Origin: a virus
DNA: 64,000 nt
IMG/VR virus record: IMGVR_UViG_3300009499_000148
Location: 42,060-106,059 of that record
Reading direction: 5' to 3' (one strand)
Part shown: in pieces, positions 1 through 64,000 of the stretch
Numbering within the stretch: position 1 is the first letter of the stretch
Layout of the letters: every line of letters starts with the position of its first letter
Notes under the pieces: generated by a model
Told to the model about the DNA's origin: nothing
The model's database searches: none
What the model saw: the letters and a program-made list of their open reading frames with translations, nothing else
Translations under genes and position numbers: made by a program

Positions 1-324
1 GTCGACCGTGAGATTCTCAAAATCAAGCTCCTTGCTCCACTCATGGCTGTTATTGACTAGAATGTCGATGCGACCCGTTCTGTTGAGAACGACATCAACG
101 ATTGATGACATCGGGTCTGCTGTGACGTCAGCGACGACTGTGTGAAAGTTGCTGACATTGATGTGTGTCGTGAATGATGTGCTCTTACCCCTCGACACGG
201 CAAAGACATCACAGCCAAGCTCACTCAATGTCTCACACATCGGAGCGCCGAGCCACCCAGTGCCTCCAGTGACTATCGCAGTGCGACCCTTGAGGTCAAT
301 CAGCTCATTTATCGGTTTCATCAT
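1..324 (-). CDS. SDR family oxidoreductase (partial, runs off the left edge)
   Basis: Manual translation MMKPINELIDLKGRTAIVTGGTGWLG...GRIDILVNNS; TGxxGxxG Rossmann motif. Not in the ORF track. Confidence 0.85.
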   Translation of the reverse strand, partial: MMKPINELIDLKGRTAIVTGGTGWLGAPMCETLSELGCDVFAVSRGKSTSFTTHINVSNFHTVVADVTADPMSSIVDVVLNRTGRIDILVNNSHEWSKELDFENLTVD

Positions 325-1132
325 ACCCAAGAATTCTATTAACAAATGCAACGTTGTTCATGAAAAGCTCTTTCTCTTTGCCGTTCTCACCGCGTGCTGT
401 CTGAAACGTCACATACTCTACACATGGCCATCCCTTGATGTACTCGATATCATCCAACGAGGTGTTTCCCTGACCGAGTGGCACTGTCGAACCAAGCCTC
501 TTTGAAAAATCCTTCACATGAACATTATCAACCCATTTGCTGACATGCTTATCGTAATCTGTGATGTAGATGCCGTGCTTCGTCATGTTTCCCGTGTCCA
601 TCGTGATACGAAAAACATCATCATGCTTGTTCAAGAGCTGCATCATCGCCTCTAACGTGTACGGGTCGAGGTCTGTCTCTAAAGAGAACGTGATGCCTTT
701 CCATATCCTAGCGACATTGACGAGCTCCATCATCACGCAAAGCATGAGTGATGTATCGTGTGCAAGCGATGCCTTCTCAAGGAATGGAAGCACAAGCTTT
801 CTGATGTGTTGCTTCTGCAACGTTACACATGCATCAGCCAACACTCTGCTTCTGAACGATGACGATATGAACTCATCAGATATCAGAACGTCTAGACACA
901 CTGCACTGACATCAACGGGTAGCTTTCTCACATCACACCTGTCAAGCTGCAACACTGACTCACGCTCAGTCCATATCCACTCGATGTGTGATGCTTTGAC
1001 CTCACGTGCTATGTCAAACTCTTCTTCCCATCGACCCCATGGAAAGCTCTGGATGAAATCACTCTCCTGTGGAAGAAGACGTCCCTGTATCACACCGTAC
1101 ATACGCGGTGTCGTGCGTATGAAATCACTCAT
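305..1132 (-). CDS. Sugar phosphate isomerase/epimerase (xylose isomerase-like TIM barrel)
   Basis: GVIQGRL..FPW..WEEEF N-terminus; SLETD, MDTGN, NVHVKD, VPLGQG motifs. Confidence 0.75.
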   Translation of the reverse strand: MSDFIRTTPRMYGVIQGRLLPQESDFIQSFPWGRWEEEFDIAREVKASHIEWIWTERESVLQLDRCDVRKLPVDVSAVCLDVLISDEFISSSFRSRVLADACVTLQKQHIRKLVLPFLEKASLAHDTSLMLCVMMELVNVARIWKGITFSLETDLDPYTLEAMMQLLNKHDDVFRITMDTGNMTKHGIYITDYDKHVSKWVDNVHVKDFSKRLGSTVPLGQGNTSLDDIEYIKGWPCVEYVTFQTARGENGKEKELFMNNVAFVNRILGYDETDK

Positions 1133-1312
1133 CGCTTTTCAACATCCGTGAGACGCTGTCAGTGATTGACGACGTCAATGAACCCACAAGAGGTATGTGC
1201 AACAGAGAATGTGCATTTATGATATCGATTCGATTGATAAGCACATTCTCTGTATACTGAATGTTTCGACCTGAGAAGTCAAGGGCATCAGTCATACACA
1301 CGCCCGACGCTT

Positions 1313-1882
1313 TCATCGATTGTCCTCGTACAGTGCGGCGCGCCTGGCAGAGCGTTCTAGCTCTGAGATGATGCCGCTAAGACCGAAAATACAATCACCT
1401 GAAAGAATCAGCTCCTGCATACCTATGAACGTAGATGTTTCTGTCGTGTTGAGATTCCAGATACGCTTGAACTGCTTAGAGTGTAGCATGCAAACATCAC
1501 CCATCGGTTCTCCATCATCGTTAACGATTGCAAAGACGTAATACGTGTCATCGCCGTCTTTATTGAATGACTCAACATGGTCGTGTGTAGCAGTGATTGT
1601 CGTTCCATTTTTCACAGACTTACAGCTCAATCTTGCGAATCGCCGACCGTTCGAATAAAGCAAGATGCCGCCGTACCTCTCGTCTAGGCTCGGTATGAAT
1701 GATGAAAACAGCTGCCTCGATGAAGACTTTCCACAAAACGCGTCGATTAGTTGTTTAATTGTCACGATACGAACACAATCAACATTCAACTTGGCGCTCA
1801 ACATCCGCTGCATATATTTTTCAAAATCATGGCCCTGCTTAGCTCTGCCTGATTCTTTATCATACGTCATGATGCTCTCCAA
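1313..1882 (-). CDS. Hypothetical protein, possible PD-(D/E)xK nuclease fold
   Basis: GHDFE helix and LSCKS motif; weak. Confidence 0.35.
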   Translation of the reverse strand: MESIMTYDKESGRAKQGHDFEKYMQRMLSAKLNVDCVRIVTIKQLIDAFCGKSSSRQLFSSFIPSLDERYGGILLYSNGRRFARLSCKSVKNGTTITATHDHVESFNKDGDDTYYVFAIVNDDGEPMGDVCMLHSKQFKRIWNLNTTETSTFIGMQELILSGDCIFGLSGIISELERSARRAALYEDNR

Positions 1883-2095
1883 TCAAATCTCATTAGCACA
1901 CGTGCGTGTGCATTCATCGCAACAGTTGCAGACATCATCATCACAACCGTTGACGTCGCTATCATATGGGCATGGATGACGTTTAGTGCCAGCGTTTATG
2001 CCGCACTTTTTGCATTTTCTTTTTCGTTGTCTCTTAACGTCAATCGGCTTCACACTCTCATCACTGCTTTCATCATGTTTCATATGATTGTCCAT
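1883..2095 (-). CDS. Small Cys-rich Zn-binding protein
   Basis: CKKC..HPCP..CNCCDECTRTC. Confidence 0.55.
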   Translation of the reverse strand: MDNHMKHDESSDESVKPIDVKRQRKRKCKKCGINAGTKRHPCPYDSDVNGCDDDVCNCCDECTRTCANEI

Positions 2096-2763
2096 CCACC
2101 GTCAATGATTATCTCTGCACCCGTCATGTATCTGTTATCTTGTGAAAGAAGCATTCTCATGGCTGGCTCAAGGTCCTTCAGTGAAGCCATCCTACCCATC
2201 GGTGCATACGAGCCATATAGGTTCTTAAACTCAATCGGTTGGTCATGTGAGACACCGCCAGGAACGATGCAGTTGACGCGTATGTCGGGTGCAAGATGCA
2301 CAGCAAGGATTCGTGTCAGATGTGCAACGCCCGCTTTCGACACAGAGTAACCAACGTGCTTATGAGCGCCGTCATACATGTCTGGTCGAGCAGAGACGAT
2401 GCCAGTCGATGCACCAAAATTAACGATGTTGCCGTGCTTGTTGTTTCGTGCATACTCACGACAGACTGAAAAGAGCGACGTGAGATTGACCTCAAGACAG
2501 TCTCTAAAGCTCTGCAAAGGAAGGTCGAACAGCGTTCCTCTCTTCTCACCTGAAGCAACGTGGTCGTTGAATGCGAACAGATTCACTATCGATGATGCCT
2601 GGCCCTGCGGAGATGCAAAGAACTCCCTGACATACGCTTCATCAGTGAGGTCATGGCCGAGCGCGACATCAAGCTCGATGACCTCCTCAAGCAACGTATT
2701 CATTATGAACTGCACCATGTGCTGTCCAATCAATCCCCTAGAACCTGCAACTATCACAGTCAT
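2080..2763 (-). CDS. SDR oxidoreductase (PtmA/FlmA-like)
   Basis: GSRGLIG, catalytic YSVSK, IRVNCIVPGG, IDGG. Confidence 0.9.
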   Translation of the reverse strand: MTVIVAGSRGLIGQHMVQFIMNTLLEEVIELDVALGHDLTDEAYVREFFASPQGQASSIVNLFAFNDHVASGEKRGTLFDLPLQSFRDCLEVNLTSLFSVCREYARNNKHGNIVNFGASTGIVSARPDMYDGAHKHVGYSVSKAGVAHLTRILAVHLAPDIRVNCIVPGGVSHDQPIEFKNLYGSYAPMGRMASLKDLEPAMRMLLSQDNRYMTGAEIIIDGGWTII

Positions 2764-3638
2764 TTTTCGACCTCAATAATTGAAAAATTTTTCGACCTTA
2801 CATCACTTTCACGTATTCTAACTAATTTTAGACAATGCTCAGCAAACCATTGATTTTGTTCTTTATCAGTTTGAATTTTTTTCAAAATTACTTTATCTCT
2901 AGCAGAACTTGAATTAAGAAGTTGTTCTATCGATCTATCAAGACCATGCCAATAATCACCATCAACTTGAATATAAAGCTTTTTAGACTTAACATAAAAA
3001 TCGATCGGCCACTTATGAACAAACACTTGATATTCAACATCATCAATTCCAAACAGTTTTTGAAGAAAAATATCTACATGACATTCAGGCTGTGTTTTTT
3101 GTCCATATGATGAATTTCGCTTCATCGTTTCATGTTGTCTAGCCCTAATCGACGGATCATTTTCAATGGCTTTTTTCATAGAAAAGCTTTTTTTCATTTT
3201 GACTTCAGGTCTATTTTGAGATTCTGTAAGAGAGATTATCCGTTTTTCTCTAACAACTGGATCTATCCAACTAATTTTTAGCTTTTCACTTTTTTTGAAT
3301 CGAACTTCAGGTCTATTTTGTGCTTCTTTATTTGAGATTCGTTGTTTTTCTTTGACTGTCGGATTAGCTTGTATCTTTTTTGATATCTCAGAACGTATTT
3401 TTCTTACACCAGGTTGAGACCAGATTTCTTTTTGAGCTTTACTCTTTTTTTCTCGAATATCATCACGATTAGCAAACTCTTTCATTGCTAGTTTATGATT
3501 TTTTTTAGCTTCTACTGTTTGACAACCATTTCTTTGTGAAAGATCTCTAATCTCTTTCCATTTTTCATCATGATGCTTACGATGAATACGCATTCCTTTG
3601 TTTGATTGAAAATTTCGAAGACAAATATCACAAATCAT
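2760..3638 (-). mobile_element. Free-standing homing endonuclease: C2H2 finger + 17-aa repeats + Vsr/DUF559-like nuclease
   Basis: CDIC..HRKHH; P-periodic repeats; IDFYV..IQVDGDYWHG; AT-rich relative to flanks. Confidence 0.8.
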
Positions 3639-4597
3639 CTTTTATTCCATTCTTTAACTTGACTAATAAAATCAATGCCAACATTTCGTGACCACTGTTG
3701 ACATATTTGCTGTGTAATCAGCCCCATTGGTTCTGAGTTAATACAACCCTTTATCAATTGCCCGTTGAGACGATTACATGGAATAAGATTAGTGAACGTC
3801 CCAGTGAAAAATGCCTCATCTGCATTTAGAACATCATAAGGTTCAAAATTACATTCAATAACCTCGAGACCAAGCACCGGTGCTATGACATCGATGATGT
3901 ACGTCATGCTACATCCACGAAGCACATTCCTGAGTTCTGGAACGATAATCTTACGGTCTTTAATGATGACAAAGTTCGCACCTGTGCCCTCTGCGATAAG
4001 ACCCTGTTCATCAAGCAGTAGCGCCTGCGCGTCCTTACCGTAGTGATTGGCCTGGATGTTCGCCAACATTAGATGAGCCCTTGAACGAGATTTCACCTTA
4101 GGGTCGAGGTATTGAGACGATATCTGTCTCTGCGGCACGATGACAGCATTCGCACCAGTCTCATAGAAATGAGCCATCGTCTTTGCTGTCTTACTGAGAG
4201 GCCATGCGTTGATAATCCACGTCGGCTGGCCCCATTCCTCACCCTCATCAAGCTCAAATACCTCACGATACACAGGTAGTGGGCCACGAGAGACATTAAT
4301 CATGAAACGATACTCGTCATCTCTATAATGGGATTCATTCCTAACCATGACATCATGGATGATATCACGGAGCTCATTTCGCGTCTTATTGATGGGAATT
4401 GAAAAGCTTCTCATCGATGAAAAAAGTCTATCGATGTGCTCGTCGAGTAAGAAATGACGATGAACAAACGTTCGATGCATCTCAAAACAACCATCACCAA
4501 ACATGAATTGTGAATCAGTCCATGAGATGGAAAGCTCCTCATCAGGAAGCCAACGACCATTCTTATAACCGATGCGGCCCGTAGAAATTGGTCTCAT
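3635..4597 (-). CDS. Class IV PLP aminotransferase (IlvE/D-amino acid transaminase-like)
   Basis: GDGCFE, KSRSR, EGTGANF, VLRGCS, ADEAFFTGT. Confidence 0.9.
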   Translation of the reverse strand: MRPISTGRIGYKNGRWLPDEELSISWTDSQFMFGDGCFEMHRTFVHRHFLLDEHIDRLFSSMRSFSIPINKTRNELRDIIHDVMVRNESHYRDDEYRFMINVSRGPLPVYREVFELDEGEEWGQPTWIINAWPLSKTAKTMAHFYETGANAVIVPQRQISSQYLDPKVKSRSRAHLMLANIQANHYGKDAQALLLDEQGLIAEGTGANFVIIKDRKIIVPELRNVLRGCSMTYIIDVIAPVLGLEVIECNFEPYDVLNADEAFFTGTFTNLIPCNRLNGQLIKGCINSEPMGLITQQICQQWSRNVGIDFISQVKEWNKR

Positions 4598-4631
4598 TGG
4601 ATGACCCTCAACAAGATACAGTTAAAAAAAA

Positions 4632-5357
4632 TCATCCCTCAATCTGCCTCTTCTTCCAATCATCATTACGATACTGATTGATGACCGTCAGCCCAGGATG
4701 TTTCATGAAGAAATCGACAATCTCAGAACGAGTGCATCCAGAGCCAAGGATGCGATGCACTGTCGAAATGACCCAATAATCTTGCTCATAATCAAGCGTA
4801 AGACGGATGTCCTTCTCAATCGGTTCAACATAAAATCCAAGCATCGCCTGCTTCAGACCCGGCAACAGATGCTTCCACACCATCTCAGTGCTGATGTTTG
4901 GATTAACGTTGTCAAGCGACGATACTATCGACGACGTCTTGAATGCCCAGCCATGTGAGCCAAGATACGCATCCATGTTAGGAGCAACGACGTCTAGGCC
5001 CCTTGCTTCAAGCTGGTCCATCGACTGCTGACACAACCCACCATCAAAGAATGGGTCGTCAGCATCGACTGTGATGAACTGTTTCACACCAAAACGCTCA
5101 CATGCCTGTGCCCACCTCAACATCTTATTCTGAGCAGGGCCCCTGTGGATACGTTCTCCGACGATTGGACGCAACATCTTCACAAGAGCATCATCAGAAG
5201 AGTCATCTGTCGTCGCGATGATGGGAGAAAATCCGAACCCGATGCATCTATGAACGACATGCTGTATCACAGTCGTCGTGCCAAGAGGCAGGAGACACTT
5301 TCCAGGAAGCCGCGTCGATGCAGTTCGAACAGAGATGATTGCATCAATCATTCCCAT
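4632..5357 (-). CDS. Cytidylyltransferase (SpsF/KdsB/NeuA-like)
   Basis: VRTASTRLPGKCLLPL, DADDPF, RLTLDYEQD. Confidence 0.85.
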   Translation of the reverse strand: MGMIDAIISVRTASTRLPGKCLLPLGTTTVIQHVVHRCIGFGFSPIIATTDDSSDDALVKMLRPIVGERIHRGPAQNKMLRWAQACERFGVKQFITVDADDPFFDGGLCQQSMDQLEARGLDVVAPNMDAYLGSHGWAFKTSSIVSSLDNVNPNISTEMVWKHLLPGLKQAMLGFYVEPIEKDIRLTLDYEQDYWVISTVHRILGSGCTRSEIVDFFMKHPGLTVINQYRNDDWKKRQIEG

Positions 5358-5604
5358 GCTCCTTCTCAAGAACACGCATCAGATGCTTGAACGTCGAACG
5401 CATGAACGCGGGGGCGGGTGTTGTTGCACCGTCCATCCAATGCTTAATCGTCTGTTGCGACACACCCATCTTCTCAGCAAGGTCTGCAAGCTTAAATTGC
5501 ATCAATGCATATGCATTCACTAACGCTGTCCTACATGCGGGTGCATCCTCAAAATCAACAGCACGAAGCTCATCCATCAATGCAATGTATTCACTGACAT
5601 CCAT
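5344..5604 (-). CDS. XRE-family HTH protein
   Basis: LADLAEKMGVSQQTIKHWMDGATTP. Confidence 0.75.
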   Translation of the reverse strand: MDVSEYIALMDELRAVDFEDAPACRTALVNAYALMQFKLADLAEKMGVSQQTIKHWMDGATTPAPAFMRSTFKHLMRVLEKEHGND

Positions 5605-6584
5605 TATGTGAATAACTGTATCATGAATTGATGAACGTTTTCACTGGCGACATCGACACGATTCAAATGAGCGCCACGGCACATACCAACGATTGCATCA
5701 ACGTCTGTTTCAAGCAAACGCGTGTATAGGTCATGCTCAGGATGTGAAAATGTGCTCCATGGATGCTTGTCTGGGTGAAGGTCAATGTTTATGTACCTAC
5801 AACCGGCCTCGATGAGGTCAGTGTATGCAGTCGAACCGAATCCGACGACTGCGCGTGATGCCAACGCCAGCTCAATGCCCTCCGCGGGATACCACACATC
5901 ATCCCACACAACAGTGCAGTCTGACGATGAGACTGCCTGATGCTTGCGGCGTTGCTTAACAACGACAGAGAATCCATCGTCTTTGAGCGCCGTGATGACA
6001 GCGTTTGCTGATGCAACATCACCCGCATCAGGATAAAAGATGAGGATGCGCTTTTCATCGACATCAACCCTTGATGCTCCATCCCAGAATGGAATTGGGT
6101 GTGGCGGGTGGAGAAGATTGAGACGAGAGCCACGAGAACGAACATGCTCAATCATCCATCGTGTCGGACAGACATACACATCACACAGCGCAGAGACGTC
6201 ATCGTGGTGCCAATTACAATCGAACCCGTGCTGTATCGATACTCTCTTAACGTTGCTACTGAACCTCTCTGCAGGAAACTCAAGCGACACAGCGTAATCA
6301 ACGACAGACGAAGTATCAAACGGCCTAACCTCTGCCCAGGGACAGCGTTCACTGACACGGTCGAGCAGCACCTGAAAGTTCTCGTGTCGTGCGAAACCGT
6401 TATACTTCTCACTTCGTCTTGAGACATCGAACGACTGGACGACATCTGGCATGACATGATGTAGCACCCTACTGAAGGGTATCATGTAGCGAAGCTCAGT
6501 GAGCCCCGTCATGATGAACGATGCGCGCTTCATCTCTTTGGATGGCCCAATGTGATTATGTAGAGCTGTGGAGATGCTGGCCAA
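5604..6584 (-). CDS. Putative GT-B fold transferase (capsule/CDP-glycerol transferase-like)
   Basis: IQHG, GFGSTAYTD motifs; cluster context. Confidence 0.45.
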   Translation of the reverse strand: MASISTALHNHIGPSKEMKRASFIMTGLTELRYMIPFSRVLHHVMPDVVQSFDVSRRSEKYNGFARHENFQVLLDRVSERCPWAEVRPFDTSSVVDYAVSLEFPAERFSSNVKRVSIQHGFDCNWHHDDVSALCDVYVCPTRWMIEHVRSRGSRLNLLHPPHPIPFWDGASRVDVDEKRILIFYPDAGDVASANAVITALKDDGFSVVVKQRRKHQAVSSSDCTVVWDDVWYPAEGIELALASRAVVGFGSTAYTDLIEAGCRYINIDLHPDKHPWSTFSHPEHDLYTRLLETDVDAIVGMCRGAHLNRVDVASENVHQFMIQLFT

Positions 6585-7168
6585 AGCATCTTGAACCTGA
6601 TGCGTTCGTAATCGTAATCAACGAGCGCTGGCACCTCATCACAGATGATTTTATCAATGTCGGGTGCATCAGAATACCCGAAGCGCCCAGCGATGCTCTT
6701 CACAAACGCCTGGACCTCGGGTTGCATCACAAACTCATGACGCCATAGGCATGAATGAAGCGTGTTACGTTTATCATACGCCCACTCATGCTCACCGTTC
6801 CTGACCCAACCGACCTTGAACGCATCGAAGCGCCAATGGTCGCCGAGCCCAAAATCAAGCATGATGCGCCCACCAACATTGAGATGAGCATCACACCTAT
6901 CGATGAAATCACGTGGATTACGTGAAAAATACGGACACCTCGTCGAGACTATCAGGTCGTACTTTCGCTTGAGGCTCCACTCTGAGTTGATGTCCCACGA
7001 ACCTGCTCCACCCAGACGAATGTCATAGAAGTCTCTGACAGAGCCTGGCACAGACGCTGTGAAAGCGTTCTCTCCATCGAACCCCAAGAACGCAGTTGCA
7101 TCAGACATGACGCCCTCAAGTATCTGTCGATACTCTGCAAAAATGTATGGGTCAGACTTACCCATCAC
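6530..7168 (-). CDS. SAM-dependent methyltransferase-like protein
   Basis: KYDLIV and HLNVGG motifs. Confidence 0.5.
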   Translation of the reverse strand: MMGKSDPYIFAEYRQILEGVMSDATAFLGFDGENAFTASVPGSVRDFYDIRLGGAGSWDINSEWSLKRKYDLIVSTRCPYFSRNPRDFIDRCDAHLNVGGRIMLDFGLGDHWRFDAFKVGWVRNGEHEWAYDKRNTLHSCLWRHEFVMQPEVQAFVKSIAGRFGYSDAPDIDKIICDEVPALVDYDYERIRFKMLWPASPQLYIITLGHPKR

Positions 7169-7887
7169 ATGCTACCTGACATGAGACCGTCGATAAAACT
7201 GAACTCATACTCACCGACATGCTCATGAAGGAATGCAATCAGCTCTGTCGTCATCTCACTAGAAAGGTAGTTGCTGTCCCATTCACATGCATGATACATG
7301 ACCTCGAGTGCATCATCACGCATGACCAATGGCTTCTGCGGAGGAGCACAGTGATACATCACATGTCTCAAAGATGCATAGGCACCGTCATACGTCTTCA
7401 TCGCATAATCATCTGGGCTCAATGCAAACAACGTAAAGCCCCTATCGTGGAATGCACGCATCGCATCAGGGCTCATACGCCATGCAGGAGGCCTGATGAT
7501 GGGCTTGAATGCATCGATGAGGCCGGCCTTGGTGACACCTTCGAACATCCCATCGATGACACACAATGCATCGTCGTAGCTCAGGTGCTGTAATTCATCA
7601 TTATTTGACCTGCCCGGTATCCCATGATGAAGACCATGATATGCAAGCTCATAGTTATTCTTGTCTAGACCACGCAACACATCACAGAAGTCGGGATGCT
7701 CATGAAGCCAAAGGGGTTCTGCTGTCGCCGTGTGCCCCACTGTTCTCCAGTATGCTATCGGGACGAACAGCGTGAACTTTACATCAGGAAATTCCTTGAT
7801 GATGCGCTCACACTGCCGAAGCACACGTATTGATGACATCGGGTGTGGAGAAACATCGTCTATTGATATGTTCAGAGGTGTTGTCAT
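7165..7887 (-). CDS. Polysaccharide deacetylase (DUF2334/NodB-like)
   Basis: ISIDD, YHGLHH, RPPAW. Confidence 0.85.
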   Translation of the reverse strand: MTTPLNISIDDVSPHPMSSIRVLRQCERIIKEFPDVKFTLFVPIAYWRTVGHTATAEPLWLHEHPDFCDVLRGLDKNNYELAYHGLHHGIPGRSNNDELQHLSYDDALCVIDGMFEGVTKAGLIDAFKPIIRPPAWRMSPDAMRAFHDRGFTLFALSPDDYAMKTYDGAYASLRHVMYHCAPPQKPLVMRDDALEVMYHACEWDSNYLSSEMTTELIAFLHEHVGEYEFSFIDGLMSGSM

Positions 7888-8759
7888 TTTTTGGGTCTTC
7901 CAAACGTCCACCCCAATTCAAGATACTTGTCGACTTCATCTACTTTGACATGCTTATATCCAGACATCTCTGGATTCGACATTATCTTTCGACCTGAAAG
8001 ACTTTCAGTCATTTTCTTTTTATTTTTAGGATTTGAGAATTGGCGCTTAGTTGCTATACGTTGCTTTTCTTTCGTTTCTGGATTTGACATCGCTAACTTT
8101 ATTGCATCACTTCGACGTTTTTTAACGTCAGGCCTTGCATCAGTAACTTTTCTACGAAGTTTTCGATCGGCATCAGTCCACATTTTTCGAAGACCTTTGC
8201 TGCGATTTTCTTTTGCTTTTGGCGTCGACAAGCTTTCTTTAACAGCTTTTGAATGACGCTCCTTTACGTCTGGTTTATTTAAAGCATTTTTTATCGCTAC
8301 ATTACGCTTTTCACGATTTTCAATACTAGCATTTGCCCATACTGCTTTGCTAGCAGCTGATTGTCTAGCCTTTACTTCAGGTAATGCTAACGTTTCTTTC
8401 ATTGAAAGGCTTAGTCGTAGTAATGCTTCTTCACTCAAAGACGAGCCTCCAGCTAGTTTATTATAACCGTACCTTGAATCATTCGTTTTCCATAGTGCTA
8501 TATGTTCAATTTCTCGTTTATCAAGCTCTTCTCTTGATGAACATTCACAAACTAACTGCCACTTGAACCCGTTAAAGCCGTATTTCTTTAGAGCATTATC
8601 TAAATGAAGATTATGACCTTTCTTGCTATATCTCTTAGAGAGATATTTCAATAAATCAACTACTGCAACTCGATTTCTTGTTTGTCCAACATAACGTTTT
8701 TGATTTACAATGTTCGTTGCACAATAAATCACTCCATAAACATTAGACATACTTTTCAA
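7884..8759 (-). mobile_element. GIY-YIG homing endonuclease with 17-aa repeats
   Basis: GVIY..TN..N.KRYVGQT, RE..I, GYN; AT-rich. Confidence 0.9.
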
Positions 8760-9696
8760 TTAACTCCACTAATGATTGACCAGCGCTTTTTCTAATATTA
8801 TAAACAGGAAAATTTCCAGCATTGACACGATTTGCTAGTGTTGATAATGCTGTCTCGAACGACTCATTGAATGATTCTCCACAATTTCTGACATACTCTG
8901 GGATGCTTCCTCCATTCATATGATAAAGGATGGGAAGGCCACAAGCCATCGCCTCTAGAACGTGGTTGGCGCCTGCCTCTTCCTCAGACGCTGTCACATA
9001 CACATCATGCATCGGAAGAGACCTCGCAAGCTCATCGACGTCTAACACACCAGATGATGTGAATGTTGCCGTATCGGGTGCACGTCCGTAGAACGTGAAC
9101 GTGTGCCCATTGTTCTTACACCACGCATCGAGCTCATTGTAGAACGCGAAGCCCTTCTTCGGGTTCATCGACCAATGATGCGTCACGAACCTGATGTTCT
9201 TCTGAGGAATTGGACGACTCACACGTCTATGTGCAAAGAACGCTGGATTGGGTGAATTCCAAATGACAGCATAGTCATTCATCATCTTTCCTAGCTTGAA
9301 AAGACTGTCATTGACCATCGTGGAGCACCACTCACTTGGAAATATCACGAAGTCAGACACGGGTGCAGTTCGAATGACGAGGTTTCTCAACTCTGGTTTC
9401 CCATGTGTTCCAATGTCTCCGACGCGCTGCACGATGAACGGTCGCTGTGATGCATTCGGGAAGATTGCCATGATTGCATCGTGTGAAAGCTCATCACTCG
9501 TTGCACCCTGTCGTGGGTCCATGCAGAAAATGACATCGACACGTGCATCATCACGGAATGCATCTGATAATGAAAAGATGACATCATGACCAGCTGCACG
9601 TGCCTCATTGATGAATGACTGGAGGATGCGATTACCTCCTCCCCACGGGCCAGTGACCGGCTTGCGATTGCAGTATATCGTTAGTCTTGTTGTCAT
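8743..9696 (-). CDS. Glycosyltransferase family 4
   Basis: GPWGGG; EAGANHVLEAMACGLP (EX7E). Confidence 0.85.
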   Translation of the reverse strand: MTTRLTIYCNRKPVTGPWGGGNRILQSFINEARAAGHDVIFSLSDAFRDDARVDVIFCMDPRQGATSDELSHDAIMAIFPNASQRPFIVQRVGDIGTHGKPELRNLVIRTAPVSDFVIFPSEWCSTMVNDSLFKLGKMMNDYAVIWNSPNPAFFAHRRVSRPIPQKNIRFVTHHWSMNPKKGFAFYNELDAWCKNNGHTFTFYGRAPDTATFTSSGVLDVDELARSLPMHDVYVTASEEEAGANHVLEAMACGLPILYHMNGGSIPEYVRNCGESFNESFETALSTLANRVNAGNFPVYNIRKSAGQSLVELIEKYV

Positions 9697-10790
9697 GATT
9701 GTGCTCGTTTTAATGCAGTGATGATTTTCTGACGTGCTAAATCAACATCATCGTACGACCATACAATAATAACATTATATCCCATTTTTTCAAGCTCTAA
9801 AACCCTTCTTCTATCTACATCCCACTTTTCTGATGCAGAGTACCCGAATCCTTTGACGATATCATCTGGCTTAAAGCGTAAAGGAGTTGCATGAACATGG
9901 TCGCCATAAAATTCAACAATGACTTTTTTTTCTTCATTGAGCTCATCGACGATTTTGCTTTTAACATGTTGCTCTGGTACAAACCCTAGCTCGTCCATTC
10001 CGATTAAGCTTCGCATTTTTTGATGAAGCTTTGAGAGACGACATCCTGAACGGGACGTCTTTAAAAAGGCCTCAAGCTTTTCTGGATTATCTGCAAAATA
10101 CTGTTTCATTTTGGCAGATATCTTCGCACGCTTTTCTGGTTTAGAGTTCGCTACCCTAGTCGCATCAGCATGATGTTTCTTTTTTTCGACATCAGAGTAT
10201 GCTGCATTCACTGATGCTACTCTTTTTTCTCTAACATCAGGGCGATTTTGCGCTTCTTTTTGTGCATTGGAGCGCTTCTCTTTCATCTCTGGCGTTGCCA
10301 TCATTTCTATCATTTTTTTATGATAGTCTTCATTTAACCATAACAACTTAATTCTATTGCCGACTTTTTCTCGTCTAGTCGGGTCGTCGATATACACCTG
10401 TTTTTGTGCATCACTTCGTCGTTTTTTTACATCTGGACGAGCATTAGCTTCATCAATTGTGCGACGAAACTCATCAGAATTGTAGTACGCCTGTCGAGAA
10501 GCTCTCTTCTCAGGATTAGCATGTTGTTTTATGGCTGATAAGCTACGTTGCTTTCTAACCTCTGGCTGTGATGCATACGTTTTTGTAGCAATTCGTCTAC
10601 GTTCTCTTGATGCTGGGTCGTGGTTTTTAATATGAATCGCTAGACCGTTGCTCGTCTTGAACAGCCTATCACAGATAGGGCACTTAACATCGATGTTCTG
10701 CATTGCATGCACATGCTTCATGTGAATGCGGAGCCCCTTTAAAGAAGAAAACTCTCTATTACATTTTTCACAGCACAGATTGGAGGACAT
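9693..10790 (-). mobile_element. Homing endonuclease: two C2H2 fingers + 17-aa repeats + DUF559-like nuclease
   Basis: CEKC..H..H, CPIC..H..H; VDE..IVEFYGDHVH; GYNVIIVW. Confidence 0.8.
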
Positions 10791-11667
10791 ATTCGTACCT
10801 CTCTGCGACGTATCCGATGTCGATGTTAGTGTCAAATCTGCCCTGTCTTACAAGAGAAAAGTCCATTTTCGGTGGGTTGTACAACTCACATGGTTTAAAG
10901 TCCCACTCATCTTCTAGAATTATTGTAGAGTCTAAACCAGCAATCTCTTCTGTGCCACCTGTGGATGAACAAATGATATGACAACCAGCGGCGCGCGCAT
11001 CAACAACAATGTTCGGGCAATGGTCGATATACGCGCAATGGATGAACGTGTCTGTCGCTCTCAACAGTGATATAAGCGCATCTCGCTCTAAATCTCCAGC
11101 ATAGAACACACGCGTGTCTGCGATTCTAACGTCTGGGTCCTTACCCGCGATTATTAGAACGTCTTTCGGGCCTGAGTGCTCCATGAAATACCTGATATTC
11201 TCTCCAAGACGCTTATGCGGTCGCCATGCAGACGCGCACGTCCATACTTTCTCAACATCATGGAGCTCAGGAACGTGAAGGGCGTCGCATGACTGTATGG
11301 CTTCAACGTCGGTACCGTTGTGAATCACATGCATGTTCATGCGTGCTCCGAAGTAATTCTCAACCAAACGCCTATCAAACTCTGACTGCACAATCACGCC
11401 CTCAACCCTCTTATACGTATCCCGTATCGGTCTGTTGAGAAGCTGCCAATCCTGCGCACTGTTGAACCATATGCCATCGAGGCGTTGCACTATTGGAAGG
11501 CCCTCAAGACGTTGCGTCGCCTGGATGAACGAGAGCTGTACATCTGGTGACTCATGCTTCTCAACAACCGTGTGCCCTCTCATTGATAGAGCAGTCGCTA
11601 TCTTGAGACCGAATCCATTCGGACCGCTTCTAGATTGAAGCTGCACATTGTCAAGCATGATACGCAT
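10768..11667 (-). CDS. Glycosyltransferase family 4
   Basis: IHNG, HKRL, DHCPNIVVDARAAG. Confidence 0.85.
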   Translation of the reverse strand: MRIMLDNVQLQSRSGPNGFGLKIATALSMRGHTVVEKHESPDVQLSFIQATQRLEGLPIVQRLDGIWFNSAQDWQLLNRPIRDTYKRVEGVIVQSEFDRRLVENYFGARMNMHVIHNGTDVEAIQSCDALHVPELHDVEKVWTCASAWRPHKRLGENIRYFMEHSGPKDVLIIAGKDPDVRIADTRVFYAGDLERDALISLLRATDTFIHCAYIDHCPNIVVDARAAGCHIICSSTGGTEEIAGLDSTIILEDEWDFKPCELYNPPKMDFSLVRQGRFDTNIDIGYVAERYEYVLQSVL

Positions 11668-12386
11668 CACTTTAAGAACCCTCTTGCTCTGACCAAATTG
11701 ACTGTCGCAAGCTGTTTTCTCTCTGCCCAATCCCTATCATCAACAGAACAACTCCTGATGCGATACAGATAACACACATCTGGGATGTATTTTCTTACCT
11801 TCGCAACCGTCAATAGTGGCAACATGAGAGATTGATCGTATCCCCTTTGAAACCACACACTCTTGTTATCCTTGAAGTTATCATCAGATATAGAGTTCAA
11901 CAGACGAGCGTCGAACGTTCTGAGATGTGATGAGCACCACGGCCACTGATATGGATTAACGTTCTGTGGCATCTCCCTTGAGATGTTTATGTCATTGATG
12001 TCCCACCGGTGTGCTGTCCATGCCACGGTATCGGGCTGTGAGTGTGCATCCTTCACCAACCTGACGGTCTCAGTGTTGCAGAGCTGGTCATCGCCGTCAA
12101 TGATTGCGATTATGTTTCTGTCTGCATCATTGTTGGCGATGATTGTACGTGATGCATGAATGATGTTATAAAGAGCATACATCCTGCTTGACCCAAGAAC
12201 GACAGCAATCCTACCATCAGACGCCATGGCCTCCTTTAGAGCATCTCTCGTGTCGTCAGTCGAACAATCGTCTATGAATAACGCAGACCAATCTGCGTCA
12301 GATTGCGCCTTCAACGATTGCACCAGGTCGTGGATGTTCGGAGCAGCATTATAGCATGGAATGATGAACGTTAACATATGTTTCAT
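11667..12386 (-). CDS. Glycosyltransferase family 2
   Basis: IIPCYN, IDDCSTD, IDGDD. Confidence 0.9.
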   Translation of the reverse strand: MKHMLTFIIPCYNAAPNIHDLVQSLKAQSDADWSALFIDDCSTDDTRDALKEAMASDGRIAVVLGSSRMYALYNIIHASRTIIANNDADRNIIAIIDGDDQLCNTETVRLVKDAHSQPDTVAWTAHRWDINDINISREMPQNVNPYQWPWCSSHLRTFDARLLNSISDDNFKDNKSVWFQRGYDQSLMLPLLTVAKVRKYIPDVCYLYRIRSCSVDDRDWAERKQLATVNLVRARGFLK

Positions 12387-12390
12387 GATA

Positions 12391-12663
12391 TCATACATCA
12401 TCTGATGTGAATTGAACAGGGTGTGCCGTGTCATCATTCGGTCCATAAAACACCCACGAAGTTCTCCACGCACGGGGGTCAGAAAACTCAACAATGTTAC
12501 CGTCGGCTATTAAAAATACAAACCGTCTTACGTGCTTTTGAAGCACTCCTGCGTTGGTGTTGACATCGACCAATAACAGAATAGACAATTCATAATTGCT
12601 ACGTGAATCCATGAATCCCGTGTAGACGAACAACGTTCCAACTTCAAACACTGATGTGCTCAT
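12391..12663 (-). CDS. PGTL-family small protein (array 1)
   Basis: VGTLFVY ... DPRAW. Confidence 0.6.
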   Translation of the reverse strand: MSTSVFEVGTLFVYTGFMDSRSNYELSILLLVDVNTNAGVLQKHVRRFVFLIADGNIVEFSDPRAWRTSWVFYGPNDDTAHPVQFTSDDV

Positions 12664-12962
12664 TCTTTGCATCTCTTCATCACATAAGACTTATAATCGT
12701 ATAACGTCATCTCATCATGCCCAGGCTCATGAACAGTCCAGTTGATGATGTTGTACAGCCACGCAACCGGTTCTGGCAAATCATCATGATAATCTGGTTC
12801 TCCACCGCCATTTGACCAATCAATGACATCTAAAAACCGATGATGACCATCTATTTCACCTACATAGAGACGATACATTGTTCTCATGCCAAGCCAACGT
12901 TCTGCTGACATGCTATCATCAACAATCATAATGAACAGCGTTCCTGGCACATACTCATTCAT
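12660..12962 (-). CDS. PGTL-family small protein (array 1)
   Basis: PGTLFIM ... EPVAW. Confidence 0.65.
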   Translation of the reverse strand: MNEYVPGTLFIMIVDDSMSAERWLGMRTMYRLYVGEIDGHHRFLDVIDWSNGGGEPDYHDDLPEPVAWLYNIINWTVHEPGHDEMTLYDYKSYVMKRCKE

Positions 12963-13228
12963 ACATCACTGTTTATGACAAAAAGACTGGTACATTCACC
13001 GTTTAACGGACTGACAAGCCTCCAGTTCTTCGCGTTCCAACTACGTGGGTTGTCAAGCTCAAAAACATCACCAAAAGAAGACAGAAAAAACATAGCGTTA
13101 TCATTAACACTGACGAGAATAAATCTCTGCTTACACTTAGCAGTACATGAGCAGTAAAATAATGTTCCTGGAATGAATTGCTCTGCATCATCTAGAAATA
13201 AGTTTTTAAAGTTTTTCATTTGACTCAA
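12959..13228 (-). CDS. PGTL-family small protein (array 1)
   Basis: PGTLFYC ... NPRSW. Confidence 0.65.
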   Translation of the reverse strand: MSQMKNFKNLFLDDAEQFIPGTLFYCSCTAKCKQRFILVSVNDNAMFFLSSFGDVFELDNPRSWNAKNWRLVSPLNGECTSLFVINSDV

Positions 13229-13484
13229 CTGGACCCAAGAATGTCGCTACTCCATCTGGAGAGACGATAAGCCACCCATTTGACCACATACCCACCCACA
13301 TGTGTGGATTTACGACTGTTTCAAACATGACTGCACCGTTGTCATGTTTGCTATGTGAATGACTTAAAAAACGATACCACATTAAATTATCAGATTTAAT
13401 TTCAAGGCTAACGAATAGACGAACCTCAACCTCCCATAAATTCTGCTTTATTAACAGACAACCGGGATAGATGTTATTGCTCAT
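13206..13484 (-). CDS. PGTL-family small protein (array 1)
   Basis: PGCLLIK ... NPHMW. Confidence 0.65.
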   Translation of the reverse strand: MSNNIYPGCLLIKQNLWEVEVRLFVSLEIKSDNLMWYRFLSHSHSKHDNGAVMFETVVNPHMWVGMWSNGWLIVSPDGVATFLGPVESNEKL

Positions 13485-13493
13485 ACCATCGCT

Positions 13494-13763
13494 CTATTTC
13501 GAAAACACCACAAGTTCATCTGAACATGATGAAAGCACATACCATATGCCGGGCCACCAGCGAGGATGAATGTAATCATGCAGGTCGCATGTCGTGGCAC
13601 CTGAGTCATAAACGAACGTTCTTAAAAAGAGATAACGTCCATCAGACAGACTCGAAACAAAGAGAGCAGTGATATGCGATGCATATTGATGCGTCATATC
13701 GTCCATTTTTCTAATCAACAGCATACCTGGAGTAAGCGTCTGTATCATAGCATCAGTGACCAT
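13494..13763 (-). CDS. PGTL-family small protein (array 1)
   Basis: PGMLLIR ... HPRWW. Confidence 0.65.
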   Translation of the reverse strand: MVTDAMIQTLTPGMLLIRKMDDMTHQYASHITALFVSSLSDGRYLFLRTFVYDSGATTCDLHDYIHPRWWPGIWYVLSSCSDELVVFSK

Positions 13764-14079
13764 CTACGTCTCCCAATATCAGTTCATTGGTTGAACCGAG
13801 AAAAACGACCTTCGTTTCAGGTGCAAACACAGGATTCCATAACGACACAACCTCGATTGATTCAACGTCGTGTGCACCGCTGGGTCTAACGCAGACATCC
13901 ACCTCTAAGAACACGTACACATCACCAAATGGATGCTCATTGTCACGAATGCGATTCACCAACAATCGATACACTGTGCCTTGTCTCACATTCCGTTTGT
14001 TCCAAATCAGCAACGTTCCCAGAGGGATATTCACGTTTGACAGAAACACATGTTCTCTCTTAAAAGCGGACATAATCAT
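13753..14079 (-). CDS. PGTL-family small protein (array 1)
   Basis: LGTLLIW ... YVFL ... WNP. Confidence 0.6.
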   Translation of the reverse strand: MIMSAFKREHVFLSNVNIPLGTLLIWNKRNVRQGTVYRLLVNRIRDNEHPFGDVYVFLEVDVCVRPSGAHDVESIEVVSLWNPVFAPETKVVFLGSTNELILGDVDGH

Positions 14080-14320
14080 TCAACCTAACAGGGTATGACT
14101 CCCCAACATTGATGAATGAAACATTTTTTTTGGATATCCAAAGATGAGGAGCATCGTAGCATGCTAAATAAGAAACGCCGTTAAACGTCTCTAAAAACTC
14201 ATACTTGTTTTCAACAAACAAATCACCCATGACAACTCGTCGAATCAACAACAGAATCATGTTTGGTATGTCTTCAGATTGAGGTTCTACAAAAAACAGC
14301 GTCCCTGGCAACCACTCCAT
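14060..14320 (-). CDS. PGTL-family small protein (array 1)
   Basis: PGTLFFV ... APHLW. Confidence 0.65.
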   Translation of the reverse strand: MEWLPGTLFFVEPQSEDIPNMILLLIRRVVMGDLFVENKYEFLETFNGVSYLACYDAPHLWISKKNVSFINVGESYPVRLNDYVRF

Positions 14321-14327
14321 ACTGATG

Positions 14328-14357
14328 ATTATAGCACGACTTTAACATCCATTACAA
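14328..14357 (-). promoter_or_regulatory. Sigma70-like promoter (TTGTAA-18-TATAAT, extended TGn)
   Basis: -10 ends 7 nt before the ATG at 14320. Confidence 0.55.
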
Positions 14358-14622
14358 CGCTGTAGTATGCATCGTTGTACTCAGTCAAAGGCCTCTCTAC
14401 ATCATCCGGCTGTATGTAGCACCATGAACGTGAGTGCCAGTCTATCGGTGACGACTCAAATAGCTCACCATCGCCATCGAGAAACACGTATGACGAAGAG
14501 CTGCCAGGTGATTGTCGTATCAGAAGCAACGCTGCATGGCGGCGAGCCAACACAGAACGGAAATCTTTCCTAAAGAACAGCGTCCCTGGCTTAAAAAACT
14601 CATTCACAGACGTCTGCATCAA
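14329..14622 (-). CDS. PGTL-family small protein (array 1)
   Basis: PGTLFFR ... SPIDW. Confidence 0.65.
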   Translation of the reverse strand: MMQTSVNEFFKPGTLFFRKDFRSVLARRHAALLLIRQSPGSSSSYVFLDGDGELFESSPIDWHSRSWCYIQPDDVERPLTEYNDAYYSVVMDVKVVL

Positions 14623-15838
14623 TTGAGAAGATGTTATCAGAAAGCAACCTAATCGCTCCTGTCGGTGATGACATCAGCTCTTCTGTCTGAAATGGTTTGA
14701 GCGTCTCTCTAACGGCGGCGTCCCTACGGGCCTTATACGCCTCGTGGTCAAGCGAACGAAGCGCGGCGTTCCCTGGGTCCTTGCACACTCGACATATCGG
14801 CGGCACAGACAGCGGGTTGGGAAGCCTCATTGAGTTGAACACAGGATGATGCCACGCCCAAAACAGGTCATCATTTGTCATCTTGTCAATGTCTGCTATC
14901 ATCGGGCTTATCCTGTTGCAGACAGCTAGCTCAGACTGTCCCTTTCGAAACGGGTCTGACTTGAACAGAAAGCTGCTGAACGGCTCATGGCATCCACCAG
15001 CATACGGCTTCTCATCAGTTGGGAATGCAGTCTTTCCACTCACAACATCAAGCGCTGGGATGATTGACTGCTGCTGGTGCTTCTGCTCAACGATGAACTT
15101 CGGCTCTTTCGGGTCAAGCTGTAATCCAACACGAGCTGCCTCATCATAGACTGCTCTTAGAGTGTCATTCGTTAGCTTGACATCATCGTACAATGAGACA
15201 TCTTCATCAAAGTCATTTGGAGACTTATAATAAAGATAGACGGTCATCATATCAACACCAAGAGACTTCGCCATCCTCACTGCCGCGACTGCATCTACCT
15301 GATTCAAACGTCCAATCCCAAAGTTGATGTTCGTCCTCGTCGGCACACCCTTTCTTGCGGAGCAAAAATACCTGATGTTCTCAATCACACGCTCGAACCT
15401 GTTTTTATTGCCCGGGCCCATCACCCTAGCATAGACCTCAGGTGTCGCTGCATGCAATGAGAACGTCAATGAGACGGGTGCATGCGCAATGAGAAAATCA
15501 GACCTCTCTTTCGTTAGAAGAAGACCGTTCGTCGATAGGTCTATCACGATGTTCTTGTTGATGTCCCTTATCGTCCTGATGATGTCGTCGAACGTTGGCG
15601 CATATAGGGGCTCACCCAACCCAGTCCGACCACCGATATTCACGACACGTGCAGAGCGCAACATCGACGTGAACGCTAGAACGTTCTCTACAGTCATGAT
15701 GTTGCGTTGGTAGCTCTTTCCTATCTTATGAAGCTTCTCATCGACGCCGTTGATTTCACAGAAACCACACCTATAATTGCATTGTGCGATTATGGGAAGA
15801 GAAATGAAGTCAGGTCTCATCTGTGTGTTCATAGTCAC
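14600..15838 (-). CDS. Radical SAM protein (SPASM/twitch-like C-terminus)
   Basis: CNYRCGFC, GEP, STNG, CxxC near the C-terminus. Confidence 0.9.
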   Translation of the reverse strand: MTMNTQMRPDFISLPIIAQCNYRCGFCEINGVDEKLHKIGKSYQRNIMTVENVLAFTSMLRSARVVNIGGRTGLGEPLYAPTFDDIIRTIRDINKNIVIDLSTNGLLLTKERSDFLIAHAPVSLTFSLHAATPEVYARVMGPGNKNRFERVIENIRYFCSARKGVPTRTNINFGIGRLNQVDAVAAVRMAKSLGVDMMTVYLYYKSPNDFDEDVSLYDDVKLTNDTLRAVYDEAARVGLQLDPKEPKFIVEQKHQQQSIIPALDVVSGKTAFPTDEKPYAGGCHEPFSSFLFKSDPFRKGQSELAVCNRISPMIADIDKMTNDDLFWAWHHPVFNSMRLPNPLSVPPICRVCKDPGNAALRSLDHEAYKARRDAAVRETLKPFQTEELMSSPTGAIRLLSDNIFSIDADVCE

Positions 15839-16224
15839 CGACTTAGCTTAAATCGCTTCTTTAAAGCATCTCTAAGCATATTAATTTTATTTAAACGAGC
15901 TTCATGTTCTGGTGCTAGTTGATAATTACAGTGCTCACGATGCATACCTTCAAAATCTTTAAGACTAAGTCCAACAGCTTCTTTACGAAGGGTTTCAAGA
16001 TCTTTATCGTTGTGTGTATCTAAGCCTCTAATCTTAGATTGCTGGTTAGCAAAATTTTGATTAACAATATTATGATTTATACCACGTGGAGGTTTAAAGT
16101 TATCAATCCACTCTTCAAAAAACGCACAAATTTGAACAAGCGCTTGTCTTTTAGCTTCTTTTTTACCAACGTTAAATATGAAGCTAAAAATATCAAAAAT
16201 ATTAAAATGAAAAATGCTAAACAT
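15835..16224 (-). CDS. Hypothetical protein (AT-rich insertion)
   Basis: Clean ORF with AT-rich composition. Confidence 0.5.
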   Translation of the reverse strand: MFSIFHFNIFDIFSFIFNVGKKEAKRQALVQICAFFEEWIDNFKPPRGINHNIVNQNFANQQSKIRGLDTHNDKDLETLRKEAVGLSLKDFEGMHREHCNYQLAPEHEARLNKINMLRDALKKRFKLSR

Positions 16225-16261
16225 ATGTTCCTAAATTTCAAAAAATTCTAACTTCAATATA

Positions 16262-16996
16262 TCACCAATCATTCAAGAATGCACTTGCATCGAACTTAGG
16301 ATGCTTCACAAGCACCTGTCCGTAGTCAATCTGCTCATCAGGGATGCGTCTATCGTCAAAGAAAATCCTGCGGTCAGAGCGAATGAGTTCTTTGTCTTCG
16401 TCAAGCCCGTCGATGAACCTAGCAACCTGCATGTCTGGGCTCTTTGATGATGGGTCGTAGTCGTCGAAAAGTACAAACTTATTATACCTATCCTTGAGAC
16501 ATTCCCAGTCGTACTTTACACCCTCGAATGTGTGAAGCCCATCGATGTAAATCAAATCGACGTTCTCCTTGATGTTCAGGACTGCATCATTGACTGTTCC
16601 CTTTATGAGATTGAGCTTCGAAAGCCACTCCCTTGGAAACGCCTGACCCAGGAGCTTGAGGTGGTTCTCATCGAAGTTCGGGTCGACGCTATACACCCTG
16701 CCGTCGTCAAAGCCCATGTCTGTCATTGCCTTTGCAGCGCAGAGGGATGCATAGCCACGACCGAACCCTATCTCCAACATCGTTCGAATCTCATAGCGCT
16801 TGATAAGGGCATAGATGAGGAGACCACGCTCAAAATTCGGTCTAAAAAAAGCTCCTGCAGAGCGATAAAGCGGGTCTGATGGATGACGAGACTTTTTAGC
16901 AGTCAGCTCACCAATCTGGTCAAAGTCTCCAAGTGAAAGTGAAGAAACTGGATAATGTAGCTCTTCTAGCTTCTGTCTAATGTCTGTGTGTTTCAT
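16262..16996 (-). CDS. Class I SAM methyltransferase (Methyltransf_24-like)
   Basis: LEIGFGRGYAS, DLIYIDGLH, LFDDY. Confidence 0.85.
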   Translation of the reverse strand: MKHTDIRQKLEELHYPVSSLSLGDFDQIGELTAKKSRHPSDPLYRSAGAFFRPNFERGLLIYALIKRYEIRTMLEIGFGRGYASLCAAKAMTDMGFDDGRVYSVDPNFDENHLKLLGQAFPREWLSKLNLIKGTVNDAVLNIKENVDLIYIDGLHTFEGVKYDWECLKDRYNKFVLFDDYDPSSKSPDMQVARFIDGLDEDKELIRSDRRIFFDDRRIPDEQIDYGQVLVKHPKFDASAFLNDW

Positions 16997-17877
16997 GGTA
17001 GGAATTCCTTTAATTTAGAAAAATCACCGCGCTTAACTTCTTTATCTGTTATTCTAACCAGCTTTAAATTATTGGTTTTAAACCAAGCATTTTGTTCACT
17101 GTCAGTGTGGCGTCTGCTATAGATGTTAATGTCTCGTTTTGTTTTTAACAAAGCTAATTCTTCGACTGTTCTGTCAAGGCCATGCCAATATACACCATCA
17201 AGCTGGATATACGCATCAACACTCTTGACATAAAAGTCAATAGGCCATCTATGAATGAATTTCTGATAAATGACATTGTCAATGCCAAATGTTGATTGTA
17301 GAAATGTCTCAAGCTTGGCTTCAGGTTTTGTTTTTTTTCCATATGTCCCATTTCGCTTCATCGTTTCATGACGTCTTTGATGAGCTTCTGGTGTCCAAGC
17401 TTCTTTAATTGACTTACTTTTTTTCTCTTTAATTTCTGGTCTATTTTGTGCTTCTTTTTGAATTTCACTTGCTTTTGCTTTATACTCAGGAGTACTATGT
17501 GAACGTTTAATAGACACACTTCGTTTTTGCACAACATCATGACGGTTTTGAGCTATTTTTTGAGCTTTAGAACGTTTTTCTTTGACATCTGGTTTCGATA
17601 ATGATTTTGTAATAGCAGCTATTGTTCGCTCCCTAATCTCTTGATTTTGCCAATTTTCTTTCGTCTTACTGACATTCATCGAATGAACTTTTCCGCCAGG
17701 TTTGTTTGCATTTTTTCGACAATCATCATTACAAAATGTATATTTCTGTTTAAGAAAATCAAGATTATGTGGTCTTATAAATGATAACGAGCATTGATCG
17801 CAAATAAAACGCATAACAGTTTTCTTTTTATTCTTTCTCGGATGTGAATACTCAATCGTCTCAAACTTTATGAACAT
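16993..17877 (-). mobile_element. Homing endonuclease, paralog of 2760..3638
   Basis: HETMKRN..YG.KT.PE, WPIDFYVKS, DG.YWHGLDR shared with 2760..3638. Confidence 0.8.
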
Positions 17878-19795
17878 TTCTCTTCATCCACTCTTCTATC
17901 ACTTTAGGATGTTTAATTTGACACCTTATGCTTGGTGTTGGCCTTGAAAAATCAACTCTCTGATGAAAAATCCATCCACCCATTTCTTTGCTCAACTTCT
18001 TTGCTAAAATGTCAATTTCATCATCACTGACGTCTGACCACTTCTTGTCGAAAAATTTATTGTTATCTGCAGTATCTTCTTGCTTAACGTCGTAAAGACT
18101 TTCCCAATGCTTTGACCAATAATTCTTATAAGTTTTTATCTTTCTTTCGATATTGAACCAACTATAATGATGCACTGACGGGAGGGCTTTCACAGCTTGA
18201 TTGAACCACTCTTCGAACTGTTTTAGTGCATCAGGATTGCTAAATGCAGCCTGCCGAACTTGTTCAACATCAGGCGTATAGAACGATGCAGCAGGGACAA
18301 CATCAAATGTATCATGTCTGACATAATCACAACCATCGCTTCCAGGAGCTGAAAATAATTCGCCGTCGCTGTCGAACTTTCTCAACTGTCGCGGAATACC
18401 ATGTGTAGTAGTTGGAGCGTTCCAACTCAATCGCCACTTCCAAACGTTGATATCCATTCTTACCTTGTCTGGCCCACCCCAATATTCAATCACTGGTAAT
18501 GAAAGAACAGGAATGTTTTTCGGAAGGATTTTTGCAACATCTCTAACCTTTTGATAATCATCTTCATGAACTAGTTCGTCGCTATCTTGCTGCCAGCATA
18601 ATGTTTTTGTGCAAAGCGACCGAGCCAACGCCTTTTGTGCTCCATCAAATACAGCAAACCTCTTATGGCTCCAGTCTCTCTTCTGCTGATGAATAACAAC
18701 ACGTGCATCAGATGCAGCTAACGACTGCAACTTTTCCCACGTTCCATCAGTTGAGCCGCCATCAACAATCACTACTTCATCACAAAACCCTAACATTGAC
18801 GTAATACACTCGACGAATGGATAATCTTGGCTTATACAATCTTTTGTCGTCGTATATCCAGATATCGTTGGCCTGTAGTCGATATCTGCTTTAATACCAT
18901 TCCAGAATGTCTCTCTTGCTGCATAGAGATACGCTTCTGTGTTGAACATATCATCAGTTTCAAACCAAAGTTCATGACGATGCTGAACATTATCATTCAG
19001 ATAAAGCTTACATCCAAGAAGTTTTGCTTCGATAACGAGGCGTGGACATGTATCTTCGCCTTTTGGAAGAAAGACAAGTCCTTCTGCTTGAACAAGCTCT
19101 TCAAGCATTTTTTCATAAGGTAGCCCCCAAACAACACGATGCTCAAGGCCATGCTCATTGCAGTATGCAACTGCATCATCAGTGCCCTTAACCCAAGACG
19201 GAGAACCACATACGATATTTCCCTTTCTAGGAAGTTGTTTTGCATTAAGAAGCTTAATTCTAGCGAATGTCTCATCATCAAATACAGATGAAAGTACCAT
19301 ATTGGGACGCTGTGATAGAAACGGAAATGCCTTATGATGTATATCCATCTGCTTTTCAGACATCCACCACAACGACTTAGCACCATAAAGAAATGCAGAT
19401 ACAAGCTTCCCTCTATCTTCGTTCTGACAATCACATTGAGTTTTCTCAATATCACTGTGCTTCATCGGAGAACGATAACGACAGAAGTGAAAATCAAAAC
19501 TGATAATTGAATAACTCATATTGCCAACAATTGTTGGAATGAGCTCTGTGTTCAAATTTGAAAAGTTTCCGAATATCCAGTGTTTCCCATGGCCTTGTTG
19601 TAATAGCTCAACAGAAACATCACGTGAATGAACACGATACACTTCAAATGGAGATGCTTTAATTAAAGCCTCTGTCGTTAGTTCTGCTCCTCCGTTATAA
19701 TCAGAAAGGAACATGTCAGAAACGACAACAACATCGCAGTCTGCAATCGACTTTGCTTTTGAAAAAAGATGTTCTGCTAAATTGATAATAGTCAT
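17861..19795 (-). CDS. Fused GT4-like + GT2 glycosyltransferase
   Basis: GGAE..DTCPRLVIEAKLLG in the N-half; VDGGSTDGT and DSDE in the C-half. Confidence 0.85.
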   Translation of the reverse strand: MTIINLAEHLFSKAKSIADCDVVVVSDMFLSDYNGGAELTTEALIKASPFEVYRVHSRDVSVELLQQGHGKHWIFGNFSNLNTELIPTIVGNMSYSIISFDFHFCRYRSPMKHSDIEKTQCDCQNEDRGKLVSAFLYGAKSLWWMSEKQMDIHHKAFPFLSQRPNMVLSSVFDDETFARIKLLNAKQLPRKGNIVCGSPSWVKGTDDAVAYCNEHGLEHRVVWGLPYEKMLEELVQAEGLVFLPKGEDTCPRLVIEAKLLGCKLYLNDNVQHRHELWFETDDMFNTEAYLYAARETFWNGIKADIDYRPTISGYTTTKDCISQDYPFVECITSMLGFCDEVVIVDGGSTDGTWEKLQSLAASDARVVIHQQKRDWSHKRFAVFDGAQKALARSLCTKTLCWQQDSDELVHEDDYQKVRDVAKILPKNIPVLSLPVIEYWGGPDKVRMDINVWKWRLSWNAPTTTHGIPRQLRKFDSDGELFSAPGSDGCDYVRHDTFDVVPAASFYTPDVEQVRQAAFSNPDALKQFEEWFNQAVKALPSVHHYSWFNIERKIKTYKNYWSKHWESLYDVKQEDTADNNKFFDKKWSDVSDDEIDILAKKLSKEMGGWIFHQRVDFSRPTPSIRCQIKHPKVIEEWMKRNVHKV

Positions 19796-19978
19796 TCAGC
19801 TCAATTATAACATGTGATAGTTCAACTGTTCAACAACTTGCTGATATTAAAGAGGTTATGACGTTCTAGAAGAACATTTACAAATTTATCAGACTAATTT
19901 TAATCAAACTAACTTTTGCGTGGTATTTGTTGTTCAACACACAACACAACCTGCTAGCGTTTGATTTCTTATTATCAA

Positions 19979-20010
19979 AGGGCACGGCACCTGACGGTGC
20001 CAACAGCCCT
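19979..20010. terminator. Hairpin downstream of phoH
   Basis: AGGGC..GGCACC-TGAC-GGTGCC..GCCCT inverted repeat. Confidence 0.5.
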
Positions 20011-20023
20011 CCCTTTTTCTATA

Positions 20024-21322
20024 TCATAGAATCTCAGCAGCAAGAGTCGCTAGCGCACTACGTTCTCCCTTAATGAGTGCGATGTGTGCAGCCATGGCAT
20101 GCTCTTTAAACTTCTCAGCCGTATACGTCAATCCGTTTGACAGTGCATCTATCTGTGGATTATCAACCTGTTCTATATCACCTGTCAGAACTATTTTTGT
20201 TCCTTCACCCACACGTGTTATGACTGTCTTGACCTCATGCGGTGTCAGGTTCTGTCCCTCATCAATGATGATGTATGCATTTGGAATAGACCTACCCCTG
20301 ATGTACGTTATTGCCTCAACCTCTATGATACCTTGGTCGAAATACATCTGCACCATATCACGCTTTCTAGAACCAAAAAGGAATTCAAGATTGTCCATGA
20401 TGGGCTGTATCCACGGTTCCATCTTCTCTTCTTTTGTGCCCGGCAAATAACCGATATCACGTCCCATTGGTTGTATCGGCCTAGATACGATGAGCTTACT
20501 GAACTTTTTCTCTTCTATGACCTGTTTAATGCCTGCAGCAAGAGCTAAAATCGTCTTACCACAACCAGCAGCACCAATCATAGTCGTCAGCTTAACGTTG
20601 TCATCGAATAGAGCATCAAGCGCAAATCTCTGCTCTTTGTTTCTCGGCTTCAACCCCCAGACGTCATCAACGTTTATGATTGGTTTAAGCGTTCCATCTA
20701 CACACTTTGAAAGACCAGACGTTGAGTGTCCGTTCTTGATTACGACGTATTCGTTTGGAAATAGGTCTTCATCGATGTTAAGCTTATCAACATCAAGCCC
20801 CTTGCTTCGATAAAACTCATCAAGGTTAGCCTTCGTCGTATTAACGACACGAACGCCTCCGTAGATGAGGTCGCTCTTTCCAATGTGATGTTTTAGATAA
20901 TCTTCACATTTCACGCCGAGCGCATCACATTTGATACGCATGCTGATATCCTTCGTTATCAGCCTAACGGGCTCACCAAGCTCTTTTTGAAGCTCCAGCA
21001 CTGCTGAGATGATGAAATTATCAGCCCTGTTCTTATCAAACTCTTGAGGGATGTCAGCGCTGAGCGTGCTTCTAATGATGCGAAGCGTTCCTCCACCTGG
21101 GAGCTTCACACCCTTCATCAGGTCTCCGGTGTGTCGAAGCTCATCTAGCACCCTGTTCGTGATGCGTGCATTTTTTCCTGCATCATCGAACCTATGCTCT
21201 TTGAGCTTATCAAGCTCTTCTAAGACTATGATTGGAATGACAACGTCGTTGTCCTCGAATGAATACACGGCACGAGGGTCGTATATGAAAACGTTCGTGT
21301 CGATGCAAAATGTCTTTTTCAT
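20024..21322 (-). CDS. phoH: PhoH-family protein with N-terminal PIN domain
   Basis: IDTNV..EELD (PIN); GAAGCGKT, RGRS, IIDEGQN, GDIEQVD. Confidence 0.95.
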   Translation of the reverse strand: MKKTFCIDTNVFIYDPRAVYSFEDNDVVIPIIVLEELDKLKEHRFDDAGKNARITNRVLDELRHTGDLMKGVKLPGGGTLRIIRSTLSADIPQEFDKNRADNFIISAVLELQKELGEPVRLITKDISMRIKCDALGVKCEDYLKHHIGKSDLIYGGVRVVNTTKANLDEFYRSKGLDVDKLNIDEDLFPNEYVVIKNGHSTSGLSKCVDGTLKPIINVDDVWGLKPRNKEQRFALDALFDDNVKLTTMIGAAGCGKTILALAAGIKQVIEEKKFSKLIVSRPIQPMGRDIGYLPGTKEEKMEPWIQPIMDNLEFLFGSRKRDMVQMYFDQGIIEVEAITYIRGRSIPNAYIIIDEGQNLTPHEVKTVITRVGEGTKIVLTGDIEQVDNPQIDALSNGLTYTAEKFKEHAMAAHIALIKGERSALATLAAEIL

Positions 21323-21383
21323 TCAATCTCCACCTGTGCAACATCTGAACGTGCACAGCAGTATGCATTACCATCATCTTTAG

Positions 21384-21647
21384 ATGAATAATGACGATGT
21401 TCCTGTCCCAGGAGACACATGCTTCTCAGCACATGCTCGATTTCGAGTCGAATGTCCGCGTGCAACATGCAACTACTGGATTGAAAACCCAGAGACGCAG
21501 AACTGTTCATTGCTAGCTGCCCAACATGGTGGTATGACTCTTGAAGCAATCGGAAGCTTCTTCGGTCTGACGAGAATGCGAGTCTGTCAGATTGAGAAGA
21601 ACATCTATCAAAAGATTATGACCCAGCTTGAGGAACATCAGTCTTAG
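21384..21647 (+). CDS. Small Cys-rich protein with sigma70 region-4-like HTH
   Basis: MTLEAIGSFFGLTRMRVCQIEK. Confidence 0.7.
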   Translation: MNNDDVPVPGDTCFSAHARFRVECPRATCNYWIENPETQNCSLLAAQHGGMTLEAIGSFFGLTRMRVCQIEKNIYQKIMTQLEEHQS

Positions 21648-22083
21648 GCTCTTGTTTCTTTTTCTGAAACTTTCCTGACTGTTTCTTTTCAGCCTTCTGC
21701 TCTTGTGGCTGTTGAACATCAACACTTTCTGTCGTATCAACGCTCAACCCAAGCACTTTTGACTGCTCTTGCTCAATCTTAGCATCAGCTGGTGTAGCAA
21801 CATGTTTTGGTTGTTCAACCTCATGCTTCACATCATTCTGCTCCACGCTGCTTACGACGACCTCTGTCTCTACGACTTGTTCGACAACAACATGTGTGTG
21901 CTTAACAGATGTAATGATGTCAGGAGTTGCTTCAGGCTTGGGTGCCTGAGCAACAACCTGAACGTTGGCGTCAATGACATGAACATCGTTTTGGATGAAT
22001 TCACCCTTGTGCGTTGTCGAATAAGACTTGGTGTGGTCCAACCCCTTCACTTCAATGTCATGTCGAATGTGTCTTCGTGCCAT
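21616..22083 (-). CDS. Hypothetical low-complexity protein
   Basis: ORF with ATAGTTA motif 6 nt upstream. Confidence 0.55.
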   Translation of the reverse strand: MARRHIRHDIEVKGLDHTKSYSTTHKGEFIQNDVHVIDANVQVVAQAPKPEATPDIITSVKHTHVVVEQVVETEVVVSSVEQNDVKHEVEQPKHVATPADAKIEQEQSKVLGLSVDTTESVDVQQPQEQKAEKKQSGKFQKKKQEPKTDVPQAGS

Positions 22084-22099
22084 ATGAACTAACTATACA

Positions 22100-22781
22100 T
22101 CACCAGAGCACTTCAAGCTCTCCTTTCATGACACGAGCTAAAGTTGCTTTCTTTCCTGTGATATGGTCATTCACAACATCATCTCGTTCTCTGTAAGTCC
22201 GACGCTTATCGCCGCGGGCTCCACAACCCACCATTTGTTTTCTATCAGAACTTAACTGTTGTGAAAATGATGTATCATGAATTTCTTTAAGACGTCTTTC
22301 AAGCTCATTCCATGCATTTGCTCTATTTTGTGCTTGTGAACGCTCGTTTTCAGATCTAACTTGTATTCCAGTCGGACGGTGTGTTAATCTACATGCAGTT
22401 GATGTTTTATTTCTGTTTTGGCCGCCCTTACCGCTTCCTCTCATAAAAGCTTCATCAACATCACTTGGATTAAGTTTAAATGTGCTTTTCGCACCGTCTT
22501 TAATAACAGCAACCGTGACAGTTGATGTTTGCACTCTATCTCTCTTTTCAGTCGGCGGAATTCTTTGCCATCTATGGCCGCCTGTTTCATTCTGAAATGA
22601 TGCATATGCACCATCGCCCTTCACTTTAAGAATGATTTGCCCATCATGCTCAAGTCTTTCAATGACGCTAAAGACGCCTCCGAGAACAAAACTTTTCATA
22701 CATCGCTGCCATATCCTGCGCTAATAATTTTGCATCTTGGCCGCCTTCTGCCGCCCTAATTTCAACCGCTATGATATCCAT
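22100..22781 (-). CDS. RF1-type peptide chain release factor lacking domain 1, expressed by +1 frameshift (join 22781..22671, 22669..22100; 226 aa)
   Basis: Frame 0 MDIIAVEIRAAEGGQDAKLLAQDMAAMYEKFCSRRRL* with RBS AGGGAG; +1 frame has GGHRWQRIPPTE (PxT), GSGKGGQNRNK, ERSQ..N, RTY. Confidence 0.9.
22667..22681 (-). promoter_or_regulatory. prfB-type +1 frameshift cassette with UAG: GGAGG CGT CTT TAG C
   Basis: Internal SD, 3-nt spacer, CTT slippery codon, stop, C; same geometry as prfB AGGGGG TAT CTT TGA C. Confidence 0.9.
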
Positions 22782-23056
22782 GTTATCTCCCTGTGTCAAT
22801 GGAACATGTCCCATTGACTCGTCGTATCACTCTAATGCATTGATTATCTGTAGATGATAATCACATAGTCATAAAAATCGATGACTTGGAGTGTGTCAGG
22901 TGAAACAGAAGCTAAAATACGGGTGGGTCTTCATCTGAAGATGAGAGCGCAATATTCTTTGCATTAACTTGCTTATCTTGTTCAAGTTCATCATACGCTT
23001 TCATCATTAATACAATTTAAGTATAAAGTACGGTAAATAACACTACTGAAAAAAAA

Positions 23057-23348
23057 TGGAGCTGCCGGCGTTTGCAAGCCGGGTCCAAAAGACTTAGAAG
23101 CGATGTTCATTCACAGGTTTGGTGGGCTAAGCCCACGTTCCGTTGAAACAGATATGTGTCATAGCATTAACCCAAGCTAGACGGGTCTTTGCTTCGTTTA
23201 TCGGGTGTGCAAAGAGACCCGATGAATCACGCCGCGAGGCGTAGTTCAGATTCGAAATCGTTGCCGATTATCAATGTTGTCTTCTTAAGGGAAAAGACGG
23301 CCCACCTGCACATCGTATCATCATCCTCTGTCGAAACTTATCAGCCCC
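23057..23348 (-). ncRNA. ssrA: tmRNA; tag (A)GNDFESELRLAA* at 23265..23227
   Basis: 5' GGGGCTGA..TTCGAC, 3' T-arm plus CAGCTCCA with G3:U70; ATAATC before the resume codon; LAA-TGA. Confidence 0.93.
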
Positions 23349-23354
23349 AAAGAA

Positions 23355-23564
23355 TTACTCTGTCGCGGCGGCCTTCTTGGCCTCTGACACCGTCAACTGC
23401 ACAAGGTCATGGGCCTCCTTCTTTAGGACTCGAAGGCCCTTGCGAGCTCTGACTCCGGCTGACGAATTACCCTTAGCGTTCTTCAGGACGTCATCCTCAA
23501 TCGAAGCCACAAGGACCTTGAGTCGTTCCCACTGTTCAACAATCACTGCATTAGGTTCCTTCAT
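23355..23564 (-). CDS. Histone H1-like (Hc1-type) small protein
   Basis: KGNSSAGVRARKGL; GGAGG RBS before the ATG at 23564. Confidence 0.75.
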   Translation of the reverse strand: MKEPNAVIVEQWERLKVLVASIEDDVLKNAKGNSSAGVRARKGLRVLKKEAHDLVQLTVSEAKKAAATE

Positions 23565-23730
23565 TTTTGCCTCCTGCGTTCTTCTGACGCTTTTCACTAT
23601 ACACCCATGAGCGTGGGTTGTAATGTCTCGTTTTTTAAGCTCATCTTTTGTTTCATCACTGCGTCTCCATGACGGCCATCTCGACACACATTTAGTTGCA
23701 GATGAAAGAACGCTTAAAAACAACTTTTGT

Positions 23731-24699
23731 TCATTTTTTTGTCTCATATTTCAACTTGTTCATGCTTTCTTTTAGTTCATCACTGATTTTATTAAAGCTT
23801 TCTTTTGAAAAATCAGTGATTCTCATCAATGAAAAACCCAACTTCTGTGCTAGCTCTGTTTTAAGCTTATCATTCAAAGCGATGCCCATTACTTTTGAGA
23901 TATGCTTAGCACTAAATTTTTTATCAATGCAATGCTGAACATCATGCCAACACTTACCGTCGATTTCAATCAACAAATTAAGTTGTGGAATATAGAAATC
24001 GTATAATTTCCATGCTTTACGTCCTGATTGTTTTGTGTATGCAATCCTATACTGTGCTACGTAATTTATACGTTCATTTAATAATTGTTGTTCAAACATA
24101 AATTCTGGAAACGATTTAGCTTTCTTTCGATATAGAGAAAGCTCTGATTCTGACATGATTTTATTGTCTAAAATCTGCTTAATGACCTTTTCTTTACTTA
24201 AAGAAACGATTGATACTATCGTGGGAATTGATGCTTTTTTTGTTAAAAGTTCGTTTATTTTTAAGACAGTAAGTCTGTCTACTTTAATGAAACGTCCGTT
24301 GTTCGGGCCTGCCGTATTACCGAAGTTATTTTCTGGCTTATACGATTTGTTCTTTGCACGTGTTATAAGCATGTTTTTTATGCTTGTTGGATTGAGCATT
24401 GGGCTTTTCCAATCTGGATTGTTGGCCCTCCATGTCTCAACTTGACGTTTTTTTCTATCATTTTGGTTAACAAGCAACGAACAAATTTTTCCTCTTGTTT
24501 CTTTTAACACGTGCTCATCAACACAGTTTTTGAGTATTCGACGTATGATACCTCGATTCGTATTATAGCGTTTCGCAATATCATCCATTTTCATTAGATG
24601 ATTAACGTATAAATCAACGATAACACATACATCATCATCTGTTAATGTAGATGTAGTCTTACGAAAAAAACGTTTACTGAATATTTCTGTTAGCTTCAT
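23731..24699 (-). mobile_element. Homing endonuclease (HTH + DUF559/Vsr-like)
   Basis: SFPE, YDFYI..LIEIDGKCWH, ND..K..A...GF; AT-rich. Confidence 0.8.
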
Positions 24700-26339
24700 G
24701 CTTTCTTTAGTGCTTTTTTGAATGACTCTGGAAACATATTTTCATGCTGTTGATAGAACTTTTCCCAATTGCTATCCAAAATGTATGTGATTGCGTGGTC
24801 TGTTTCATTTCTAATGCTTCTACCAACAGACTGTATGATTGTTTTTGCAGTCTGATACGGATACCACAGTCTATTTTTTGTCATACGCTTTTTTGTGAGA
24901 GGGTCCCCGAGGTATGGAAACGGTATCTTACACAGGATTTGGAATCGGCTCAGCTCATCCTTGAGGTCAATTCCCTCTGACAGGGATGGTGATAGAAGAA
25001 TCGTCGGTTTCGATGACGCCGCGTGTTTCGCAATCATTTCTTCACGATTGAAGCTATCATGCATCAGCAAACGGCTGCTTTTCACGTTTCTCTTGATGTA
25101 GCTTGCGATTTTATACGACTGACAGTGGATGATTCCCTTGTCTCCCTTGTGTTGCTCCATGATTAGCTTCACCATTTCTGCAAGCTTCGGGAGTGTCTGG
25201 TCAATCGTCGACTGTGCCATTGCACCTACTGGCGCGTAGTAAATCGGTCTATTCTCAATCGGAAACGGTGAGTCTATCGACAAAAAATCGACCTCATCTT
25301 GTCTGAGGCCGAGCGTGGCACAGAACACGTCCTTATCAACGATTGTCGCTGACATCATCAGTACGCGTCTGCCGTACGATAACAGTAGGTCATTCGTGTA
25401 TGGGCTGACATCGACTGGTTTGAACTCAAGCTTCTTGAGACCCTTCTCTTCGCTTTCAACGATGCTCATCACCCAATTGTCATCAGACCACATCTCCATG
25501 AACCGATGCATCTTACAGATGTGCTTATCAAGTAGCTCAATCTTAGATGATATCATCTCAAAGTCCTTGAGCTTATCCTTCATATTCAACTTCAAAATCA
25601 TCAACTGTGCCTGCTCTAGATGAGCAACTGCTGCTGGGATGTAGGTCGTCCTCAGCCACTCAATCATCTTCGTCGGATTCGATGTTGATGGCCATTTCAG
25701 CTTAAGCGTATCCTTCGCGAATTTCTCTGAGACAGACGTTTCAACGAACTTGCTCAGCTCTGATTCAAGGTTATGGCATTCATCTAGCACAAGTAGCTCT
25801 CGTGGCTTAAGCTTTCCTCCGTATTTCGTCTCAGCCATGAAGTATGAATAGTTTGTCGTCCCTTCCTCTGAATCAATAAACAACTTCTTCTGACGCTTGT
25901 AGCAACAGTCTGTCGTGCATTTGCGCCAAAATGCGCTTCCCTGCGTCTCGTTCTTCACAAGTCGTTGGCTTTCACCACATGTGTTTCCAGTGTAAAATTC
26001 ACATTTGTAGTTGCTCGCCGACTTGATTGACTGAAGCTCACCATTCGGTGGCCCAAAATCATGTACGTACTGTTCTTGTAAGACTTTTTGTGTCGTTAAG
26101 ACGTAGGTACCGGGCACGTAATCATCATTTGGAATGCGAATTGAGTTCAAATATCTACCGACAGTTAAGCCAATGGCAGACTTTCCTGTTCCTGTCCCGA
26201 GCTCTGCTATTACATAACGTTTGTTGCTTTTAAGAAATGATGAAAGAATAAAGTTGATTGCTTTTTCTTGTGTATCTCTGGTAATTGAAAAAGGAAAAAA
26301 ACGCTTCCATTGATAATCTGTATTCATTTTATTATTCAT
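24696..26339 (-). CDS. DinG/XPD-like SF2 helicase
   Basis: GTGTGKS, DECH, SAT, EGID, QSVGRSIR; Cys cluster. Confidence 0.9.
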   Translation of the reverse strand: MNNKMNTDYQWKRFFPFSITRDTQEKAINFILSSFLKSNKRYVIAELGTGTGKSAIGLTVGRYLNSIRIPNDDYVPGTYVLTTQKVLQEQYVHDFGPPNGELQSIKSASNYKCEFYTGNTCGESQRLVKNETQGSAFWRKCTTDCCYKRQKKLFIDSEEGTTNYSYFMAETKYGGKLKPRELLVLDECHNLESELSKFVETSVSEKFAKDTLKLKWPSTSNPTKMIEWLRTTYIPAAVAHLEQAQLMILKLNMKDKLKDFEMISSKIELLDKHICKMHRFMEMWSDDNWVMSIVESEEKGLKKLEFKPVDVSPYTNDLLLSYGRRVLMMSATIVDKDVFCATLGLRQDEVDFLSIDSPFPIENRPIYYAPVGAMAQSTIDQTLPKLAEMVKLIMEQHKGDKGIIHCQSYKIASYIKRNVKSSRLLMHDSFNREEMIAKHAASSKPTILLSPSLSEGIDLKDELSRFQILCKIPFPYLGDPLTKKRMTKNRLWYPYQTAKTIIQSVGRSIRNETDHAITYILDSNWEKFYQQHENMFPESFKKALKKA

Positions 26340-27172
26340 TTTTTAGTAAAAGACTTTAAAGAACTTTGTATAAACACAACATCTGCATCTAGCAATGCAT
26401 CTTCAAAAGACACTTTTTTGAAATCTAGCTCTGTTAAAACAGAAAATGTTATGTCTTTTGATTCAAAGAACTTTTTAGCTGCTTTCCATTTTTCGCAATC
26501 TGGAGATTGATTTTTCTTTACAACCCATGACTGTTTAATTTCATATACTGATTTAGTTTTTTCTATGTAGAAGTCTATTGTGTATGTTCTTTTTACGCCG
26601 TTCAATTCATAATTGACTTTAAAACATTCTTGCTTTATATCATTCAATGAAAAGCCATTATTCTCTAGGTGTTTTATAAATGAATACTCTAACAAGCTTC
26701 TAAAAAAACGACCCTTATAATAACCTTTGACAGAGCGACCACCCTTTTGATAAACTTTACCAAAAGCAGGATTCTTTTCACCTTTTGTGTTATTTGAAAA
26801 TTTTAATCTAATTTCTCTAGCTTTATCAATTCCGTGGATTTCTTCTAAAGTTTTTCCACGAAGCGACTTATTGTAATTAACTCGAACAGCTCTAGCAACT
26901 TCTTTTTGATGAGTCATATCAGCTGCTAAGATTGCTTTACTTAAAGTTTGTTTATATTCAGACATTTTTACGTCTGCATATTCTTTACCATGTTTTTCTA
27001 AAACATATTCATACCATGGTTTATGCGGGTTGAAACCAATTTTTCTAATACCTTTTGCATGTTGCCATGCATTAGAACATGATTTATTACAAAATCTTCT
27101 TTTATCACAACGCCGAAGACGTCGTTCTTTACCACAAAACTCACAATTAATTATTTTCCAAAATTTACTCAT
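26336..27172 (-). mobile_element. TnsA-like PD-(D/E)xK homing endonuclease
   Basis: FRSLLE, YTIDF, YEIK, KWKAA, LTE; N-terminal CxxC; AT-rich. Confidence 0.75.
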
Positions 27173-27216
27173 GTTATTAAATATGAGTAAGGAACTGATT
27201 GTGGTTCTTATGTTCT

Positions 27217-27825
27217 TTAAATTATTGAGTCAATCGCACCGAGCTTCTTTGCCTCTTCGGCAGAGATGTACCTATCACGCGTCGGTCCGTCGCGGTCATA
27301 TAACTTTCTAACATTCTCAAGCGTTAGGCCAGTCTCAGCAGCAAAACATGAATCATATTTGTCTTCCTGCTGTTCAAATGCCTGAAGTGATGCGCGCATC
27401 TCAAAGATGTTTCCGTGGATGTGGTCCCATCCACAGTGGTACATCATCTGTGCATTTTTCCCCATCTTTCTTTCACCCTTCTTTCCAGCAGCAAGAAGAA
27501 GACAACCGGCAGACATTATCTTGCCAAGCCCGACAGTGTGAATTGGTGTTGAGACGTATTTCATCAAATCATACAGCATGAATGTGTCATACACGTCGCC
27601 ACCGTATGTATTAATAATCATTGTGATTGGAGACTTTGCATCACGTTCTGATAGAGCAATCAACTTCTCTGTCGTTGAACGTATCATCTCTTCATCGATA
27701 TCACCGACGAGGTAAATCGTTCTACTATCCTCACCACCCTCTACAACTTGTTCAGCATCGAATTGCTCAAACTCACGCTTTCGTTGCCTCGTCTGTTGCT
27801 TTCTGTTCTTCATAGTAAGTTTCAA
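27217..27825 (-). CDS. clpP: ClpP-like protease subunit
   Basis: INTYGG, IMSAG (Ser), MYH (His), RDRYISAEEAKKLG. Confidence 0.9.
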   Translation of the reverse strand: MKLTMKNRKQQTRQRKREFEQFDAEQVVEGGEDSRTIYLVGDIDEEMIRSTTEKLIALSERDAKSPITMIINTYGGDVYDTFMLYDLMKYVSTPIHTVGLGKIMSAGCLLLAAGKKGERKMGKNAQMMYHCGWDHIHGNIFEMRASLQAFEQQEDKYDSCFAAETGLTLENVRKLYDRDGPTRDRYISAEEAKKLGAIDSII

Positions 27826-28061
27826 ACCTCAGTGATAAGAGTGCTTCGTTGTTGGCCAGACTCTAGACGCTCAATCAATGACGTGATGTCTTGAAGATAA
27901 TCTCGATTCTCAAGCTCTAATGCTAACAAAAAGATGATTTTAAGCTTTTCCTTTTCAGAGACGCCGAAATCAATCAGTGTTCTAACGATTTGCCTGCATT
28001 TAACATTATGCTCTGCGCTATCTTCTTCTGTCGTTGTGCCGTAATGTTTTACATCAGACAT
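27822..28061 (-). CDS. Hypothetical protein
   Basis: ORF with TGnTATGAT 6 nt upstream. Confidence 0.6.
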   Translation of the reverse strand: MSDVKHYGTTTEEDSAEHNVKCRQIVRTLIDFGVSEKEKLKIIFLLALELENRDYLQDITSLIERLESGQQRSTLITEV

Positions 28062-28094
28062 GTAGCAATCATATCATCCATCGATGACATTGTT

Positions 28095-28568
28095 TCAATG
28101 TTGTGGAAAGACAAATGAGTTGCTAAACGGCTCTATACGGATGCTGTTTGGGCCATCAACACGTAGGCATTTTCCACTAACAACGCCAGACACATCCTCA
28201 GATGAAAGGATGATTGTAGTGTCCCATGCTTTATTTGCGATGACCCATGCGACACACTCCCAGATTGATACATCTGCACTGTATGATTCTAAAACAGAGA
28301 TGATGTTTGAGGGTAGTGATACCTTTATATCATTTATTGAAATGATTGATGCATTGTTTTCAAGGCCGCTCAGAATCTCTGAATGACCGATGTCAATGAC
28401 ACGATGTACAACACCACAGTTATTGCATTGCGCAAACTTTGAAATGACATTGTCATTTTCATCAATCTCAGAAAACACAATGAACCGATGATAGACGATG
28501 TCTTTTCTATCACGAAACTGAGGAAGTGTGCAATGACACTCTACAAGATGTCGTATGCATGACTTCAC
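28095..28568 (-). CDS. Hypothetical Zn-binding protein
   Basis: CHC..H..CNNC. Confidence 0.6.
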   Translation of the reverse strand: MKSCIRHLVECHCTLPQFRDRKDIVYHRFIVFSEIDENDNVISKFAQCNNCGVVHRVIDIGHSEILSGLENNASIISINDIKVSLPSNIISVLESYSADVSIWECVAWVIANKAWDTTIILSSEDVSGVVSGKCLRVDGPNSIRIEPFSNSFVFPQH

Positions 28569-28852
28569 TTCTTTTCAGTGATTCGACCTTCTTTGATTGC
28601 AACGCGTAATGTTTCACTGACCTGCTTTGAGCTTTGGATGAATGCATCATCGATTGACTTACTGATGATGAAATCGAGGCCCGATAGCTTACTTTCATCA
28701 ATCGAAATCTGTTTATTTCTGATTGCATTCGTTAGATTCTTTGAAACAAGCGCTTTCGCATGTTTAAACATCAGTTGCACGGCTACATTAACATCTCGTT
28801 CAATGCTCATGCTATATCTTAAACGTTTGAGCACTCCTGTATAATAAGACAT
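28565..28852 (-). CDS. Hypothetical protein
   Basis: ORF overlaps the next gene. Confidence 0.5.
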   Translation of the reverse strand: MSYYTGVLKRLRYSMSIERDVNVAVQLMFKHAKALVSKNLTNAIRNKQISIDESKLSGLDFIISKSIDDAFIQSSKQVSETLRVAIKEGRITEKK

Positions 28853-28892
28853 GCAACGATGTTGCTACTTATCACAATCCGGGGACAGAGCA

Positions 28893-29798
28893 ATGAAAAC
28901 ACTCAAAGAAACGCATCAAAAAAAGCTAGCAATCCTGACAGAGCAGTTGAACAATAATCCAGATATCCTTCGAGAGGCAATCGACCAAAAGCAAATCGAT
29001 GATATACAACGCGCTGTTGAAAAATTGACTAGGCTGTTTTCTGCTCCTGAGTTTGAAGAGCTACAATCAATGAGAGCAGGACTCTCAAGGGCTTATGAGA
29101 ATCTGACTGACCTGTTGGCTGCTAACAGAATGACACGTTGGATGAAGCTCGGCAAGGAGCTCAAAGATGTTGGAACATTCACGACGGGTGTGATGGCATT
29201 TTTGCGACAGCTCCCACAGATAGCAATGATGATAACGAACTCTGTGAATGCTGGTGGAAACGTGAATAGAGATGAACCGATTGCACATATTTTAAGTGGA
29301 GACCAGGGCACACTCGGTAAGCTGTCATCAATCATTGTTAAGTCTCTTAGGCCAGCATCATTCTTTGGACAAAAACAGCTTCCATACGTTGATATGGAGC
29401 AGATTGCATTTGAAGTACTCGGACTGTCACTAAATCAGATTGATAAATTGAAGGAGCTTTCAACGCAATCACGTGTTGTTAAGAAAACACTCAATCCAGA
29501 GCTATTCAAATCGATTGATGATGCACTAAAGAGTCTAGGTCAGCCCTCCAAACCCGATGAAGCGAGTGAGCAGGGTCAAGAAAGCACAGTAACAAAACAA
29601 AAGCTACCCACGGTCGCTGTTGTCAAGCAAGACTTTCCTGTCATGTTTAGAGCGGCGGTCGCGAGCGCCTTTCCTGAGAGGGAGAAGGATGACTATGGTC
29701 ATGTCAAGATAGGAACACGTGAAGCTGTCGCAAGGGACCTCTTCATAAAGAACATCATTGAGTGGTTAAAAGAGCACGGTCTTATCGAGACAAAGTGA
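28893..29798 (+). CDS. Hypothetical helical protein
   Basis: Long counter-oriented ORF; TACTTA motif upstream. Confidence 0.65.
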   Translation: MKTLKETHQKKLAILTEQLNNNPDILREAIDQKQIDDIQRAVEKLTRLFSAPEFEELQSMRAGLSRAYENLTDLLAANRMTRWMKLGKELKDVGTFTTGVMAFLRQLPQIAMMITNSVNAGGNVNRDEPIAHILSGDQGTLGKLSSIIVKSLRPASFFGQKQLPYVDMEQIAFEVLGLSLNQIDKLKELSTQSRVVKKTLNPELFKSIDDALKSLGQPSKPDEASEQGQESTVTKQKLPTVAVVKQDFPVMFRAAVASAFPEREKDDYGHVKIGTREAVARDLFIKNIIEWLKEHGLIETK

Positions 29799-31064
29799 TG
29801 CTCCATCAAATGATTTCATGATGCTCGTTGCGTAATGAATTGCAGAACCGATGATTATTGCAGATGATTCATCCTCTAGAATGCCATCAAGCAATGAGAT
29901 GTCGTAACCGCTTATCTTTTGACGTTGAACGACCCCGTATTTAAGCATCGAACGAATCACCTTCAGCCCGATGTCTAGGTCATGCATCATCTTACTACCC
30001 AACGACCCAGCATCAGACACACGTATCACGACTGACGCACCCGTCAATGACCTGACGCGTTTGTCAAGTATCATTCGTAGCGCAGGAATCTGTTCATCGA
30101 TGCGTCGTTGAATGAGATTTTGTAGATGTGGTTTAATACCGTTTGTGCTTGAGCTTGAAATGATTGTTGTTGAGCCAGTGCATGTCACATTTTGGACCGT
30201 TGGAAGCTCATCATACTTGATTTGTGATATGACGTCACCCTTTAGCGATGATACAACATCACAGCCCGCAACCATCGCAACATCAATGAGCACATTTGCT
30301 GTCTCAAGCCCAAACTCAACGACGACTGGGACGACGTTCAGTGTTTTACGTGCATAATTGACGTTGAGCGTTGATATGACATCACGGCTGAACCCCCTAG
30401 CCATGATGACCATCGGTCTCTTAAGCTCATGACTACGTTGCAACATGTGGTCAATCTCTGACACATTCTCAATCGTGCCGTCAATCAGCGCTAGCTTAAC
30501 ATCAGATGCGAACCATCGTCCGTTTTTAAGAAATGATGCATTTGCACCGATGTTGAACATATGACCCATCAATAGTTCAACCGTGTTCGTCCCTGTCGTT
30601 GATGGTTCTATGAATATCTTACAATCACTTCCTGCCAACGCTATTGCCTCTTCAAGCATTCCAGCAACATTTGGCACGGTGCTTCTTAAGCGTTCTTTAA
30701 GAGCGACAGATGTCGTTGAACATGAAAATTCATCAATCATATGAAGCAATTCATCATATGATTTTATGATGCTAGCAGTCGAAAGCTCTGACGTGATGCT
30801 GTTCTTTAATAGCCTAATGAGATGCTTGCTTGATGTAGGAGCGACAATCTCACTTTTTTTACATGCATCAATGATGATTGAGCGAATGATGCTCTGTGAT
30901 TCAGGAGCACGACTTAGCACGCTCAACACAGCGTATGCATCATTCATAACGTCTATCGAGCCATCTGGCATTCGCATGACAGTGAGGCCACCGTGTGTCA
31001 TCGCTTCAAGCTCATTAACGACGATTGATAACGCTGATTTAATCTGTTCCTTGTCAGACAGCAT
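29766..31064 (-). CDS. Divergent GroEL/Cpn60-like chaperonin
   Basis: Apical-domain match IDGTIENVSEI..RPMVIMARGFS.DV..TL.VN; RVRSL.G. Confidence 0.75.
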   Translation of the reverse strand: MLSDKEQIKSALSIVVNELEAMTHGGLTVMRMPDGSIDVMNDAYAVLSVLSRAPESQSIIRSIIIDACKKSEIVAPTSSKHLIRLLKNSITSELSTASIIKSYDELLHMIDEFSCSTTSVALKERLRSTVPNVAGMLEEAIALAGSDCKIFIEPSTTGTNTVELLMGHMFNIGANASFLKNGRWFASDVKLALIDGTIENVSEIDHMLQRSHELKRPMVIMARGFSRDVISTLNVNYARKTLNVVPVVVEFGLETANVLIDVAMVAGCDVVSSLKGDVISQIKYDELPTVQNVTCTGSTTIISSSSTNGIKPHLQNLIQRRIDEQIPALRMILDKRVRSLTGASVVIRVSDAGSLGSKMMHDLDIGLKVIRSMLKYGVVQRQKISGYDISLLDGILEDESSAIIIGSAIHYATSIMKSFDGASLCLDKTVLF

Positions 31065-31076
31065 GATAAATCATAA

Positions 31077-31148
31077 CGCGCCCAATGGGATTTGAACCCA
31101 TGACGTAGCAATTTAGAATTGCGTGTTCTACCGCTGAACTATAGGCGC
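31077..31148 (-). tRNA. Amber suppressor tRNA (anticodon CTA)
   Basis: GCGCCTA/TGGGCGC acceptor, GTTC/GAAC D-stem, GCAA-TT CTA AA-TTGC, ATGGG TTCAAAT CCCAT T-arm. Confidence 0.85.
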
Positions 31149-31492
31149 TAAGCAAACGAATTTCCACAACCACACGTCGTGGATGCATATGGATTAATGA
31201 ACTTGAATCCAGTTCCTGATAGACCCATGATGTAATCAATCATCACTCCCTCTAGATGCATCGCAGATACTGGGTCGATATACACGGTGATTCCATCATG
31301 CGTTGATACAATGTCATCATCGTTTTTGTTTGAAAAATCAAGAACATACTCAAACCCAGCACAACCGCCTCCTCTGATTCCCACACGTAATCCATCACCG
31401 ACTACGTTCGGTTCTAGCATGAATTCTTTTATTGCAATGATAGCCTTCTGCGTGATTGTGATTATCTCATTGCTGTTTTCGCTTTCTTGCAC
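31148..31492 (-). CDS. iscA: IscA/HesB Fe-S cluster carrier
   Basis: GGGCAGFEY, CGCGNSF; probable GTG start. Confidence 0.9.
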   Translation of the reverse strand: MQESENSNEIITITQKAIIAIKEFMLEPNVVGDGLRVGIRGGGCAGFEYVLDFSNKNDDDIVSTHDGITVYIDPVSAMHLEGVMIDYIMGLSGTGFKFINPYASTTCGCGNSFA

Positions 31493-31796
31493 GTGCCTCT
31501 TCCTTATACAATCGATTGAGTTGTTCTTGTCTGTCAAGCTGTATCGCAGTGAGACGGCGCTTGCTGATATCGTGTCTCTTTTCGGCTGCAACGACAACGT
31601 TAGACATACGCTTAAGCATTGCGTCTATTGCTCGTATAACGTTTATTAGGACAAGCAGAGCACTCTTCTCAAAGCCCCTTGACTGTGCAACATCCTTATA
31701 CATCGCCTTGAGTGTGCCATCAGCATCAAGCGACGACTGCATGCCATCTAACAGCTTACGAAGTGCGTTAGCACGTTCTTGAAATGATGCACTCAC
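31467..31796 (-). CDS. Hypothetical coiled-coil protein
   Basis: ORF. Confidence 0.55.
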   Translation of the reverse strand: MSASFQERANALRKLLDGMQSSLDADGTLKAMYKDVAQSRGFEKSALLVLINVIRAIDAMLKRMSNVVVAAEKRHDISKRRLTAIQLDRQEQLNRLYKEEARARKRKQQ

Positions 31797-31800
31797 GTGA

Positions 31801-32037
31801 TTATCTCTTAAGTTCTTTGATGCGTTCTTCGATTTCGTTTATCTTTTCAATCATCGCCTGATGCTCTGCTTCAAGACACACCAGCCGATATGAGCCAGGA
31901 TGTTTTCTACACATACCGCTAGCAGAAGCATCTCCACATGTGCATGCAGGAACACGCAAAATTATGCTCTCAGACAAACTCATGACAGCATTAGATATCC
32001 TGCTTCGTAGCTTGCCATATAGCTTTGTTATCATCAT
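31801..32037 (-). CDS. Small SWIM-like Zn-finger protein
   Basis: CTC...CRKH. Confidence 0.45.
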   Translation of the reverse strand: MMITKLYGKLRSRISNAVMSLSESIILRVPACTCGDASASGMCRKHPGSYRLVCLEAEHQAMIEKINEIEERIKELKR

Positions 32038-32080
32038 GTCTTAATCACTAGGATACACCCTTATTCATCGAAATGTCATT

Positions 32081-32530
32081 TCAATTGACACAATCATCAT
32101 CATCATTCGATGTGCTACGCTTCATTATAGAGCTTGCCCACTGGACGTATTTAATGAGCTTTTTGTCTGTCGGTTGAACGTCTAATGAGCCATTGACAAA
32201 AATCATGTAGCTATCAAGCGCATACCTTCCTACTCCTGGAAGGTTTTTCACATCTACACCATCTATAAACGCCCTTGACATCTTAATGATTGTTGCTGCC
32301 CTTCGATTGTAGAAACCAAGTGAGCGTATCACCTCTATCATCTCTTGGATGTTTGCTGATGCTGCAGCCTCAGGCGTCGGCCATTTAGTAAAAAAAGCAT
32401 CTACAACACATCTTACCTGTTTGATGTTTGTTAGATTTAAGAACATGCAACACACAAGAAGCTTCCATGGCTCATTTCGAAGCTCTTCCTGAATCAATCC
32501 ATATGGTGAACGCTCAACAGGAGTCATCAA
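32081..32530 (-). CDS. HhH-GPD DNA glycosylase (MBD4-like)
   Basis: PWKLLVCCMFLNLT, LGFYNRR, LPGVGRYALDSY, P.DKKL. Confidence 0.85.
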   Translation of the reverse strand: MMTPVERSPYGLIQEELRNEPWKLLVCCMFLNLTNIKQVRCVVDAFFTKWPTPEAAASANIQEMIEVIRSLGFYNRRAATIIKMSRAFIDGVDVKNLPGVGRYALDSYMIFVNGSLDVQPTDKKLIKYVQWASSIMKRSTSNDDDDCVN

Positions 32531-32591
32531 CTAATTCTACAATGCCGCGTCTTATCGAAAGCAACACAAATAGCACGCCATATTTAACGTA

Positions 32592-33212
32592 ATGAAGATA
32601 CGACTCAGTGAAGTCAGGCACATCCTAGAACGCATCGTTTTAGAGGCTGTCGGAGATGAACCAGCAGTTGATATACGCTTCGTTGTAGATGAAACGTTAC
32701 CATTGTTTCGTGAAGTCAGAGTTAAAAAGCTGAATGATGGAACATTCTTCGGTGGCGAGCCACGAGGACCGGGAGCAACGTATAAAACACTGCCAGCCGG
32801 CACAGAATGCTTGGTGCTCCAAAGAATTGGAGGAAAAGCAGCATGGTGTCAGGTAGAGGGATTTGACGCTCCCATCCGGATGGACATCAATAAATTCTGT
32901 CCGACGAAGGCAGAGGTCTATCTGTCTAGGCAAAGAAAGAAAGCTCAGATGGAACCGCCACCGCTACGTGGAGCTAAAAGCACATCAAGCATTAAGGATG
33001 CTGAACAGCAATTGCGTGATGCAGAGCGTGTATTGATGCTTGCGAAGCAACAGTTCGAAAAACTAAAAGCATCACAAGAGCAAGAGATAGAAGCAGAACC
33101 ACCAGAAGAGCACACAGAAGATGAATCGCCCTCAGAATGGGAAGACACTGGTGATTCTGATTGGGAAAGCGTTCTTAACGACCTTTCACCACAGACGAAA
33201 TCGAAACGCTAA
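32592..33212 (+). CDS. Hypothetical protein, probably late/virion-associated
   Basis: MKIRLSEVRHILERIVLE N-terminus; ATATTTA 5 nt upstream. Confidence 0.6.
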   Translation: MKIRLSEVRHILERIVLEAVGDEPAVDIRFVVDETLPLFREVRVKKLNDGTFFGGEPRGPGATYKTLPAGTECLVLQRIGGKAAWCQVEGFDAPIRMDINKFCPTKAEVYLSRQRKKAQMEPPPLRGAKSTSSIKDAEQQLRDAERVLMLAKQQFEKLKASQEQEIEAEPPEEHTEDESPSEWEDTGDSDWESVLNDLSPQTKSKR

Positions 33213-34472
33213 TCAAAATCCCGTCTTAACGCGCTCAGACTTCATGACAGCTGACTCAATATGAGTCAACAGGTCGATAAGACCCTTTTTTACATCATCA
33301 TTTTCAATCACACGCGACGTTCGTTCAATCGTGTAGCTAGCAGCAGTCGCAAATAGCTCTTTGTGAAATGCATATGAATGACCCTTAAGCTTCTTACATG
33401 CATCACGAAGAACGTCAGCATCAACATTTTCACCAGAAAATAGCTTCTGCATGTATGCAAATCCCTCATCTTCAGAGGGCTGTGCATAGAATACCTGCTT
33501 GTCGAAGCGACCAGGGCGTGCTAGCACCTGTTGGTCAAGCGTCTTCGGTTCATTCGCTGTCGCAACAACAATCATGTTGCGACGTTCGACTGCACCATCA
33601 AGCGCCTGAAGGATTGCTTGAAGCGTGACCTGCGTGTGCTTCGTGCCGTCTCTTGGGAAGATGCGGTCGATATCCTCTAGAACGAGGAGACGGATAGGCG
33701 TTCTCTCAACTGAAGCAACATCACGTTCATCATTTTCATCATCATCACGAGCAATTCGCTCAGACTCACCCAACACCCATGCCTTAAACTCATCATCAGG
33801 AGAATTTCTTGAAGCAGAAAAATCAAACGTTTCAGGCTTAGTGTTCAAAAACTTTGCCAACGCCTTGATTGTCGTCGTCTTTCCATTGCCTGGAGGACCG
33901 TGCAAGAGGTATGAACGACTGTATGCCATGTCACGCGAATCGAAAAACTTCTTTCCAGATACGAAAAATTCGATATCACGCTTTAAAATAGCCGTATCAT
34001 CATTCCAATGAACAGACGTTAGAGCATCATAGTTGTACTCTTTTGGAGCAATCTCAGTCTCAGACATGAGTTGCTCAAACTTTGACAGCTCAGAAGACAG
34101 AACGATAAACTTCCCAGGCTCGATGGTAGAGATGATTTTCAATCCAAACTTATCATTTTTAAGAACTGACCAAAGAGGAGGAAGCTCATCACCCACAAAC
34201 TTAACACATCTAATGAGGTTGTTCTTTCTGTGGTCGATGTTAAACTCAATCTCTTCACCTGGATACGTCATGTCAAGCTCAAACGCCTTATTGATTGCAG
34301 GCATCGGTACCTTAACAAAAACGACATCAACAGAGCCCAAGACGCTGTTGATGTAGTGCCCGTGGCTATCAAGAAGCAACTGTCTGTCAATCTCTGACTC
34401 ATATCGACAGACGTAGTTGATGTTCAACCCTTCTTTTGGAGTTGGCTGCTTAATGACGGTTGGATTATCCAT
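33213..34472 (-). CDS. AAA+ ATPase
   Basis: GPPGNGKT, LEDID, TAN, RPGRFD. Confidence 0.9.
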   Translation of the reverse strand: MDNPTVIKQPTPKEGLNINYVCRYESEIDRQLLLDSHGHYINSVLGSVDVVFVKVPMPAINKAFELDMTYPGEEIEFNIDHRKNNLIRCVKFVGDELPPLWSVLKNDKFGLKIISTIEPGKFIVLSSELSKFEQLMSETEIAPKEYNYDALTSVHWNDDTAILKRDIEFFVSGKKFFDSRDMAYSRSYLLHGPPGNGKTTTIKALAKFLNTKPETFDFSASRNSPDDEFKAWVLGESERIARDDDENDERDVASVERTPIRLLVLEDIDRIFPRDGTKHTQVTLQAILQALDGAVERRNMIVVATANEPKTLDQQVLARPGRFDKQVFYAQPSEDEGFAYMQKLFSGENVDADVLRDACKKLKGHSYAFHKELFATAASYTIERTSRVIENDDVKKGLIDLLTHIESAVMKSERVKTGF

Positions 34473-34791
34473 TCTTCGCTCCAGTCTTGTTCGAGGACAG
34501 GTTCTTCAAAAGCTTTGAGCATAAATCATCATATGCTCTGCTCAATGCGATGTTGTATCCAATGTTAGGGTCGTACAAGTCATCAGGCATCATCTTCGAT
34601 GCACCCAGTCCCACTGCATGCTTAATTGGCATAGAGATAGCTACTACAGTAAAATTTCCTGCAATTGAAACATCGATGGATGTGCTTGCCTGCTTGAACA
34701 GCGCATAAACTGCAATCACATCATTCGGTGTTGCATTCAACCGCTTAAGAGAACGACTAACAAGTGTTTTTTCATTAGCAATTTCAACCAT
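34465..34791 (-). CDS. Hypothetical phage protein
   Basis: D.Y...IG..IA..RA motif; leaderless start. Confidence 0.55.
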   Translation of the reverse strand: MVEIANEKTLVSRSLKRLNATPNDVIAVYALFKQASTSIDVSIAGNFTVVAISMPIKHAVGLGASKMMPDDLYDPNIGYNIALSRAYDDLCSKLLKNLSSNKTGAKNG

Positions 34792-34797
34792 GATAGC

Positions 34798-34826
34798 ATC
34801 ATAACACGACAACACATTTGTTTCAC
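34798..34826 (-). promoter_or_regulatory. Sigma70-like promoter (GTGAAA-17-TATGAT)
   Basis: -10 ends 6 nt before the ATG at 34791. Confidence 0.55.
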
Positions 34827-34830
34827 AACA

Positions 34831-35241
34831 TCATGATTCATTATCAAACATCTTAATGCGTTGAAGAATTAGCTTCTCATTATGAGACAATTGCTTTTTT
34901 TCTACATGCTGGCCCTGTGCTGATGACTCAAACTGCTCTTTCTTTTCTTTTTCTATCTTAGCAAACTGAAGCATCATGTAGTAGCTGAGCGCTTCAAGGA
35001 TATCCTTCTTATCAGAAAGATAATCTTCTAGCTCAATTGACATCTTCATCGTGCGAGCATACACAAGCATGTCCTCGTAGAATGATTCATCAATTATTGA
35101 CAATAGAAGTAGTTCATCATCAGTTATGGGCTCAAACTTAGACAAAGGGTCAAGCGCACCCTTACGAAGAAAAAAAACAAGGATGCACAATACAATCAAT
35201 GCACTGATACATCCCAATGCTAATAGCTTAAGCACCATCAT
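34831..35241 (-). CDS. Membrane-anchored hypothetical protein
   Basis: N-terminal hydrophobic helix. Confidence 0.55.
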   Translation of the reverse strand: MMVLKLLALGCISALIVLCILVFFLRKGALDPLSKFEPITDDELLLLSIIDESFYEDMLVYARTMKMSIELEDYLSDKKDILEALSYYMMLQFAKIEKEKKEQFESSAQGQHVEKKQLSHNEKLILQRIKMFDNES

Positions 35242-35245
35242 TCGT

Positions 35246-35770
35246 TCACTGTTTGTTGTCGGGCTGCGCTAACCAATCTTTCCATTCAATTGGAAGGTCA
35301 TTCCTCCAAATTAGCATAAATCTCATTGAAAAGGGAAGCGTTTTCGGTTTAACGGGTGTAGAAAGCAGTCGTAATCCTGCTTGGCTCGGTGTCAAAGAGC
35401 CTTTCTTTTGATTACAGGCATGGCATGCAATGACGATGTTTTCCCACTGCGTCTTACCACCAGCACGTCGTGGTACAACATGGTCATACGTTGCTTCATA
35501 TTTTGCAACGCTTACATTGCAATACTGACAGCGACCCTTATCACGCATGTACACGTTTTCACGTGAAAACTTAATGACAGACTTCTTGCGATATCTCGTC
35601 AGCTCTCTAACGACTGCTGGCATCTTTATGACGAATGATGCAGACCTAATGTCTCTGTCCTCGTATGATTGAATGATTTCAACCTTACCCTTACACCACT
35701 GCGTGATTGCTCTATCCCACGAGATATGACCAGCGGGCTGAAAGTTAAAGTCTAAGACAAGCGTTTCCAT
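35246..35770 (-). CDS. HNH endonuclease (McrA-like)
   Basis: RD...CQYC, TYDHVVP, WENIV.AC..CN.KK. Confidence 0.9.
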   Translation of the reverse strand: METLVLDFNFQPAGHISWDRAITQWCKGKVEIIQSYEDRDIRSASFVIKMPAVVRELTRYRKKSVIKFSRENVYMRDKGRCQYCNVSVAKYEATYDHVVPRRAGGKTQWENIVIACHACNQKKGSLTPSQAGLRLLSTPVKPKTLPFSMRFMLIWRNDLPIEWKDWLAQPDNKQ

Positions 35771-36125
35771 TATAGCTCCAGATGCCCGTTCATTAGGGCA
35801 ACGTCATTCCGGAGGCCCTAACAAAGGATAAATATGTTGTTATCGTTAAGCATTGCTATCACATTATATTACTACACACGTAGCATAAAATACACTACTA
35901 TCTGTGGTGATGTCGCATCCTTAATAAAAGACGCTCAGCGAACATCGTTAGCAAGCGTTGGTCTGATAATGTTAAACGGCGCCAGATGAGTTGTAGTGTA
36001 TCATCGATGTCAGCGATTTCATACCGCTTAAGCTCAGATGCGTTGTCATGTCTATTAAGTAGAGAAATCACGCGACGTATCAATTTTTTTGAGATGATGA
36101 TATCTCTGTTAAGCATCTATTTGTT

Positions 36126-36887
36126 CTATACATCGATAAGAAGTGCTTTGTTAAAGTCTGGGTTGATATCTGACGGCCAGTAGCCTCGAGGGTTGCACAC
36201 AACACGTGTAGACTTGCTTGTATCATAATGCTCAATGCGATAATCAAATGAGTCATGAGTGTGTCCGTGTATCCAAAGCTTCGGTCCATTTGTACGGATG
36301 AATTCATCCATGTCAGTCAGATAAAACGACGTAAGCTCACTGTGCTTAAATCTCTCTGCAACACTCATTTTTGATGGAAGATGATGCGTGATTAATATGT
36401 CAGATGCTGATGCTTCACTGTTAAAGAACGCTGTTGCACGTGCATTTTCATCATACACCCAATCTCTGATGCACTTGATTATGCGAAAATCATTCATGAA
36501 AAATTCGTACTGTTGGTTTCGTACATGCCACGGAAACCACATCGTGGCACCAAGAAACCTCTGTCCCTTCACTGTGATTGTTCCACAATCAAGCCAGTGA
36601 AGGTTTGAATTCTGTCTCATCGCTTCATGCGATAGCGCCACTATCGTATCTCTGTCAGATGCATAATATTCATGATTACCATGAACCCATATGACGTCAG
36701 AGTGCTCATACCTTTTGCATAGCCTAGACATGACCTCAATGATTTGAGATTTTGTGCATATATCACCTGCTAGCACCAAAACATCGACGCCATCTGGGTC
36801 GAGCGTGCTGATAAAGGATGAGATGCTTGATGTTTTATGGTCGTCATCAAATTCTAGATGAATATCACTCATGATAGCTAATTTCAT
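36126..36887 (-). CDS. Calcineurin-like metallophosphoesterase
   Basis: SDIH, AGD, GNHE, THH, HGHTH. Confidence 0.92.
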   Translation of the reverse strand: MKLAIMSDIHLEFDDDHKTSSISSFISTLDPDGVDVLVLAGDICTKSQIIEVMSRLCKRYEHSDVIWVHGNHEYYASDRDTIVALSHEAMRQNSNLHWLDCGTITVKGQRFLGATMWFPWHVRNQQYEFFMNDFRIIKCIRDWVYDENARATAFFNSEASASDILITHHLPSKMSVAERFKHSELTSFYLTDMDEFIRTNGPKLWIHGHTHDSFDYRIEHYDTSKSTRVVCNPRGYWPSDINPDFNKALLIDV

Positions 36888-37161
36888 GATTCACACTCTA
36901 CATACGCATCTATACTATAGAGCATTAAATTTTCGCATACAAAAATGCTCTGACCAATCAATAGTTTTGCACCAGATAACGTCTTATTATTAATAACGCT
37001 TCTTGCACACGAAACAACACTACATGTCATGTCTAACAATGATATAGCGCATCTATCTTGTAAACGATTTTTACATTGCCCGCTACAGACATCAACACAA
37101 CGAGAGCTTATTTGATGAAAATGATACATGTCATGCAACACTATAAGTGAACCCTTGGCTA

Positions 37162-37950
37162 TCATCGAAAGATGTCCACGTATGGAGCCAACATATTTTG
37201 TATGATTGGTCTCTCTAGCCAATGTCCGTCTGCATCTGCGATTGAGTTTAAAAATGAGCTTCTCACCCACTTATAACGCTCTAGCACTGAATCATCATTT
37301 TCTACCTTGATGTAAAGACCCTCCATCGTATCGTTCTTGTCAGTTTGACGAAGCGCAACGTCATATGCAACACCTGCATTCTGTGCCTGTGTGTTGAGAT
37401 TATCTTTCCAGCGACCCGTCTTGTAGTATGACATCGTGATGAGTTGTGTGATGTCATCTAGGCACGTGATGATGCTATCCTGAATGATGTTAACAGAAAC
37501 GATTGGAGAACCATGAAGTAGTTCAAGCCGTCTCTGTGTTGAAATAAATGTGTTTGTTTCTTTGTCAAAGACATCAAACGCTAAAAAATAATGTGGTAAG
37601 AGGTCATAGAACACAGTGTGTTTTGCGAATAACCACTCACCGTAAATGATGTATCTGTCTCCAATGATGTTTAACAGCGTGGCTTCATGAACTGCAGCCC
37701 ATTGTTTAAAAAGGTCCCAGTGCTTTTCTCGCGGGCCACCTGTAAGGTAATGCCCCCTACTTTGCAGCAGCAACGAACCATCATGCGAGAACGATATCCC
37801 AGCATTCGCGCCGTCGACCTTTTCTTCTATAATTACCCGTTTACCAAATAGTTCAGAGACACGAACCTGTGATAAGTCTTCATCACCGCTCTGTAGTCTT
37901 GAGCCCTCAAGATGAGGGGTCCGAACAAACTTGATGATTTCGATGCTCAT
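37162..37950 (-). CDS. ATP-dependent RNA ligase family protein
   Basis: EEKVDGAN, YGEW, FDV, EGLYIK, RYK. Confidence 0.85.
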   Translation of the reverse strand: MSIEIIKFVRTPHLEGSRLQSGDEDLSQVRVSELFGKRVIIEEKVDGANAGISFSHDGSLLLQSRGHYLTGGPREKHWDLFKQWAAVHEATLLNIIGDRYIIYGEWLFAKHTVFYDLLPHYFLAFDVFDKETNTFISTQRRLELLHGSPIVSVNIIQDSIITCLDDITQLITMSYYKTGRWKDNLNTQAQNAGVAYDVALRQTDKNDTMEGLYIKVENDDSVLERYKWVRSSFLNSIADADGHWLERPIIQNMLAPYVDIFR

Positions 37951-38366
37951 TTATCTTCATTATCACACATATCGACGTTGCTGTGCAATGCTGTGAGCTT
38001 ATCATCTTTTTTTTGTCTTTTTATGAATAACTCAAGCCTCAGCGCTGAGCTCTTTGAAGGCATTTTTCTGCTATCACAGAGAGTTATCGGCCCTCTTCCT
38101 CGTGTGTATTTTGCACCCTTTCCATCCTGATGGGCTTTCACTCTCTTTGCTACGTCAGTTGTGATGCCAGTGTAAAGAGAACCATCGCCACATCGAACAA
38201 TATAGACGAACCACATCTTTTTTCCACCGTATTTCGGTGTCAGGTCTCCATCAGATGTATAGATTCCAACATCAACACATGAAAGAAACAATTCATGTGG
38301 TGTCATCTTACGAAGACGCTTCATTAATTTTTGATGAGCAAGTGCGTTTTGTTTCGTGTACGTCAT
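37947..38366 (-). CDS. GIY-YIG nuclease (YazA/UPF0213-like)
   Basis: VYIVRCGDGSLYTGITTD..R...H..G.GAKYT. Confidence 0.85.
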   Translation of the reverse strand: MTYTKQNALAHQKLMKRLRKMTPHELFLSCVDVGIYTSDGDLTPKYGGKKMWFVYIVRCGDGSLYTGITTDVAKRVKAHQDGKGAKYTRGRGPITLCDSRKMPSKSSALRLELFIKRQKKDDKLTALHSNVDMCDNEDK

Positions 38367-38663
38367 CTAGATAACTGCTTTACCGTAGATAGACGCAGGT
38401 CCAATCCACCCGTTTATGCGACCCTTATTATTCGCTATCTGAAATCTTGTACCGTCAATCGCTTTAACAAGATGCAAATACTGCCTTCCCGCAACCTTAC
38501 ACAGCACTACGTCACCGACAGCGAGCTCTGTGATATTGACTGGATGAACGACAACTGTCTGACCGTCCTCAACACGACCTGCCATTGACCTTCCCCTCGG
38601 AGTGATGACGACGCTTTCACCACCCTGAAGCTTTTCAATCGCCATTGATGCCCAGCCCGTCAT
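38367..38663 (-). CDS. S24/S26 peptidase-like small protein
   Basis: GRSM...GDVVL..LH. Confidence 0.6.
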   Translation of the reverse strand: MTGWASMAIEKLQGGESVVITPRGRSMAGRVEDGQTVVVHPVNITELAVGDVVLCKVAGRQYLHLVKAIDGTRFQIANNKGRINGWIGPASIYGKAVI

Positions 38664-39259
38664 TTTGACATACCCGCGCCGAAGCGTGAAAATCTGCTGA
38701 TGACGATGTTTTCACCCGTCTTTTGTACGAGATCTGTCAAAAGTGTGCCAATCTTTTTGGATTGGTCCTTCACCCACTGTTGGTCAATAAGACATATCTG
38801 CGAATACAGTTTCTCCATCTGTCCATCGACAATCTTTGACAACATCGACTCAGGTTTACCTGAGATGACAGCCTTCGACAGCAACGCGGCCCTTTCACGC
38901 TCAACTACATCTGATGGAATTGAGTTTCTATCAACATATTGCGGGTCTAATGCAGCAATCTGAAGCATCACCTCATGCATAAAATCCTTGAAATCATCGC
39001 TTCTAGCGACAAAATCAGTCTCACAATCGACCTGAAGTAGAACACCTATTCTACCCTCACCGTGAATATACGACCCTACACGACCCTCAGATAACTTTCG
39101 TTCTCTCTTTGCCTGTGCTCCAATCGAACCAAGCTCTCTTAGGAGCAAAAGTGCGTTTCCTTGGTCATATCCTGATTTTTCTAGAACGTCCTTACACAGA
39201 CTCATGCTCACGCCGGTCATTTCACGAAGCGCTTTTATTTGTTCAATCTTTGTGCTCAT
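38660..39259 (-). CDS. tsf: Elongation factor Ts (short form)
   Basis: LREMTG.S...CK..L, EG..GSYIH, CETDFVA, RFSRF. Confidence 0.95.
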   Translation of the reverse strand: MSTKIEQIKALREMTGVSMSLCKDVLEKSGYDQGNALLLLRELGSIGAQAKRERKLSEGRVGSYIHGEGRIGVLLQVDCETDFVARSDDFKDFMHEVMLQIAALDPQYVDRNSIPSDVVERERAALLSKAVISGKPESMLSKIVDGQMEKLYSQICLIDQQWVKDQSKKIGTLLTDLVQKTGENIVISRFSRFGAGMSK

Positions 39260-39267
39260 TTTTTATC

Positions 39268-39714
39268 CTATAGCTGTGAAGCAATCGCAGACCTCAATCT
39301 AAAGCTACTCCTATCGAATGGTATCTGCGCCGCGACGTATCCATTACCTGCAAGGTCTGCGACCATATGCTCAGCATGTCGCACATTCAATGACCAAACG
39401 ATGACTGGAACATTTTTCCATGACAGTGAAATGTCATTCTGACACAGAAGTTTGACAGCATCACTTCCGGTCTTTCCGTCTTTATCGAGAGGCCAGTTTC
39501 CGGGTATGTCGACGATGATACCGCCGCCGATAGGGTCATTCGACCCAAGGTCGTGGTCAAGTATGATTAAAGAGATATCATCAGCAACATTATCACGTAA
39601 TGCAGCAACGAATGAGCTAACATCCTGACACCAGATTACATTAGTGTCAGGAAACGCATCTTTCAACCACTTGATGCGAAAATCAACATCTTCAAGCACT
39701 AATATCGATTTCAT
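39268..39714 (-). CDS. Cyclic-phosphate-processing receiver-like domain
   Basis: LED...R; LDHDLG; G.D; S.N. Confidence 0.7.
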   Translation of the reverse strand: MKSILVLEDVDFRIKWLKDAFPDTNVIWCQDVSSFVAALRDNVADDISLIILDHDLGSNDPIGGGIIVDIPGNWPLDKDGKTGSDAVKLLCQNDISLSWKNVPVIVWSLNVRHAEHMVADLAGNGYVAAQIPFDRSSFRLRSAIASQL

Positions 39715-40784
39715 CGAAATTCAAGCCTATTCTGTATGCCACATGACTGCTTCATTGCAGACACAAGAAGCTGGTCAATGACAGCATCATCTAAAGTATA
39801 CAACGGTTGTTTTTTATCATTCACAACGTGTTGCATTCCCATGATGTGTGTTGCTATTGCGGCGTCGGCGTCAGACAACGCTGCATCACTGAATTCATTC
39901 CACCATGTGATTGTCTGTCCATCGCTGCATTTTCCAACGATTTTTTCTGTTGAGCCATGTTCTGTTGAATGTCTTACAACACTCATTCGTTCCGTTTTTC
40001 CTGCATTTAAAAACATGACGTCGATGATTTCATAATCATTCGTTCTGTCAATCATACGTCCCGTGATGATTGTGCCGTCTGAAGAGTATGCTCGCAATGA
40101 CTGAAGAGAACGAAATGGAGCTGTCTTACATGCGTATGCAAACTGATGCATCAACGTTACACCATTCTCAAACGCAATCGTCCCTATCTCCCATGAATCA
40201 ACGCTGCTGTCGACACGTAGTCCTTCACTGTTCTCGTGCTCTGCAAGTGGTGCTAGCACCCGATGAGCAAATGCTGATGTCGGTCTGTGTTGTCTTCCGA
40301 TGTATGTTCTTAGCTGTGCTATTGCGTGGTAATCGTATGACCGACAATCATTCTGAACTAGAAACGGTCGTGATACAATACCCGATGCATACACTTTTTC
40401 TTTGAACTGCTCTAATGGAAGATAAGGCCACTGCTCAATCACGCCGACACTCACACCGTATTTTCGAGCTGACTCAACTAACCGTGGGTCATCTAGAGGC
40501 GTCTCACACAAGATTGGAATCCCATGATGCATCGTTGAGCCGATGACTGCAGACGACGCCGATGCATTAACACAGACCAACAGATAGTCTGGATTTTGTG
40601 CCACTAATTCTTCACGTGTCTTAAATGCCTTTATTCCTGTGGCATCACTAAAGCGTTGTGCTGTTGATTGTGAACGTGTCGTAAATCCAACGACGTCGAT
40701 AGAGCCAAGCTTTTGTAATTTTTGCAGAATGGGAGCGTAAACGTTCGTCATTCTTTTCCCTGCACCGACTAGTCCTATACGCAT
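39711..40784 (-). CDS. Gfo/Idh/MocA oxidoreductase
   Basis: IGLVGAG; CETP. Confidence 0.8.
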   Translation of the reverse strand: MRIGLVGAGKRMTNVYAPILQKLQKLGSIDVVGFTTRSQSTAQRFSDATGIKAFKTREELVAQNPDYLLVCVNASASSAVIGSTMHHGIPILCETPLDDPRLVESARKYGVSVGVIEQWPYLPLEQFKEKVYASGIVSRPFLVQNDCRSYDYHAIAQLRTYIGRQHRPTSAFAHRVLAPLAEHENSEGLRVDSSVDSWEIGTIAFENGVTLMHQFAYACKTAPFRSLQSLRAYSSDGTIITGRMIDRTNDYEIIDVMFLNAGKTERMSVVRHSTEHGSTEKIVGKCSDGQTITWWNEFSDAALSDADAAIATHIMGMQHVVNDKKQPLYTLDDAVIDQLLVSAMKQSCGIQNRLEFR

Positions 40785-41479
40785 TTTAGAACCTCATTCT
40801 CATATAACTCAACCTGCTCTTTATGAACGTTGATGTCAGACAACGACCTTTCATACTGATGACGTCTTAAAAATGAATAGATGATTCTTATAGACCCATC
40901 CTGATGTGAATCTGGGATGACGCCATGCAACATGCTTGTGTTGAATATCACGAATGAATCATCTGATGATAGATAGTCCTTTCTCGGCATGCCACTGCAA
41001 CCATTCATATCATCACTAAGAGAATCAAAGTTCCTTCGATGAGAGCCGACAATCATCTTAAGCTTTCTCTCTGGCTGTCGTCCCAACGTTGGGTAATAGA
41101 TGAGCTTATGTGCAGGAGGAAAATTGCCAACAGGCTTTAGACCCGTATGGATGTATGTGTCCCTGTGCCAATCCATGTAGCTCGGCCCTGGTCTAGAGCA
41201 TCTTATCTGTGTATGCGTTAACACCATGTCTGGTCCGAGAAGTTCATCTAACAGTTTAGGGATATTGTTGATGCGGAGCGTCCCTAAAATGACTGCATCG
41301 TATGAGTGTGCATCAGGCCTCAGGTCAAGCGTGTTCTGGTACTTAGACTCCCATGTGTATGGATGCTTTAGAGATTGTGCTGAGTGTAGGTCTGTCAGCA
41401 GTGCTCTAAGTGGAGCACAGTCAACAAATTTTTTTTCGACGCAACCTGCAATTGCATACGTCGTCTCTAATGATGTCAT
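40775..41479 (-). CDS. 2OG-Fe(II) dioxygenase (PhyH-like)
   Basis: WHRD, GSH, HG, R. Confidence 0.75.
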   Translation of the reverse strand: MTSLETTYAIAGCVEKKFVDCAPLRALLTDLHSAQSLKHPYTWESKYQNTLDLRPDAHSYDAVILGTLRINNIPKLLDELLGPDMVLTHTQIRCSRPGPSYMDWHRDTYIHTGLKPVGNFPPAHKLIYYPTLGRQPERKLKMIVGSHRRNFDSLSDDMNGCSGMPRKDYLSSDDSFVIFNTSMLHGVIPDSHQDGSIRIIYSFLRRHQYERSLSDINVHKEQVELYENEVLKCV

Positions 41480-41787
41480 AGTCTTTCTGATGCATCCCTT
41501 GCGTCATCATACGTCGTGCCGATTGCGCTGTAAATGTCATTTGGATGATAGCCCTTCACCCAGTAGAGCCCAGAACTTATGTGATACACCTCAGCAAGAA
41601 AGTGATGATGTGCACACACAGATACACCATTTTCGACTGCGTATCCATCATTCGGCATATCATGTCTGTCAGTTATATGGTGTGCGTCGACAGCAGGGAG
41701 CACACAAAAAACGCAACGATGTCCATCACGTTTAAAAACGCCATCTCGAAATAAGACACGAAGCTTCTTAGCCCGAGACTTGTCCAT
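41476..41787 (-). CDS. Small HNH-like nuclease
   Basis: RD...C..C, DAHHI, NG..C..HH. Confidence 0.7.
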   Translation of the reverse strand: MDKSRAKKLRVLFRDGVFKRDGHRCVFCVLPAVDAHHITDRHDMPNDGYAVENGVSVCAHHHFLAEVYHISSGLYWVKGYHPNDIYSAIGTTYDDARDASERL

Positions 41788-42355
41788 TTGCTAACCTCAA
41801 AAACGTACCATTGACAATCGATGAACCCTTCACAAAGAGTTCATCAAGGTGCTTCCACATCTCAGCCTCAATAACACCCTCACCAGAGCATCTACCGCGT
41901 AATTCTGCCTTGAACGTGTCCCATTCTCGTGAATACATTGAAAATGAACCAGCACTTTGTACAGACGTCAATGACCTCACTGACTCTCCAACATTAGCAA
42001 TCCTGTCAGCTAGTTTCACCGTTATTGCGTCTGGCGTTGCCCTGATTTTTGGGTATGTCAGCTCTTGACGTTGCTTGCGTGTTGGTGCAACATGATATGA
42101 GACAGCTCCGACTATATCAGCGACATAATCACCGAATGCAGAACGAACATCATCAATCGATGTCTCAGTGTCTTCAACAACATCATGCAACCATGAAGCG
42201 TCTAGAAGACCCTGTGATAGCTTACTTCCCGCAAAACATCTCATTGTATACACGGTATCGAAAAGATGAAATTGATAAGGCTTATCACCGTACTTTTGTT
42301 CGCCGTGTTTTTCAATTGCGAACCGAGCCGCAGCGCCAACCAAAATAAGCGTCAT
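41768..42355 (-). CDS. HD-domain hydrolase (SpoT/Mesh1-like)
   Basis: H..Q....PY..H, LHDVVEDT, KLADRIAN. Confidence 0.85.
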   Translation of the reverse strand: MTLILVGAAARFAIEKHGEQKYGDKPYQFHLFDTVYTMRCFAGSKLSQGLLDASWLHDVVEDTETSIDDVRSAFGDYVADIVGAVSYHVAPTRKQRQELTYPKIRATPDAITVKLADRIANVGESVRSLTSVQSAGSFSMYSREWDTFKAELRGRCSGEGVIEAEMWKHLDELFVKGSSIVNGTFLRLANGQVSG

Positions 42356-42360
42356 GAATC

Positions 42361-42390
42361 ATTGTATAATGATTACTGTGTCGTATTCAA
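42361..42390 (-). promoter_or_regulatory. Sigma70-like promoter (TTGAAT-18-TACAAT)
   Basis: -10 ends 5 nt before the ATG at 42355. Confidence 0.5.
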
Positions 42391-43401
42391 AGCTACACAC
42401 GTTGTATACAGTTCGTGTAGCAACTTCATCGACCCAACTGCAGCATCATACAACCCACGAGGAATGCATGCACCATCGCTGACATATGAAATGAACTTCA
42501 TGACAGACAGCTGTAATGCGCGCTCATATTCAATCTCAGCATCATATGTGCATCTTTCGACGATGGGTGCTTGTATGAAGTAGCCCCTGTCATCAAATGT
42601 TCTTCTACCACACCTGACAATGAGCTCATTATCACGTATTGAAAAAATGCCATTCGTTCCAACCACATTCATTTCAAACATGAATGGTGTTGCGTATGAT
42701 ACGAGAATGTTCGTTCGTCTGATTCGTGGTGTAATGATAGATGCATTAGAATGAACGATGTTGATGTCTGCAGTGTCGTATGCAGTGCCCGTGGGTGCCA
42801 TCTTCAACGGCAACATCGTTGCATGTGCTGTGTCATGACCGAGTGATGTCCATATCATCATCGCACGCTCAATGAAATGAATACCGAGTGTCTCAACAAC
42901 GCCAAGAGCATGCCTAGTGCCGTCAGACCTCCATGATGTTGTCCATTCATCTTCAAGCGCGAGACCGTGTCCAGCCTTAAATGAGATTGAAATTATGTCT
43001 CCAAGCGAATTAGAGCTGATTAGCTCGTCTAACATAGTGAATGACTTAGCATGAGCATACTGAAAATTGAAGTATATGTGTGTGCTATCATCATCGAACA
43101 ATGCACATAGTTCATCGATTTCATCATGAGAAACTGGCGGCTTTTCACAGAAGATGTACCCGTTGTACAGCATCTGTCTCAATTTTGTGAGATATGACAG
43201 GTGTGTATCATTCGGTGATGCAATGATGATTGCATCACATCCAATCATATCTTTAAACTCTTGAGTGCATCTAGAGTCATCGATTTTTTTATTGGGGTGA
43301 TATAGGTGCGTTACATTGGCAATGGGTTCTATGATGTCCCTGAGCCTCTGTGCATGTCCTGTCAGGCCTATGATGCCGACAGACGGTTTATCTGATGACA
43401 T
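42373..43401 (-). CDS. Gfo/Idh/MocA oxidoreductase
   Basis: GIIG, ASPNDTH, CEKP, GIH. Confidence 0.85.
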   Translation of the reverse strand: MSSDKPSVGIIGLTGHAQRLRDIIEPIANVTHLYHPNKKIDDSRCTQEFKDMIGCDAIIIASPNDTHLSYLTKLRQMLYNGYIFCEKPPVSHDEIDELCALFDDDSTHIYFNFQYAHAKSFTMLDELISSNSLGDIISISFKAGHGLALEDEWTTSWRSDGTRHALGVVETLGIHFIERAMMIWTSLGHDTAHATMLPLKMAPTGTAYDTADINIVHSNASIITPRIRRTNILVSYATPFMFEMNVVGTNGIFSIRDNELIVRCGRRTFDDRGYFIQAPIVERCTYDAEIEYERALQLSVMKFISYVSDGACIPRGLYDAAVGSMKLLHELYTTCVALNTTQ

Positions 43402-43899
43402 GTTGAACATCATGGGTGTAAGCAATGTACCCGCCTCTCTTGAACTTCGGCGCGCTCCTGTAATTAAACGTAGCATGATGCCCAGACAACTTACCTGCGA
43501 CGTAAAAATGTCTTCGTCGAATTATTCTTCGTGGTGTTAAAGCACCGCCGACGACAATCATACCAAGAACTCGTGCTTCACATGATTTGTCTGTTTCAAA
43601 CTGCTTCCCAATGATTCTCGCCGTGATACGTTTCATGATATGCACTTTAGATGTCTTTTTAATGGATTAATCCTAAAACGTGAAGACAGTCCATGCCTTT
43701 CATATTCAACGCTAACAACGATATATACTCCAGAATAATAGACGACTCGAGACACCTTACGTGTGTAGCTCCCACGCCCGGTGATGCATGTCCTGACATC
43801 AAGCTTTCGTGTGCGTCTAAGCTGACGACGCCTTCCAAGTTTATGAATCTCATCATAACTTATGATATCATCACTGATGTTACGCACATTAAACTTCAT

Positions 43900-45039
43900 T
43901 TACGAAACACCACACCTATCACATGGATTAAAGTTAGCACGGGTACCTCGTAGGTGCGCTTCTCTAAGGCGTCTATACATCCCTCCATGCCATGCATCTT
44001 TTATTGACATTGTCATTGCGTTTCCCATCGTAAGACGCGACCTGTAATCAACATCACACGGATTCATCACACCGTCCCACCAAATGTACATTCTTTCAAA
44101 AAGATATGCACATGGCTTCGTCATCTCTGGGTGCTGTGTGTTGTTGTATGTATCCCATCTCTCCTCAGCGTCTGTCATTGCGACAGTATCGACGATACCC
44201 GACCAAAGCTCGAAGAATGCTTTTTCATCCTGCTCTGTCGTCAATAGCGCTGGATTTTTCAATCGAACGCCCGCAACACGTACCTCCGTCCTACTATTTG
44301 GGTAGTGCTCTTTTTTGATTCGCATGAATTCTTTGACGTTGTTCAGCACTGTCTCAAAATCACCCCTGACACGTATCTTTGCATATTGTTCTGCATCTGC
44401 GCTATCGATTGAGATGACGACAATGCTAACGTTGGCCTTGAGTATTGCATGTGCCACGTCTGATGTGAGACGCGTTCCATTCGTGTTGAGTTTAATATCA
44501 AAAAATGCATCCTTTGATGCAGCGTACGCTAGCATATCACTGATTCTTGGGTGGAGCAACGGCTCACCTCGTGATGCTAACGTTACTGCCCTTGTTCCAC
44601 CAGCAGCAGCCTCATCGATGAGCCTTGTGTAGAGGTCATAGTCCATGTATCCCATGTATCCAGACGACTTTTTATTGAATTGCGTATCGACCTGAAAACA
44701 CATCACGCATCGAAGATTACATGCAGACGCAGGTTCAATCAAAAGATATACAGGAAAATCAGACACAATCTTTTGCTGTGGGTATATGCTCATCTTGTAT
44801 CGATAGACGAGATACGGCACTATACGTGCAGGCTCACATTGGCTGATGAAGTGCTGTTCCTGCGGGCCCCACTCAAAAGGAAGTTCATCACATGCATCTA
44901 GGCTGAGCGCGATGTGGTCGGCGATGCGTGCGTCCTCATCATTTAGTCCAGCCGGCGTCAATTCACGAACGCTCTTTGCAGATATACCATCATGACCCTT
45001 TGTCGGAGTTAAAAATCGATAAAATTCATTCTTTCTCAT
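43900..45039 (-). CDS. Radical SAM/SPASM protein
   Basis: CNLRCVMC, GEPLLHP, NTNG, C..C SPASM. Confidence 0.9.
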   Translation of the reverse strand: MRKNEFYRFLTPTKGHDGISAKSVRELTPAGLNDEDARIADHIALSLDACDELPFEWGPQEQHFISQCEPARIVPYLVYRYKMSIYPQQKIVSDFPVYLLIEPASACNLRCVMCFQVDTQFNKKSSGYMGYMDYDLYTRLIDEAAAGGTRAVTLASRGEPLLHPRISDMLAYAASKDAFFDIKLNTNGTRLTSDVAHAILKANVSIVVISIDSADAEQYAKIRVRGDFETVLNNVKEFMRIKKEHYPNSRTEVRVAGVRLKNPALLTTEQDEKAFFELWSGIVDTVAMTDAEERWDTYNNTQHPEMTKPCAYLFERMYIWWDGVMNPCDVDYRSRLTMGNAMTMSIKDAWHGGMYRRLREAHLRGTRANFNPCDRCGVS

Positions 45040-45420
45040 GTGCTTCACTTTCATGTCGTTGTTTATCTTCGCACCAAATCTCACACAACTCGCACCATTC
45101 ATCCTGAGGCCACAATTTCCATGCGATGAACTCACACAACCACATGTAGCGATGCTTAATAAAATGAATGTCGATAAAATCGAGTGATTTCGCTAATAAC
45201 AGCCTCATGCTACGAATGGGTCGCCTGATGTTCATCAATCACTCCGCATCAACTCAAACGTTATACTATAACAGCGGATGTATCACACAAAAAACGCTGA
45301 CATAATATACATCATATAACGTCGAATGACGTTTTTTCATTGCTTAAGCTGATGTCGTGAATCGAACACGAATCACTTTCTTACCAAGAAAGTACTCTAC
45401 CGTTGAGATACATCAGCGCG

Positions 45421-45975
45421 TCATTTTGATAACATTGTGATGGCTGCATCAACGTTCGATGATGCAAATTCACGAGCATCTGCTTCATGAGGAGCGTCCC
45501 AATAACCGTATCTGCGCTCCCAAAAAGTGCATATGTCGTCCCAGCTTGTCTCATAAAGTGCAATCGGGTCATCGGTGATTGACGGCGGTAGCTTCTTACT
45601 CTTGACAAACTCACTTCTAAATGACATATCGTTGTCCCAGCTCATGCGCTGGTTGTAGTGCTGAATTTCGTGAAGAACATCCTCGATGCGCTCACGCATC
45701 GAAACATCTGGGTCATCGTTCAACATCAGCTCAGGATGAACGTACAGCGCTCCGAGCTGTGAGACATCACGATGAAACCCGCCCGTGGTTCGCAGTCTTT
45801 TTCCAGAGAACGCCGAGGTGAATGAGCCTCCCACGTGCTTAAGCTTCGGAGACCAGCGCCCCTGTGCAAATGCACGTATAAGCTTTTTTACGTCAGCATC
45901 AGTCAGGCGTCTGTTATCATCATGACCATCTTCTTCTTTTAGAAGCTTAATAAGCTCAAGCAGCTTTTTCACCAT
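45421..45975 (-). CDS. Zincin-like protein
   Basis: HEIQH..Q; PHE.DA. Confidence 0.6.
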   Translation of the reverse strand: MVKKLLELIKLLKEEDGHDDNRRLTDADVKKLIRAFAQGRWSPKLKHVGGSFTSAFSGKRLRTTGGFHRDVSQLGALYVHPELMLNDDPDVSMRERIEDVLHEIQHYNQRMSWDNDMSFRSEFVKSKKLPPSITDDPIALYETSWDDICTFWERRYGYWDAPHEADAREFASSNVDAAITMLSK

Positions 45976-45983
45976 GATAGATA

Positions 45984-46060
45984 CACCCCCGACAGGAGTC
46001 GAACCTGTATGTGTCCAATTAGCCTTTCAAGCGAGTAGAAATCGCAGGGCATACGAGGGT
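45984..46060 (-). ncRNA. Rearranged tRNA-Arg(TCT)-like RNA
   Basis: 7-bp acceptor, canonical T-arm, GCGA-TT TCT AC-TCGC arm placed before an AATTGGA D-loop-like segment. Confidence 0.65.
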
Positions 46061-46064
46061 TCAA

Positions 46065-46136
46065 AGCTCACGCCGGGAATTGAACCCGGGCCAACTGCTT
46101 ACGAAACAGTCGTTCTACCGTCTAAACTACATGAGC
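46065..46136 (-). tRNA. tRNA-Thr(CGT)
   Basis: Cloverleaf, loop TT CGT AA. Confidence 0.9.
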
Positions 46137-46394
46137 ATCATATTATCATGCTGCGCTGACTTATGATTTTGTGTTTGCTGATACCAGCGCACTGCTTTTC
46201 TAAGAAAGAATGTTGTGAAATGTATGTATGAGTTTTTAATCGAAATACACATGTGGGCCGTGATATGACCATCAGTCTAACTGAGCCGCACGAAAGCCTG
46301 TATATCGATTGCTCTTTATTGTTAAAAACGCATGCTGATATGAATTTTCTTCCTCGCTTGAGGATGCGACAGTCCATCATCATTCCATTAAGTT

Positions 46395-46754
46395 TCACGA
46401 GATTTTTCCATTTTCGTCTTTCAGTCGAAGGTGCGAACCGTATAGCTTAAGAGAGCCGAAGAACTCAGGCCATTTTTCGCGTGGTTTGAACCCGATTGCA
46501 ACCTCAACATCATCGATTGCATCCTCTGTCATGATAAGAAAGTCTCCGTACTTTTTAGACTTTTCAAACTGTTCGTCTGATACGATACACGTCACCTTTC
46601 TAAAGTGCTTACTCTGTACCCATTCCTGCATGACTGGGTCATCCTTGAACTTTAAAAACGTAGCAAGGCTTGTGTGTCCGATTGCATTTGCACCCAGTCC
46701 TATCGGAATAGAACTTTTGACGAGGATGTACATCTTAAGCTTCTGTTCTGACAC
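46395..46754 (-). CDS. Peptidyl-tRNA hydrolase, Pth2-like
   Basis: KMYILV..G....GH..L; RKV..V; G..P; LKL. Confidence 0.7.
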   Translation of the reverse strand: MSEQKLKMYILVKSSIPIGLGANAIGHTSLATFLKFKDDPVMQEWVQSKHFRKVTCIVSDEQFEKSKKYGDFLIMTEDAIDDVEVAIGFKPREKWPEFFGSLKLYGSHLRLKDENGKIS

Positions 46755-47030
46755 AAATGTTCCTTTATTCTTCGGTAAAAAATCCGTCCAATCATCACCC
46801 TACATCACTACCTCCAAAATAGCTCCCACTCTTTTTTATCAACCTTATCTGCGAGCTTACAATATTTTTTTAGAATCCGTGTGTATTGTCGCCCTGGATT
46901 AGTGCTTTCATTGAACCAATGCTTTGGATACCTTTTTTTGATATCTTCAAGCTTGATTTCAAGCTTATCAAGCCTTGCAAACATTGTGTTCAATCGCATA
47001 ATCTCTATTGTGCGATATTTTGCCATACAA

Positions 47031-47117
47031 CGGAGTGTGAGAGATTCGAACTCCCGATACCCTTTCGGGTATGGCGGTTTTCAAAACCGCTGCCTTCAGC
47101 CACTCGGCCAACACTCC
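47031..47117 (-). tRNA. tRNA-Ser(TGA)
   Basis: Long variable arm, loop TT TGA AA. Confidence 0.92.
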
Positions 47118-47123
47118 AACAAA

Positions 47124-47195
47124 TCGCGGGTTTGCGACTTGAACGCAAAACTACGGATTATGAGTCCGTTAAGATACCAATTTCTCCAACCCGCA
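47124..47195 (-). tRNA. tRNA-Met(CAT), initiator-like weak 1:72 pair
   Basis: Loop CT CAT AA. Confidence 0.8.
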
Positions 47196-47252
47196 ATGTT
47201 TAATGATAATACCATTCAACATATGATGTTTTCAACACCATCGCTACAAACA

Positions 47253-47324
47253 TTCGAGCGGAGGGTAGCGCGCCCCCTTTTCACGGTTATCAGCCGTGCG
47301 TTATAACTTCTCTACTACGCTCGA
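47253..47324 (-). tRNA. tRNA-Ile(GAT), atypical T-loop
   Basis: Loop CT GAT AA; T-loop CGCGCTA. Confidence 0.7.
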
Positions 47325-47343
47325 ATAATAAGACAATTGATAA

Positions 47344-47379
47344 AACAATCCACCGGATGTCGCCACCCGATGGATTGTT
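47344..47379. terminator. Long hairpin between gene 47413 and the tRNAs
   Basis: AACAATCCA...TGGATTGTT inverted repeat. Confidence 0.45.
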
Positions 47380-47412
47380 CAATGGTCGTCGATTTGATGT
47401 CGTTTCTACTGA

Positions 47413-47850
47413 TTAGGCTGAGCCAGCAGCAATCGTAATTGAGCCTGAGCCACCGAGGATGCACCAGTTTGCGCCGTCAGACATCAGACAGACTGACGAA
47501 CCAGCAATCGCAGGAAACGTGATAGAGCTTCCATGGCTACCCGTGATGTTTCCAGCAGGGTTGCTGTATCTCTCAACAATCGTGTTGCCAGCATCACCAG
47601 ATGACGTGATTACGTGTGCGCTTGGTGATGTTGAGCGAAAGATGAACATGCTTCCAGGTGATGTTGAGACTGCCGGTAGCGTCATCGTCAGCACACCCTG
47701 TGATGCAGAGATAACCGTGACACCAGCATCATTACCACCCAATGTCGCTGACGCAGTGCGTGTGTTTGATTGCACGGCAGAGATTGAACCCTCGAAGCCG
47801 CTTCCAGGAACTATGATTACGCCTTGGTCTGTGATACGTGTTTTAACCAT
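47413..47850 (-). CDS. Gly/Ser/Thr-rich beta protein, likely structural/decoration
   Basis: TLPA, SDGANW motifs; ATACTTA 5 nt upstream. Confidence 0.55.
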   Translation of the reverse strand: MVKTRITDQGVIIVPGSGFEGSISAVQSNTRTASATLGGNDAGVTVISASQGVLTMTLPAVSTSPGSMFIFRSTSPSAHVITSSGDAGNTIVERYSNPAGNITGSHGSSITFPAIAGSSVCLMSDGANWCILGGSGSITIAAGSA

Positions 47851-47896
47851 GAGCATAAGTATCGTTGCTTTTCGGAAAACACGCTGAAATATGCAA

Positions 47897-47970
47897 AGAT
47901 GTCGGTTGGACTCGCACCAACTATGACGGCATTTGCAGTGCCGTGACTCGTCTGCTTCATCTTCGACACC
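47897..47970 (-). tRNA. tRNA-Cys(GCA)
   Basis: Loop CT GCA AA; U73. Confidence 0.85.
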
Positions 47971-47974
47971 ATGA

Positions 47975-48045
47975 TGCTCCCATGGAGAATCGAACTCCAA
48001 ATCCCCGATTGAAAATCGAGTGTTTTTCCTTTGAACTATGGGAGC
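47975..48045 (-). tRNA. tRNA-Glu(TTC)
   Basis: Loop TT TTC AA. Confidence 0.85.
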
Positions 48046-48060
48046 ATTTACTTATAGAGC

Positions 48061-48762
48061 ATGAAATCATTAAATGCAAAAAAACCATCAATCGTTATCG
48101 TTGATTACGACGTTGGAATTCCTCGCACTGAGCTTGTGATTGTTGCACGTGCGCTTCAGAAACAAGCAAACCAACATTTCGCACAACCCCCACCACATGG
48201 ATACGGCATCGGATGCACTGTTCGTGTCGCGTCAAAGCGCTCTCCTCCAAAAGAGCATGAGTGGTTGATGGGTCTGTTTAAGGATGCTGACCAACCTGGA
48301 GCTCTCGGCTACCACGATGAAACATCATCAGGAATGCCTCTCATGCGTATCTTTCCTCTTTTGGCACCCAACGAACCATGGTCAATCACAGCATCTCATG
48401 AGCTTCTTGAAACATTAGCTGACCCAAACATCTGTAGATGTGCCCAGGGCCCTGATGGCCGGATATGGGCTTATGAGGTCTGCGACGGTGTAGAGGCAGA
48501 CAGCTACGAGATAGATGGTGTTAGGGTCTCTAATTTTGGCCTACCTCCATACTTTGAGCCCCCTCCTGTACTAACTGGTGTGAGATTCGACTACATGGGT
48601 CTTTGCACACATCCGTATGAGACTAGAAAAGGAGGCTACAACCAATATTGGGATGGTCGTGGATGGCATCAGGTGCAAAACTTTCAACGCCATGCAAGGC
48701 AGTGGCTTAATGAAACGGGTCGTGGTGCACGTCGTAGAAAGAAGACGAAAGCAAACGACTGA
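48061..48762 (+). CDS. Zn-metallopeptidase-like protein
   Basis: ALGYH, SHELLETLADP, EVCD. Confidence 0.65.
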   Translation: MKSLNAKKPSIVIVDYDVGIPRTELVIVARALQKQANQHFAQPPPHGYGIGCTVRVASKRSPPKEHEWLMGLFKDADQPGALGYHDETSSGMPLMRIFPLLAPNEPWSITASHELLETLADPNICRCAQGPDGRIWAYEVCDGVEADSYEIDGVRVSNFGLPPYFEPPPVLTGVRFDYMGLCTHPYETRKGGYNQYWDGRGWHQVQNFQRHARQWLNETGRGARRRKKTKAND

Positions 48763-48825
48763 GATAGACTTGAACTATCATCCCAACGCTCCAAAGGCGT
48801 GTGTAATCCATTATACTATCAGTCG
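48755..48825 (-). tRNA. tRNA-Gln(TTG)
   Basis: Loop CT TTG GA. Confidence 0.75.
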
Positions 48826-48829
48826 ATGT

Positions 48830-48900
48830 TTGAGCCACTAGGACTTGAACCTAGACAGAAGCAGTCAGAGTGCAGCATGCTACCATTACATCATAGCTCA
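48830..48900 (-). tRNA. tRNA-Gln(CTG)
   Basis: Loop CT CTG AC; U1-A72. Confidence 0.85.
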
Positions 48901-48903
48901 TCA

Positions 48904-48973
48904 TGGAGTGTATGGGCACTGCCCCCACCGCGTCCGGATTGCAAATCCAGTCTCTGCCCTGTGCAGACACCCC
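48904..48973 (-). tRNA. tRNA-Ala(TGC), reduced D-arm and atypical T-loop
   Basis: G3:U70; loop TT TGC AA. Confidence 0.75.
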
Positions 48974-48975
48974 AT

Positions 48976-50709
48976 TCATTCTATCGCAGCGAACAACGAA
49001 TCTTCCATTTTTGCTTTCACTGACCGAACGTACGCCTGCGTCTCAGCAAATGGAGGAACTCCATCGTATCGCTCAACGTTTGCCTGCCCAGCATTATACG
49101 CGGCCGCGGCAAGCTCGTAATCATTCTCAAACCTATCCAAAAGCTGTCGTAGATGCCTAGTACCAGCATCGATCGCCTGTGCTGGGTCAAATGCATTACG
49201 AAGTCCAAGACCACGGGCTGTCCTCGGCATGATTTGCATTATTCCCTGTGCTCCAACAGACGACACGGCTCTAGGATTGTAGTTCGACTCTGTTCGAATG
49301 ATTGCATCAATGAATGCTGCAGGAACCTCATACCTCTTCGATGCGCGCTGAACAAGCCTATGCAATTCACGACGTGAATACGTTCGTGTCGGTGTTGTCG
49401 TCTGCGATACAGAAGATGTCTCAGTCGGTTGTGCATCATCAATATTGATAGATGTCTCAGGTGCAACAATCGGTTCTTTATGCTTTTTTAGTGTGTGCTT
49501 TTGCGCTAAATTGCTGCCACCCACTGCCTGATGTTTTTGATTGTAATCATCAAGCGCGCCCAACCCGACCAATGATGCAACGAGAGCAGTGTTAAGCTTT
49601 TTACCCTCTTCATACGATAATCTCTTCGGGTGTGCTTTGACATCAATACCCCTTGCCCTGAGAAGCTCTATTCTGCTCTTTAGGTCCTTCAATGGGCTCA
49701 ACTCTTCATGACCCTGATGGGCCGGCTGCCCGAAGCTCCAATCAAGCTTCTTCAGCTTCTTTAAAGCCTCCTTCGGAGAATCAGATGCATTCCACACTGC
49801 AACCATCTCCATCTCAGACGGAGTAAGCTTCTGCTTGTCTGATGCTGCAACGTGTTGTTCAGCATCATTCTCGTCGTCGAATGACATCATGGGCATGTCC
49901 TCAGTGTCATGCACATCTTCAGGCTGCTCAAACTCGACGGGCTCTTCATCTTGAATGAATTCTTCAGGTGGCTCAAATGCATCATACGTGTCTAATGCAA
50001 CGTCAGGATGTTCATCCTGAACAACATCATCAGGAACGACGATGGGTTCATCGTTGAGCTTCCATCGTGTTGCACGCCGGTCGGGCAAATCTCTTATGAA
50101 ATCGTCTCCAAGCTGTTTCTTTAGCTTCCACGCCATCATTTTGATGAACTCTGGCGTCAATGTAGGGTATGCATCGTTGATGTTTTTTACAGCGTCGCGT
50201 CTGTCTTCAGAGCTATCCCAAATCTCTTTAAATTCATCAGGCGTAGGCGTATCTGTTCTCTTCGGACGACCCCTACCTGCCTTCATTATGGGTTGCTGAT
50301 TTTTCATGGCACGTTCAGCATTGATTCTAGAGACCAACTTCGAAAGCTGCATATATGTTATGTTGAGACTCTTCGCAGCAGCAGATACGTTTCCACCCGA
50401 AGCTAGCAGCGCCGACTCGATATCATGAATGGAAATCTCACGCTCTTGCTTCTGTGATGTGGGCGACATCTTCGCTAGCATTCTCCAAGGAGCATCCCTA
50501 TCCTTGAAAGATGGAAGCCTCTGTGAGTCATTTGTCTGTTTGTTGTTGTACTGTTGCGCGCGCATCGCAAGATTGTGGTAGCTTAGTCCCATCTCATCAG
50601 CTAGCTCTTGCAGCGTTTTTCCTGCCTGCCATGCAGCCCTATATGCTTTACCAAACTCGTCTAAATCCCATTTCATCGCTTCATTTAGAAACGAACGCAA
50701 GATACGCAT
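48976..50709 (-). CDS. HTH-repeat protein fused to a C-terminal SLT lytic transglycosylase
   Basis: TES.YNP.AVS..GA.G.MQ.MP.TA, AAYNAG, PPFAETQAYV; N-terminal TLQELADEMG and GNVSAAAKSL. Confidence 0.85.
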   Translation of the reverse strand: MRILRSFLNEAMKWDLDEFGKAYRAAWQAGKTLQELADEMGLSYHNLAMRAQQYNNKQTNDSQRLPSFKDRDAPWRMLAKMSPTSQKQEREISIHDIESALLASGGNVSAAAKSLNITYMQLSKLVSRINAERAMKNQQPIMKAGRGRPKRTDTPTPDEFKEIWDSSEDRRDAVKNINDAYPTLTPEFIKMMAWKLKKQLGDDFIRDLPDRRATRWKLNDEPIVVPDDVVQDEHPDVALDTYDAFEPPEEFIQDEEPVEFEQPEDVHDTEDMPMMSFDDENDAEQHVAASDKQKLTPSEMEMVAVWNASDSPKEALKKLKKLDWSFGQPAHQGHEELSPLKDLKSRIELLRARGIDVKAHPKRLSYEEGKKLNTALVASLVGLGALDDYNQKHQAVGGSNLAQKHTLKKHKEPIVAPETSINIDDAQPTETSSVSQTTTPTRTYSRRELHRLVQRASKRYEVPAAFIDAIIRTESNYNPRAVSSVGAQGIMQIMPRTARGLGLRNAFDPAQAIDAGTRHLRQLLDRFENDYELAAAAYNAGQANVERYDGVPPFAETQAYVRSVKAKMEDSLFAAIE

Positions 50710-50755
50710 GCTAATATATATCGCGTCGTCAATAGAAATTGACAACCTTAAGTAA

Positions 50756-50838
50756 TGCTTAGAGCGGGACTTGAACCCGCACGCCATCAATGACAACAAC
50801 TTCTAAGGCTGCCGCGTCTACCATTCCGCCACCCAAGC
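50756..50838 (-). tRNA. tRNA-Leu(TAG)
   Basis: Long variable arm, loop CT TAG AA. Confidence 0.9.
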
Positions 50839-50841
50839 ATA

Positions 50842-50923
50842 TGCTCCGGGAGGGATTTGAACCCTCATGACATCAGTCGGCGCGTTTTGAATGCGCTGTG
50901 TCTGCCTATTCCACCACCAGAGC
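50842..50923 (-). tRNA. tRNA-Leu(CAA)
   Basis: Long variable arm, loop TT CAA AA. Confidence 0.9.
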
Positions 50924-50929
50924 AATCGA

Positions 50930-51009
50930 TGGACCCAGACGGACTCGAACCGTCAAGCATTGCAGTCCCGTGTGGGATTTCAATACAACGCCCAGACCAA
51001 CCTGGGCCC
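50930..51009 (-). ncRNA. Ala-accepting tRNA-like RNA resembling a stand-alone tmRNA tRNA-like domain
   Basis: GGGCCCA/TGGGTCC-A with G3:U70, canonical T-arm, no D-stem, no anticodon loop. Confidence 0.6.
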
Positions 51010-51015
51010 AAAAAG

Positions 51016-51086
51016 CACGGTGTGAAGGACTCGAACCCTCACAATACGAGTTGGAAACGTATATGCTACCATTACATCAACACCGT
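51016..51086 (-). tRNA. tRNA-Trp(CCA)
   Basis: Loop TT CCA AC; G73. Confidence 0.8.
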
Positions 51087-51094
51087 ATGCGACA

Positions 51095-51167
51095 TGCTTC
51101 AGATGGGACTCGAACCCATACGACCCGGCTTCTCGAACCGGTGACTTTACCATTTGTCCACCGAAGC
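51095..51167 (-). tRNA. tRNA-Leu(GAG), short variable arm, C33
   Basis: Loop TC GAG AA. Confidence 0.7.
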
Positions 51168-51170
51168 AAA

Positions 51171-51241
51171 TGGGACCTAAGGGATTTGAACCCTGACCAA
51201 CGGTGTGTAATACCGATATGCTACCGTTACACCAAGGCCCC
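51171..51241 (-). tRNA. tRNA-Val(TAC)
   Basis: Loop AT TAC AC. Confidence 0.85.
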
Positions 51242-51333
51242 GACACAAACAGAAGCATGGCTTAACCTTCCAGCCATCAGAGGACATGGGGATGCTCAAT
51301 CGGATGAGCCTCTTTGAGATGCTGTCCCAACAA

Positions 51334-51407
51334 TCGAGGCGGAGGGACTTGAACCCACACGATACCCTGCTCCCAAAGCAGGTGGCCTACCATTGGCCCA
51401 CACCTCG
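51334..51407 (-). tRNA. tRNA-Pro(TGG)
   Basis: Loop TT TGG GA; C1-G72. Confidence 0.9.
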
Positions 51408-51412
51408 GTAAA

Positions 51413-51485
51413 TCAGAATGGGTGGAATTGCACCACCACGTGATGGCCCCGAACCACCCATGCTGCTGTTGAACATCACATCCTG
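51413..51485 (-). tRNA. tRNA-Pro(CGG)
   Basis: Loop TT CGG GG; C1-G72. Confidence 0.8.
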
Positions 51486-51488
51486 AAA

Positions 51489-51560
51489 CTCCAAGGCTCA
51501 GATTTGAACTGAGATAATCTCCGTTAACAGCGGAGCGCACTGCCGTTGTGCTACCTTGGA
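51489..51560 (-). tRNA. tRNA-Asn(GTT)
   Basis: Loop CT GTT AA. Confidence 0.9.
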
Positions 51561-51563
51561 ATA

Positions 51564-51636
51564 TGGTCTCATTCGGAATCGCACCGAACTCCCGTGCTTT
51601 TCAGACACATGCTTTCTCTATGTAAGCTAAGAGACC
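51564..51636 (-). tRNA. tRNA-Phe(GAA)
   Basis: Loop CT GAA AA. Confidence 0.8.
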
Positions 51637-51638
51637 GT

Positions 51639-51712
51639 TGCGCCCGAGTGGACTCGAACCACTAACCTTCTCATTAAAAGTGAGCTGCTGCTACCGATTG
51701 AGCTACGAACGC
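51639..51712 (-). tRNA. tRNA-Lys(TTT)
   Basis: Loop CT TTT AA. Confidence 0.88.
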
Positions 51713-51718
51713 ATAAAA

Positions 51719-51788
51719 CGAAGGGCCCAGATTTGACTCCAGAACTTCATCGAATCCCGATGATATGATGCTATTTCACCAGCCCTTC
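51719..51788 (-). ncRNA. tRNA-like element with non-canonical anticodon arm
   Basis: GAAGGGC/GCCCTTC acceptor; TCATCG-GGATT-CGATGA arm. Confidence 0.55.
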
Positions 51789-51795
51789 AGATTAA

Positions 51796-51865
51796 AGCCG
51801 TGGGTATGAATTGAACATACGACCTATCGATTAATATCGATTGCTCTACACTGAGCTACCACGGC
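51796..51865 (-). ncRNA. Thr-like tRNA body with collapsed anticodon loop
   Basis: GCCGTGG/CCACGGC; ATCGAT-ATTA-ATCGAT. Confidence 0.65.
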
Positions 51866-51868
51866 AAG

Positions 51869-51952
51869 TGGAGACGGATGGATTTGAACCAATCACAGTC
51901 ATAATGACGCTTGATTTACAATCAAGTGAGCTCACCATTGCTCAGCATCTCC
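51869..51952 (-). tRNA. tRNA-Tyr(GTA)
   Basis: Long variable arm, loop TT GTA AA. Confidence 0.88.
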
Positions 51953-51989
51953 ATACAACCATTATACCAAACGTATGAATAAAATACAC

Positions 51990-52062
51990 TGCGGGCGGAG
52001 GGACTCGAACCCTCACCATTAGTTTGGAAAACTAACATGCTACCATTGGACACTACGCACGC
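51990..52062 (-). tRNA. tRNA-Gly(TCC)
   Basis: Loop TT TCC AA. Confidence 0.88.
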
Positions 52063-52068
52063 AACTGA

Positions 52069-52157
52069 CGGAGAGCAGTGGGCTTGCACCACATACGCAT
52101 AAAGCGCACCATCTGTTTAGCAAGCAGCGCCGAATCTAGATTTTCGATTTACTCTCC
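52069..52157 (-). tRNA. tRNA-Ser(GCT), 8/4 architecture
   Basis: 8-bp acceptor GGAGAGTA/TGCTCTCC, 4-bp T-stem, loop TT GCT AA. Confidence 0.75.
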
Positions 52158-52161
52158 AAAA

Positions 52162-52232
52162 CACCACATGGGAGAATTGCACTCCCGCGAACGACTGGAC
52201 AGGTCGTCATGCTGCTACTACATCAATGCGGT
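52162..52232 (-). tRNA. tRNA-Asp(GTC)
   Basis: Loop CT GTC CA; G73. Confidence 0.82.
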
Positions 52233-52235
52233 AAG

Positions 52236-52307
52236 GGTATCCGACGGGTGTTGCACCCGTGTCTTTCGAGCCACAGTCGAATGCTCTACTGTTGAGCTAC
52301 GGACACC
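52236..52307 (-). tRNA. tRNA-His(GTG)
   Basis: G-1:C73; loop CT GTG GC. Confidence 0.88.
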
Positions 52308-52310
52308 AAA

Positions 52311-52868
52311 TTAAAGTGTTAAACGCTTGGGTGCATTTCTTCGAAAACAGTGTGTGAAATAAAATTCAGGCATCCAATTTCGAATCTTTTTTGCACAAAA
52401 AACATGATTTTCATTTGTTAATTTACAAACTTTTTCTAGCCAACCGATTTTTCCAAAATCAATAGACTTATCAAGAAATGCTTGATTAATTAAATTACAA
52501 AAATTGTTTTTGTATTCAAGCTGTTCTTTTATAATTTTTTGATGAACTAGCTTTTTTTCTTCATATAAAGCTTGTCCTTTTCTAATTCTTAAAGATGTTT
52601 TTTTATTTGTTCTGCCCCAATTTCTAAAATTGGGTGTTAATGCATGACAGTTTGGACACAAAACTCTAAGATTATCTCGATTTTCGTTTTTGTGATTACC
52701 ATCTATATGGTCAATTTCTAAAATTATACCACCACAATTTCTGCGTTTATTATAACCACATTCACTACAGCTATAGTTTGCTTCCTTAAAAAGGAACTGT
52801 CGCTTTTTCTTTGCAGACAACATCTCAAAAGGAACTTCATCCCAATTAAAATTTTTCCATTGATTCAT
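52311..52868 (-). mobile_element. HNH homing endonuclease inserted in the tRNA array
   Basis: CSEC, LEIDHIDGN..N...NL..LCPNCH; AT-rich. Confidence 0.88.
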
Positions 52869-52905
52869 ACAATGGTCAATTATTGTGATAAAGTGTGATT
52901 GTAAA

Positions 52906-52979
52906 AGCTGATGATTGGATTCGAACCAACGACCTGAGCATTACAAATGCTCTGCTACTACCAACTGAGCTACATCAGC
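52906..52979 (-). tRNA. tRNA-Thr(TGT)
   Basis: Loop TT TGT AA. Confidence 0.9.
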
Positions 52980-52981
52980 AA

Positions 52982-53051
52982 CATCGTCGGCGGGACTTGC
53001 ACCACGCATCCTCTCAAAGAATTTTGAGAACTTTGCTTAAGCTACGACGAT
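52982..53051 (-). ncRNA. tRNA-like element lacking an anticodon loop
   Basis: ATCGTCG/CGACGAT acceptor; TCTCAAA-ATTC-TTTGAGA arm. Confidence 0.6.
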
Positions 53052-53378
53052 AGTCTTCACGAATTCTTTTGTCAAACGACAACGATGATGACGGCATTAC
53101 CCAGTCATTTATCTAAAGAAATCTGTTATTCAATTTTCAAACAGCCCAACCACCCTCTCAGGCGGCTTATCGGCTGTCTGAGAGGAACTGTCTATGTTGT
53201 CGTATACCCGTTTGCAAAGAGACTATCTGATGTCAACGCTTCATTAGAAGCATTCTGCCATCTATGTAGTCCTTTGGGTTGCACGGTTATCCTCAACAAG
53301 ATGATAATAATGTATCACCTTCACGCAGTATGTATCACAACAAATTGACAATTGGTCATGCTTACAGTAAGTAAATAA

Positions 53379-54266
53379 ATGGCACAAAAAGACGATGTTC
53401 ATTTAAGCTTTAAAAAAGACTTGTTAGCATTGCTGTGGTTCGTCGCCCTCAATGTATCATGTGCAGCGCAGACATCGGTCTATAGCTGTCAACCGAACTG
53501 TCAAAATGATTTAAAGCACGTTGAACAGGATGCAACGTCTGTACCTGTCGCTTCGTTTGTATATGTTCAATCGACGAACTTTTATCGTGGTGAGTGTGAA
53601 TCACAGACGTGCGTTCCAACGCTAAAGACAACATCTGGTTCAGGTTTCATAATCCATCGCTCTGTCTCTGACGCAACGACAGCATACATCATGACTGCTG
53701 ACCACCTTTGCAAGCACATGAATGATGATGAAAATGAAAAGCTTGGTCATAAATTTCTTGTCGTCGATTATCACGGCGGCATACATCGTGCTAAGCATTT
53801 CTTTTCAAATGATAGTGATGATGTTTGTGTTCTACAAATAACGGGCCTTCGTCGCGACATTCCGACGGCGCAGCTAGCTGATGCACTTCCCGCAATCGGG
53901 TCTAGAGTGTATAACGTTGCAGCACCGAGGTCTTACTTCAATCCTGATGCAGCGCTGATATTCGAGGGTATCTACTCTGGTGAGGTAAAAGGTGGCTCAT
54001 TGCACACAACTCCGACGATGCCAGGTTCATCAGGCTCTCCTGTCTTTAATGGCTCGGGTCGTGTAATCGGTATGGTCGTCGGTTTACCCCTCAAGGACCC
54101 ACCCGATGATGATGAAGACGGAATAAAGGCGATAGTCATGCATCGTATCGTTGAAAGTCTTGCGTTGGCAAAATCTCTAGCTGTAATAAGAGAGGGTTAT
54201 TCAGCAGTTGTAACGCTTGATACTGTGCTCAGTATTTCACAAACGTCGACTGTCACTTCTCGTTAG
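53379..54266 (+). CDS. Trypsin-like serine protease with signal/lipoprotein-like leader
   Basis: GSGF, TADH, D, PGSSGSP. Confidence 0.88.
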   Translation: MAQKDDVHLSFKKDLLALLWFVALNVSCAAQTSVYSCQPNCQNDLKHVEQDATSVPVASFVYVQSTNFYRGECESQTCVPTLKTTSGSGFIIHRSVSDATTAYIMTADHLCKHMNDDENEKLGHKFLVVDYHGGIHRAKHFFSNDSDDVCVLQITGLRRDIPTAQLADALPAIGSRVYNVAAPRSYFNPDAALIFEGIYSGEVKGGSLHTTPTMPGSSGSPVFNGSGRVIGMVVGLPLKDPPDDDEDGIKAIVMHRIVESLALAKSLAVIREGYSAVVTLDTVLSISQTSTVTSR

Positions 54267-54801
54267 AGCGCAGTGATTCTTTCTTAAGCTTCTTTAACCT
54301 ACGAACGATGATGTCTTTTCTAATCGTACTCAATCTGTCTATGAACAGAACACCATCGAGATGGTCAATTTCATGTTGAATGCAGGCCGCCAATAATCCA
54401 CTTGCACGCAGCAATTTCTCATTTCCGTAGCGGTCCTGGTACCTAACGCTTATCGTTCTATCACGCTTGACATCATCGTCAAACCCTGGCACAGACAAAC
54501 AACCCTCATTCCATATCATTGAGCCATCTCTGTGAGTGATGACGGGATTGACCATCTCAAACCTGCCGTGCTTTTCTGCATCAGGCTCCATGTCAGCATG
54601 CGCCTCGAGCTTGGGCACATCCATGACTATGATGCGCTTGCTGACGCCTATCTGAGGCGCGGCAAGGCCAACGCCGTTCGATTTTTCCATCATCACAAAC
54701 ATTCCATCAATCAAAAGCTGTTCATCAACATCGAATGCAGAGACGCGTGTTGCTGTCGTACGAAGGCGATGGTCGGGTGCAGCGATTATCTTTAGTTCCA
54801 T
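54253..54801 (-). CDS. def: Peptide deformylase
   Basis: GVGLAAPQIG, EGCLS, QHEIDH. Confidence 0.96.
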   Translation of the reverse strand: MELKIIAAPDHRLRTTATRVSAFDVDEQLLIDGMFVMMEKSNGVGLAAPQIGVSKRIIVMDVPKLEAHADMEPDAEKHGRFEMVNPVITHRDGSMIWNEGCLSVPGFDDDVKRDRTISVRYQDRYGNEKLLRASGLLAACIQHEIDHLDGVLFIDRLSTIRKDIIVRRLKKLKKESLRSNEK

Positions 54802-55043
54802 TAGTGCTCCATGTCATCATCTATTTCATCGAAATTTTCACTAACTGTGTTATATGATACCTGTTCATCGAAGTCATTGATGTTCTTGTGCGCATCGACA
54901 TACATGCCAATCGATGACAACACCGGTCCATCAGGTCCCCCTACAACATCGTTGAATGCGTTTATAGAAACGAACCTGTCTAATCCGAACAGGCTGTCTG
55001 ATATGCTTTCCCTGATGAACGTTCTTAGCAATGTGTGTCTCAT
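54801..55043 (-). CDS. Small acidic protein, probably late
   Basis: MRHTLLRTFIRE N-terminus; TATATA 5 nt upstream. Confidence 0.55.
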   Translation of the reverse strand: MRHTLLRTFIRESISDSLFGLDRFVSINAFNDVVGGPDGPVLSSIGMYVDAHKNINDFDEQVSYNTVSENFDEIDDDMEH

Positions 55044-55377
55044 ACTTGTATATAGCAAAAAAGAGTGCTGGCTTTTTGCTTTTATCAGACAATCCACACA
55101 TTCGTTGAAGCATAGATGACCTAAGGAATGATTTCCACACAACTGTCTTCTTTTCTTCACCGACCAAGACATCGACAGTAAGAGCGTCATCATTTCTGCT
55201 TAAAATCATGATGACTGCGTCTTTTTCAATGACGTATGACGAATAAAACATGTTCCTCAAAGGATGATATGTCACGGCCATGTTTAAACTAAACTCACCA
55301 TACATCACGGGTCCGGTGCCCGATATCCACAATGAACCAACATCTGGGAGCCTAGATGTCATCTTATGCGATTTCAT
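54931..55377 (-). CDS. Hypothetical protein (VGSLW, PGTL-like N-terminus)
   Basis: ORF coupled to the RNA ligase by ATGA. Confidence 0.45.
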   Translation of the reverse strand: MKSHKMTSRLPDVGSLWISGTGPVMYGEFSLNMAVTYHPLRNMFYSSYVIEKDAVIMILSRNDDALTVDVLVGEEKKTVVWKSFLRSSMLQRMCGLSDKSKKPALFFAIYKYETHIAKNVHQGKHIRQPVRIRQVRFYKRIQRCCRGT

Positions 55378-56384
55378 TCTTCTTCTGTCAGCAAAAAACG
55401 ATTATTGATGCACTTGAAGCTCAAACGACCGCCAAGAACATCTGAATGGCGTTCATGCATCGGTCGAACAACGATGCCCTCTCTAACGTTTCCCGTCATC
55501 GGATACTCACCGTCAGCTAGCCTCAAGAAAGTCTCTAATGTCATAGGAAATGATTTGACATCTTCTTCATCAATCTCATATTCAACGGGCACTGTCTTCA
55601 GCTTATGTTTAAAACAGAACAGGATGAACTCATCGAAGTCGAGGTAGCGTCGTGTGTTGATGTCATAAACATTAAAGACGTACAGGTCATATTGGTCGAG
55701 CTTGAGTCTGTTCTTTTGTATCCCTGGCCCAACGACCTCACCCTGGATTACACAACCGACAGGAAGCTCATGAAGTTTATACTTGTTTGCGACGAATGTA
55801 TGCGCACAGGCTGCTGAGCCATCAATCAGTCGATTCCTTGTGCAGATATCTAACCCGTCTTGTCTTCTGATGAATGTTCCCGACATACCGTCGAGCTTCA
55901 CAGTGATATAAAATGGCACACCCTTCAATTCATCCAACACACCTAGAGCACTCTGTAGTCTGATTTCATCAGTCTTTGGAATGTCAGCCGGAAATGAACC
56001 CACGACGTTTGAACCCGATGCTTGAATCTCTGGTTCGTATTTAATAACGCCCAAAACATCAGTCACGTCATCACCAACATTAAATACGTGACGTTCATCA
56101 TCACCATGAAATACGGTCGCAATTGGAAGCGCAAGGCCCTGTGATAGACAACCTCGTAGCTTCACAGTTTTAACACGAAACTTACGCTGCTCCATGAACC
56201 TAGCCCATCCTGCAGTCGAGGGTAGGATTGAATCAATCTCAAAAAACACACAGTCGTCGCCAACACTAAACTCTTCACGACGAACGACGACATTCCAACC
56301 CATTACTGTGGCCTGCTCAATGTTATCTGCACCAACGATCGGTCTGATGTCAGAGATTTTTTGGATTGAAGCGAGTTTTCTCAT
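55374..56384 (-). CDS. RNA ligase, DRB0094/Rnl5-like with N-terminal OB domain
   Basis: MRKLASIQKI..GAD.IE, SQGL, PKTDE, KLDG, QGE..G.GIQ, REGIV, SFK. Confidence 0.9.
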   Translation of the reverse strand: MRKLASIQKISDIRPIVGADNIEQATVMGWNVVVRREEFSVGDDCVFFEIDSILPSTAGWARFMEQRKFRVKTVKLRGCLSQGLALPIATVFHGDDERHVFNVGDDVTDVLGVIKYEPEIQASGSNVVGSFPADIPKTDEIRLQSALGVLDELKGVPFYITVKLDGMSGTFIRRQDGLDICTRNRLIDGSAACAHTFVANKYKLHELPVGCVIQGEVVGPGIQKNRLKLDQYDLYVFNVYDINTRRYLDFDEFILFCFKHKLKTVPVEYEIDEEDVKSFPMTLETFLRLADGEYPMTGNVREGIVVRPMHERHSDVLGGRLSFKCINNRFLLTEEE

Positions 56385-56438
56385 TGATATATCATTTCAT
56401 GGTTGTGTTTTATTTTGCACTGCTGTTACTTACGACAT

Positions 56439-56972
56439 ATGTTAGTTCCAACAATCATCATAGCTCTAATGATTTCATCCATTGCTTTAGGATTGACGCT
56501 AAGAGCGATTGAATGGAAAAAGACACGACCAAAAAATCATATCATGGGCGTTGGCATCAGGTATCTCTCTGGAGCAAATGAAAACTGGTCTGGCATGGAA
56601 TGCGTCATCACGCACATGCATGCAGAAATCACAGCCAAATACGGAAAAGCATACGCTGACGATATTTTTTCTAGGCTTATCGTTGAGGTCGTCCCATTCG
56701 ACGGCTCAAGAACGACAGCAACGACTGTCGTGTCAGAGCAAAATAGAATTGCAGGAAGCATGAACACAGAGCGCTTCCTACCAATGACAAAAAAATTTCT
56801 TGTCGCCGTCATTCTACAAAGAAAGGTGTATCTTACGGTCAGGATGTCAGCGTTAACGCATGAGGTCATCAAGCACATCATGCCGTTCGATAGAGATGAG
56901 GGGTTAAATGAAAACCACTCTAGAATCGACCTGAATGAAATGACGGCGCGTATCGAATCAAGCTGTCTTTGA
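56439..56972 (+). CDS. Membrane-anchored protein with HExxxH
   Basis: N-terminal TM segment; THEVIKH; TTACTTA 6 nt upstream. Confidence 0.55.
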   Translation: MLVPTIIIALMISSIALGLTLRAIEWKKTRPKNHIMGVGIRYLSGANENWSGMECVITHMHAEITAKYGKAYADDIFSRLIVEVVPFDGSRTTATTVVSEQNRIAGSMNTERFLPMTKKFLVAVILQRKVYLTVRMSALTHEVIKHIMPFDRDEGLNENHSRIDLNEMTARIESSCL

Positions 56973-56974
56973 CA

Positions 56975-57301
56975 TTACTCATGATTAGATAGTCTGTTAA
57001 TTGCATCAAATCGTGCAGTCGAGTGCTCATGCATGCATAGGATGAATGCACAGTCATCAGGAAGGTCATGACAATCGAGGATGAACGCAGACACAATATG
57101 AACATCATCTTTTTCGACGCCCGCTGCGAGACAGCTCTCTTTATCATCAGCCGTGAACGTAACACTTTTTTTTACAAGACATTTCTCAAGTCGCTCACAA
57201 ACGTATCCTGTATCAACTGTTGGCGTCTTATAATATAAGAACATCGCCGTGCAGACAAGCGACACCACACAGATAAGCGTACAAACGATTTCTCTTATCA
57301 T
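56975..57301 (-). CDS. Cys-rich exported protein (paralog pair)
   Basis: VCERLEKC..C..CHDLPDDC.FI.CM. Confidence 0.65.
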   Translation of the reverse strand: MIREIVCTLICVVSLVCTAMFLYYKTPTVDTGYVCERLEKCLVKKSVTFTADDKESCLAAGVEKDDVHIVSAFILDCHDLPDDCAFILCMHEHSTARFDAINRLSNHE

Positions 57302-57673
57302 TCATTCCTCATTTTTCTTTTGAGGGATAATCATCTTTGACATCTGCATTGCAGTATCATGAGCACTCTGGTGCGCGGCCATACAGATGATAAAATCGCA
57401 ATCAGGTAGGTCCTGACAATTTAGAACGTATGAATTTTGAATCTGTCGCTCAAGCTCTGACATCTCACTATTGATGCATTTGTTCTTCATCTCTGTTGCT
57501 AGCTCTACTGGCTTCTTAAGAAATAGAAAGCATCGCTCTAAACGAGCACATACTTCATCTCTGTCAAACGTAACGGGAAAATCCTCTCTTGTGATTGGTC
57601 GAGCATTACCTACTGAACATGCAGAAAGCAATAAAAACAAAGAAGATGCAACGATTTTAGAGATTGTATTCAT
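57302..57673 (-). CDS. Cys-rich lipoprotein (paralog pair)
   Basis: Lipobox LSAC; VCARLERC..CQDLPDC.FIICM. Confidence 0.7.
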   Translation of the reverse strand: MNTISKIVASSLFLLLSACSVGNARPITREDFPVTFDRDEVCARLERCFLFLKKPVELATEMKNKCINSEMSELERQIQNSYVLNCQDLPDCDFIICMAAHQSAHDTAMQMSKMIIPQKKNEE

Positions 57674-57678
57674 GGTAT

Positions 57679-57707
57679 ATCATACCATGACGACGTGCGT
57701 CTGTCAC
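57679..57707 (-). promoter_or_regulatory. Sigma70-like promoter (GTGACA-17-TATGAT)
   Basis: -10 ends 5 nt before the ATG at 57673. Confidence 0.55.
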
Positions 57708-58226
57708 TACAACCAGTAATCGTTAATTCCACTTGTGATTTTGCCCTTAATGTCTCGCTGCTTAATCTGTATCGACGGTAATGAGATGAACCTTCTACGT
57801 ATCGCTAATTTTTTACAATAGAAACTTCTTCCCTGCAACCGATGCCTTGGTGATATCCTGTTCTTTTTTTGGTCGCAGTATGAATACACACACACACGCG
57901 CATGTCTGAAACAGTAATCTGCGAAGTGGTACAGCTTAAGCATGTCTAATTTAAGGGCCCTCAACGTGAAGTCTGATGTATTTCGTGTGCTGAGCAAGTC
58001 TGCGGCGACTGAAGTGTGCAAAATGCTTAGACACGACTCTATCCTGATGCTTCATCACACGTCTTTGTTCAAGCAACATCATGCGACTGAGCAACCTTCT
58101 AGCCGCCAGATTATCATTTGACACAACACATTTGACGTGCTTCTGATGGTTGTACACTACAAACTTATACATGTGTTATCATAACGTGTTTGTGTGTTGT
58201 CGTTGCACAACTGATATGTATCCAAC

Positions 58227-58838
58227 ATGCATATCAGGGCAGCTAGGCTTAGAACAATCATCCGTGAGATGCTCATGTTAGAGATTGGTCCTCCAGAAAA
58301 GAGGGGCACTCCGAACGAAGAAAGGCAGAAGATGGGTCAGATGCATGCCAAAGACATGCGAGTTCCACCCCATGAGCTTAAAAAGACGATGAACTCAATG
58401 GGCATAAGCGATGAACAGATGGCAAATGAACCCACGCATGTTCCTGAGCGTCATGGACTCAAGAAATCAGTCAGGCCCATGAAACCAATGGCACGAAGCG
58501 AACGAACAAGCCCAGAGAGGCCGTCGAACATTCCAAAGCCATCTAATCAACTTGGCTCTGTCATGATATCTCCAGATGACTTTCCCGACCCAGATGAGCC
58601 GCTCCGCGACCCAGAGATAGCACAGCACAAGCAGACGACTATCGGTAGAAACCCGAACCCTGAACGAAAGGACACAATCGTTGATAATCCAGATATCGAT
58701 AAAACACAGGTTAGGTCTCAGCCGAGGCGAAACTCGAGCGACCTCGACATCTCAAAGAAAGTGATGGCTAGCCTGACTCCAGAAGAGTATGCAGCGTTAA
58801 AGGACCAGCTCGGCCTTCCTCACACTGGACACGGTTAG
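58227..58838 (+). CDS. Disordered Pro-rich protein, probably late/virion-associated
   Basis: MHIRAARLRTIIREML; ATATGTA 6 nt upstream. Confidence 0.6.
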   Translation: MHIRAARLRTIIREMLMLEIGPPEKRGTPNEERQKMGQMHAKDMRVPPHELKKTMNSMGISDEQMANEPTHVPERHGLKKSVRPMKPMARSERTSPERPSNIPKPSNQLGSVMISPDDFPDPDEPLRDPEIAQHKQTTIGRNPNPERKDTIVDNPDIDKTQVRSQPRRNSSDLDISKKVMASLTPEEYAALKDQLGLPHTGHG

Positions 58839-58864
58839 CGCGTAGCTTTTTAAAATTCAACGAG

Positions 58865-59131
58865 TCATTTGATAACTGCTTGATATAACTGAACGTTGGC
58901 CGATGCACAGAAACACTGACGTGGGGGTGATATGAACTGAAGCTTTCGTATGAGCTTCAGTGCCCGCGGCATACGAAAGTAGTTAGGGTCTCTTGAACAA
59001 ATTCGAGCGTGTCTTTTTTTGTCATTGAACAGTAGGTTTTGTGTTAGCTTGTCAAGTATGATTGTCTGTCTAACGCAGACGACACCTACGCTGCTACGTT
59101 TATATGATTTACGAGTTTTTTGTTTCATCAT
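58865..59131 (-). CDS. Basic small protein (paralog of 59150..59458)
   Basis: VRQTIIL..FISP. Confidence 0.5.
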   Translation of the reverse strand: MMKQKTRKSYKRSSVGVVCVRQTIILDKLTQNLLFNDKKRHARICSRDPNYFRMPRALKLIRKLQFISPPRQCFCASANVQLYQAVIK

Positions 59132-59149
59132 CGCACCAGAATAACATCG

Positions 59150-59458
59150 CTATTCGATACGCTCAAACGCAATTTTAGGAAGTATACTCTCTATCTGTTT
59201 AAACGTTATCGCTATAGCATGTGGTGATATCAACACAAAATGTTTTATCATACATCTTTTCATCGGTCTTCTTAAACCAATCTGCTTACGCTCATGACTC
59301 AACCTGTTCTTCTTCTTTTTATGAAGAACTACAGGTGGAAATGATTCATGAAGTATGATTGTATGTCTTACGCGCAGGATATTCGTACCATCATCATGAT
59401 AGAACTTACGCAGTGTTTTCTTTTTCATTGTAGCATTAACGTGAAAAACATGTAGCAT
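59150..59458 (-). CDS. Basic small protein (paralog of 58865..59131)
   Basis: VRHTIIL..LISP. Confidence 0.5.
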   Translation of the reverse strand: MLHVFHVNATMKKKTLRKFYHDDGTNILRVRHTIILHESFPPVVLHKKKKNRLSHERKQIGLRRPMKRCMIKHFVLISPHAIAITFKQIESILPKIAFERIE

Positions 59459-60321
59459 CGTGTCGTCATGTCTTTCGAGAGCCCTCCCACGCTCATGGGA
59501 TAAAAGTTTGATGTCGTATCGACGACATCAACGTTCGTCATGAACACTCATGGGTGTCTCAATAGACGGAGCAGTCGTGTGGATGTGTTGCTCAGCCCTC
59601 ACAAGCAATGACACGAACTCAACCCCGACACCAATGATGAATGATGCAACGATAACGAAGACGATGACATGATACACGATGCTAGAGGTGATTTTTCCAA
59701 AATCCATCATTGTATCATAACACGTTAACACGCTCAAATGCACATCAGACATATACGCTCATACGTATCCTCTCGAAAGATGTCTGGAGCCAAAAACACC
59801 ATAATCTCCGTTGAGTCATTGAGTGAACTTGTGCGACAGACTGTCGTTCGTTCATGTGATATAGAAAGCACAAGATACGTGATGATATCACCATGATAAG
59901 AGAGAACAAAAGCATCTCCAACTTTCATATCATGGTAATTCATAGACTAGCCACAATGTCGATGCCGCCACTCGCGTAACAGCGACCCAATGCAGTGAAT
60001 ACTCTATCCTTCAAGCGACGTCTTTTGGACGCACCAGGACCAACGCTCATGTAAACTCGCATCGAGTCATCTGTGCATTCGATGACTGTGAAGATGATGC
60101 CGGCGTATGTTGCGCCCACTAACATAAAGACATCACCGACACGCAATGCTTCCGACACATCATTCGAAAGCATGATTGGTGTGAATTCTATCTCACCCAA
60201 CATCACGTCATCCCAGACATCGTTGAATGATGTTGTAATCAGACCATCAGATGTCGTAGCGATGACATAACGTGTGTCTGCATGACCCGAAACAAAAGAC
60301 CTAAGAATGGCTGCGTTAACA

Positions 60322-60675
60322 TTACACCTGCAATGCATCGTCTATGATGATTGCATCGAACCTATAGTGTGAAAATGCATTACTTTCATGAGCGCTATAC
60401 GCCACAATCATTGAACCATTTGTGTAGCGATGTGTGTGTGCATATGCGTTAGTAACAAGAATGTTAGCGTTTGATGACGCGATGATTGAATCAACTGCAT
60501 TCAACCAAATGCGTGAACGATGAAAGTTCGCTGTCATGACAGCTATCGTCATGTTTCCCTCAAGCGCGCGCTCAGCGACATAATGTTGCAACGTCGACGA
60601 CACACCCATGCATCTGGGCGACATGCATATCAAGCGCTTCTCAGAACGGAGCGCATTCAACAGCTGTCTGTTCAT
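60322..60675 (-). CDS. Truncated terminase/helicase-like P-loop domain
   Basis: SPRCMGVSS (Walker A-like), F.AIIIDD (Walker B-like). Confidence 0.45.
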   Translation of the reverse strand: MNRQLLNALRSEKRLICMSPRCMGVSSTLQHYVAERALEGNMTIAVMTANFHRSRIWLNAVDSIIASSNANILVTNAYAHTHRYTNGSMIVAYSAHESNAFSHYRFDAIIIDDALQV

Positions 60676-61384
60676 GGTGCAGCCACGACGCACATATCAA
60701 CGGCCCACGAGAGCCCAAGCTTGTCTTTACGACCGTCAGCATCAACGAAGAACATCGTCATGACTGACACATCACTATCCCATTTATGCATCCTGACGTC
60801 TGTCACAAGAGCAGGAAAACTGAATGTATCTCTGAGAAATTTACGGACATGTGGGCTCTGATATTGGACATCTGTCTCATCATCAAGCACACCAATGACC
60901 ATGCCGACCCGGATGTCGTCATCATTCATGATTCATGACCTCTCCGCCCAGACTGATAACGTCGTAATTATCAGATAGTATTCTCATCGCGCTGTATGTG
61001 AACAATGCGTCTGAATCAACAGAGCCATCACGTAACAGATAATGAAATTTCATCATCACTGGTGTGTCATGACAGACTGCAACATCAATGATGATGAAAG
61101 GTGCTCTCGTCATGTTCTTTGGACACAACAGAGCACCACGAAGTTCATTGATATCAACCACTGCATATGCATCATACCATGACGTCATGCATGACGTCAA
61201 TGCTAGACAACCTCAATCCACCCGAGCTTCATGATACAAATCGATGTGCGAGCCACCGTCCCGTCTGCTAGAAGGTATACATTAAAACCATCAGCATCAT
61301 GATTCACACACAAGACTATCGTCCACTTCTTAGAGGGTGTCGTGTACGGAGGTCTGTACGATGCTATTAGCAGTGTTCCTGGTT

Positions 61385-61555
61385 TCATGGCGCTATGACG
61401 TTAACGCCGAATATCTCAGCGTAATTACATTGGCTTTCAAATAAATCACCGTTCGACGTGAGGTACATGTACATAAATCTAGAATTTGTTGTGAATTTCA
61501 AACCCATGTACAACCAACAACTACGCCCAAAAACAATCAATGAACCCGGAATCAT
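61385..61555 (-). CDS. PGTL-family protein (56 aa, missing from the ORF track)
   Basis: MIPGSLIVFGRSCWLYMG...YMYLTSNG; ATGA-coupled on both sides. Confidence 0.7.
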   Translation of the reverse strand: MIPGSLIVFGRSCWLYMGLKFTTNSRFMYMYLTSNGDLFESQCNYAEIFGVNVIAP

Positions 61556-63115
61556 CGTACAATCTCACAATCGTTGAACATCTCATCATCTGAGTACGCG
61601 GTCTGTGTGAAGACATTTCCTCTATCATCAAGGAATGTGTATATCATTGTGACGCGACCCACGCCAGTATCAACATAAAAAACTGGTGCTGTCGCGTGCT
61701 TACATGAAATGATGAGGCACATCATATTCTTAAATATGAGCAAATCGCCCTGTCGCGGCTTCATCGCACCACCTCGTATGAGCTCAACGGAAGTTGAACA
61801 TCACTCAACGCCCACGTTACTGAAAAGACTTCGCCATTATCATCAAGGAATGTGTATTCTGCTATCTGCGTTTGACCATAACGATTGATTGAGATTACAA
61901 ATAGATGCCTCGATAGAAAGCCTCCCGTCAATGACACGAATGGATTGACACGTACACGAAGCAATAGGTCACCCACATCGTAGTCGTTAGTCATCGTAGT
62001 ACCCCGCAACATCAATGAGCGTCCAGTTTGTAGAGTACATCAAGTTAAGCCATACACATATTGTCGTCGAACCGTCGTGCGGCGAATACACAAGGTATCT
62101 GTACCAATCATCTGTGAGACGACTGACACAGATGCAAATCCTAGGATGCGTCATATTCAGCTCACTCCAAAGCGTCCCGATTCTCATACGGCGACCAGGT
62201 TCCATCCGTTGCATGTCAGGTCATAGTCGATTGTTAACAATGAACCGTCACGCAGAAGGTACACGTGTCGTGGTCTGTCATACTCGAATGTTAAACCCAC
62301 GTATATGATGTATATGTACTTATCATTTATATGACTAGTCTCATCGATTAGTAATGTCCCTGGAACAAGCGTCATGCAATTTCATCCCATCCGAACTCTG
62401 TTATGTCAGCGGTCGAATGCATCATATACGTTTTCTCGAAGAACGAATCATACACAAGATAATCGTATGCATCACTGCTCAACCCGAAACCAACGTAAAT
62501 GCATATGCGTGGTCTCCATGATTCATGAACGTTTTCAAGCAACAACGCTCCGGGCATCATGGCTCAATCATCTCGTACACAGTGAACTTACCACTCAGCT
62601 CAGAGTAATCATACGTCGAATGAAACAATGAACCGCTAGCATGAATGTAGTCGTAATAATCGATTCCATACCTTTTTTGACGACCAACATACATGCATAT
62701 TTCTCTCAGCATTGCACCATGCATCTGCATTATGATGAGCGTTCCTGGCATCATTGTCAATCATATCATTTGACATGTGTTGCATTCACCACGAATGCAC
62801 GTGATTCACTCAAGTCATCGTGATGAGGGTGAATTCATCGGATTATGTCAATGAATTTGGGTGCATCGTGTTCAATGATGCCGTTTCTTCAATGCATGCT
62901 GCGGAAGCTCAACATCATCAGGAAGCTCGCTCCATGGCCATTCTTTTCCAGAGGGCTGACGAATCCACAGTGTGCGCTTTCCTTTATACGGAGCAACAAA
63001 GTACTCGGTTGCATTGAGCAATCCATCTTCATTGTATCTCACATCAATCTCTGGGTCAAAGACATCATCAAGCCCTATATCAGCTTTCGTGATTCTATGA
63101 TGTCAGTAAATGATT

Positions 63116-64000
63116 TTAGCTTAAGCGCCATAAGACATGCTCAATATCATTGACAGGAAGCCGAAATACTTCATCACAACTAGCCATCAGTCTTTGCGGA
63201 GCAATTGCTCTTGACAAACCATCATTTGGCAGGAATATGGCCCTTTTTGATGATGGACCGTATACACGGTCGAGCTTTGTTGAAAGCTCTTTTGGCATTG
63301 ATTCTCTAATGAGTTGTCTCATTGAGCGTTGCCATCTTTCCTTGAGAGGCACATCTGTCGCAACGTAAAGATGTGACTTTCCCGTCGATGATGTGACAAG
63401 CATGTGTGAACCCTTGGGAAACAGTCGTTGTGTACTCAACCATGATTCGACAAGACCGACATCCATTGAGTCGATATCGACCCACATGAGATGCTTATCA
63501 CCACCGACTGTCAGCGCTTCATTCGCCGCGACTGCGCGTAAGAGCCCGTGTGATGATTCAGCACACAGCGTGTTAAGTTTTTCAATTGGAGATGTCCATC
63601 GTCTAGACGTGACTGTTGAGTCGAAATTTTTCGTTAACTTATTCATGACAGACCACTCGATGTGTTCACTTTCATCAAGCAGTATCTTGAACGTTCCCGA
63701 GTGTGTTCGACTCTCATTGATGTCAGCCTTCAACATAGAGATGGTTGAGTCATGTTGACATACATCACGTGAAATGCATGCTTCGATTATTGATGATGTG
63801 TAGTCAAGGTTGGGTTGTCTGTTCCAGCTGTCGTTAATATCATCAAGGTCATAGACGATTGAACGGCCTTCTATCTTTGACGTTTTGTAGTATCCAGCAT
63901 CTGCTGTGTCGTTGTAGTATCCAGCATCTGCTGTGTCGTTGTAGTATCCAGCATCTGCTGTGTCGTTGTAGTATCCAGCATCTGCTGTGTCGTTGTAGTA
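63116..64000 (-). CDS. Primase-polymerase/Rep-like protein (partial; frame is open to the right edge)
   Basis: WVDID and SSTGKSHLY motifs; no stop between 63736 and 64000. Confidence 0.5.
   Translation of the reverse strand, partial: YYNDTADAGYYNDTADAGYYNDTADAGYYNDTADAGYYKTSKIEGRSIVYDLDDINDSWNRQPNLDYTSSIIEACISRDVCQHDSTISMLKADINESRTHSGTFKILLDESEHIEWSVMNKLTKNFDSTVTSRRWTSPIEKLNTLCAESSHGLLRAVAANEALTVGGDKHLMWVDIDSMDVGLVESWLSTQRLFPKGSHMLVTSSTGKSHLYVATDVPLKERWQRSMRQLIRESMPKELSTKLDRVYGPSSKRAIFLPNDGLSRAIAPQRLMASCDEVFRLPVNDIEHVLWRLS
63885..64000. repeat. Perfect 27-bp tandem repeat (at least 4.3 units) encoding (YYNDTADAG)n
   Basis: TTGTAGTATCCAGCATCTGCTGTGTCG repeated without spacers. Confidence 0.95.

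Follow-up and report, generated by a model that had tools for sequence, protein, structure and literature searches.

A probable prfB-like +1 frameshift at UAG in an RF1-type release factor gene of a large phage

Introduction

A release factor gene on the minus strand of the window (the whole 64-kb stretch of DNA analysed here) is interrupted by UAG inside domain 2, and the remainder of the factor is encoded in the +1 frame. The question raised by this locus is whether the interruption is a programmed frameshift, and whether the UAG at which it occurs reports on the activity of the factor itself. Release factor autoregulation by frameshifting is a textbook case and has been thought to be confined to RF2, the product of bacterial prfB, whereas large phages now appear to carry the same device in genes of RF1 type. 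Bacterial prfA showed no device of this kind in a survey that covered more than 12,000 bacterial genomes (PMC12421855). Genes for RF1 and RF2 have been described in recoded phages, with no mention of a frameshift (10.1101/2021.08.26.457843), and our literature search found no published frameshift in an RF1-type or phage release factor gene. The source of the window is a 106-kb IMG/VR virus record which was estimated by CheckV to be 29% complete, and the phage is therefore large.

Anatomy of the release factor gene

The features of the gene, all on the minus strand, were found to be as follows.

22786..22792, minus strand, putative ribosome-binding site AGGGAGA, 4 nt 5′ of the start codon, from direct reading of the sequence
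22668..22781, minus strand, frame 0 of the release factor gene, ATG, 37 codons, then TAG, opening domain 2 with EIRAAEGGQDAK...
22677..22681, minus strand, internal SD-like GGAGG, 3 nt 5′ of the shift codon
22676-22674, minus strand, cassette spacer CGT between GGAGG and CTT
22667..22673, minus strand, putative shift site CTT-TAG-C with P-site CUU and A-site UAG (CTT 22673-22671, TAG 22670-22668, C 22667)
22659..22661, minus strand, frame-0 TGA, two codons 3′ of the TAG
22100..22669, minus strand, portion read in the +1 frame, 189 codons followed by TGA, encoding the remainder of domain 2 together with domains 3 and 4
22550..22558, minus strand, PPT tripeptide (PxT type) inside GGHRWQRIPPTEKRDRVQTST, aligned with the PAT region of E. 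coli RF1
22418..22426, minus strand, GGQ peptidyl-tRNA hydrolysis motif, its residues invariant in the family alignment

The start codon was ATG at 22781-22779, and the frame-0 peptide of 37 codons (MDIIAVEIRAAEGGQDAKLLAQDMAAMYEKFCSRRRL) was found to end in ...CGG AGG CGT CTT TAG C. The +1 frame was entered at AGC (22669-22667) and closed by TGA (22102-22100). One +1 step at CTT-T joins the two frames into a product of 226 aa, in which GGQ occupies residues 119-121. In-frame decoding of the cassette TAG leads to CGT CAT TGA, and the product is then just 40 aa long. The family profile matched frame 0 over positions 1-38 (44 bits) and the +1 frame over positions 37-226 (299 bits). The string GGAGGNNNCTTTRR occurred once in the window against 0.11 occurrences expected; the main test against chance was comparative, namely that 100 distinct relatives were found to have this device at the corresponding codon.

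Gene callers reported, on the minus strand at 22699-22100, a 199-aa ORF that opens at an internal ATG of the +1 frame and lacks the first 37 codons; one source named it peptide chain release factor 1. The consequence for annotation is that genes of this kind are reported as truncated 199-aa ORFs.

Identity of the encoded protein

The joined product was found to contain a single Pfam PCRF match (PF03462, 88.6 bits) that covered profile positions 102-194 of 194 and ran ungapped over the frame junction, followed by the presence of the RF-1 domain (PF00472, 90.5 bits) on its C-terminal side. With the PCRF match limited to these positions, and with no ORF upstream able to supply domain 1, that domain was found to be missing. 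The members of the family begin at the same point as the window product and are about 225 aa long. Against the NCBIfam models, the 226-aa product scored 208 bits with prfA, 135 with prfB, 72 with prfH and 37 with ArfB, all below the cut-offs; the prfA equivalog cut-offs in particular were not reached (208 against 400 bits for NF001859 and 201 against 423 for TIGR00019). Among solved PDB structures, the product aligned with residues 113-340 of E. coli RF1 at 143 bits and with RF2 at 84 bits, RIPPTEKRDRVQTST of the phage factor being aligned with RVPATESQGRIHTSA of E. coli RF1. The recognition region GGHRWQRIPPTE...QTST was found to be strongly conserved and RF1-like.

By these profile and structure alignments, the window gene is classed as an RF1-type class-I release factor made of domains 2-4 only. 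Domain 1 is dispensable for stop recognition and peptide release, and truncated RF1 was functional in vivo (PMC1586002). By this analogy, the loss of domain 1 should remove the contact with RF3, whereas stop recognition and release should persist. The phage product is predicted from its RF1-type motifs to read UAG. The locus also bears on what a phage gains from a factor without the RF3-contact domain.

A PrfH-like rescue factor was also considered as the identity of the product and was rejected on the score of the PrfH model (TIGR03072, 72 bits against a cut-off of 167) and on gene context.

Conservation of the frameshift

The family was found to contain more than 2,000 proteins at E < 1e-10. 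Loci were gathered from viral and metagenome collections, and the family profile was placed on all three forward frames of each, which gave 198 distinct gene sequences. A +1 shift was needed in 101 of them, and in 100 of these it lay at profile positions 36-38. The remaining relatives comprised 76 with in-frame TGA only, 10 that were open under table 11, four with in-frame TAG (two of them also with TGA) and seven that were without a detectable N-terminal part.

The shift site itself was found to be conserved. In all 100 distinct relatives shifted at the codon of the window gene, CTT was followed by a stop beginning with T, and C was present directly after the stop in 76 of the 100. An exact GGAGG was found 3 nt before CTT in 58 of the 100, with near variants in more. 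Codon 37 was CTT in 100 of the 101 frameshifted genes against 2 of about 90 in-frame relatives, and the codons CGG AGG were enriched in the frameshifted genes only and were absent from the about 90 in-frame relatives. Both frames were conserved at the protein level under the family profile, whereas the distance from the cassette to the next frame-0 stop was not conserved and ranged from 1 to 273 codons. In a FastTree of 191 genes, the frameshifted genes were mostly placed within one large clade. The device being conserved in the relatives, the +1 frameshift of the release factor gene is very probably programmed.

The exact 199-aa +1 ORF of the window, reading GGVFS across the cassette, was found on 6 contigs from JGI, Logan and ENA. 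No match was found when the region was compared with GenBank phages by megablast, a pattern scan of viral contigs for the cassette with either stop found nothing, and no near relatives of the window gene were found in the viral or metagenome scans. The scan of genome contigs gave mainly cellular prfA at 34-41% identity.

Other arrangements were also found in the family. In L065 (and likewise in L060 and L064), the site of the +1 shift was TGC CTT TAG C, which lies closer to the 3′ end, around codon 51, and lacks an SD; it represents a second shift position in the family. In the 76 in-frame-TGA relatives (for example L001, L030, L037 and L042), one or two TGA codons were present, all within about the first 52 codons; one TGA stood in the alignment at the Trp that is conserved in canonical RF1 (GWK), and the Trp of HRWQR was TGG. 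At 12 in-frame-TGA loci, a tRNA(CUA) gene was found at most 2 kb downstream of the release factor gene. In the gene of each of L026-L028, codon 44 is TGA and codon 52 is TAG.

Comparison with known release factor genes

The phage cassette and the prfB (RF2) cassette were found to contain the same elements in the same order and with the same spacing, namely an internal SD, a 3-nt spacer, CUU, an A-site stop and C (PMC12421855; PMC5009743). In both, frame 0 is short, and the functional bulk of a class-I release factor is encoded downstream of it in the +1 frame. In prfB, CUU is conserved only in the genes that use the shift (PMC5009743), and the same contrast was found within the phage family. 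The two differ in that the gene which carries the phage cassette is of RF1 type and not RF2, and in that the phage site lies at codon 37-38, inside domain 2 and near residue 145 of E. coli RF1, whereas the prfB site lies at codon 25-26 of domain 1, so that the positions are not homologous. The stop in the window is UAG, whereas that of prfB is UGA and is read only by the encoded factor.

These likenesses suggest that RF1-type phage genes carry a device of the prfB kind, present in its amber form in the window. Since it stands at a non-homologous position in about a hundred diverged RF1-type genes, the device would have either arisen a second time or been transferred.

Most of what the first-pass annotation had read from the letters was borne out. 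The frame 0 that it placed from ATG 22781 to ...CGG AGG CGT CTT TAG C, with PPT and GGQ in the +1 frame, was confirmed by direct reading of the minus strand, and its description of a 226-aa RF1-type factor lacking domain 1 agreed with the PCRF and E. coli RF1 alignments. The prfB-style cassette of SD, 3 nt, CTT, stop and C that it recognized was recovered as CTT-T-stop at the same codon in 100 relatives, its placement of the site inside domain 2 was upheld, and its statement that cellular prfA is not known to carry such a cassette accords with the bacterial survey (PMC12421855).

With bacterial RF1 (prfA), the phage factor shares the PCRF and RF-1 domains, a PxT-type tripeptide (PPT), the GGHRxQR context and GGQ. 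It differs from bacterial RF1 in the absence of domain 1, which is the contact for RF3 and the L11 region, as well as in being phage-encoded, in scoring below the NCBIfam cut-off and in needing a frameshift.

PrfH (RFH) is likewise a class-I release factor homologue of about 200 aa with GGQ and without domain 1 (PMC1586002). It differs in being paired with RtcB, whereas the phage gene was found without an adjacent RtcB-type gene and with an RF1-like recognition region and a low TIGR03072 score; no frameshift has been described for PrfH.

The release factors of recoded phages resemble the present case in being class-I factors borne by a large phage with many tRNAs and a suppressor tRNA. The record of the window differs in its standard stop usage, and in pairing an RF1-type factor with a UAG suppressor, which is the opposite of the RF2 found in TAG-recoded phages.

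Stop codon of the cassette and type of the factor

Among the 101 frameshifted relatives, the cassette stop was TGA in 76, TAG in 19 and TAA in 6. The tripeptide was PPT in most genes whatever the stop, with PPN, PPS, PET and SPT as minor forms, and SPF was seen in none of the frameshifted relatives. About 22 stop changes were counted on the tree of 191 genes, on which the TAG rows were scattered and clustered no more strongly than shuffles (237/500). Close pairs that differ in the stop alone were also found, such as L213 (TGA) and L216 (TAG). In comparison, the 8,164 prfB cassettes surveyed contain TGA in 98.6%, TAA in 1.4% and never TAG (PMC12421855), whereas the stop of the phage family varies (75% TGA, 19% TAG and 6% TAA).

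In the 90% cluster of the window gene, the four other variants (22 contigs, about 94% identity) read GGVFD across the site, and from this +1-frame protein these nearest relatives appear to carry CTT TGA C. Their apparent CTT-TGA-C and the majority of TGA in the family therefore make the UAG of the window a recent minority state, and on the compared sequences it is considered to be a recent two-base change from UGA. The UAG of the window set against the presumed UGA of its near-identical siblings would constitute a natural experiment on whether such cassettes sense a specific factor.

The earlier view that the stop had been chosen to match the PxT specificity was not sustained: the stop did not covary with PxT versus SPF, since PPT or a near variant was present throughout under all three stops. 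Conservation of the cassette, which the first-pass annotation had put forward for checking, held for the device as such, kept in 100 relatives, and not for its TAG form, present in 19 of 101 only. Likewise, its mirror-image feedback loop, in which phage RF1 would be made only when UAG termination is slow, stands as a reasonable reading of the window gene, and was abandoned as a rule for the family, in which the stop is mostly TGA. With TGA in 75% of the cassettes next to an RF1-type tripeptide, the family device is therefore not in general self-feedback by a reader of UAG and UAA. It may sense the termination capacity of the host, attenuate expression or serve a factor of broader specificity.

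In two relatives, L016 (LR745208.1) and L004, the CTT-TGA cassette was kept whereas the recognition loop was found to be four residues shorter and without PxT (RTSNGRIHSST and HISGDRIHTST, respectively). Judged from these loops, the products may have an altered or lost codon specificity.

Proposed mechanism and alternative explanations

The mechanism is taken to be the same as that of prfB because the gene has the anatomy of the prfB device. Once a ribosome had read frame 0 as far as the cassette, its P site would be occupied by CUU and its A site by UAG, while the internal GGAGG 3 nt upstream would pair with the anti-SD of 16S rRNA, which would favour slippage. If decoding of UAG is slow, the peptidyl-tRNA-Leu would slip from CUU to UUU, and the part of the gene with PPT and GGQ would then be translated in the +1 frame. 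The A-site stop would thus be the sensor, and faster decoding of UAG would give less full-length factor. The candidate decoders of UAG are the RF1 of the host, the phage factor itself if it reads UAG, and a phage tRNA(CUA). The phage factor, if it reads UAG, would limit its own synthesis, and host RF1 and tRNA(CUA) would also lower the output. Frameshifting at CUU-UAG has been observed with E. coli reporters, and the largest shift-site substitution study in that species used this context (PMC5009743).

From these comparisons we infer the slip itself, its dependence on RF1 and the reading of UAG by the product. The account as a whole, in which an RF1-type factor of 226 aa without domain 1 is made only through a programmed +1 frameshift that senses UAG, is held to be rather probable. 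Self-feedback through UAG in the window gene, taken by itself, is given slightly under an even chance.

The alternative that survives best, though it is considered rather unlikely, is that the cassette gates expression according to termination capacity, in general or of the host, or is a fixed attenuator, and provides no self-feedback. The identity of the stop would then drift or be adjusted to the host, and the UAG of the window would be unrelated to the specificity of the product. The free occurrence of the three stops with the same PPT tripeptide, the many unclustered stop changes on the tree and the close pairs that differ in the stop alone all fit such a gate, and the accepted case of self-feedback, prfB, has by comparison a near-invariant TGA (PMC12421855). 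The gate would call for an early weak stop read by a single release factor, and TAA, which is read by both, was indeed the rarest stop. Three relatives nested in the frameshift clade, moreover, have an in-frame stop at codon 38 in place of the shift (CTA TGA C in L024/L284, TAT TAG A in L025/L297 and CTC TGA A in L252). The gene carries on in the same frame after it, and in these relatives the gate seems to be present in a form that works by read-through; according to a 2016 review, no such substitute is known for RF2 (PMC5009743). On the other hand, CTT in 100 of 100 genes together with a placed SD would be a costly precision for mere attenuation. The stop in the window is, furthermore, one that an RF1-type product should read, so that some feedback would follow anyway, and two substitutions were needed to turn TGA into TAG, which occurred within a protein divergence of about 6% from the nearest relatives and hints at selection.

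It is quite improbable that the product is not specific for UAG and UAA, that is, that it reads all three stops or is a rescue-type hydrolase; any cassette stop, or none, would then give self-feedback. An omnipotent factor would permit the free use of three cassette stops, and the low prfA score, the missing domain 1 and the retention of the cassette in L016 and L004 in spite of a loop without PxT are in line with it. The RF1-like recognition region and a prfA score well above those of the RF2, PrfH and ArfB models argue for a specific factor instead, as does the lack of a partner gene such as RtcB nearby.

A one-base assembly error in the run of three T at the site, or a decaying pseudogene, is scarcely conceivable and is regarded as untenable because the identical +1 ORF is present on the 6 contigs from three independent sources, the same CTT-T-stop is conserved at the same codon in 100 distinct relatives and both frames are conserved as protein.

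Genome context, genetic code and suppressor tRNA

The 106-kb record was found to contain one release factor gene and one suppressor tRNA. The neighbours of the release factor gene encode a PIN-PhoH protein, an Hc1-like protein, a nuclease and a helicase, and no translation-related or RtcB-type gene was found among them. Crude gene calls in the window (n=79) ended in TGA in 50 cases (63%), in TAA in 19 and in TAG in 10 (about 13%). In the whole 106-kb record, ORFs bridged by TAG were no commoner than those bridged by TGA or TAA, and a comparison of codes 11, 4 and 15 by six-frame ORF coverage favoured none of them. The fragment uses the standard code, in which TAG is a real and minor stop. TAG recoding of the 106-kb fragment was accordingly ruled out by the stop usage and the counts of bridged ORFs.

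The suppressor tRNA was located as follows.

31077..31148, minus strand, tRNA with anticodon CUA (amber suppressor), predicted by ARAGORN, Rfam tRNA 63.9 bits

It is encoded on the same strand as the release factor gene and 8.3 kb upstream of it. The tRNA(CUA) could compete at the cassette UAG, and it may conceivably belong to the device. It was absent from three other records with a TAG cassette, namely a complete genome of 60 kb, in which no tRNA was found, and two records that contain 31 and 34 tRNAs, and the suppressor is therefore not a regular partner of the cassette. In a complete 436-kb phage with a TGA cassette (L275 / G005), two adjacent tRNA(UCA) genes were found about 10 kb from the release factor gene (L372 5123-5297), and one locus with a TGA cassette was found to contain a tRNA(CUA). 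The idea that the cassette stop is matched to a suppressor tRNA of the phage was rejected, as no consistent link was found in the records compared. The pairing of a TAG cassette with tRNA(CUA) is a single case so far.

A more elaborate possibility, to which only a small likelihood is assigned, is that the UAG cassette acts together with the tRNA(CUA) as a switch. The phage factor, being of RF1 type, would limit itself through the UAG, and the expressed suppressor would also stop synthesis of the factor by way of the TGA two codons on, so that decoding of UAG in the infected cell would tip from termination to read-through at a set time; the recent change from TGA to TAG would then be the adaptation by which the factor came to be wired to the suppressor. 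If so, read-through would extend the about 13% of phage genes that end in TAG.

Several minor observations were made on the tRNA genes. The window was found to contain 24 tRNA genes. The tRNA(CUA) gene is located outside the main tRNA array and begins immediately after the TAG stop of an IscA-like Fe-S biosynthesis gene (31148-31597), and it had no close paralogue among the other 23 tRNAs. The TGA cassette and tRNA(UCA) of the 436-kb phage mirror the TAG cassette and tRNA(CUA) of the window. Inside the tRNA array, ARAGORN reported a tRNA-like gene with a two-base anticodon (tt) on the minus strand at 51796-51865.

Follow-up and report, generated by a model that had tools for sequence, protein, structure and literature searches.

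A short RF1-like release-factor gene with a prfB-style UAG frameshift cassette, and an amber tRNA, in one phage genome

Within a 64,000-nucleotide stretch of a phage contig (IMG/VR record IMGVR_UViG_3300009499_000148, positions 42,060 to 106,059; hereafter the window), we found a gene for a short release factor split between two reading frames, a tmRNA gene directly upstream of it, a tRNA gene with the anticodon CUA, a PTH2-like gene and a gene for tRNA-Leu(GAG) (Table 1). The tmRNA and release-factor genes form one translation-rescue neighbourhood. The tmRNA gene also adjoins the factor gene in the related loci L006/L008 and L009, and in the genomes G003 and G005 it lies on the same contig as the factor gene, 11-12 kb away.

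Table 1. Positions of the features in the window
Feature	Position	Strand	Details
ORF0 of release-factor gene	22781-22671	minus	37 codons, MDIIAVEIRAAEGG...RRRL, slippery CTT last
+1 frame of release-factor gene	22669-22100	minus	189 codons + TGA, PPT (PxT) and GGQ
Frameshift cassette	22681-22659	minus	GGAGG-CGT-CTT-TAG-C, then frame 0 CGT CAT TGA
Cassette, SD-like element	22681-22677	minus	GGAGG
Cassette, spacer	22676-22674	minus	CGT
Cassette, slippery codon	22673-22671	minus	CTT
Cassette, stop	22670-22668	minus	TAG
Cassette, base after stop	22667	minus	C
Frame 0 after stop	22667-22659	minus	CGT CAT TGA
tmRNA gene	23348-23054	minus	Rfam RF00023, 51.1 bits (gathering score 47)
tRNA(CUA), amber suppressor	31148-31077	minus	ARAGORN and Rfam tRNA, 63.9 bits (gathering score 29)
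PTH2-fold gene	46805-46395	minus	GGAGG-tagtg-ATG-TAG start (5-nt spacing); TAG, codon 2, at 46802-46800
tRNA-Leu(GAG), CUU-reading isoacceptor	51168-51094	minus	ARAGORN

Profile searches placed the two halves of the release-factor gene in one protein. ORF0 corresponds to positions 106-138 of the prfA profile and matches the PCRF domain, and the +1 frame corresponds to positions 156-333, so that the two can be joined only by a +1 shift. At the junction lies the layout of the bacterial prfB cassette (SD-N3-CUU-UGA-C), with an internal SD-like GGAGG, a 3-nt spacer, the slippery codon CUU followed by U, and an in-frame stop followed by C, leading to a +1 product. A sequence-only reading of this DNA had noted that decoding of the UAG in frame takes the ribosome through CGT and CAT to TGA, and this anatomy is confirmed: the product would be the 37-residue peptide extended by three residues, and no release factor would be made. 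The site differs from that of prfB, however, since the stop is UAG rather than UGA, the gene is RF1-like rather than an RF2 gene, and the stop stands at codon 38 within the PCRF domain (domain 2) rather than at about codon 26 in domain 1, which the phage factor lacks. The cassette is prfB-like in its working, without positional homology to prfB. TAG occurs in none of 8,164 bacterial prfB motifs, prfA is not known to undergo a programmed shift (PMC12421855), and an RF1/UAG counterpart of the prfB shift has been called unknown (PMC5009743).

The encoded protein has the marks of a class-I release factor. Its +1 frame carries the PxT motif, as RIPPTE, and GKGGQ, and it matches the Pfam RF-1 domain (E 6e-26). 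The segment RIPPTEKRDR aligns with RVPATESQGR of Escherichia coli RF1, where RF2 has SPF, and the factor scored 175 bits against the NCBIfam prfA model compared with 119 bits against prfB. Comparison with solved structures gave the same order, with RF1 chains matching down to E 1e-34 and RF2 chains to 1e-20. Two of the RF1 contact residues are changed, the stacking His to Gln (VQTS) and the helix-5 Glu to Asp (GGQD), so that the codon specificity of the factor is a prediction; the PxT loop alone predicts UAA/UAG. Given that RF domain 1 is missing (the match begins at position 106 of the 347 in the profile) and that 175 bits falls below the equivalog cut-off of 400, we regard the factor as an RF1-like paralogue and not as prfA. 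PrfH and ArfB are likewise short proteins that have a GGQ domain and lack domain 1, but the phage factor scores far below their cut-offs (71 versus 167 bits for PrfH, 37 versus 100 bits for ArfB) and, unlike them, retains a full codon-recognition domain with PxT.

We then classified the gate, that is, the stop codon of the cassette, in 40 viral relatives of the factor. The same-site cassette was present in 24 of them, with CTT-TGA at 21 loci and probably at one more (L024), and CTT-TAG at two loci. Three further loci carry CTT-TAG-C at a second site, 12 have in-frame stops and one is unshifted. Metagenomes supplied 32 further distinct UAG cassettes, and MAG contigs six UAG and seven UGA cassettes. 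UGA is therefore the commonest gate among the relatives. UAG gates occupy three separate positions in the tree, and the UAG cassettes arose several times. The window comes from a single metagenome assembly, and an annotation would show its factor gene as two ORFs, as might be expected if faulty sequencing, or decay of the gene, had mimicked a cassette. This explanation is effectively refuted. An independently assembled metagenome contig in GenBank (L221) is 99.75% identical to positions 22369-23555, without a gap across the cassette. Moreover, dozens of diverged relatives have an identical SD-N3-CTT-stop at this codon, and each half of the gene is conserved as protein. Because the cassette recurs at the same site in relatives and is gap-free in an independent assembly, it is programmed, and not a product of chance or assembly error.

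Another possibility is that the cassette is a constitutive attenuator, which would set a fixed ratio of products without sensing anything; the stop would then serve as a pause whose identity is nearly neutral, the factor might not be UAG-specific and could act as a rescue factor with the adjacent tmRNA, and any effect of a suppressor would be incidental noise. Consistent with this, members with different gate codons share an essentially invariant decoding loop, GGHRWQRIPPTE(K/R)xGR, and in most of the family the gate is UGA, a codon that a factor with PxT is not expected to recognize. In addition, gate codons change freely on the tree, domain 1 is lacking as in PrfH and ArfB, and tmRNA genes are adjacent in several phages. 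On the other hand, TAA was never found as a gate in the viral, metagenome and MAG cassettes examined, which is in keeping with selection for a codon that a single host factor recognizes. The base after the gate stop is mostly C, the weak-termination context of prfB, and the near-invariance of PxT and GGQ in the family argues for genuine recognition of stop codons. We therefore consider a constitutive attenuator distinctly improbable. In its UAG version, the phage cassette shares a further feature with prfB, in that the gate stop is predicted to be readable by the encoded factor.

The tRNA(CUA) forms a canonical cloverleaf that aligns with positions 1-71 of the Rfam model, and its 7-nt anticodon loop (TT-CTA-AA) has the features of a suppressor, namely U33, CUA at positions 34-36 and a purine at position 37. 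It has G73 and a G1-C72 pair, and CCA is not encoded. A Pyl-like tRNA was ruled out by the normal D loop and the 5-nt variable loop. The tRNA is predicted to be aminoacylated and active in UAG read-through.

A candidate client of this tRNA is the PTH2-like gene, which has UAG as its second codon, directly after an SD-preceded ATG, in a genome that encodes tRNA(CUA). By sequence, the protein matches Pfam PTH2 at E 0.0011 (19.6 bits, under the curated cut-off). Its AlphaFold2 model (pLDDT 81, with the first 20 residues disordered) has the PTH2 fold: the best 13 Foldseek matches in the PDB were all PTH2/Bit1, with probabilities of 0.95-1.00 and target-normalised TM scores of 0.42-0.69 (0.57-0.69 for crystal structures). 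The same arrangement is found in other standard-code phages, in which UAG follows an SD-preceded ATG by 1-4 codons and tRNA(CUA) is also encoded. The PTH2 genes of G003 and G004 begin with ATG-TTC-TAG and ATG-AAG-TAG, 110-140 nt downstream of tRNA(CUA), and among 20 relatives of the G004 gene, TAG lies 1-4 codons after ATG in 19 and tRNA(CUA) within 1.5 kb in 18. In view of this conserved pairing in other phages, the PTH2-like gene is likely a client of tRNA(CUA), and it is better supported in that role than the cassette. The gene in the window nevertheless differs from the others: its protein is a distant member of the group by its Pfam score, its TAG is codon 2, and its tRNA(CUA) lies 14 kb away, whereas the two are adjacent in the other phages. 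Given an internal ATG at codon 24 and the disorder of the first 20 residues in the model, translation might begin after the TAG. The early TAG was absent from its closest relative (L197), and both PTH2 genes of G014 lack TAG in a genome that has tRNA(CUA).

If the cassette and the suppressor formed one device, as the sequence-only reading supposed, they should be found together in related phages, and their co-occurrence had been set beforehand as the test. The two elements proved to be independently distributed, and their coupling is not a conserved, co-inherited design. The UAG-cassette genome G002, which is complete at 198 kb, had no suppressor tRNA even at relaxed thresholds, G001 (UAG cassette, 25% complete) had 40 tRNAs and no suppressor among them, and none of the 77 tRNAs neighbouring the 32 metagenome UAG-cassette genes was a suppressor. 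Conversely, tRNA(CUA) accompanies a UGA-gated factor in G003, G014 and G004, and suppressors were not found in five UGA-cassette genomes that are at least 90% complete (G008, G013, G016, G022 and G037). Overall, of the four UAG-gated factors examined in full, two, those of the window and of G017, are accompanied by tRNA(CUA), versus 3 of 10 UGA-gated genomes (one-sided Fisher p ~0.45, in a small sample of complete genomes).

These distributions bear directly on the idea of an evolved toggle, in which the cassette would have changed from UGA to UAG because the suppressor was present. The RF1-like factor would be repressed by the suppressor and would itself hold down read-through of UAG in the PTH2-like gene and in other genes. 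With its two negative steps, this loop would switch the infected cell from 'UAG = stop' to 'UAG = sense' and back. All three UAG-dependent parts do lie inside one 64-kb window, suppression at the cassette leads to a dead-end product two codons later, and gate codons have changed repeatedly in the family. Moreover, in the relative G017 the cassette position of the factor gene is occupied by an in-frame TAG and the genome also encodes tRNA(CUA), and this tRNA is the closest to that of the window in the set compared, with acceptor and T-arm sequence in common. G005 combines a UGA cassette with two tRNA(UCA). However, UAG cassettes occur without a suppressor and tRNA(CUA) occurs with UGA gates, as described above. 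The sign of the coupling would also be opposite in the two phages, since the suppressor would lower the factor in the window and be needed for the factor in G017. In addition, a distance of 8.3 kb separates tRNA(CUA) from the factor gene, and the genes that lie in it (helicase, ClpP, TnsA-like and IscA-like) are unrelated. From phage to phage, the suppressor tRNAs are not orthologs of one another. We consider such a toggle unlikely.

The standard code is in use in the 106-kb contig, 85% of which is taken up by ORFs of 100 aa or more. Among 102 ORFs, TGA is the stop in 64, TAA in 27 and TAG in 11, so that TAG is the rarest. It had been suggested that the phage sets the meaning of UAG during infection, but no genome-wide reassignment of UAG is visible in this contig, where the PTH2-like gene is the sole recognizable gene that would need TAG as sense. 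The contig represents about 29% of the phage genome, and the remaining ~71% may hold TAG-containing late genes. It could then be proposed that the tRNA and the factor constitute a code-change module and that the cassette shuts the factor off once UAG has become sense. The rarity of TAG among the stops of the contig would agree with this. Recoded phages do carry suppressor tRNAs and release factors, and keep their early genes in the standard code (Borges et al., 10.1101/2021.08.26.457843). In that study, however, RF2 occurs in TAG-recoded phages and RF1 with TGA recoding, and an RF1-type factor would oppose a reassignment of TAG. Furthermore, no TAG-split gene or domain was found in the 106 kb, TAG serves as the stop of seven ORFs that have 100 aa or more and lie on the main coding strand, and standard-code phages with tRNA(CUA) and an amber-gated PTH2 gene are common. 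A hidden code change therefore seems very improbable. The likeness to the modules of Borges et al., which comprise a suppressor tRNA, a release factor and an aaRS, lies in the presence of a suppressor tRNA and a class-I factor in one phage, both of which are proposed to shape the meaning of stop codons during infection. The window differs in that recoding is not detectable, the RF1-like factor would oppose the tRNA(CUA) rather than complement it, and the elements are independently distributed; frameshifting is not mentioned in that study. As far as the cited accounts go, the release-factor gene of Megavirus and Mimivirus requires both a frameshift and read-through (PMC3521657; cited in PMC5009743). 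It thus offers another viral termination factor that is made only through recoding at stop codons, although there the factor is of the eukaryote type, the hosts are amoebae, the signals are different and, in those accounts, no suppressor tRNA is a partner.

Taken together, these results favor the view, to which we assign a probability of roughly 0.55, that two distinct UAG-reading devices meet by coincidence in the window. The first would be the short RF1-like factor, whose gene is expressed in full only through a +1 slip of the prfB type at SD-N3-CUU-UAG-C. When UAG is decoded slowly, the CUU peptidyl-tRNA would slip onto UUU, and the phage tRNA-Leu(GAG) would occupy the P site during this slip; when UAG is decoded fast, synthesis would be aborted. 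A UAG-gated factor bearing PxT would thereby exert negative feedback on the total capacity for UAG termination. The second device would be tRNA(CUA) with its own client, the ATG-TAG PTH2-like gene.

The readers of UAG are bound to compete at the cassette. At the prfB frameshift site, suppressor tRNAs compete with the +1 shift, as was reportedly observed by Curran and Yarus in 1988 and by Adamski et al. in 1993 (both cited in PMC12421855). Thus, of the competition switch originally proposed, the local part stands, namely that fast decoding of UAG in the A site competes with the slip and aborts synthesis two codons on, while the conserved coupling of the two elements does not. In the two-device reading, tRNA(CUA) would also read the cassette UAG, so that less factor would be made, and the factor in turn would reduce read-through into the PTH2-like gene. 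This cross-talk would be a consequence of the change of the cassette from UGA to UAG in this lineage, and not a co-inherited switch, and a three-part UAG circuit of factor, tRNA and PTH2-like gene is possible in this phage.

The release-factor gene of the 106-kb viral contig that is the source of the window (estimated completeness, 29%) is divided between two frames. ORF0, which ends in CGG AGG CGT CTT TAG C, covers positions 106-138 of the prfA profile, and the +1 frame covers positions 156-333. Since these are successive parts of the profile, a continuous factor can be obtained only via a +1 shift at the cassette, which consists of an SD-like GGAGG, a 3-nt spacer, CTT, the stop codon and C. 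The factor scored 175 bits against prfA versus 119 bits against prfB, and it matched solved RF1 chains at E = 1e-34 and RF2 chains at E = 1e-20; by its sequence, it is RF1-like. Given that domain 1 is absent and the score lies far under the prfA cut-off, we regard it as a short RF1-type paralogue. The possibility that the cassette is an error was rejected, because the GenBank metagenome contig L221 gives a gap-free 99.75% match to positions 22369-23555 and the cassette recurs in relatives; it is therefore programmed. As the sequence-only reading had described, in-frame decoding of the cassette UAG leads to CGT CAT TGA, and its observation as a whole was confirmed, in that the cassette and a tRNA(CUA) are both present in the window.

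Coordinates of the features discussed (window positions unless a contig or locus of a relative is named)
Feature	Position	Strand	Remarks
Release-factor gene, ORF0	22781-22671	minus	start ATG 22781; encodes MDIIAVEIRAAEGGQDAKLLAQDMAAMYEKFCSRRRL
Release-factor gene, +1 frame	22669-22100	minus	189 residues with RIPPTEKRDR and GKGGQ
31-codon upstream ORF	22912-23007	minus	between tmRNA and factor gene; ends ...Pro-Pro-Val-Phe-TAG
tmRNA gene	23054-23348	minus	Rfam 51 bits; directly upstream of release-factor gene; no ARAGORN call
432-aa gene	29766-31064		directly downstream of tRNA(CUA)
tRNA(CUA), canonical	31077-31148	minus	same strand as factor gene; ARAGORN and Rfam
IscA-like gene	31148-31597	minus	TAG stop (31148-31150) overlaps first base of tRNA(CUA)
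PTH2-fold gene	46395-46805	minus	ATG-TAG start (TAG = codon 2), strong SD; inside tRNA array
tRNA-like gene	51796-51865	minus	6-nt anticodon loop (TATTAA) between palindromic stems; ARAGORN 'Asn|Stop (tt)'
Second-site cassette	L027:9854-10080		TGC-CTT-TAG-C
67-nt tRNA-like element	L027:11998-12064	plus	reduced D arm, CUA(A) loop; missed by Rfam and default ARAGORN
Factor with in-frame TAG	L014:9860-10540		467-kb standard-code phage/provirus
tRNA(CUA)	G017:195861-195937		13.5 kb from L014 factor
Two tRNA(UCA) and tmRNA	G005:139122-139296		tRNAs of normal length

The upstream ORF places a second UAG in the leader of the factor. L006/L008 and L009 also have a tmRNA gene next to that of the factor, and in G003 and G005 the two share a contig. 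Promoter and terminator scans gave background level only. Read-through extensions beyond TAG stops, taken from the seven ORFs available, had a median length of 2 codons.

Nothing within the 106 kb available indicates global recoding of UAG. Under the standard code, ORFs of at least 100 amino acids cover 85% of this sequence, and they end in TGA (64), TAA (27) or TAG (11). In-frame segment pairs separated by TAG, considered as split genes, proved to be separate genes. It has been reported that RF2 accompanies TAG recoding in gut phages and RF1 accompanies TGA recoding (10.1101/2021.08.26.457843), so that an RF1-type factor is the wrong partner for global UAG recoding. TGA as a sense codon in the related contigs G001 and G003, considered because of an apparent gain in ORF coverage, was also rejected; a count of in-frame fusions gave no confirmation, which suggests that the gain is noise from spurious ORFs.

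We examined 40 viral relatives of the factor (38-56% identity) for the gate, that is, the stop codon controlling synthesis of the factor. A +1 shift at SD-N3-CTT-TGA-(C/G/A) occurs at the same codon in 21 loci (L024 probably also), and a shift at CTT-TAG occurs there in two (L035 and L039); three more (L006, L008 and L027) have CTT-TAG-C at a second site ~15 codons downstream. In 12 loci in-frame stop codons stand in place of the shift, and one factor gene (L007) is uninterrupted. A metagenome scan found UAG-form cassettes on 39 contigs (32 distinct genes), all with an EIRAAEGG ORF0 and, except on three contigs, with C after the stop. The decoding loop, GGHRWQRIPPTE(K/R)xGR(V)(Q/H)TS, is nearly invariant regardless of the gate codon, which is thus unmatched to any change in the factor. 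Moreover, UAG cassettes occupy three separate places in the maximum-likelihood tree: L035 groups with a UGA member as its sister (support 97/85); L039 pairs with L014, whose in-frame TAG falls exactly where L039 has its cassette (89/89); and the gene of the window stands alone. These scattered positions suggest that the gate codon has been switched repeatedly.

Genome-bin loci, mostly myxobacterial (n=17), include seven UGA and six UAG cassettes. At loci L237-L253, whose contigs were binned to myxobacteria (Byssovorax, Kofleriaceae, Nannocystaceae and Polyangia) and a few other phyla, the short factor occurs with UGA or UAG cassettes, and no tRNA gene lies near it except one in L248. The second-site cassette of L006, L008 and L027 is non-homologous and has no SD; L027 also has an in-frame TGA at the usual site, and TGA is not used as a stop within the 20-kb loci of these low-GC phages. 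Two in-frame stops interrupt the factor gene in L029/L030/L022, L034 and L031. The second is TGA in L034 and L031 and TAG in L029, so that a stop as such seems to be conserved there.

Whole contigs were fetched and their tRNAs were scanned with ARAGORN. The relaxed thresholds gave mostly false positives and served solely to establish that neither G002 nor G001 has a CUA tRNA.

Gates of the factor and suppressor tRNAs on whole contigs (G000 is the contig of the window; the others are from relatives)
Contig	Completeness	Gate	Suppressor tRNA
G000	29%	UAG shift	tRNA(CUA)
G017	98%	in-frame UAG	tRNA(CUA)
G002	complete, 198 kb	UAG shift	none, relaxed ARAGORN thresholds included
G001	25%	UAG shift	none among 40 tRNAs
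G003	45%	UGA shift	tRNA(CUA)
G014	complete	UGA shift	tRNA(CUA)
G004	39%	in-frame UGA	tRNA(CUA)
G005	complete	UGA shift	two tRNA(UCA)
G008, G013, G016, G022, G037	each at least 90%	UGA shift	none
G035	29%	in-frame UGA	none
G032	96%	in-frame UGA and UAG	none (TAA, ~80% of stops)

A tRNA(CUA) accompanies two of the four UAG gates and three of the 10 UGA gates, which shows no association (one-sided Fisher p ~0.45). In addition, the 220 kb around the 32 distinct UAG cassettes from metagenomes contain 77 tRNAs, none of them a suppressor. The coupling of tRNA(CUA) with the UAG cassette proposed in the sequence-only reading is therefore not upheld: the two elements occur independently across relatives, the very outcome that it had named as speaking against it.

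In G029 and G010, which carry second-site UAG cassettes, a CUA-loop pattern scan found only tRNA-Arg(UCU) and one sub-threshold element. In the complete genome G029, the 67-nt tRNA-like element follows the factor gene at a distance of ~1.5 kb. In L014, the in-frame TAG of the factor occupies the position of the CTT-TAG shift of its sister L039, and G017 gave no PTH2 match; the tRNA(CUA) of this phage may have the factor as its amber-gated client. In G005, the complete 436-kb standard-code phage to which L012 belongs, the tRNA(UCA) pair and tmRNA lie 9-11 kb from the UGA-cassette factor, forming an opal counterpart of the layout in the window.

In the window, 8.3 kb separate the tRNA(CUA) from the factor gene downstream of it, and the intervening genes encode an IscA-like protein, an unknown 432-aa protein, ClpP, a TnsA-like nuclease, a helicase and an Hc1-like protein. 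The 432-aa gene was rejected as an adjacent client, since it has no early TAG; a Pfam search with it gave no match. The exact 19-mer of the anticodon arm of this tRNA occurs in no other viral contig. Suppressor tRNAs of different phages are not orthologous, and only those of the window and G017 are alike, in their acceptor and T arms. The phage also encodes tRNA-Leu(GAG), the isoacceptor reading CUU. The tRNA-like gene with the 6-nt loop may encode either a defective tRNA or an unusual decoder of the UUA type.

A scan for early in-frame TAG codons found GGAGG-tagtg-ATG-TAG-GGT... at 46805, followed by 134 open codons. The gene had given no match in a Pfam PTH2 search over the whole contig, and was then subjected to direct profile and fold tests. 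Its product matches Pfam PTH2 weakly (E = 0.0011), and the best 13 PDB matches of its AlphaFold2 model (pLDDT 81) are all PTH2/Bit1 peptidyl-tRNA hydrolases. Production of this PTH2-like protein probably depends on decoding of the TAG by the phage tRNA(CUA). In G003 and G004, 110-140 nt separate a tRNA(CUA) from a PTH2 gene downstream of it, which starts with ATG-TTC-TAG and ATG-AAG-TAG, respectively. In 19 of 20 viral relatives of the G004 gene, ATG is followed by 1-4 codons and TAG, no further ATG precedes the domain, and in 18 of the 20 a tRNA(CUA) lies within 1.5 kb. These results suggest that the suppressor is part of a recurring amber-gated PTH2 module, and the PTH2-like gene is a better client for it than the release-factor cassette. 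However, in the window the tRNA(CUA) is 14 kb from the gene, a caveat on this client, and an internal ATG at codon 24 is a caveat on the amber gate. A tblastn search of the fetched genomes with the PTH2-like protein found no relatives, and its sole close relative, the viral L197, lacks both an early TAG and a neighbouring tRNA.

We propose that two modules meet in this genome. The first would be a short release factor gated by a stop codon: by analogy with prfB, CUU would occupy the P site with GGAGG three bases before it, and the peptidyl-tRNA would be able to slip to UUU when UAG-C is decoded slowly. In the second, the suppressor would switch on the PTH2-like gene. Because the cassette stop is UAG here, tRNA(CUA) would have to decode the cassette as well, diverting ribosomes into a dead-end peptide, and the factor, if it reads UAG, would also have to cut read-through at the PTH2 gate. 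This cross-talk is real in principle, and the comparative sequence data suggest that it reflects two independent modules combined, not a conserved switch. G017 is opposite in sign, in that its factor needs UAG read-through, which argues against one designed logic. The PxT motif is established as recognizing UAA/UAG in RF1. If the same applied to the phage motif, UAG cassettes would be self-regulating, and the UGA cassettes, which are commoner, would serve as readouts of host RF2. A three-part circuit, in which tRNA(CUA) represses the factor at the cassette and turns on the PTH2-like gene while the factor represses itself and blocks read-through at PTH2 codon 2, seems unlikely (roughly one chance in five). 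If it is true, the tRNA and the factor, each acting against the other, would make the meaning of UAG switch in a bistable or timed manner in an otherwise standard-code virus, a natural one-codon toggle made of a release factor and a suppressor. Thus, from the sequence-only reading, competition at the cassette UAG survives in principle, whereas the coupling does not, given the independent distribution of the elements; a suppressor-factor switch is something that we infer from sequence, and the comparative support for it is negative.

Until now, bacterial RF2 at UGA was the sole described case of programmed frameshifting that senses release-factor activity, with no UAG or RF1 version in surveys (PMC12421855, PMC5009743). 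The 8,164 bacterial prfB motifs surveyed included no TAG, and no programmed shift was seen in prfA (PMC12421855); a 2016 review called the RF1/UAG counterpart unknown and named only a giant-virus factor as needing recoding (PMC5009743). Frameshifting is unmentioned in the phage recoding paper (10.1101/2021.08.26.457843). The device is the same as that of bacterial prfB, but the factor of the phage family is RF1-like and its gates are UGA, UAG or in-frame stops. Competition of a suppressor with the prfB shift was reportedly described by Adamski et al. in 1993. The parts are unusual, and they appear to be undescribed in the literature searched. The window joins a gated RF1-like factor, an amber suppressor and an amber-gated gene in one genome, and may be a source of parts for UAG-responsive genetic switches. 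Even if the modules are independent, their forced meeting at one codon makes a compact, testable natural system, which could reveal the workings of the competition among termination, suppression and frameshifting, and the reason for which suppressor tRNAs are retained in standard-code phages.

What the first reader, a model, noticed from the sequence alone, without database searches (positions are those of the whole stretch)
31077..31148. Amber suppressor tRNA(CUA) in a genome segment that uses the standard code
Seen: complete cloverleaf with a symmetric anticodon arm GCAA-TT[CTA]AA-TTGC and G73. It lies apart from the main tRNA array, and its G1 is the last base of the iscA TAG stop. No recognisable gene here needs TAG as sense, and TAG ends a minority of genes. 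Inference: conditional amber readthrough, or recoded genes elsewhere in the genome. The charged amino acid cannot be assigned by eye.
Basis: partly seen in the sequence, partly recalled or inferred. Interest (0 to 1): 0.8.

Follow-up and report, generated by a model that had tools for sequence, protein, structure and literature searches.

The report
Phage amber-suppressor tRNA with candidate target
A large uncultured phage that otherwise uses the normal genetic code carries a genuine, evolutionarily conserved tRNA that reads the UAG stop codon, and its most likely job is to read one deliberate UAG placed at the second codon of the phage's own peptidyl-tRNA-hydrolase-like gene, a pairing that recurs in many unrelated phages.

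Summary
The tRNA(CUA) at 31077-31148 (minus strand) is real: ARAGORN, Rfam (63.9 bits) and a clean cloverleaf agree. It is not a one-off mutation. Three distant relatives (neighbouring protein 34-40% identical) carry a CUA tRNA at the same site. Twelve of 21 stem pairs show compensatory changes, and the loop keeps U33-CUA-AA in all four.

The 106 kb held (about 29% of the genome) reads as standard code, tail and baseplate genes included, so genome-wide recoding is unlikely.

A candidate target lies 15.7 kb away in the tRNA array: a PTH2-fold gene (46395-46805, minus) that opens GGAGG-5 nt-ATG-TAG. In loci I had fetched by tRNA pattern alone, 12 of 19 distinct PTH2-like genes lying near a CUA tRNA have ATG, 0-5 codons, then TAG. 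Only 2 of 20 without one in view do (p = 0.0008), and TAA or TGA never fills that position. Two public huge-phage genomes show the same pattern.

The case here is weaker than elsewhere, because a GTG start 16 codons after the TAG could bypass the gate. The inserted amino acid could not be assigned.

Earlier reports of this scan described the same pairing on other DNA. I found no paper describing it.

The parts
31077..31148 (-). Amber-suppressor tRNA gene, anticodon CUA, loop UUCUAAA, discriminator G73, no encoded CCA
   Evidence: ARAGORN; Rfam RF00005 63.9 bits; cloverleaf MFE. Orthologues sit at the same site in L098, L102 and L114, with 12 of 21 pairs compensatory and 96% of cells paired.
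31148..31597 (-). IscA-like Fe-S assembly gene just upstream. Its TAG stop (31150-31148) shares its G with tRNA position 1.
   Evidence: Pfam PF01521 63.1 bits; sequence read. L098 has the same TA|G overlap. In L114 the IscA TAG lies 45 nt upstream of the tRNA.
29766..31064 (-). GroEL-like 432-aa gene starting 12 nt after the tRNA. It is the conserved downstream neighbour used to find orthologous loci.
   Evidence: Homologues (one source names it chaperonin GroEL); synteny of AAA ATPase, IscA, tRNA(CUA), GroEL-like and an opposite-strand gene.
46395..46805 (-). PTH2-fold (peptidyl-tRNA-hydrolase-2-like) gene, the candidate client of the tRNA. SD GGAGG 46815-46811; ATG 46805-46803; TAG (codon 2) 46802-46800; 15 codons without a canonical start; GTG 46754-46752; stop TGA 46397-46395.
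   Evidence: Sequence. Pfam PTH2 19.7 bits, E 0.0011, below the cut-off. AlphaFold pLDDT 87.8. Foldseek top 13 hits are all Pth2 structures, probability 1.0. hhalign to the amber-gated family A4: 87.8%, E 3e-6. Homologue N-termini.
22100..22781 (-). Context: short RF1-type release factor (IPPTE and GGQ motifs) made through a prfB-like +1 frameshift. GGAGG 22681-22677, CGT, CTT 22673-22671, TAG 22670-22668, C. This is a second UAG-dependent device in the same phage.
   Evidence: Sequence read; PF00472 92 bits. Family loci mostly have CTT-TGA and a few CTT-TAG, and all carry WQRIPPTE.
23054..23348 (-). Context: phage tmRNA gene
   Evidence: Rfam RF00023 51.1 bits against a gathering score of 47, found only with the permissive filters. 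ARAGORN missed it.

Best explanation
This is a working amber-suppressor tRNA kept by selection in a lineage of large phages that use the standard code. It is not a mark of genome-wide recoding.

Inferred steps for the tRNA:
- It is transcribed within the IscA - tRNA - GroEL-like operon.
- RNase P and 3' processing cut it out, and the host adds CCA.
- The host probably modifies A37 to i6A, because the loop has the A36-A37-A38 determinant.
- A host synthetase charges it. The amino acid is unknown; Gln or Lys are the usual outcomes for class I CUA tRNAs.

Its most likely dedicated client is the UAG at codon 2 of the phage's PTH2-fold gene in the tRNA array (GGAGG-5 nt-AUG-UAG...). A ribosome that starts at this strong site either terminates at once through RF1 or, if the charged suppressor wins, goes on to make an N-terminally extended PTH2-like protein. 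Output of the gene would then follow the ratio of suppressor to RF1 activity.

Shown here:
- The tRNA, the conservation of its anticodon and its covariation.
- Standard code across the 106 kb held.
- The ATG-TAG context and the PTH2 fold of the gene.
- The cross-lineage link between CUA tRNAs and early-TAG PTH2-like genes.

Inferred: expression, charging, readthrough and the regulatory logic.
For: The tRNA is real. Three syntenic orthologues keep CUA, although the flanking GroEL-like protein is only 34-40% identical. Twelve of 21 pairs show compensatory changes, 96.4% of cells are paired, and U33-CUA-A37-A38 is invariant.

The code is standard. ORFs of at least 50 aa cover 94% of the 106 kb and TAG as sense gives no gain. 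The three ORF pairs joined only by a TAG are not single genes: two are separate adjacent genes and the third looks non-coding. The baseplate and giant tail ORFs are intact. The relative L114 ends 11 of 33 ORFs in TAG.

The candidate target reads GGAGG-5 nt-ATG-TAG in frame with a PTH2-fold ORF, with no canonical start in the next 15 codons. Those 15 codons resemble the called N-termini of five homologues.

Across lineages, using loci fetched by tRNA pattern only:
- 12 of 19 distinct PTH2-like genes with a CUA tRNA in view have ATG, 0-5 codons, then TAG. Only 2 of 20 without one do (Fisher p = 0.0008).
- TAA or TGA never shows that pattern.
- 6 of 10 of these ORFs pass Pfam's PTH2 cut-off.
- A purine follows the UAG in 12 of 13 cases.

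Two public genomes repeat it. LR756500 has MK-TAG and LR756501 has MS-TAG, each with CUA tRNAs 0.8-2.1 kb downstream. Bacterial homologues of the own family have neither the TAG nor a suppressor.
Against: - A GTG with a modest SD (AAAGGA) lies 16 codons after the TAG. It gives an N-terminus (MSEQKLKMYILVK) like those of the bacterial homologues and of most gene calls. The ATG-TAG could therefore be a start-stop mini-ORF, and the gate could be partial or absent.
- The tRNA lies 15.7 kb from the gene, against 0.2-3.1 kb in the other lineages.
- I could not fetch DNA of close homologues (63-78% identical), so conservation of the ATG-TAG within this subfamily is untested.
- Distant members of the own subfamily are ungated. 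Phages L288 and L289 gate a different PTH2 paralogue.
- Seven PTH2-like genes near CUA tRNAs are not gated. XacN1, which has two CUA tRNAs, has an ungated PTH2-like gene.
- No expression or charging data exist.
Confidence: 0.55

Rival explanations
1. The suppressor has no dedicated client. It gives low-level UAG readthrough across the infected cell, for example to disturb host termination, to buffer amber mutations, or as a first step toward recoding. The ATG-TAG before the PTH2-like gene is an unrelated start-stop mini-ORF, and the gene starts at the GTG.
For: XacN1's authors found no target for its two CUA tRNAs (PMC5852040), and its PTH2-like gene is ungated. Borges et al. report a suppressor tRNA in a standard-code phage as a possible precursor of recoding. 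The own gene has an alternative GTG start that matches bacterial N-termini. In this genome 7 of 11 TAG-ended genes on the coding strand have a second stop within 3 codons, against 28 of 108 for the other stops (p = 0.015).
Against: The tandem-stop signal did not replicate in the three relatives with the orthologous tRNA (2 of 14). A strong SD-ATG directly before a TAG, in frame with the one gene family that is gated in at least 14 other lineages, is unlikely by chance. Genome-wide, early-stop patterns are not enriched for TAG, so the signal is specific to this gene family.
Confidence: 0.2
2. The unseen 71% of the genome holds TAG-recoded genes, for example lysis or other late genes as in code-15 phages, and the tRNA serves them.
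For: CheckV rates the record 29% complete. Recoding in known phages can be confined to late and lysis genes. No capsid, terminase or lysis genes were identified in the held part.
Against: Structural genes that are present (baseplate wedge and ORFs of 827-1398 aa) contain no in-frame TAG. TAG is an ordinary stop here (12%) and in the relative L114 (33%). The phage encodes an RF1-type factor, not the RF2 reported in two TAG-recoded phages. No conserved gene in about 2.6 Mb of related loci shows an internal TAG that aligns consistently with one residue.
Confidence: 0.1
3. The tRNA acts without decoding. It could be an RNA-processing punctuation mark between IscA and the GroEL-like gene, where RNase P cleavage would remove IscA's stop codon and leave a non-stop mRNA. 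Or it could be a decoy for a host anticodon nuclease.
For: The stop-codon/G1 overlap is shared with L098. The phage carries tmRNA, ClpP, an RNA ligase and a phosphoesterase, which fit ribosome rescue and tRNA repair. The GroEL-like gene starts 3-16 nt after the tRNA, without an obvious SD, in all four loci.
Against: A pure processing signal would not need an invariant CUA with the A36-A37-A38 loop across four diverged copies. L114 and L102 lack the overlap. L100 has IscA (TAA stop) directly followed by the GroEL-like gene with no tRNA.
Confidence: 0.1
4. It is a neutral or decaying anticodon mutant of a sense tRNA.
For: Phage tRNA sets turn over quickly, and the discriminator differs (G in this phage, A in the three relatives).
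Against: CUA is kept in four syntenic copies with compensatory stem changes. The tRNA is not a copy of any of the phage's 23 other tRNAs.
Confidence: 0.03

Closest known systems
Orphan amber-suppressor tRNAs of standard-code jumbo phages, e.g. the two tRNA(CUA) genes of Xanthomonas phage XacN1 (PMC5852040)
   Same: A canonical class I tRNA with anticodon CUA and the loop CUCUAAA or UUCUAAA, in a large phage with many tRNAs. The genome reads in the standard code and TAG ends a minority of genes.
   Different: XacN1's authors found no target, and I found its PTH2-like gene ungated. Here a candidate target exists. The tRNA also sits outside the tRNA array, at a conserved IscA/GroEL-like site.
Suppressor tRNA(CUA) of TAG-recoded ('code 15') phages such as crAss-like, Lak, Garnet, Topaz and Agate (bioRxiv 10.1101/2021.08.26.457843; PMC13037316)
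   Same: A phage-encoded tRNA that reads UAG in a host with the standard code. Translation of certain phage genes depends on the phage's own tRNA.
   Different: Those phages have many genes with in-frame TAG, low code-11 coding density and sometimes RF2. This phage has 94% coding density in code 11, at most one gated gene in 106 kb, and an RF1-type factor.
Phage PTH2 genes of jumbo phages (PMC7824862)
   Same: A PTH2-fold gene in a jumbo phage, alongside RNA-repair and ribosome-rescue genes.
   Different: That survey mentions neither suppressor tRNAs nor an early in-frame UAG.
prfB (RF2) autoregulatory +1 frameshift at CUU-UGA-C; lambda bar minigenes and Pth (from my own knowledge)
   Same: An early or internal stop codon serves as a sensor of termination capacity. 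Very short ORFs are known to load the cell with peptidyl-tRNA that Pth must clear.
   Different: Here the proposed outcome at the stop codon is decoding by a dedicated tRNA, not a frameshift. No experiment links the phage PTH2-like gene to minigene effects.

Membership tests
Canonical elongator tRNA (Rfam RF00005) | Cloverleaf with 7/4/5/5-bp stems, U33, purine 37, G18G19, T loop UUCRANY; score above the gathering threshold | tested here: met
   63.9 bits against a threshold of 29; structure; covariation in four orthologues.
Amber-suppressor tRNA | Anticodon CUA in the canonical 7-nt loop register | tested here: met
   Loop UU-CUA-AA. CUA is invariant in the orthologues.
Amber-suppressor tRNA | Is aminoacylated and inserts an amino acid at UAG | not testable with these tools
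   A nearest-neighbour isotype classifier reached only 59% leave-one-out accuracy and gave inconsistent calls. No GlnRS/GluRS or CCA-adding enzyme is found in the 106 kb.
tRNA-Pyl (ARAGORN's label) | Atypical structure: 6-bp anticodon stem, 3-nt variable loop, small D loop without G18G19 | tested here: not met
   5-bp anticodon stem, 5-nt variable loop, D loop AGCGGUA with GG, and a standard T loop.
TAG-recoded (code 15) phage | Low coding density in code 11 that is restored when TAG is read as sense; many genes with in-frame TAG | tested here: not met
   Coverage (ORFs of at least 80 aa) is 0.898 in code 11 and 0.894 with TAG as sense. With ORFs of at least 50 aa it is 94%. This applies only to the 29% of the genome held.
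TAG-recoded (code 15) phage | TAG avoided as a stop; RF2 rather than RF1 where a factor is encoded | tested here: not met
   18 of 147 ORFs end in TAG. The encoded factor has the RF1-like P-x-T motif (IPPTE).
Suppressor tRNA plus amber-gated PTH2-like gene pair (seen here and in earlier reports of this scan; not found in papers) | PTH2-fold protein | tested here: met
   Model pLDDT 87.8; Foldseek top 13 hits are Pth2 structures, probability 1.0, TM 0.61-0.69. Pfam PTH2 is sub-threshold at 19.7 bits.
Suppressor tRNA plus amber-gated PTH2-like gene pair | ATG with an SD, then 0-5 codons, then an in-frame TAG just before the domain | tested here: met
   GGAGG-TAGTG-ATG-TAG-GGT.... TAG is codon 2, as in L056.
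Suppressor tRNA plus amber-gated PTH2-like gene pair | No alternative start between the TAG and the domain, so the gate is obligatory | tested here: not met
   GTG at codon +16, seven codons before the conserved LKMYILVK, with AAAGGA upstream. In 11 of the 13 other gated genes there is no start in between.
Suppressor tRNA plus amber-gated PTH2-like gene pair | tRNA(CUA) within a few kb of the gated gene | tested here: not met
   15.7 kb apart here, against 0.2-3.1 kb in the 11 other lineages that have a CUA tRNA in view.

The most novel reading that the evidence does not exclude
The suppressor tRNA, the UAG-gated PTH2-like hydrolase and the RF1-type factor gated by a UAG frameshift form one phage-encoded circuit that measures how fast UAG is cleared in the infected cell. 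When RF1 activity falls, ribosomes waiting at UAG either shift frame, which makes release factor, or accept the suppressor, which makes a peptidyl-tRNA hydrolase. The phage would thus repair termination and recycle dropped-off tRNAs on demand. In L207 the three parts lie within 2 kb of one another (RF at 10001-10543, tRNA(CUA) at 11686-11757, gated PTH2-like gene from about 11878).
Probability: 0.2. Interest if true: 0.85.

Novelty: new variant of a known kind. Interest (0 to 1): 0.66.

Why it matters
Suppressor tRNAs in phages that do not recode their genomes have been reported without any known target, XacN1 being one example. If their usual client is a single early UAG in a PTH2-like gene, these orphans become parts of a natural one-codon translational switch.

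That switch would tie a tRNA-recycling enzyme to the balance between suppression and termination. It would also be a ready-made orthogonal gate for synthetic biology.

There is a practical warning for annotation too. Gene callers start these genes after the TAG or miss them altogether. My own ORF tiling replaced this gene with a spurious opposite-strand ORF.

Tried and rejected
1. TAG as a sense codon genome-wide: no gain in coverage. Of the three ORF pairs joined by a TAG, two are separate adjacent genes and the third looks non-coding.
2. C-terminal readthrough extensions: the IscA extensions are short and not conserved. In-frame adjacency of the next gene is not enriched after TAG (3 of 11 against 11 of 108, p = 0.12).
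3. Backup stops after TAG: significant in this genome (p = 0.015) but not replicated in relatives, so dropped.
4. A gated gene next to the tRNA: none in this phage or in L098, L102 or L114. The candidate at G000 32368 is an artefact, because another frame holds the real gene.
5. Internal TAGs in conserved genes of related loci: only stops at alignment edges, plus a few internal TAGs (L058, L085) aligned with inconsistent residues, which I judged spurious.
6. Amino-acid identity by similarity to 798 phage tRNAs: the classifier was too weak. The D arm AGTTCAGCGGTAGAAC is generic.
7. Link between the stop codon at the RF frameshift site and suppressor tRNAs within 10 kb: none.
8. A genome-wide excess of SD-ATG-(0-8 codons)-TAG-ORF in loci that carry CUA tRNAs: none, so the signal is family-specific.
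9. XacN1 as a cultured example of the pairing: negative.
10. Close relatives in GenBank phages: none found for the GroEL-like or AAA genes.
The DNA around the closest homologues, and the 182-kb contig of a 99%-identical phage, could therefore not be read. The L114 record was not searchable.

Full report
**Observation.** ARAGORN finds 24 tRNA genes in the window, all on the minus strand. One, at 31077-31148, has anticodon CUA. Rfam's tRNA model scores it 63.9 bits, third best in the window, and the minimum-energy fold is the cloverleaf.

Reading the sequence gives:
- a 7-bp acceptor stem (G1-C72, C2-G71, G3-C70);
- D arm GUUC/GAAC with G18G19;
- a 5-bp anticodon stem with one C-U mismatch at its top;
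- loop UU-CUA-AA, a 5-nt variable loop, T loop UUCAAAU and discriminator G73. No CCA is encoded.

ARAGORN's label 'Pyl' only reflects the anticodon, because the structure is canonical. G1 is the last base of the TAG stop of an IscA-like gene (Pfam PF01521). A 432-aa GroEL-like gene starts 12 nt after the tRNA.

**The genome.** The window is the last 64 kb of a 106,059-bp IMG/VR record that CheckV rates 29% complete, so the phage is probably about 350 kb.
- ORFs of at least 50 aa tile 94% of the record in code 11. Stops are TGA 95, TAA 34 and TAG 18.
- With ORFs of at least 80 aa, reading TAG as sense does not raise coverage (0.898 against 0.894).
- The three places where a TAG joins two long frames are not interrupted genes. 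They are a pair of tandem paralogues, an S24-like peptidase followed by a GIY-YIG gene that starts at the next codon, and a low-complexity frame that looks non-coding.
- The first 40 kb holds a baseplate-wedge homologue and intact ORFs of 827-1398 aa.

The part held therefore uses the standard code, structural genes included.

**The anticodon is conserved.** The tRNA is not a copy of any of the phage's other tRNAs. Using the GroEL-like protein as an anchor, one IMG/VR scan and one metagenome scan returned 112 loci.

Three of them (L098, L102, L114) carry a CUA tRNA 3-16 nt upstream of the GroEL-like gene. Their GroEL-like identity is 34-40% and their AAA ATPase identity 62-68%. The same gene order holds: AAA ATPase, IscA, tRNA, GroEL-like, then a gene on the opposite strand.

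On the alignment of the four tRNAs, 96.4% of pair cells are standard pairs and 12 of 21 pairs show changes on both sides. No shuffle and no slid register comes close. U33-CUA-A37-A38 is invariant. The discriminator is not: G here and A in the three others.
- L100 has IscA (TAA stop) directly followed by the GroEL-like gene with no tRNA.
- More distant relatives lack both IscA and the tRNA.
- L114 ends 11 of 33 ORFs in TAG.

The homologous loci keep the suppressor anticodon, in phages for which TAG is an ordinary stop.

**What it is for: negative results.** I found no functional readthrough extension, no gated gene beside the tRNA, and no internal TAG that aligns consistently in conserved genes of about 2.6 Mb of related loci. 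In this genome 7 of 11 TAG-ended genes have a second stop within three codons (p = 0.015). The relatives do not show this (2 of 14), so I dropped it.

**What it is for: the candidate target.** Earlier reports of this scan, on other genomes, claimed that orphan CUA tRNAs pair with a PTH2-like gene that has a very early UAG. I treated this as a lead to test.

A scan of this genome for start, a few codons, TAG and then a long ORF had listed a minus-strand frame at window 46800. My ORF tiling had overwritten it with a spurious plus-strand ORF.

Read properly, the frame is GGAGG-TAGTG-ATG-TAG-GGT... followed by 134 open codons. No ATG, GTG or TTG occurs in the first 15 of them. It lies inside the tRNA array, between tRNA-Thr(CGU) and tRNA-Ser.

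Evidence that the protein is PTH2-like:
- Pfam gives a sub-threshold PTH2 match of 19.7 bits.
- An AlphaFold model built on 26 sequences has pLDDT 87.8.
- Its 13 best Foldseek matches are all Pth2 structures (MJ0051, human Bit1, AF2095, S. solfataricus Pth2), at probability 1.0.

**Independent test across lineages.** Two tRNA-pattern scans of IMG/VR, with no protein criterion, had brought in loci with CUA tRNAs.

Two small ORFs with early TAGs in these loci (L242, L289) served as seeds. With them, six-frame searches found a homologous small protein in about 25 of the 58 loci. Six of ten tested pass Pfam's PTH2 cut-off and three more hit weakly. The family matches the own family profile to profile at 87.8%, E 3e-6.

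After dereplication:

| Distinct PTH2-like genes | ATG, 0-5 codons, TAG as first upstream stop | Not gated |
|---|---|---|
| CUA tRNA in view | 12 | 7 |
| No CUA tRNA in view | 2 | 18 |

Fisher p = 0.0008. The two gated genes without a tRNA in view are in release-factor loci whose tRNA may lie outside the fetched stretch. In none of the cases where the first upstream stop is TAA or TGA is there an ATG within six codons before it.

Examples, with # for TAG: MPY#, MK#, MKL#, MT#, MH#, MAQ#, MNHT#, and M# in L056, as here. The base after the UAG is a purine in 12 of 13 cases.

Two complete public huge-phage genomes repeat the pattern. LR756500 has MK#INNHKLIIITRED with a CUA tRNA 0.8 kb downstream. 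LR756501 has MS#IYKLIVVTRQD, with a second internal TAG, and two CUA tRNAs 2.1 kb downstream. Bacterial homologues of the own subfamily (Saprospiraceae, Gilvibacter, Pyxidicoccus) have no early TAG and no suppressor.

**Limits of the case in this window.**
- A GTG 16 codons after the TAG, preceded by AAAGGA, gives MSEQKLKMYILVK. This looks like the bacterial N-termini and like most gene calls for the close homologues.
- Five close homologues were called with longer N-termini that resemble the 15 codons behind the TAG (WSDALP, FLPKDK, LPKNE). This hints that the stretch is coding, but without their DNA I cannot test it.
- The tRNA is 15.7 kb from the gene.
- Distant IMG/VR members of the own subfamily are ungated. 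Phages L288 and L289 gate the other paralogue.
- XacN1 has two CUA tRNAs but an ungated PTH2-like gene, so the pairing is common but not universal.

**Mechanism proposed.** The tRNA is made from the IscA/GroEL-like operon and completed by host enzymes. The A36-A37-A38 loop is the known determinant for i6A37 and suits a U-starting codon (from my own knowledge).

Ribosomes that start at the strong SD-AUG of the PTH2-like gene meet UAG at once. RF1 ends the attempt, whereas the charged suppressor lets the full protein be made. Output would thus follow the suppressor-to-RF1 ratio.

The same phage encodes a short RF1-type factor that needs a prfB-like +1 shift at GGAGG-CGT-CTT-TAG-C. It also encodes a tmRNA, ClpP, EF-Ts, an RNA ligase and a phosphoesterase. 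The gate therefore sits within a translation-maintenance kit. Whether these parts form one circuit is speculation.

The amino acid inserted could not be assigned.

**Comparison with what is known.** Phage CUA tRNAs are well known in TAG-recoded phages (10.1101/2021.08.26.457843, PMC13037316). They have also been noted, without a target, in standard-code jumbo phages (PMC5852040). PTH2 genes in jumbo phages have been catalogued (PMC7824862).

Five full-text searches found no paper that links the two or describes the early UAG. The library does not hold most subscription journals. Other agents of this scan reported the same pairing on other genomes. I re-derived it here from my own data.

**Verdict.** The tRNA is real and conserved. 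The genome is standard-code as far as it can be seen. A specific, plausible but unproven target has been identified.

Noticed in passing
window 23054-23348 (-): A phage tmRNA gene, Rfam RF00023 at 51.1 bits (gathering score 47). ARAGORN and the default Rfam gathering scan both missed it; it appeared only with the permissive filters. Many distant relatives carry a tmRNA about 2 kb downstream of their GroEL-like gene.
   Followed up: partly
window 22667-22681 (-), gene 22100-22781: A short RF1-type release factor that needs a +1 frameshift at GGAGG-CGT-CTT-TAG-C. In 40 related IMG/VR loci the site is mostly CTT-TGA and sometimes CTT-TAG, yet the codon-reading motif WQRIPPTE is the same in all. 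The stop at the switch therefore does not track the factor's apparent specificity.
   Followed up: partly
window 31148-31150; L098:4015-4017: The IscA TAG stop shares its G with tRNA position 1, in this phage and in a 40%-identity relative. RNase P cleavage would leave the IscA mRNA without a stop codon, a possible non-stop substrate for the phage's own tmRNA.
   Followed up: no
window 36126-39714 (-): An RNA-repair and translation cluster: calcineurin-like phosphoesterase, RNA ligase (PF09414), GIY-YIG, S24-like peptidase, EF-Ts and a cyclic-phosphate-processing receiver domain. Five of the eleven TAG-ended coding-strand genes lie in window 35898-41479.
   Followed up: no
L207:10001-12219: The frameshift-type release factor, a tRNA(CUA) (11686-11757) and an amber-gated PTH2-like gene (MK-TAG, from about 11878) lie within 2.2 kb in one IMG/VR phage.
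   Followed up: partly
L262:4859-4975, L266:2609-2725, L312 (LR756501) about 4094-4096: Some gated PTH2-like genes have a second in-frame TAG 35-40 codons in. In those phages the gene needs two suppression events.
   Followed up: no
window 51796-51865 (-): ARAGORN reports a tRNA with an undetermined two-base anticodon ('tt'), while Rfam scores it 56.8 bits. It may have an odd anticodon loop.
   Followed up: no
window 12660-14622 (-): A run of small paralogous genes of about 90-108 aa. Two of them are joined in frame by a single TAG (13494-13496).
   Followed up: partly
L308 (XacN1 AP018399) 36047-36205; L309:1501-1806: XacN1's two suppressor tRNAs are followed by a 104-aa ORF that is not PTH2-like. 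Its PTH2-like domain, at 244287-244592, lies in a 283-aa open frame with no early TAG.
   Followed up: partly

What the first reader, a model, noticed from the sequence alone, without database searches (positions are those of the whole stretch)
45984..46060. tRNA-Arg-like RNA with the D-loop moved 3' of the anticodon arm
Seen (minus strand): ACCCTCG TAT GCC CT GCGA-TT[TCT]AC-TCGC TTGAAA GGC TAATTGGACAC AT ACAGG-TTCGACT-CCTGT CGGGGGT G. Acceptor and T arms are canonical and there is no D-arm after position 9. A D-loop-like AATTGGA follows the anticodon arm instead, with GCC/GGC able to form a D-stem-like helix. Established: ArgRS identity is A20 (right after GG), C35, U/G36 and A/G73, all present. 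The 25 conventional tRNAs here cover 19 amino acids and only Arg is missing. Inference: a functional tRNA-Arg with rewired topology that standard scanners would probably miss, perhaps evading host tRNases.
Basis: partly seen in the sequence, partly recalled or inferred. Interest (0 to 1): 0.8.

Follow-up and report, generated by a model that had tools for sequence, protein, structure and literature searches.

The report
Rewired non-cloverleaf phage arginine tRNA
This 77-base gene in a giant phage's tRNA cluster is very probably a working arginine tRNA (anticodon UCU) that has every standard tRNA part, but with half of the D-arm placed after the anticodon arm; it belongs to a large phage family that gene finders miss and that I found in no paper.

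Summary
ARAGORN and the Rfam tRNA model both miss it. It is not a one-off. A pattern scan of IMG/VR viral contigs, followed by covariance models, found more than 90 distinct genes with the same layout. A model built without the candidate scores it 85.7 bits (E 1.8e-21); the window's ordinary tRNAs score 24 bits or less.

- **Structure:** the short helix that closes over the anticodon arm covaries strongly.
- **Parts are all there:** moving the "D-stem strand + AAUUGGA" block back in front of the anticodon arm, in silico, makes ARAGORN of 53 members as ordinary tRNA-Arg or tRNA-Ile. It of 53 in their native order.
- **Identity rules hold:** the base after GG is A in 64 of 64 members with an Arg anticodon, and U in 10 of 12 with an Ile or Met anticodon.
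- **Non-redundant anticodons:** rewired Arg genes avoid the anticodons of ordinary Arg genes nearby.
- **Unannotated carriers:** cultured phages that infect Caulobacter, Streptomyces and Microbacterium carry unannotated copies.

Expression, charging and the 3D fold are untested, and so is the idea that the layout evades host nucleases. Other agents of this scan have reported the same family on other DNA. Seven literature searches found no description.

The parts
45984..46060 (-). Whole gene, 77 nt: rewired tRNA-Arg(UCU). No encoded CCA; TAT follows.
   Evidence: 85.7 bits, E 1.8e-21, model positions 1-77; none of the array's tRNAs encodes CCA.
46054..46060 (-). Acceptor stem, 5' strand ACCCUCG. 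It pairs with 45985-45991.
   Evidence: All 7 pairs change on both sides across the family.
46052..46053 (-). U8 A9 connector.
   Evidence: Invariant in 39 of 39 and in 76 of 76.
46048..46051 (-). U-GCC: the 5' strand of the D-stem-like helix. It takes the place of canonical positions 22-25. GCC pairs with GGC at 46022-46024.
   Evidence: 98.6-100% of cells paired, with all four Watson-Crick pair types at each position.
46030..46046 (-). Anticodon arm. Stem UGCGA/UCGCU with U.U on top; loop UUUCUAC at 46035-46041; anticodon UCU at 46037-46039.
   Evidence: The top pair is unpaired in 11 of the 15 closest relatives as well.
46025..46029 (-). Linker UGAAA, which takes the place of the variable loop (positions 44-48).
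   Evidence: GAAA is invariant within this subtype. The structural role is inferred.
46021..46024 (-). GGC-U: the 3' strand of the D-stem-like helix. It takes the place of canonical positions 10-13.
46014..46020 (-). D-loop-like AAUUGGA, equivalent to A14 A15 U16 U17 G18 G19 A20.
   Evidence: A after GG goes with Arg anticodons. (AG goes with G55)..
46009..46013 (-). CACAU connector to the T stem.
   Evidence: The final AU is invariant in 39 of 39. The role is inferred.
45992..46008 (-). T arm ACAGG-UUCGACU-CCUGU.
   Evidence: The T arm plus the 3' acceptor strand is identical over 24 nt to three ordinary phage tRNA-Arg genes and one other ordinary tRNA.
45984..45991 (-). Acceptor stem, 3' strand CGGGGGU, plus discriminator G73.
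46065..46136 (-). Ordinary tRNA-Thr(CGU), 4 nt upstream. It shows that the candidate sits inside the tRNA array.

Best explanation
The gene encodes a working tRNA-Arg(UCU) that reads AGA, and probably AGG, for the phage.

Its core is an internal circular permutation of the cloverleaf. After U8-A9 comes the strand that normally follows the D-loop. Next come the anticodon arm and a GAAA-type linker. Only then come the strand that normally precedes the D-loop and the D-loop motif AAUUGGA, which runs into the T arm.

The two D-stem strands pair across the anticodon arm, giving one long coaxial arm of about ten layers. That is the same height as the D stem plus anticodon stem of an ordinary tRNA.

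The GG of the displaced D-loop is inferred to dock on the T loop and form the usual L-shaped elbow. The A after GG would be presented to the host ArgRS as A20, together with C35, U36 and G73.

The gene would be transcribed with the array and cut out by RNase P and 3' processing, and it would receive CCA after transcription, like its neighbours.

Shown here: the sequence, family membership, helix covariation, identity-linked bases and non-redundant anticodons. Inferred: expression, charging, decoding and the 3D fold.
For: 1. Family. Further members came from covariance-model searches and other scans.
2. Membership. A model built without the candidate scores it 85.7 bits.
3. Helices. On 76 sequences, 95.8% of cells pair, against 59.7% when shuffled and at most 48.6% when the partner is slid. 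The helix across the anticodon arm pairs in 98.6% of cells, with changes on both sides at all three pairs. A count anchored on AATTGGA, independent of any model, gives 150 of 159 cells paired against 81+/-6 when shuffled.
4. All canonical parts are present. Putting the block back before the anticodon arm makes ARAGORN of 53 members as tRNA-Arg or tRNA-Ile, including the candidate as Arg(tct). The native order gives 0 of 53, and deleting the block gives 0 of 53.
5. Identity rules. The base after GG is A in 64 of 64 Arg-anticodon members and U in 10 of 12 Ile/Met-anticodon members (Fisher 7e-11). All 12 Ile/Met members have A73. This matches the bacterial identity sets: A20, C35, U/G36 and A/G73 for Arg; U20 and A73 for Ile (PMC9976931).
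6. Anticodon loops keep U33 and a purine at 37, and 42 of 77 members encode CCA.
7. Non-redundancy. Of 26 loci that also hold ordinary Arg genes, only 4 share the anticodon, against 9.4+/-2.1 expected (p 0.008).
8. A complete 225-kb carrier phage has 24 ordinary tRNAs, none for Arg, and two rewired Arg genes, UCU and ACG.
9. Elbow co-change. The two rewired members with AAUUAGA both have the T loop UGCAA. No member pairs GG with G55.
10. Context in the window. The gene lies 4 nt after tRNA-Thr. AGA and AGG make up 45% of the phage's Arg codons. No ordinary Arg gene is present in the 106-kb record.
11. No ArgRS gene was found in this record or in five carrier phages, so charging would be done by the host enzyme.
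Against: - There are no expression, end-mapping, aminoacylation or decoding data.
- Single-sequence folding is no better than shuffled sequence (z -0.76).
- The 3D docking of GG on the T loop is inferred. The 18:55 co-change rests on two closely related sequences.
- The scans fixed AATTGGA or its variants and the T loop, so conservation at those positions is uninformative. Family members are related, so the shuffle and Fisher figures overstate independence.
- Alignment A4 was fitted to the model.
- One complete carrier (G002) has a rewired UCU gene beside an ordinary UCU gene, and CcrColossus has rewired and ordinary ACG genes side by side. So some copies are redundant.
- The phage record is 29% complete, so an ordinary Arg gene may lie elsewhere in the genome.
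Confidence: 0.8

Rival explanations
1. It is a tRNA-like RNA that is made but does not decode. Examples would be a decoy for host anticodon nucleases or other tRNA-binding defence proteins, or a regulator that mimics tRNA-Arg.
For: The acceptor stem, T arm and anticodon loop would suffice for many tRNA-binding proteins. Some phages carry it next to an ordinary tRNA with the same anticodon. Phage tRNAs are known to counter tRNA-targeting defences (title and abstract of PMC11555353).
Against: A decoy has no need to track the A20/U20 and A73 identity rules according to its anticodon. It has no need to avoid the anticodons of ordinary Arg genes nearby. It would not be the only Arg species in a complete genome with 24 tRNAs. 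It would not need to encode CCA in 42 of 77 cases.
Confidence: 0.1
2. It is a dead tRNA-Arg gene scrambled by a rearrangement, that is, a pseudogene.
For: Gene finders reject it. The array also holds other odd tRNA-like genes.
Against: The same layout recurs in more than 90 distinct sequences from very different phages. Compensatory changes keep every helix intact. The candidate is among the best-scoring members and shows no defect relative to the consensus.
Confidence: 0.03
3. The transcript is cut and rejoined into an ordinary cloverleaf, in the way that permuted tRNA genes of the red alga Cyanidioschyzon are processed.
For: Reordering the segments in silico gives an ordinary tRNA. The covarying strands would pair in either order.
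Against: It would need two internal cuts and two ligations with no bulge-helix-bulge motif. No such pathway is known in bacteria (my own knowledge). The acceptor ends are already in the normal order.
Confidence: 0.02

Closest known systems
Canonical class I bacterial and phage tRNA-Arg(UCU) (Rfam RF00005)
   Same: It has a 7-bp acceptor stem and a 5-bp T stem with a UUCGANU loop. The anticodon loop is 7 nt with U33, UCU and A37. It has U8 and A9, the D-loop motif A-R-Y-Y-G-G-A, and G73. The 24 nt of T arm plus 3' acceptor strand are identical to those of ordinary phage tRNA-Arg genes.
   Different: The order of segments in the core differs. The 10-13 strand and the D-loop follow the anticodon arm instead of preceding it, so the RNA is a three-way junction, not a four-way cloverleaf. 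The Rfam model and ARAGORN do not detect it.
D-armless mitochondrial tRNAs, such as metazoan mt-tRNA-Ser(AGY/UCU) (review PMC7609411)
   Same: There is no hairpin between position 9 and the anticodon arm.
   Different: The mitochondrial tRNAs have lost the D-loop and the D-loop/T-loop elbow contacts, and they are flexible. Here the D-loop motif, the GG and a canonical T loop are all kept and merely relocated. The setting is phages of bacteria, not organelles.
Circularly permuted tRNA genes of Cyanidioschyzon merolae (my own knowledge, not checked here)
   Same: The gene order of tRNA segments is permuted relative to the cloverleaf.
   Different: In Cyanidioschyzon the whole molecule is permuted at the gene level, and processing restores an ordinary tRNA. 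Here only the internal block 10-48 is permuted, the ends are normal, and the mature RNA is expected to keep the new order.
Allo-tRNAs with 8/4 or 9/3 acceptor branches (PMC5389517)
   Same: They are non-canonical tRNAs found in bacteria and phages by metagenome mining.
   Different: Allo-tRNAs change stem lengths but keep the cloverleaf order. The candidate keeps the 7/5 stem lengths but changes the order.

Membership tests
Canonical tRNA (Rfam RF00005 cloverleaf) | Four arms in the order acceptor, D, anticodon, (variable), T, detectable by the family's covariance model. | tested here: not met
   No RF00005 match, even at E<=10. ARAGORN finds nothing. No hairpin lies between position 9 and the anticodon arm.
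Canonical tRNA (Rfam RF00005 cloverleaf) | A 7-bp acceptor stem, a 5-bp T stem with a T-loop, and a 7-nt anticodon loop with U33 and a purine at 37. | tested here: met
Canonical tRNA (Rfam RF00005 cloverleaf) | Aminoacylated and used on the ribosome. | not testable with these tools
Rewired phage tRNA family (undescribed; defined here by models R1 and R2) | Full-length match to a covariance model built from other members. | tested here: met
   85.7 bits, E 1.8e-21, model positions 1-77.
Rewired phage tRNA family (undescribed; defined here by models R1 and R2) | A 3-bp helix joining positions 11-13 to the three bases that lie 2-4 nt upstream of the D-loop motif, enclosing the anticodon arm. | tested here: met
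   GCC/GGC in the candidate. Family covariation.
Rewired phage tRNA family (undescribed; defined here by models R1 and R2) | The D-loop motif A-R-Y-Y-G-G-N lies between the anticodon arm and the T arm, with N=A for Arg anticodons. | tested here: met
   AAUUGGA with anticodon UCU. 64 of 64 Arg members have A.
Bacterial tRNA-Arg identity set (A20, C35, U/G36, A/G73; PMC9976931) | All four determinants are present. | tested here: met
   Sequence and the identity table. That the relocated A sits where A20 sits in 3D is inferred.
D-armless mitochondrial tRNAs | Loss of the D-loop and of the D-loop/T-loop contacts; organellar origin. | tested here: not met
   The D-loop motif and a canonical T loop are retained. 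The phage context is shown.

The most novel reading that the evidence does not exclude
Phages of many bacterial phyla use a class of functional tRNAs (mostly Arg, some Ile or Met) whose D and anticodon domain is internally circularly permuted. This would be the first natural non-cloverleaf tRNAs working in bacterial-type translation. The rewiring would be selected because it hides these tRNAs from host or phage nucleases, or from modification enzymes that read the ordinary D-arm and anticodon-stem geometry, while keeping recognition by ArgRS, EF-Tu and the ribosome.
Probability: 0.2. Interest if true: 0.95.

Novelty: new variant of a known kind. Interest (0 to 1): 0.85.

Why it matters
[quoted passage not shown] A 2020 review of non-canonical tRNAs does not mention phages at all.

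- **For tRNA biology:** a conserved, widespread family that keeps every tRNA part but changes the strand order would show that the L-shape can be built from a different secondary-structure topology.
- **For annotation:** phage tRNA sets, codon-usage analyses and host predictions would be systematically missing Arg and Ile genes. Cultured phages carry unannotated copies.
- **For experiments:** the family would give a natural scaffold for testing what ArgRS, RNase P, EF-Tu, modification enzymes and anti-phage tRNA nucleases actually read.
- **For engineering:** it may be a ready-made candidate for orthogonal tRNA design.

Tried and rejected
- **Near-relative searches:** megablast and blastn of the region against 50,697 phage records found no near relative.
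- **Neighbouring proteins:** searches with the neighbouring 184-aa and radical-SAM proteins gave no related viral loci.
- **Exact 3' match:** an exact search with the 24-nt 3' part found only ordinary tRNAs: three tRNA-Arg genes and one other tRNA.
- **Brochothrix phage hit:** the best blastn hit of the 77-mer, in Brochothrix phages, is an ordinary annotated tRNA-Arg and not a family member.
- **Single-sequence folding:** it is not informative.
- **A15:U48 Levitt-like pair:** I considered this pair as further tertiary evidence. Both bases are invariant in my sample, and CcrColossus has G at both places, so I make no claim.
- **A9-U10 pairing with the final AU of the connector in the short subtype:** when U10 becomes C the partner does not change, so this is not supported.
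- **Stop-codon recoding:** the CUA suppressor tRNA raised this possibility. The standard code already gives about 83% coding, so I did not pursue it.
- **Relaxed ARAGORN call:** a relaxed ARAGORN run gave a 92-nt 'Arg(tcg)' at window 21964-22055. It has no Rfam support and I did not count it.

Full report
**The observation**

- a 7-bp acceptor stem;
- U8-A9;
- U-GCC-C;
- an anticodon stem of four Watson-Crick pairs topped by U.U;
- the loop UUUCUAC;
- UGAAA, GGC-U, AAUUGGA and CACAU;
- a textbook T arm (ACAGG-UUCGACU-CCUGU);
- the 3' acceptor strand and discriminator G.

RNAfold returns the same helices, but the energy is no better than for shuffled sequence (z -0.76). ARAGORN finds 24 tRNAs in the window and skips this one. 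The Rfam tRNA model also skips it, even with E<=10 on a 1.2-kb slice. The window is the 3' 64 kb of a 106-kb IMG/VR virus record rated 29% complete. PHROGs matches to helicase, PhoH and a lytic transglycosylase show it is a phage. Its nearest cultured relatives are jumbo phages at 33% helicase identity or less.

**It belongs to a large family**

I scanned IMG/VR for AATTGGA placed 6-12 nt before GGTTCGANTCC. That spacing is impossible in an ordinary class I tRNA. Parsing gave 77 distinct genes with the same order of parts.
- Anticodons: UCU 43 (45 once two mis-parsed loops are corrected), ACG 19, UCG 6, CCU 5, GAU 2.
- 42 of 77 encode CCA.
- ARAGORN sees 2 of the 77.

Covariance model R1 then found members that lack the fixed motif. 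Their D-loops include AAUUGGU, AAUCGGU, AACUGGA, AAUGGA and AACGGA.

Model R2, built from 20 members without the candidate, scores the candidate at 85.7 bits, E 1.8e-21, over its full length. The best ordinary tRNA in the window scores 24 bits.

**Secondary structure**

On the 15 closest relatives, 95% of cells pair, against 65% when shuffled. The helix that joins positions 11-13 to the three bases upstream of U-AAUUGGA pairs in every sequence. Its pair types are C-G, A-U and G-C at one position and C-G and U-A at another.

On 76 distinct sequences, 95.8% of cells pair. Shuffling gives 59.7%, and sliding the partner gives at most 48.6%. That helix pairs in 98.6% of cells, and all three pairs change on both sides. 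Because that alignment was fitted to the model, I repeated the count using only fixed offsets from the acceptor stem and from AATTGGA. This gave 150 of 159 cells paired against 81+/-6 when shuffled, with 0 of 2000 shuffles as high.

The U.U on top of the candidate's anticodon stem is typical of its subtype: 11 of 15 relatives are unpaired there. It is not a defect.

**All canonical parts, in another order**

In a script, I moved the block 'three-prime helix strand + AAUUGGA' to just after position 9 and dropped the short connector. ARAGORN then called 52 of 53 short-type members as ordinary tRNA-Arg or tRNA-Ile, including the candidate as tRNA-Arg(tct), 73 nt. It called 0 of 53 in the native order and 0 of 53 with the block simply deleted.

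So the family is an internal circular permutation of segment 10-48. The order 22-25, 26, anticodon arm, 44-48, 10-13, 14-20 replaces the order 10-13, 14-21, 22-25, 26, anticodon arm, 44-48. A tandem duplication of that segment followed by loss of the outer halves would produce this order; that origin is my inference.

The stacked arm has about ten layers: U.U, three pairs, the C/linker layer and five anticodon-stem layers. That matches the D stem + position 26 + anticodon stem of an ordinary tRNA, so the distance from anticodon to elbow should be kept. This too is inference.

**Signs of real tRNA function**

1. *Identity bases track the anticodon.* A second scan required a non-A after GG. It returned rewired genes with GAU, UAU, CAU and one CCA anticodon, and none with an Arg anticodon. 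On the model alignment, A follows GG in 64 of 64 Arg members and U in 10 of 12 Ile/Met members (Fisher 7e-11). All 12 Ile/Met members have A73, while Arg members have G, A or U. These are the bacterial identity sets in Table 1 of PMC9976931: A20, C35, U/G36 and A/G/U73 for Arg; U20 and A73 for Ile. The candidate has A, C35, U36 and G73.
2. *Rewired Arg genes fill gaps.* 27 of 74 loci also hold an ordinary Arg gene. Among the 26 of these whose rewired gene is Arg, only 4 share the anticodon, against 9.4+/-2.1 expected by permutation (p 0.008).
3. *Complete carrier genomes.* One 225-kb phage has 24 ordinary tRNAs, none for Arg, and two rewired Arg genes (UCU, ACG). A 311-kb phage has an ordinary UCU gene plus a rewired ACG gene. 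A 248-kb phage has a rewired UCU gene beside ordinary ACG, CCU and UCU genes, so that copy is redundant.
4. *No phage ArgRS.* No ArgRS gene (PF00750) is found in this record or in five carriers, three of them complete. The host enzyme would have to charge these tRNAs.
5. *Elbow co-change.* One rewired Arg of the 225-kb phage has AAUUAGA together with the T loop UGCAACU. In a scan for AATTAGA with T-loop position 55 left free, both true family members have G55. In a scan for AATTGGA with G55, no family member appears. The window's own ordinary tRNAs show the same rule: His, Asp, Phe and Pro-CGG have UGCRA T loops and AG instead of GG in the D loop. This suggests that the relocated D-loop contacts the T loop as usual. 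It rests on two related sequences.

**Context in the window**

The gene starts 4 nt after tRNA-Thr(CGU), at the end of a minus-strand array. Neither it nor any of the 25 array tRNAs is followed by CCA. A 184-aa ORF with no Pfam match starts 8 nt downstream. AGA (26%) and AGG (18.5%) together make up 45% of 1809 Arg codons in 94 long ORFs. No ordinary Arg gene is present in the 106-kb record.

**Distribution**

Cultured phages carry copies with no annotation under the match: Caulobacter phages (CcrColossus, CcrPW, Ccr2/10/29), Streptomyces phages (TunaTartare, Mildred21 and many others), Microbacterium phages (A3Wally, Zooman, Pumpernickel) and Vibrio phages. In TunaTartare and CcrColossus the gene lies in an unannotated gap of the tRNA array and matches the model at 75.3 and 34.3 bits.

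In one genome for each of 185,579 prokaryote species, a slightly narrower pattern hit only 47 stretches. Twenty of those match the model. All twenty are on MAG contigs, and 13 of them lie among 7-24 tRNAs within 8 kb, as in phage arrays.

**Literature**

Seven full-text searches found no description of such tRNAs. I also read into a review of non-canonical tRNAs, which has zero mentions of phage, the identity review and one false lead. [quoted passage not shown]

Other agents of this scan reported the same family on other genomes. I formed my reading before seeing those notes, and I re-tested the claims here.

**Caveats**
- Nothing shows expression, charging or decoding.
- The scans fixed parts of the motif.
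- Family members are related, so the statistics overstate independence.
- The 3D model is inferred.
- The family is not uniform. In a longer subtype, bases 9-11 pair with the three bases after AAUUGGA (59 of 69 cells against 43+/-2.5 when shuffled), which is a different wiring from the candidate's.
- The proposal that rewiring evades nucleases is untested.

Noticed in passing
window 52064-52160 (-): A tRNA-like gene that ARAGORN and Rfam miss. It has an 8-bp acceptor stem (GGAGAGUA/UGCUCUCC) and a 4-bp T stem (GUGG/CCAC) with the loop UGCAAGC. Its D arm has the loop AAUCUAGA. There is a possible UUGCUAA loop (anticodon GCU) and a 5-bp variable arm. It resembles an 8/4 allo-tRNA of the Ser type.
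   Followed up: partly
window 51713-51795 (-): A cloverleaf-like RNA with a 7-bp acceptor stem (GAAGGGC/GCCCUUC). Its middle arm is a 6-bp stem with only a 5-nt loop (GGAUU). No scanner calls it.
   Followed up: partly
window 51796-51865 (-): A good tRNA by Rfam (56.8 bits) whose anticodon loop has six bases (UAUUAA). ARAGORN reports it as tRNA-??? with a two-base anticodon.
   Followed up: no
window 50930-51009 (-): A weak Rfam tRNA match (21.6 bits) with a perfect acceptor stem and T arm and a CUGCAAU loop (Cys GCA?). The arm carrying that loop abuts the T arm directly. Together with the missing Ala gene, this means several amino acids lack a conventional tRNA in this array.
   Followed up: partly
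window 51412-51486, 51564-51636, 52161-52233, 52235-52306 (-): Four ordinary tRNAs (Pro-CGG, Phe, Asp, His) have the T loop U-G-C-A/G-A (G55 instead of U55) and a D loop with AG instead of GG. This is a co-change of the universal 18:55 tertiary pair. The same co-change occurs in two rewired Arg genes elsewhere (L377, L391).
   Followed up: partly
window 31077-31148 (-): A suppressor-type tRNA with anticodon CUA lies far from the array. TAG is the rarest stop codon (9 of 94 long ORFs), but the standard code already gives about 83% coding.
   Followed up: partly
window 46395-46754 (-) and 43900-45135 (-): Two ORFs flank the end of the tRNA array. One is a 119-aa ORF with a weak, below-cut-off match to peptidyl-tRNA hydrolase PTH2 (E 7e-4). 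The other is a radical SAM/SPASM protein.
   Followed up: no
L128 (Caulobacter phage CcrColossus JX100810) 1501-1581 and 1672-1754: An unannotated rewired tRNA-Arg(ACG) sits directly before an annotated ordinary tRNA-Arg(ACG). The next gene, annotated tRNA-Pseudo, has a CUCCGAA loop (anticodon CCG) and an odd 5' half.
   Followed up: partly
loci L006-L124, long subtype (e.g. L039:723-802, L013:3917-3996): In members that have about 9 nt between AAUUGGA and the T stem, bases 9-11 covary with the three bases right after AAUUGGA (59 of 69 cells paired against 43 when shuffled), and base 12 is bulged. In these members the anticodon arm is nested inside a D-arm, a second wiring variant.
   Followed up: partly
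L240 (IMGVR_UViG_3300012582_000005): One rewired-type gene has anticodon CCA (Trp) and the D-loop AAUUGGG. The layout is therefore not strictly limited to Arg and Ile.
   Followed up: no
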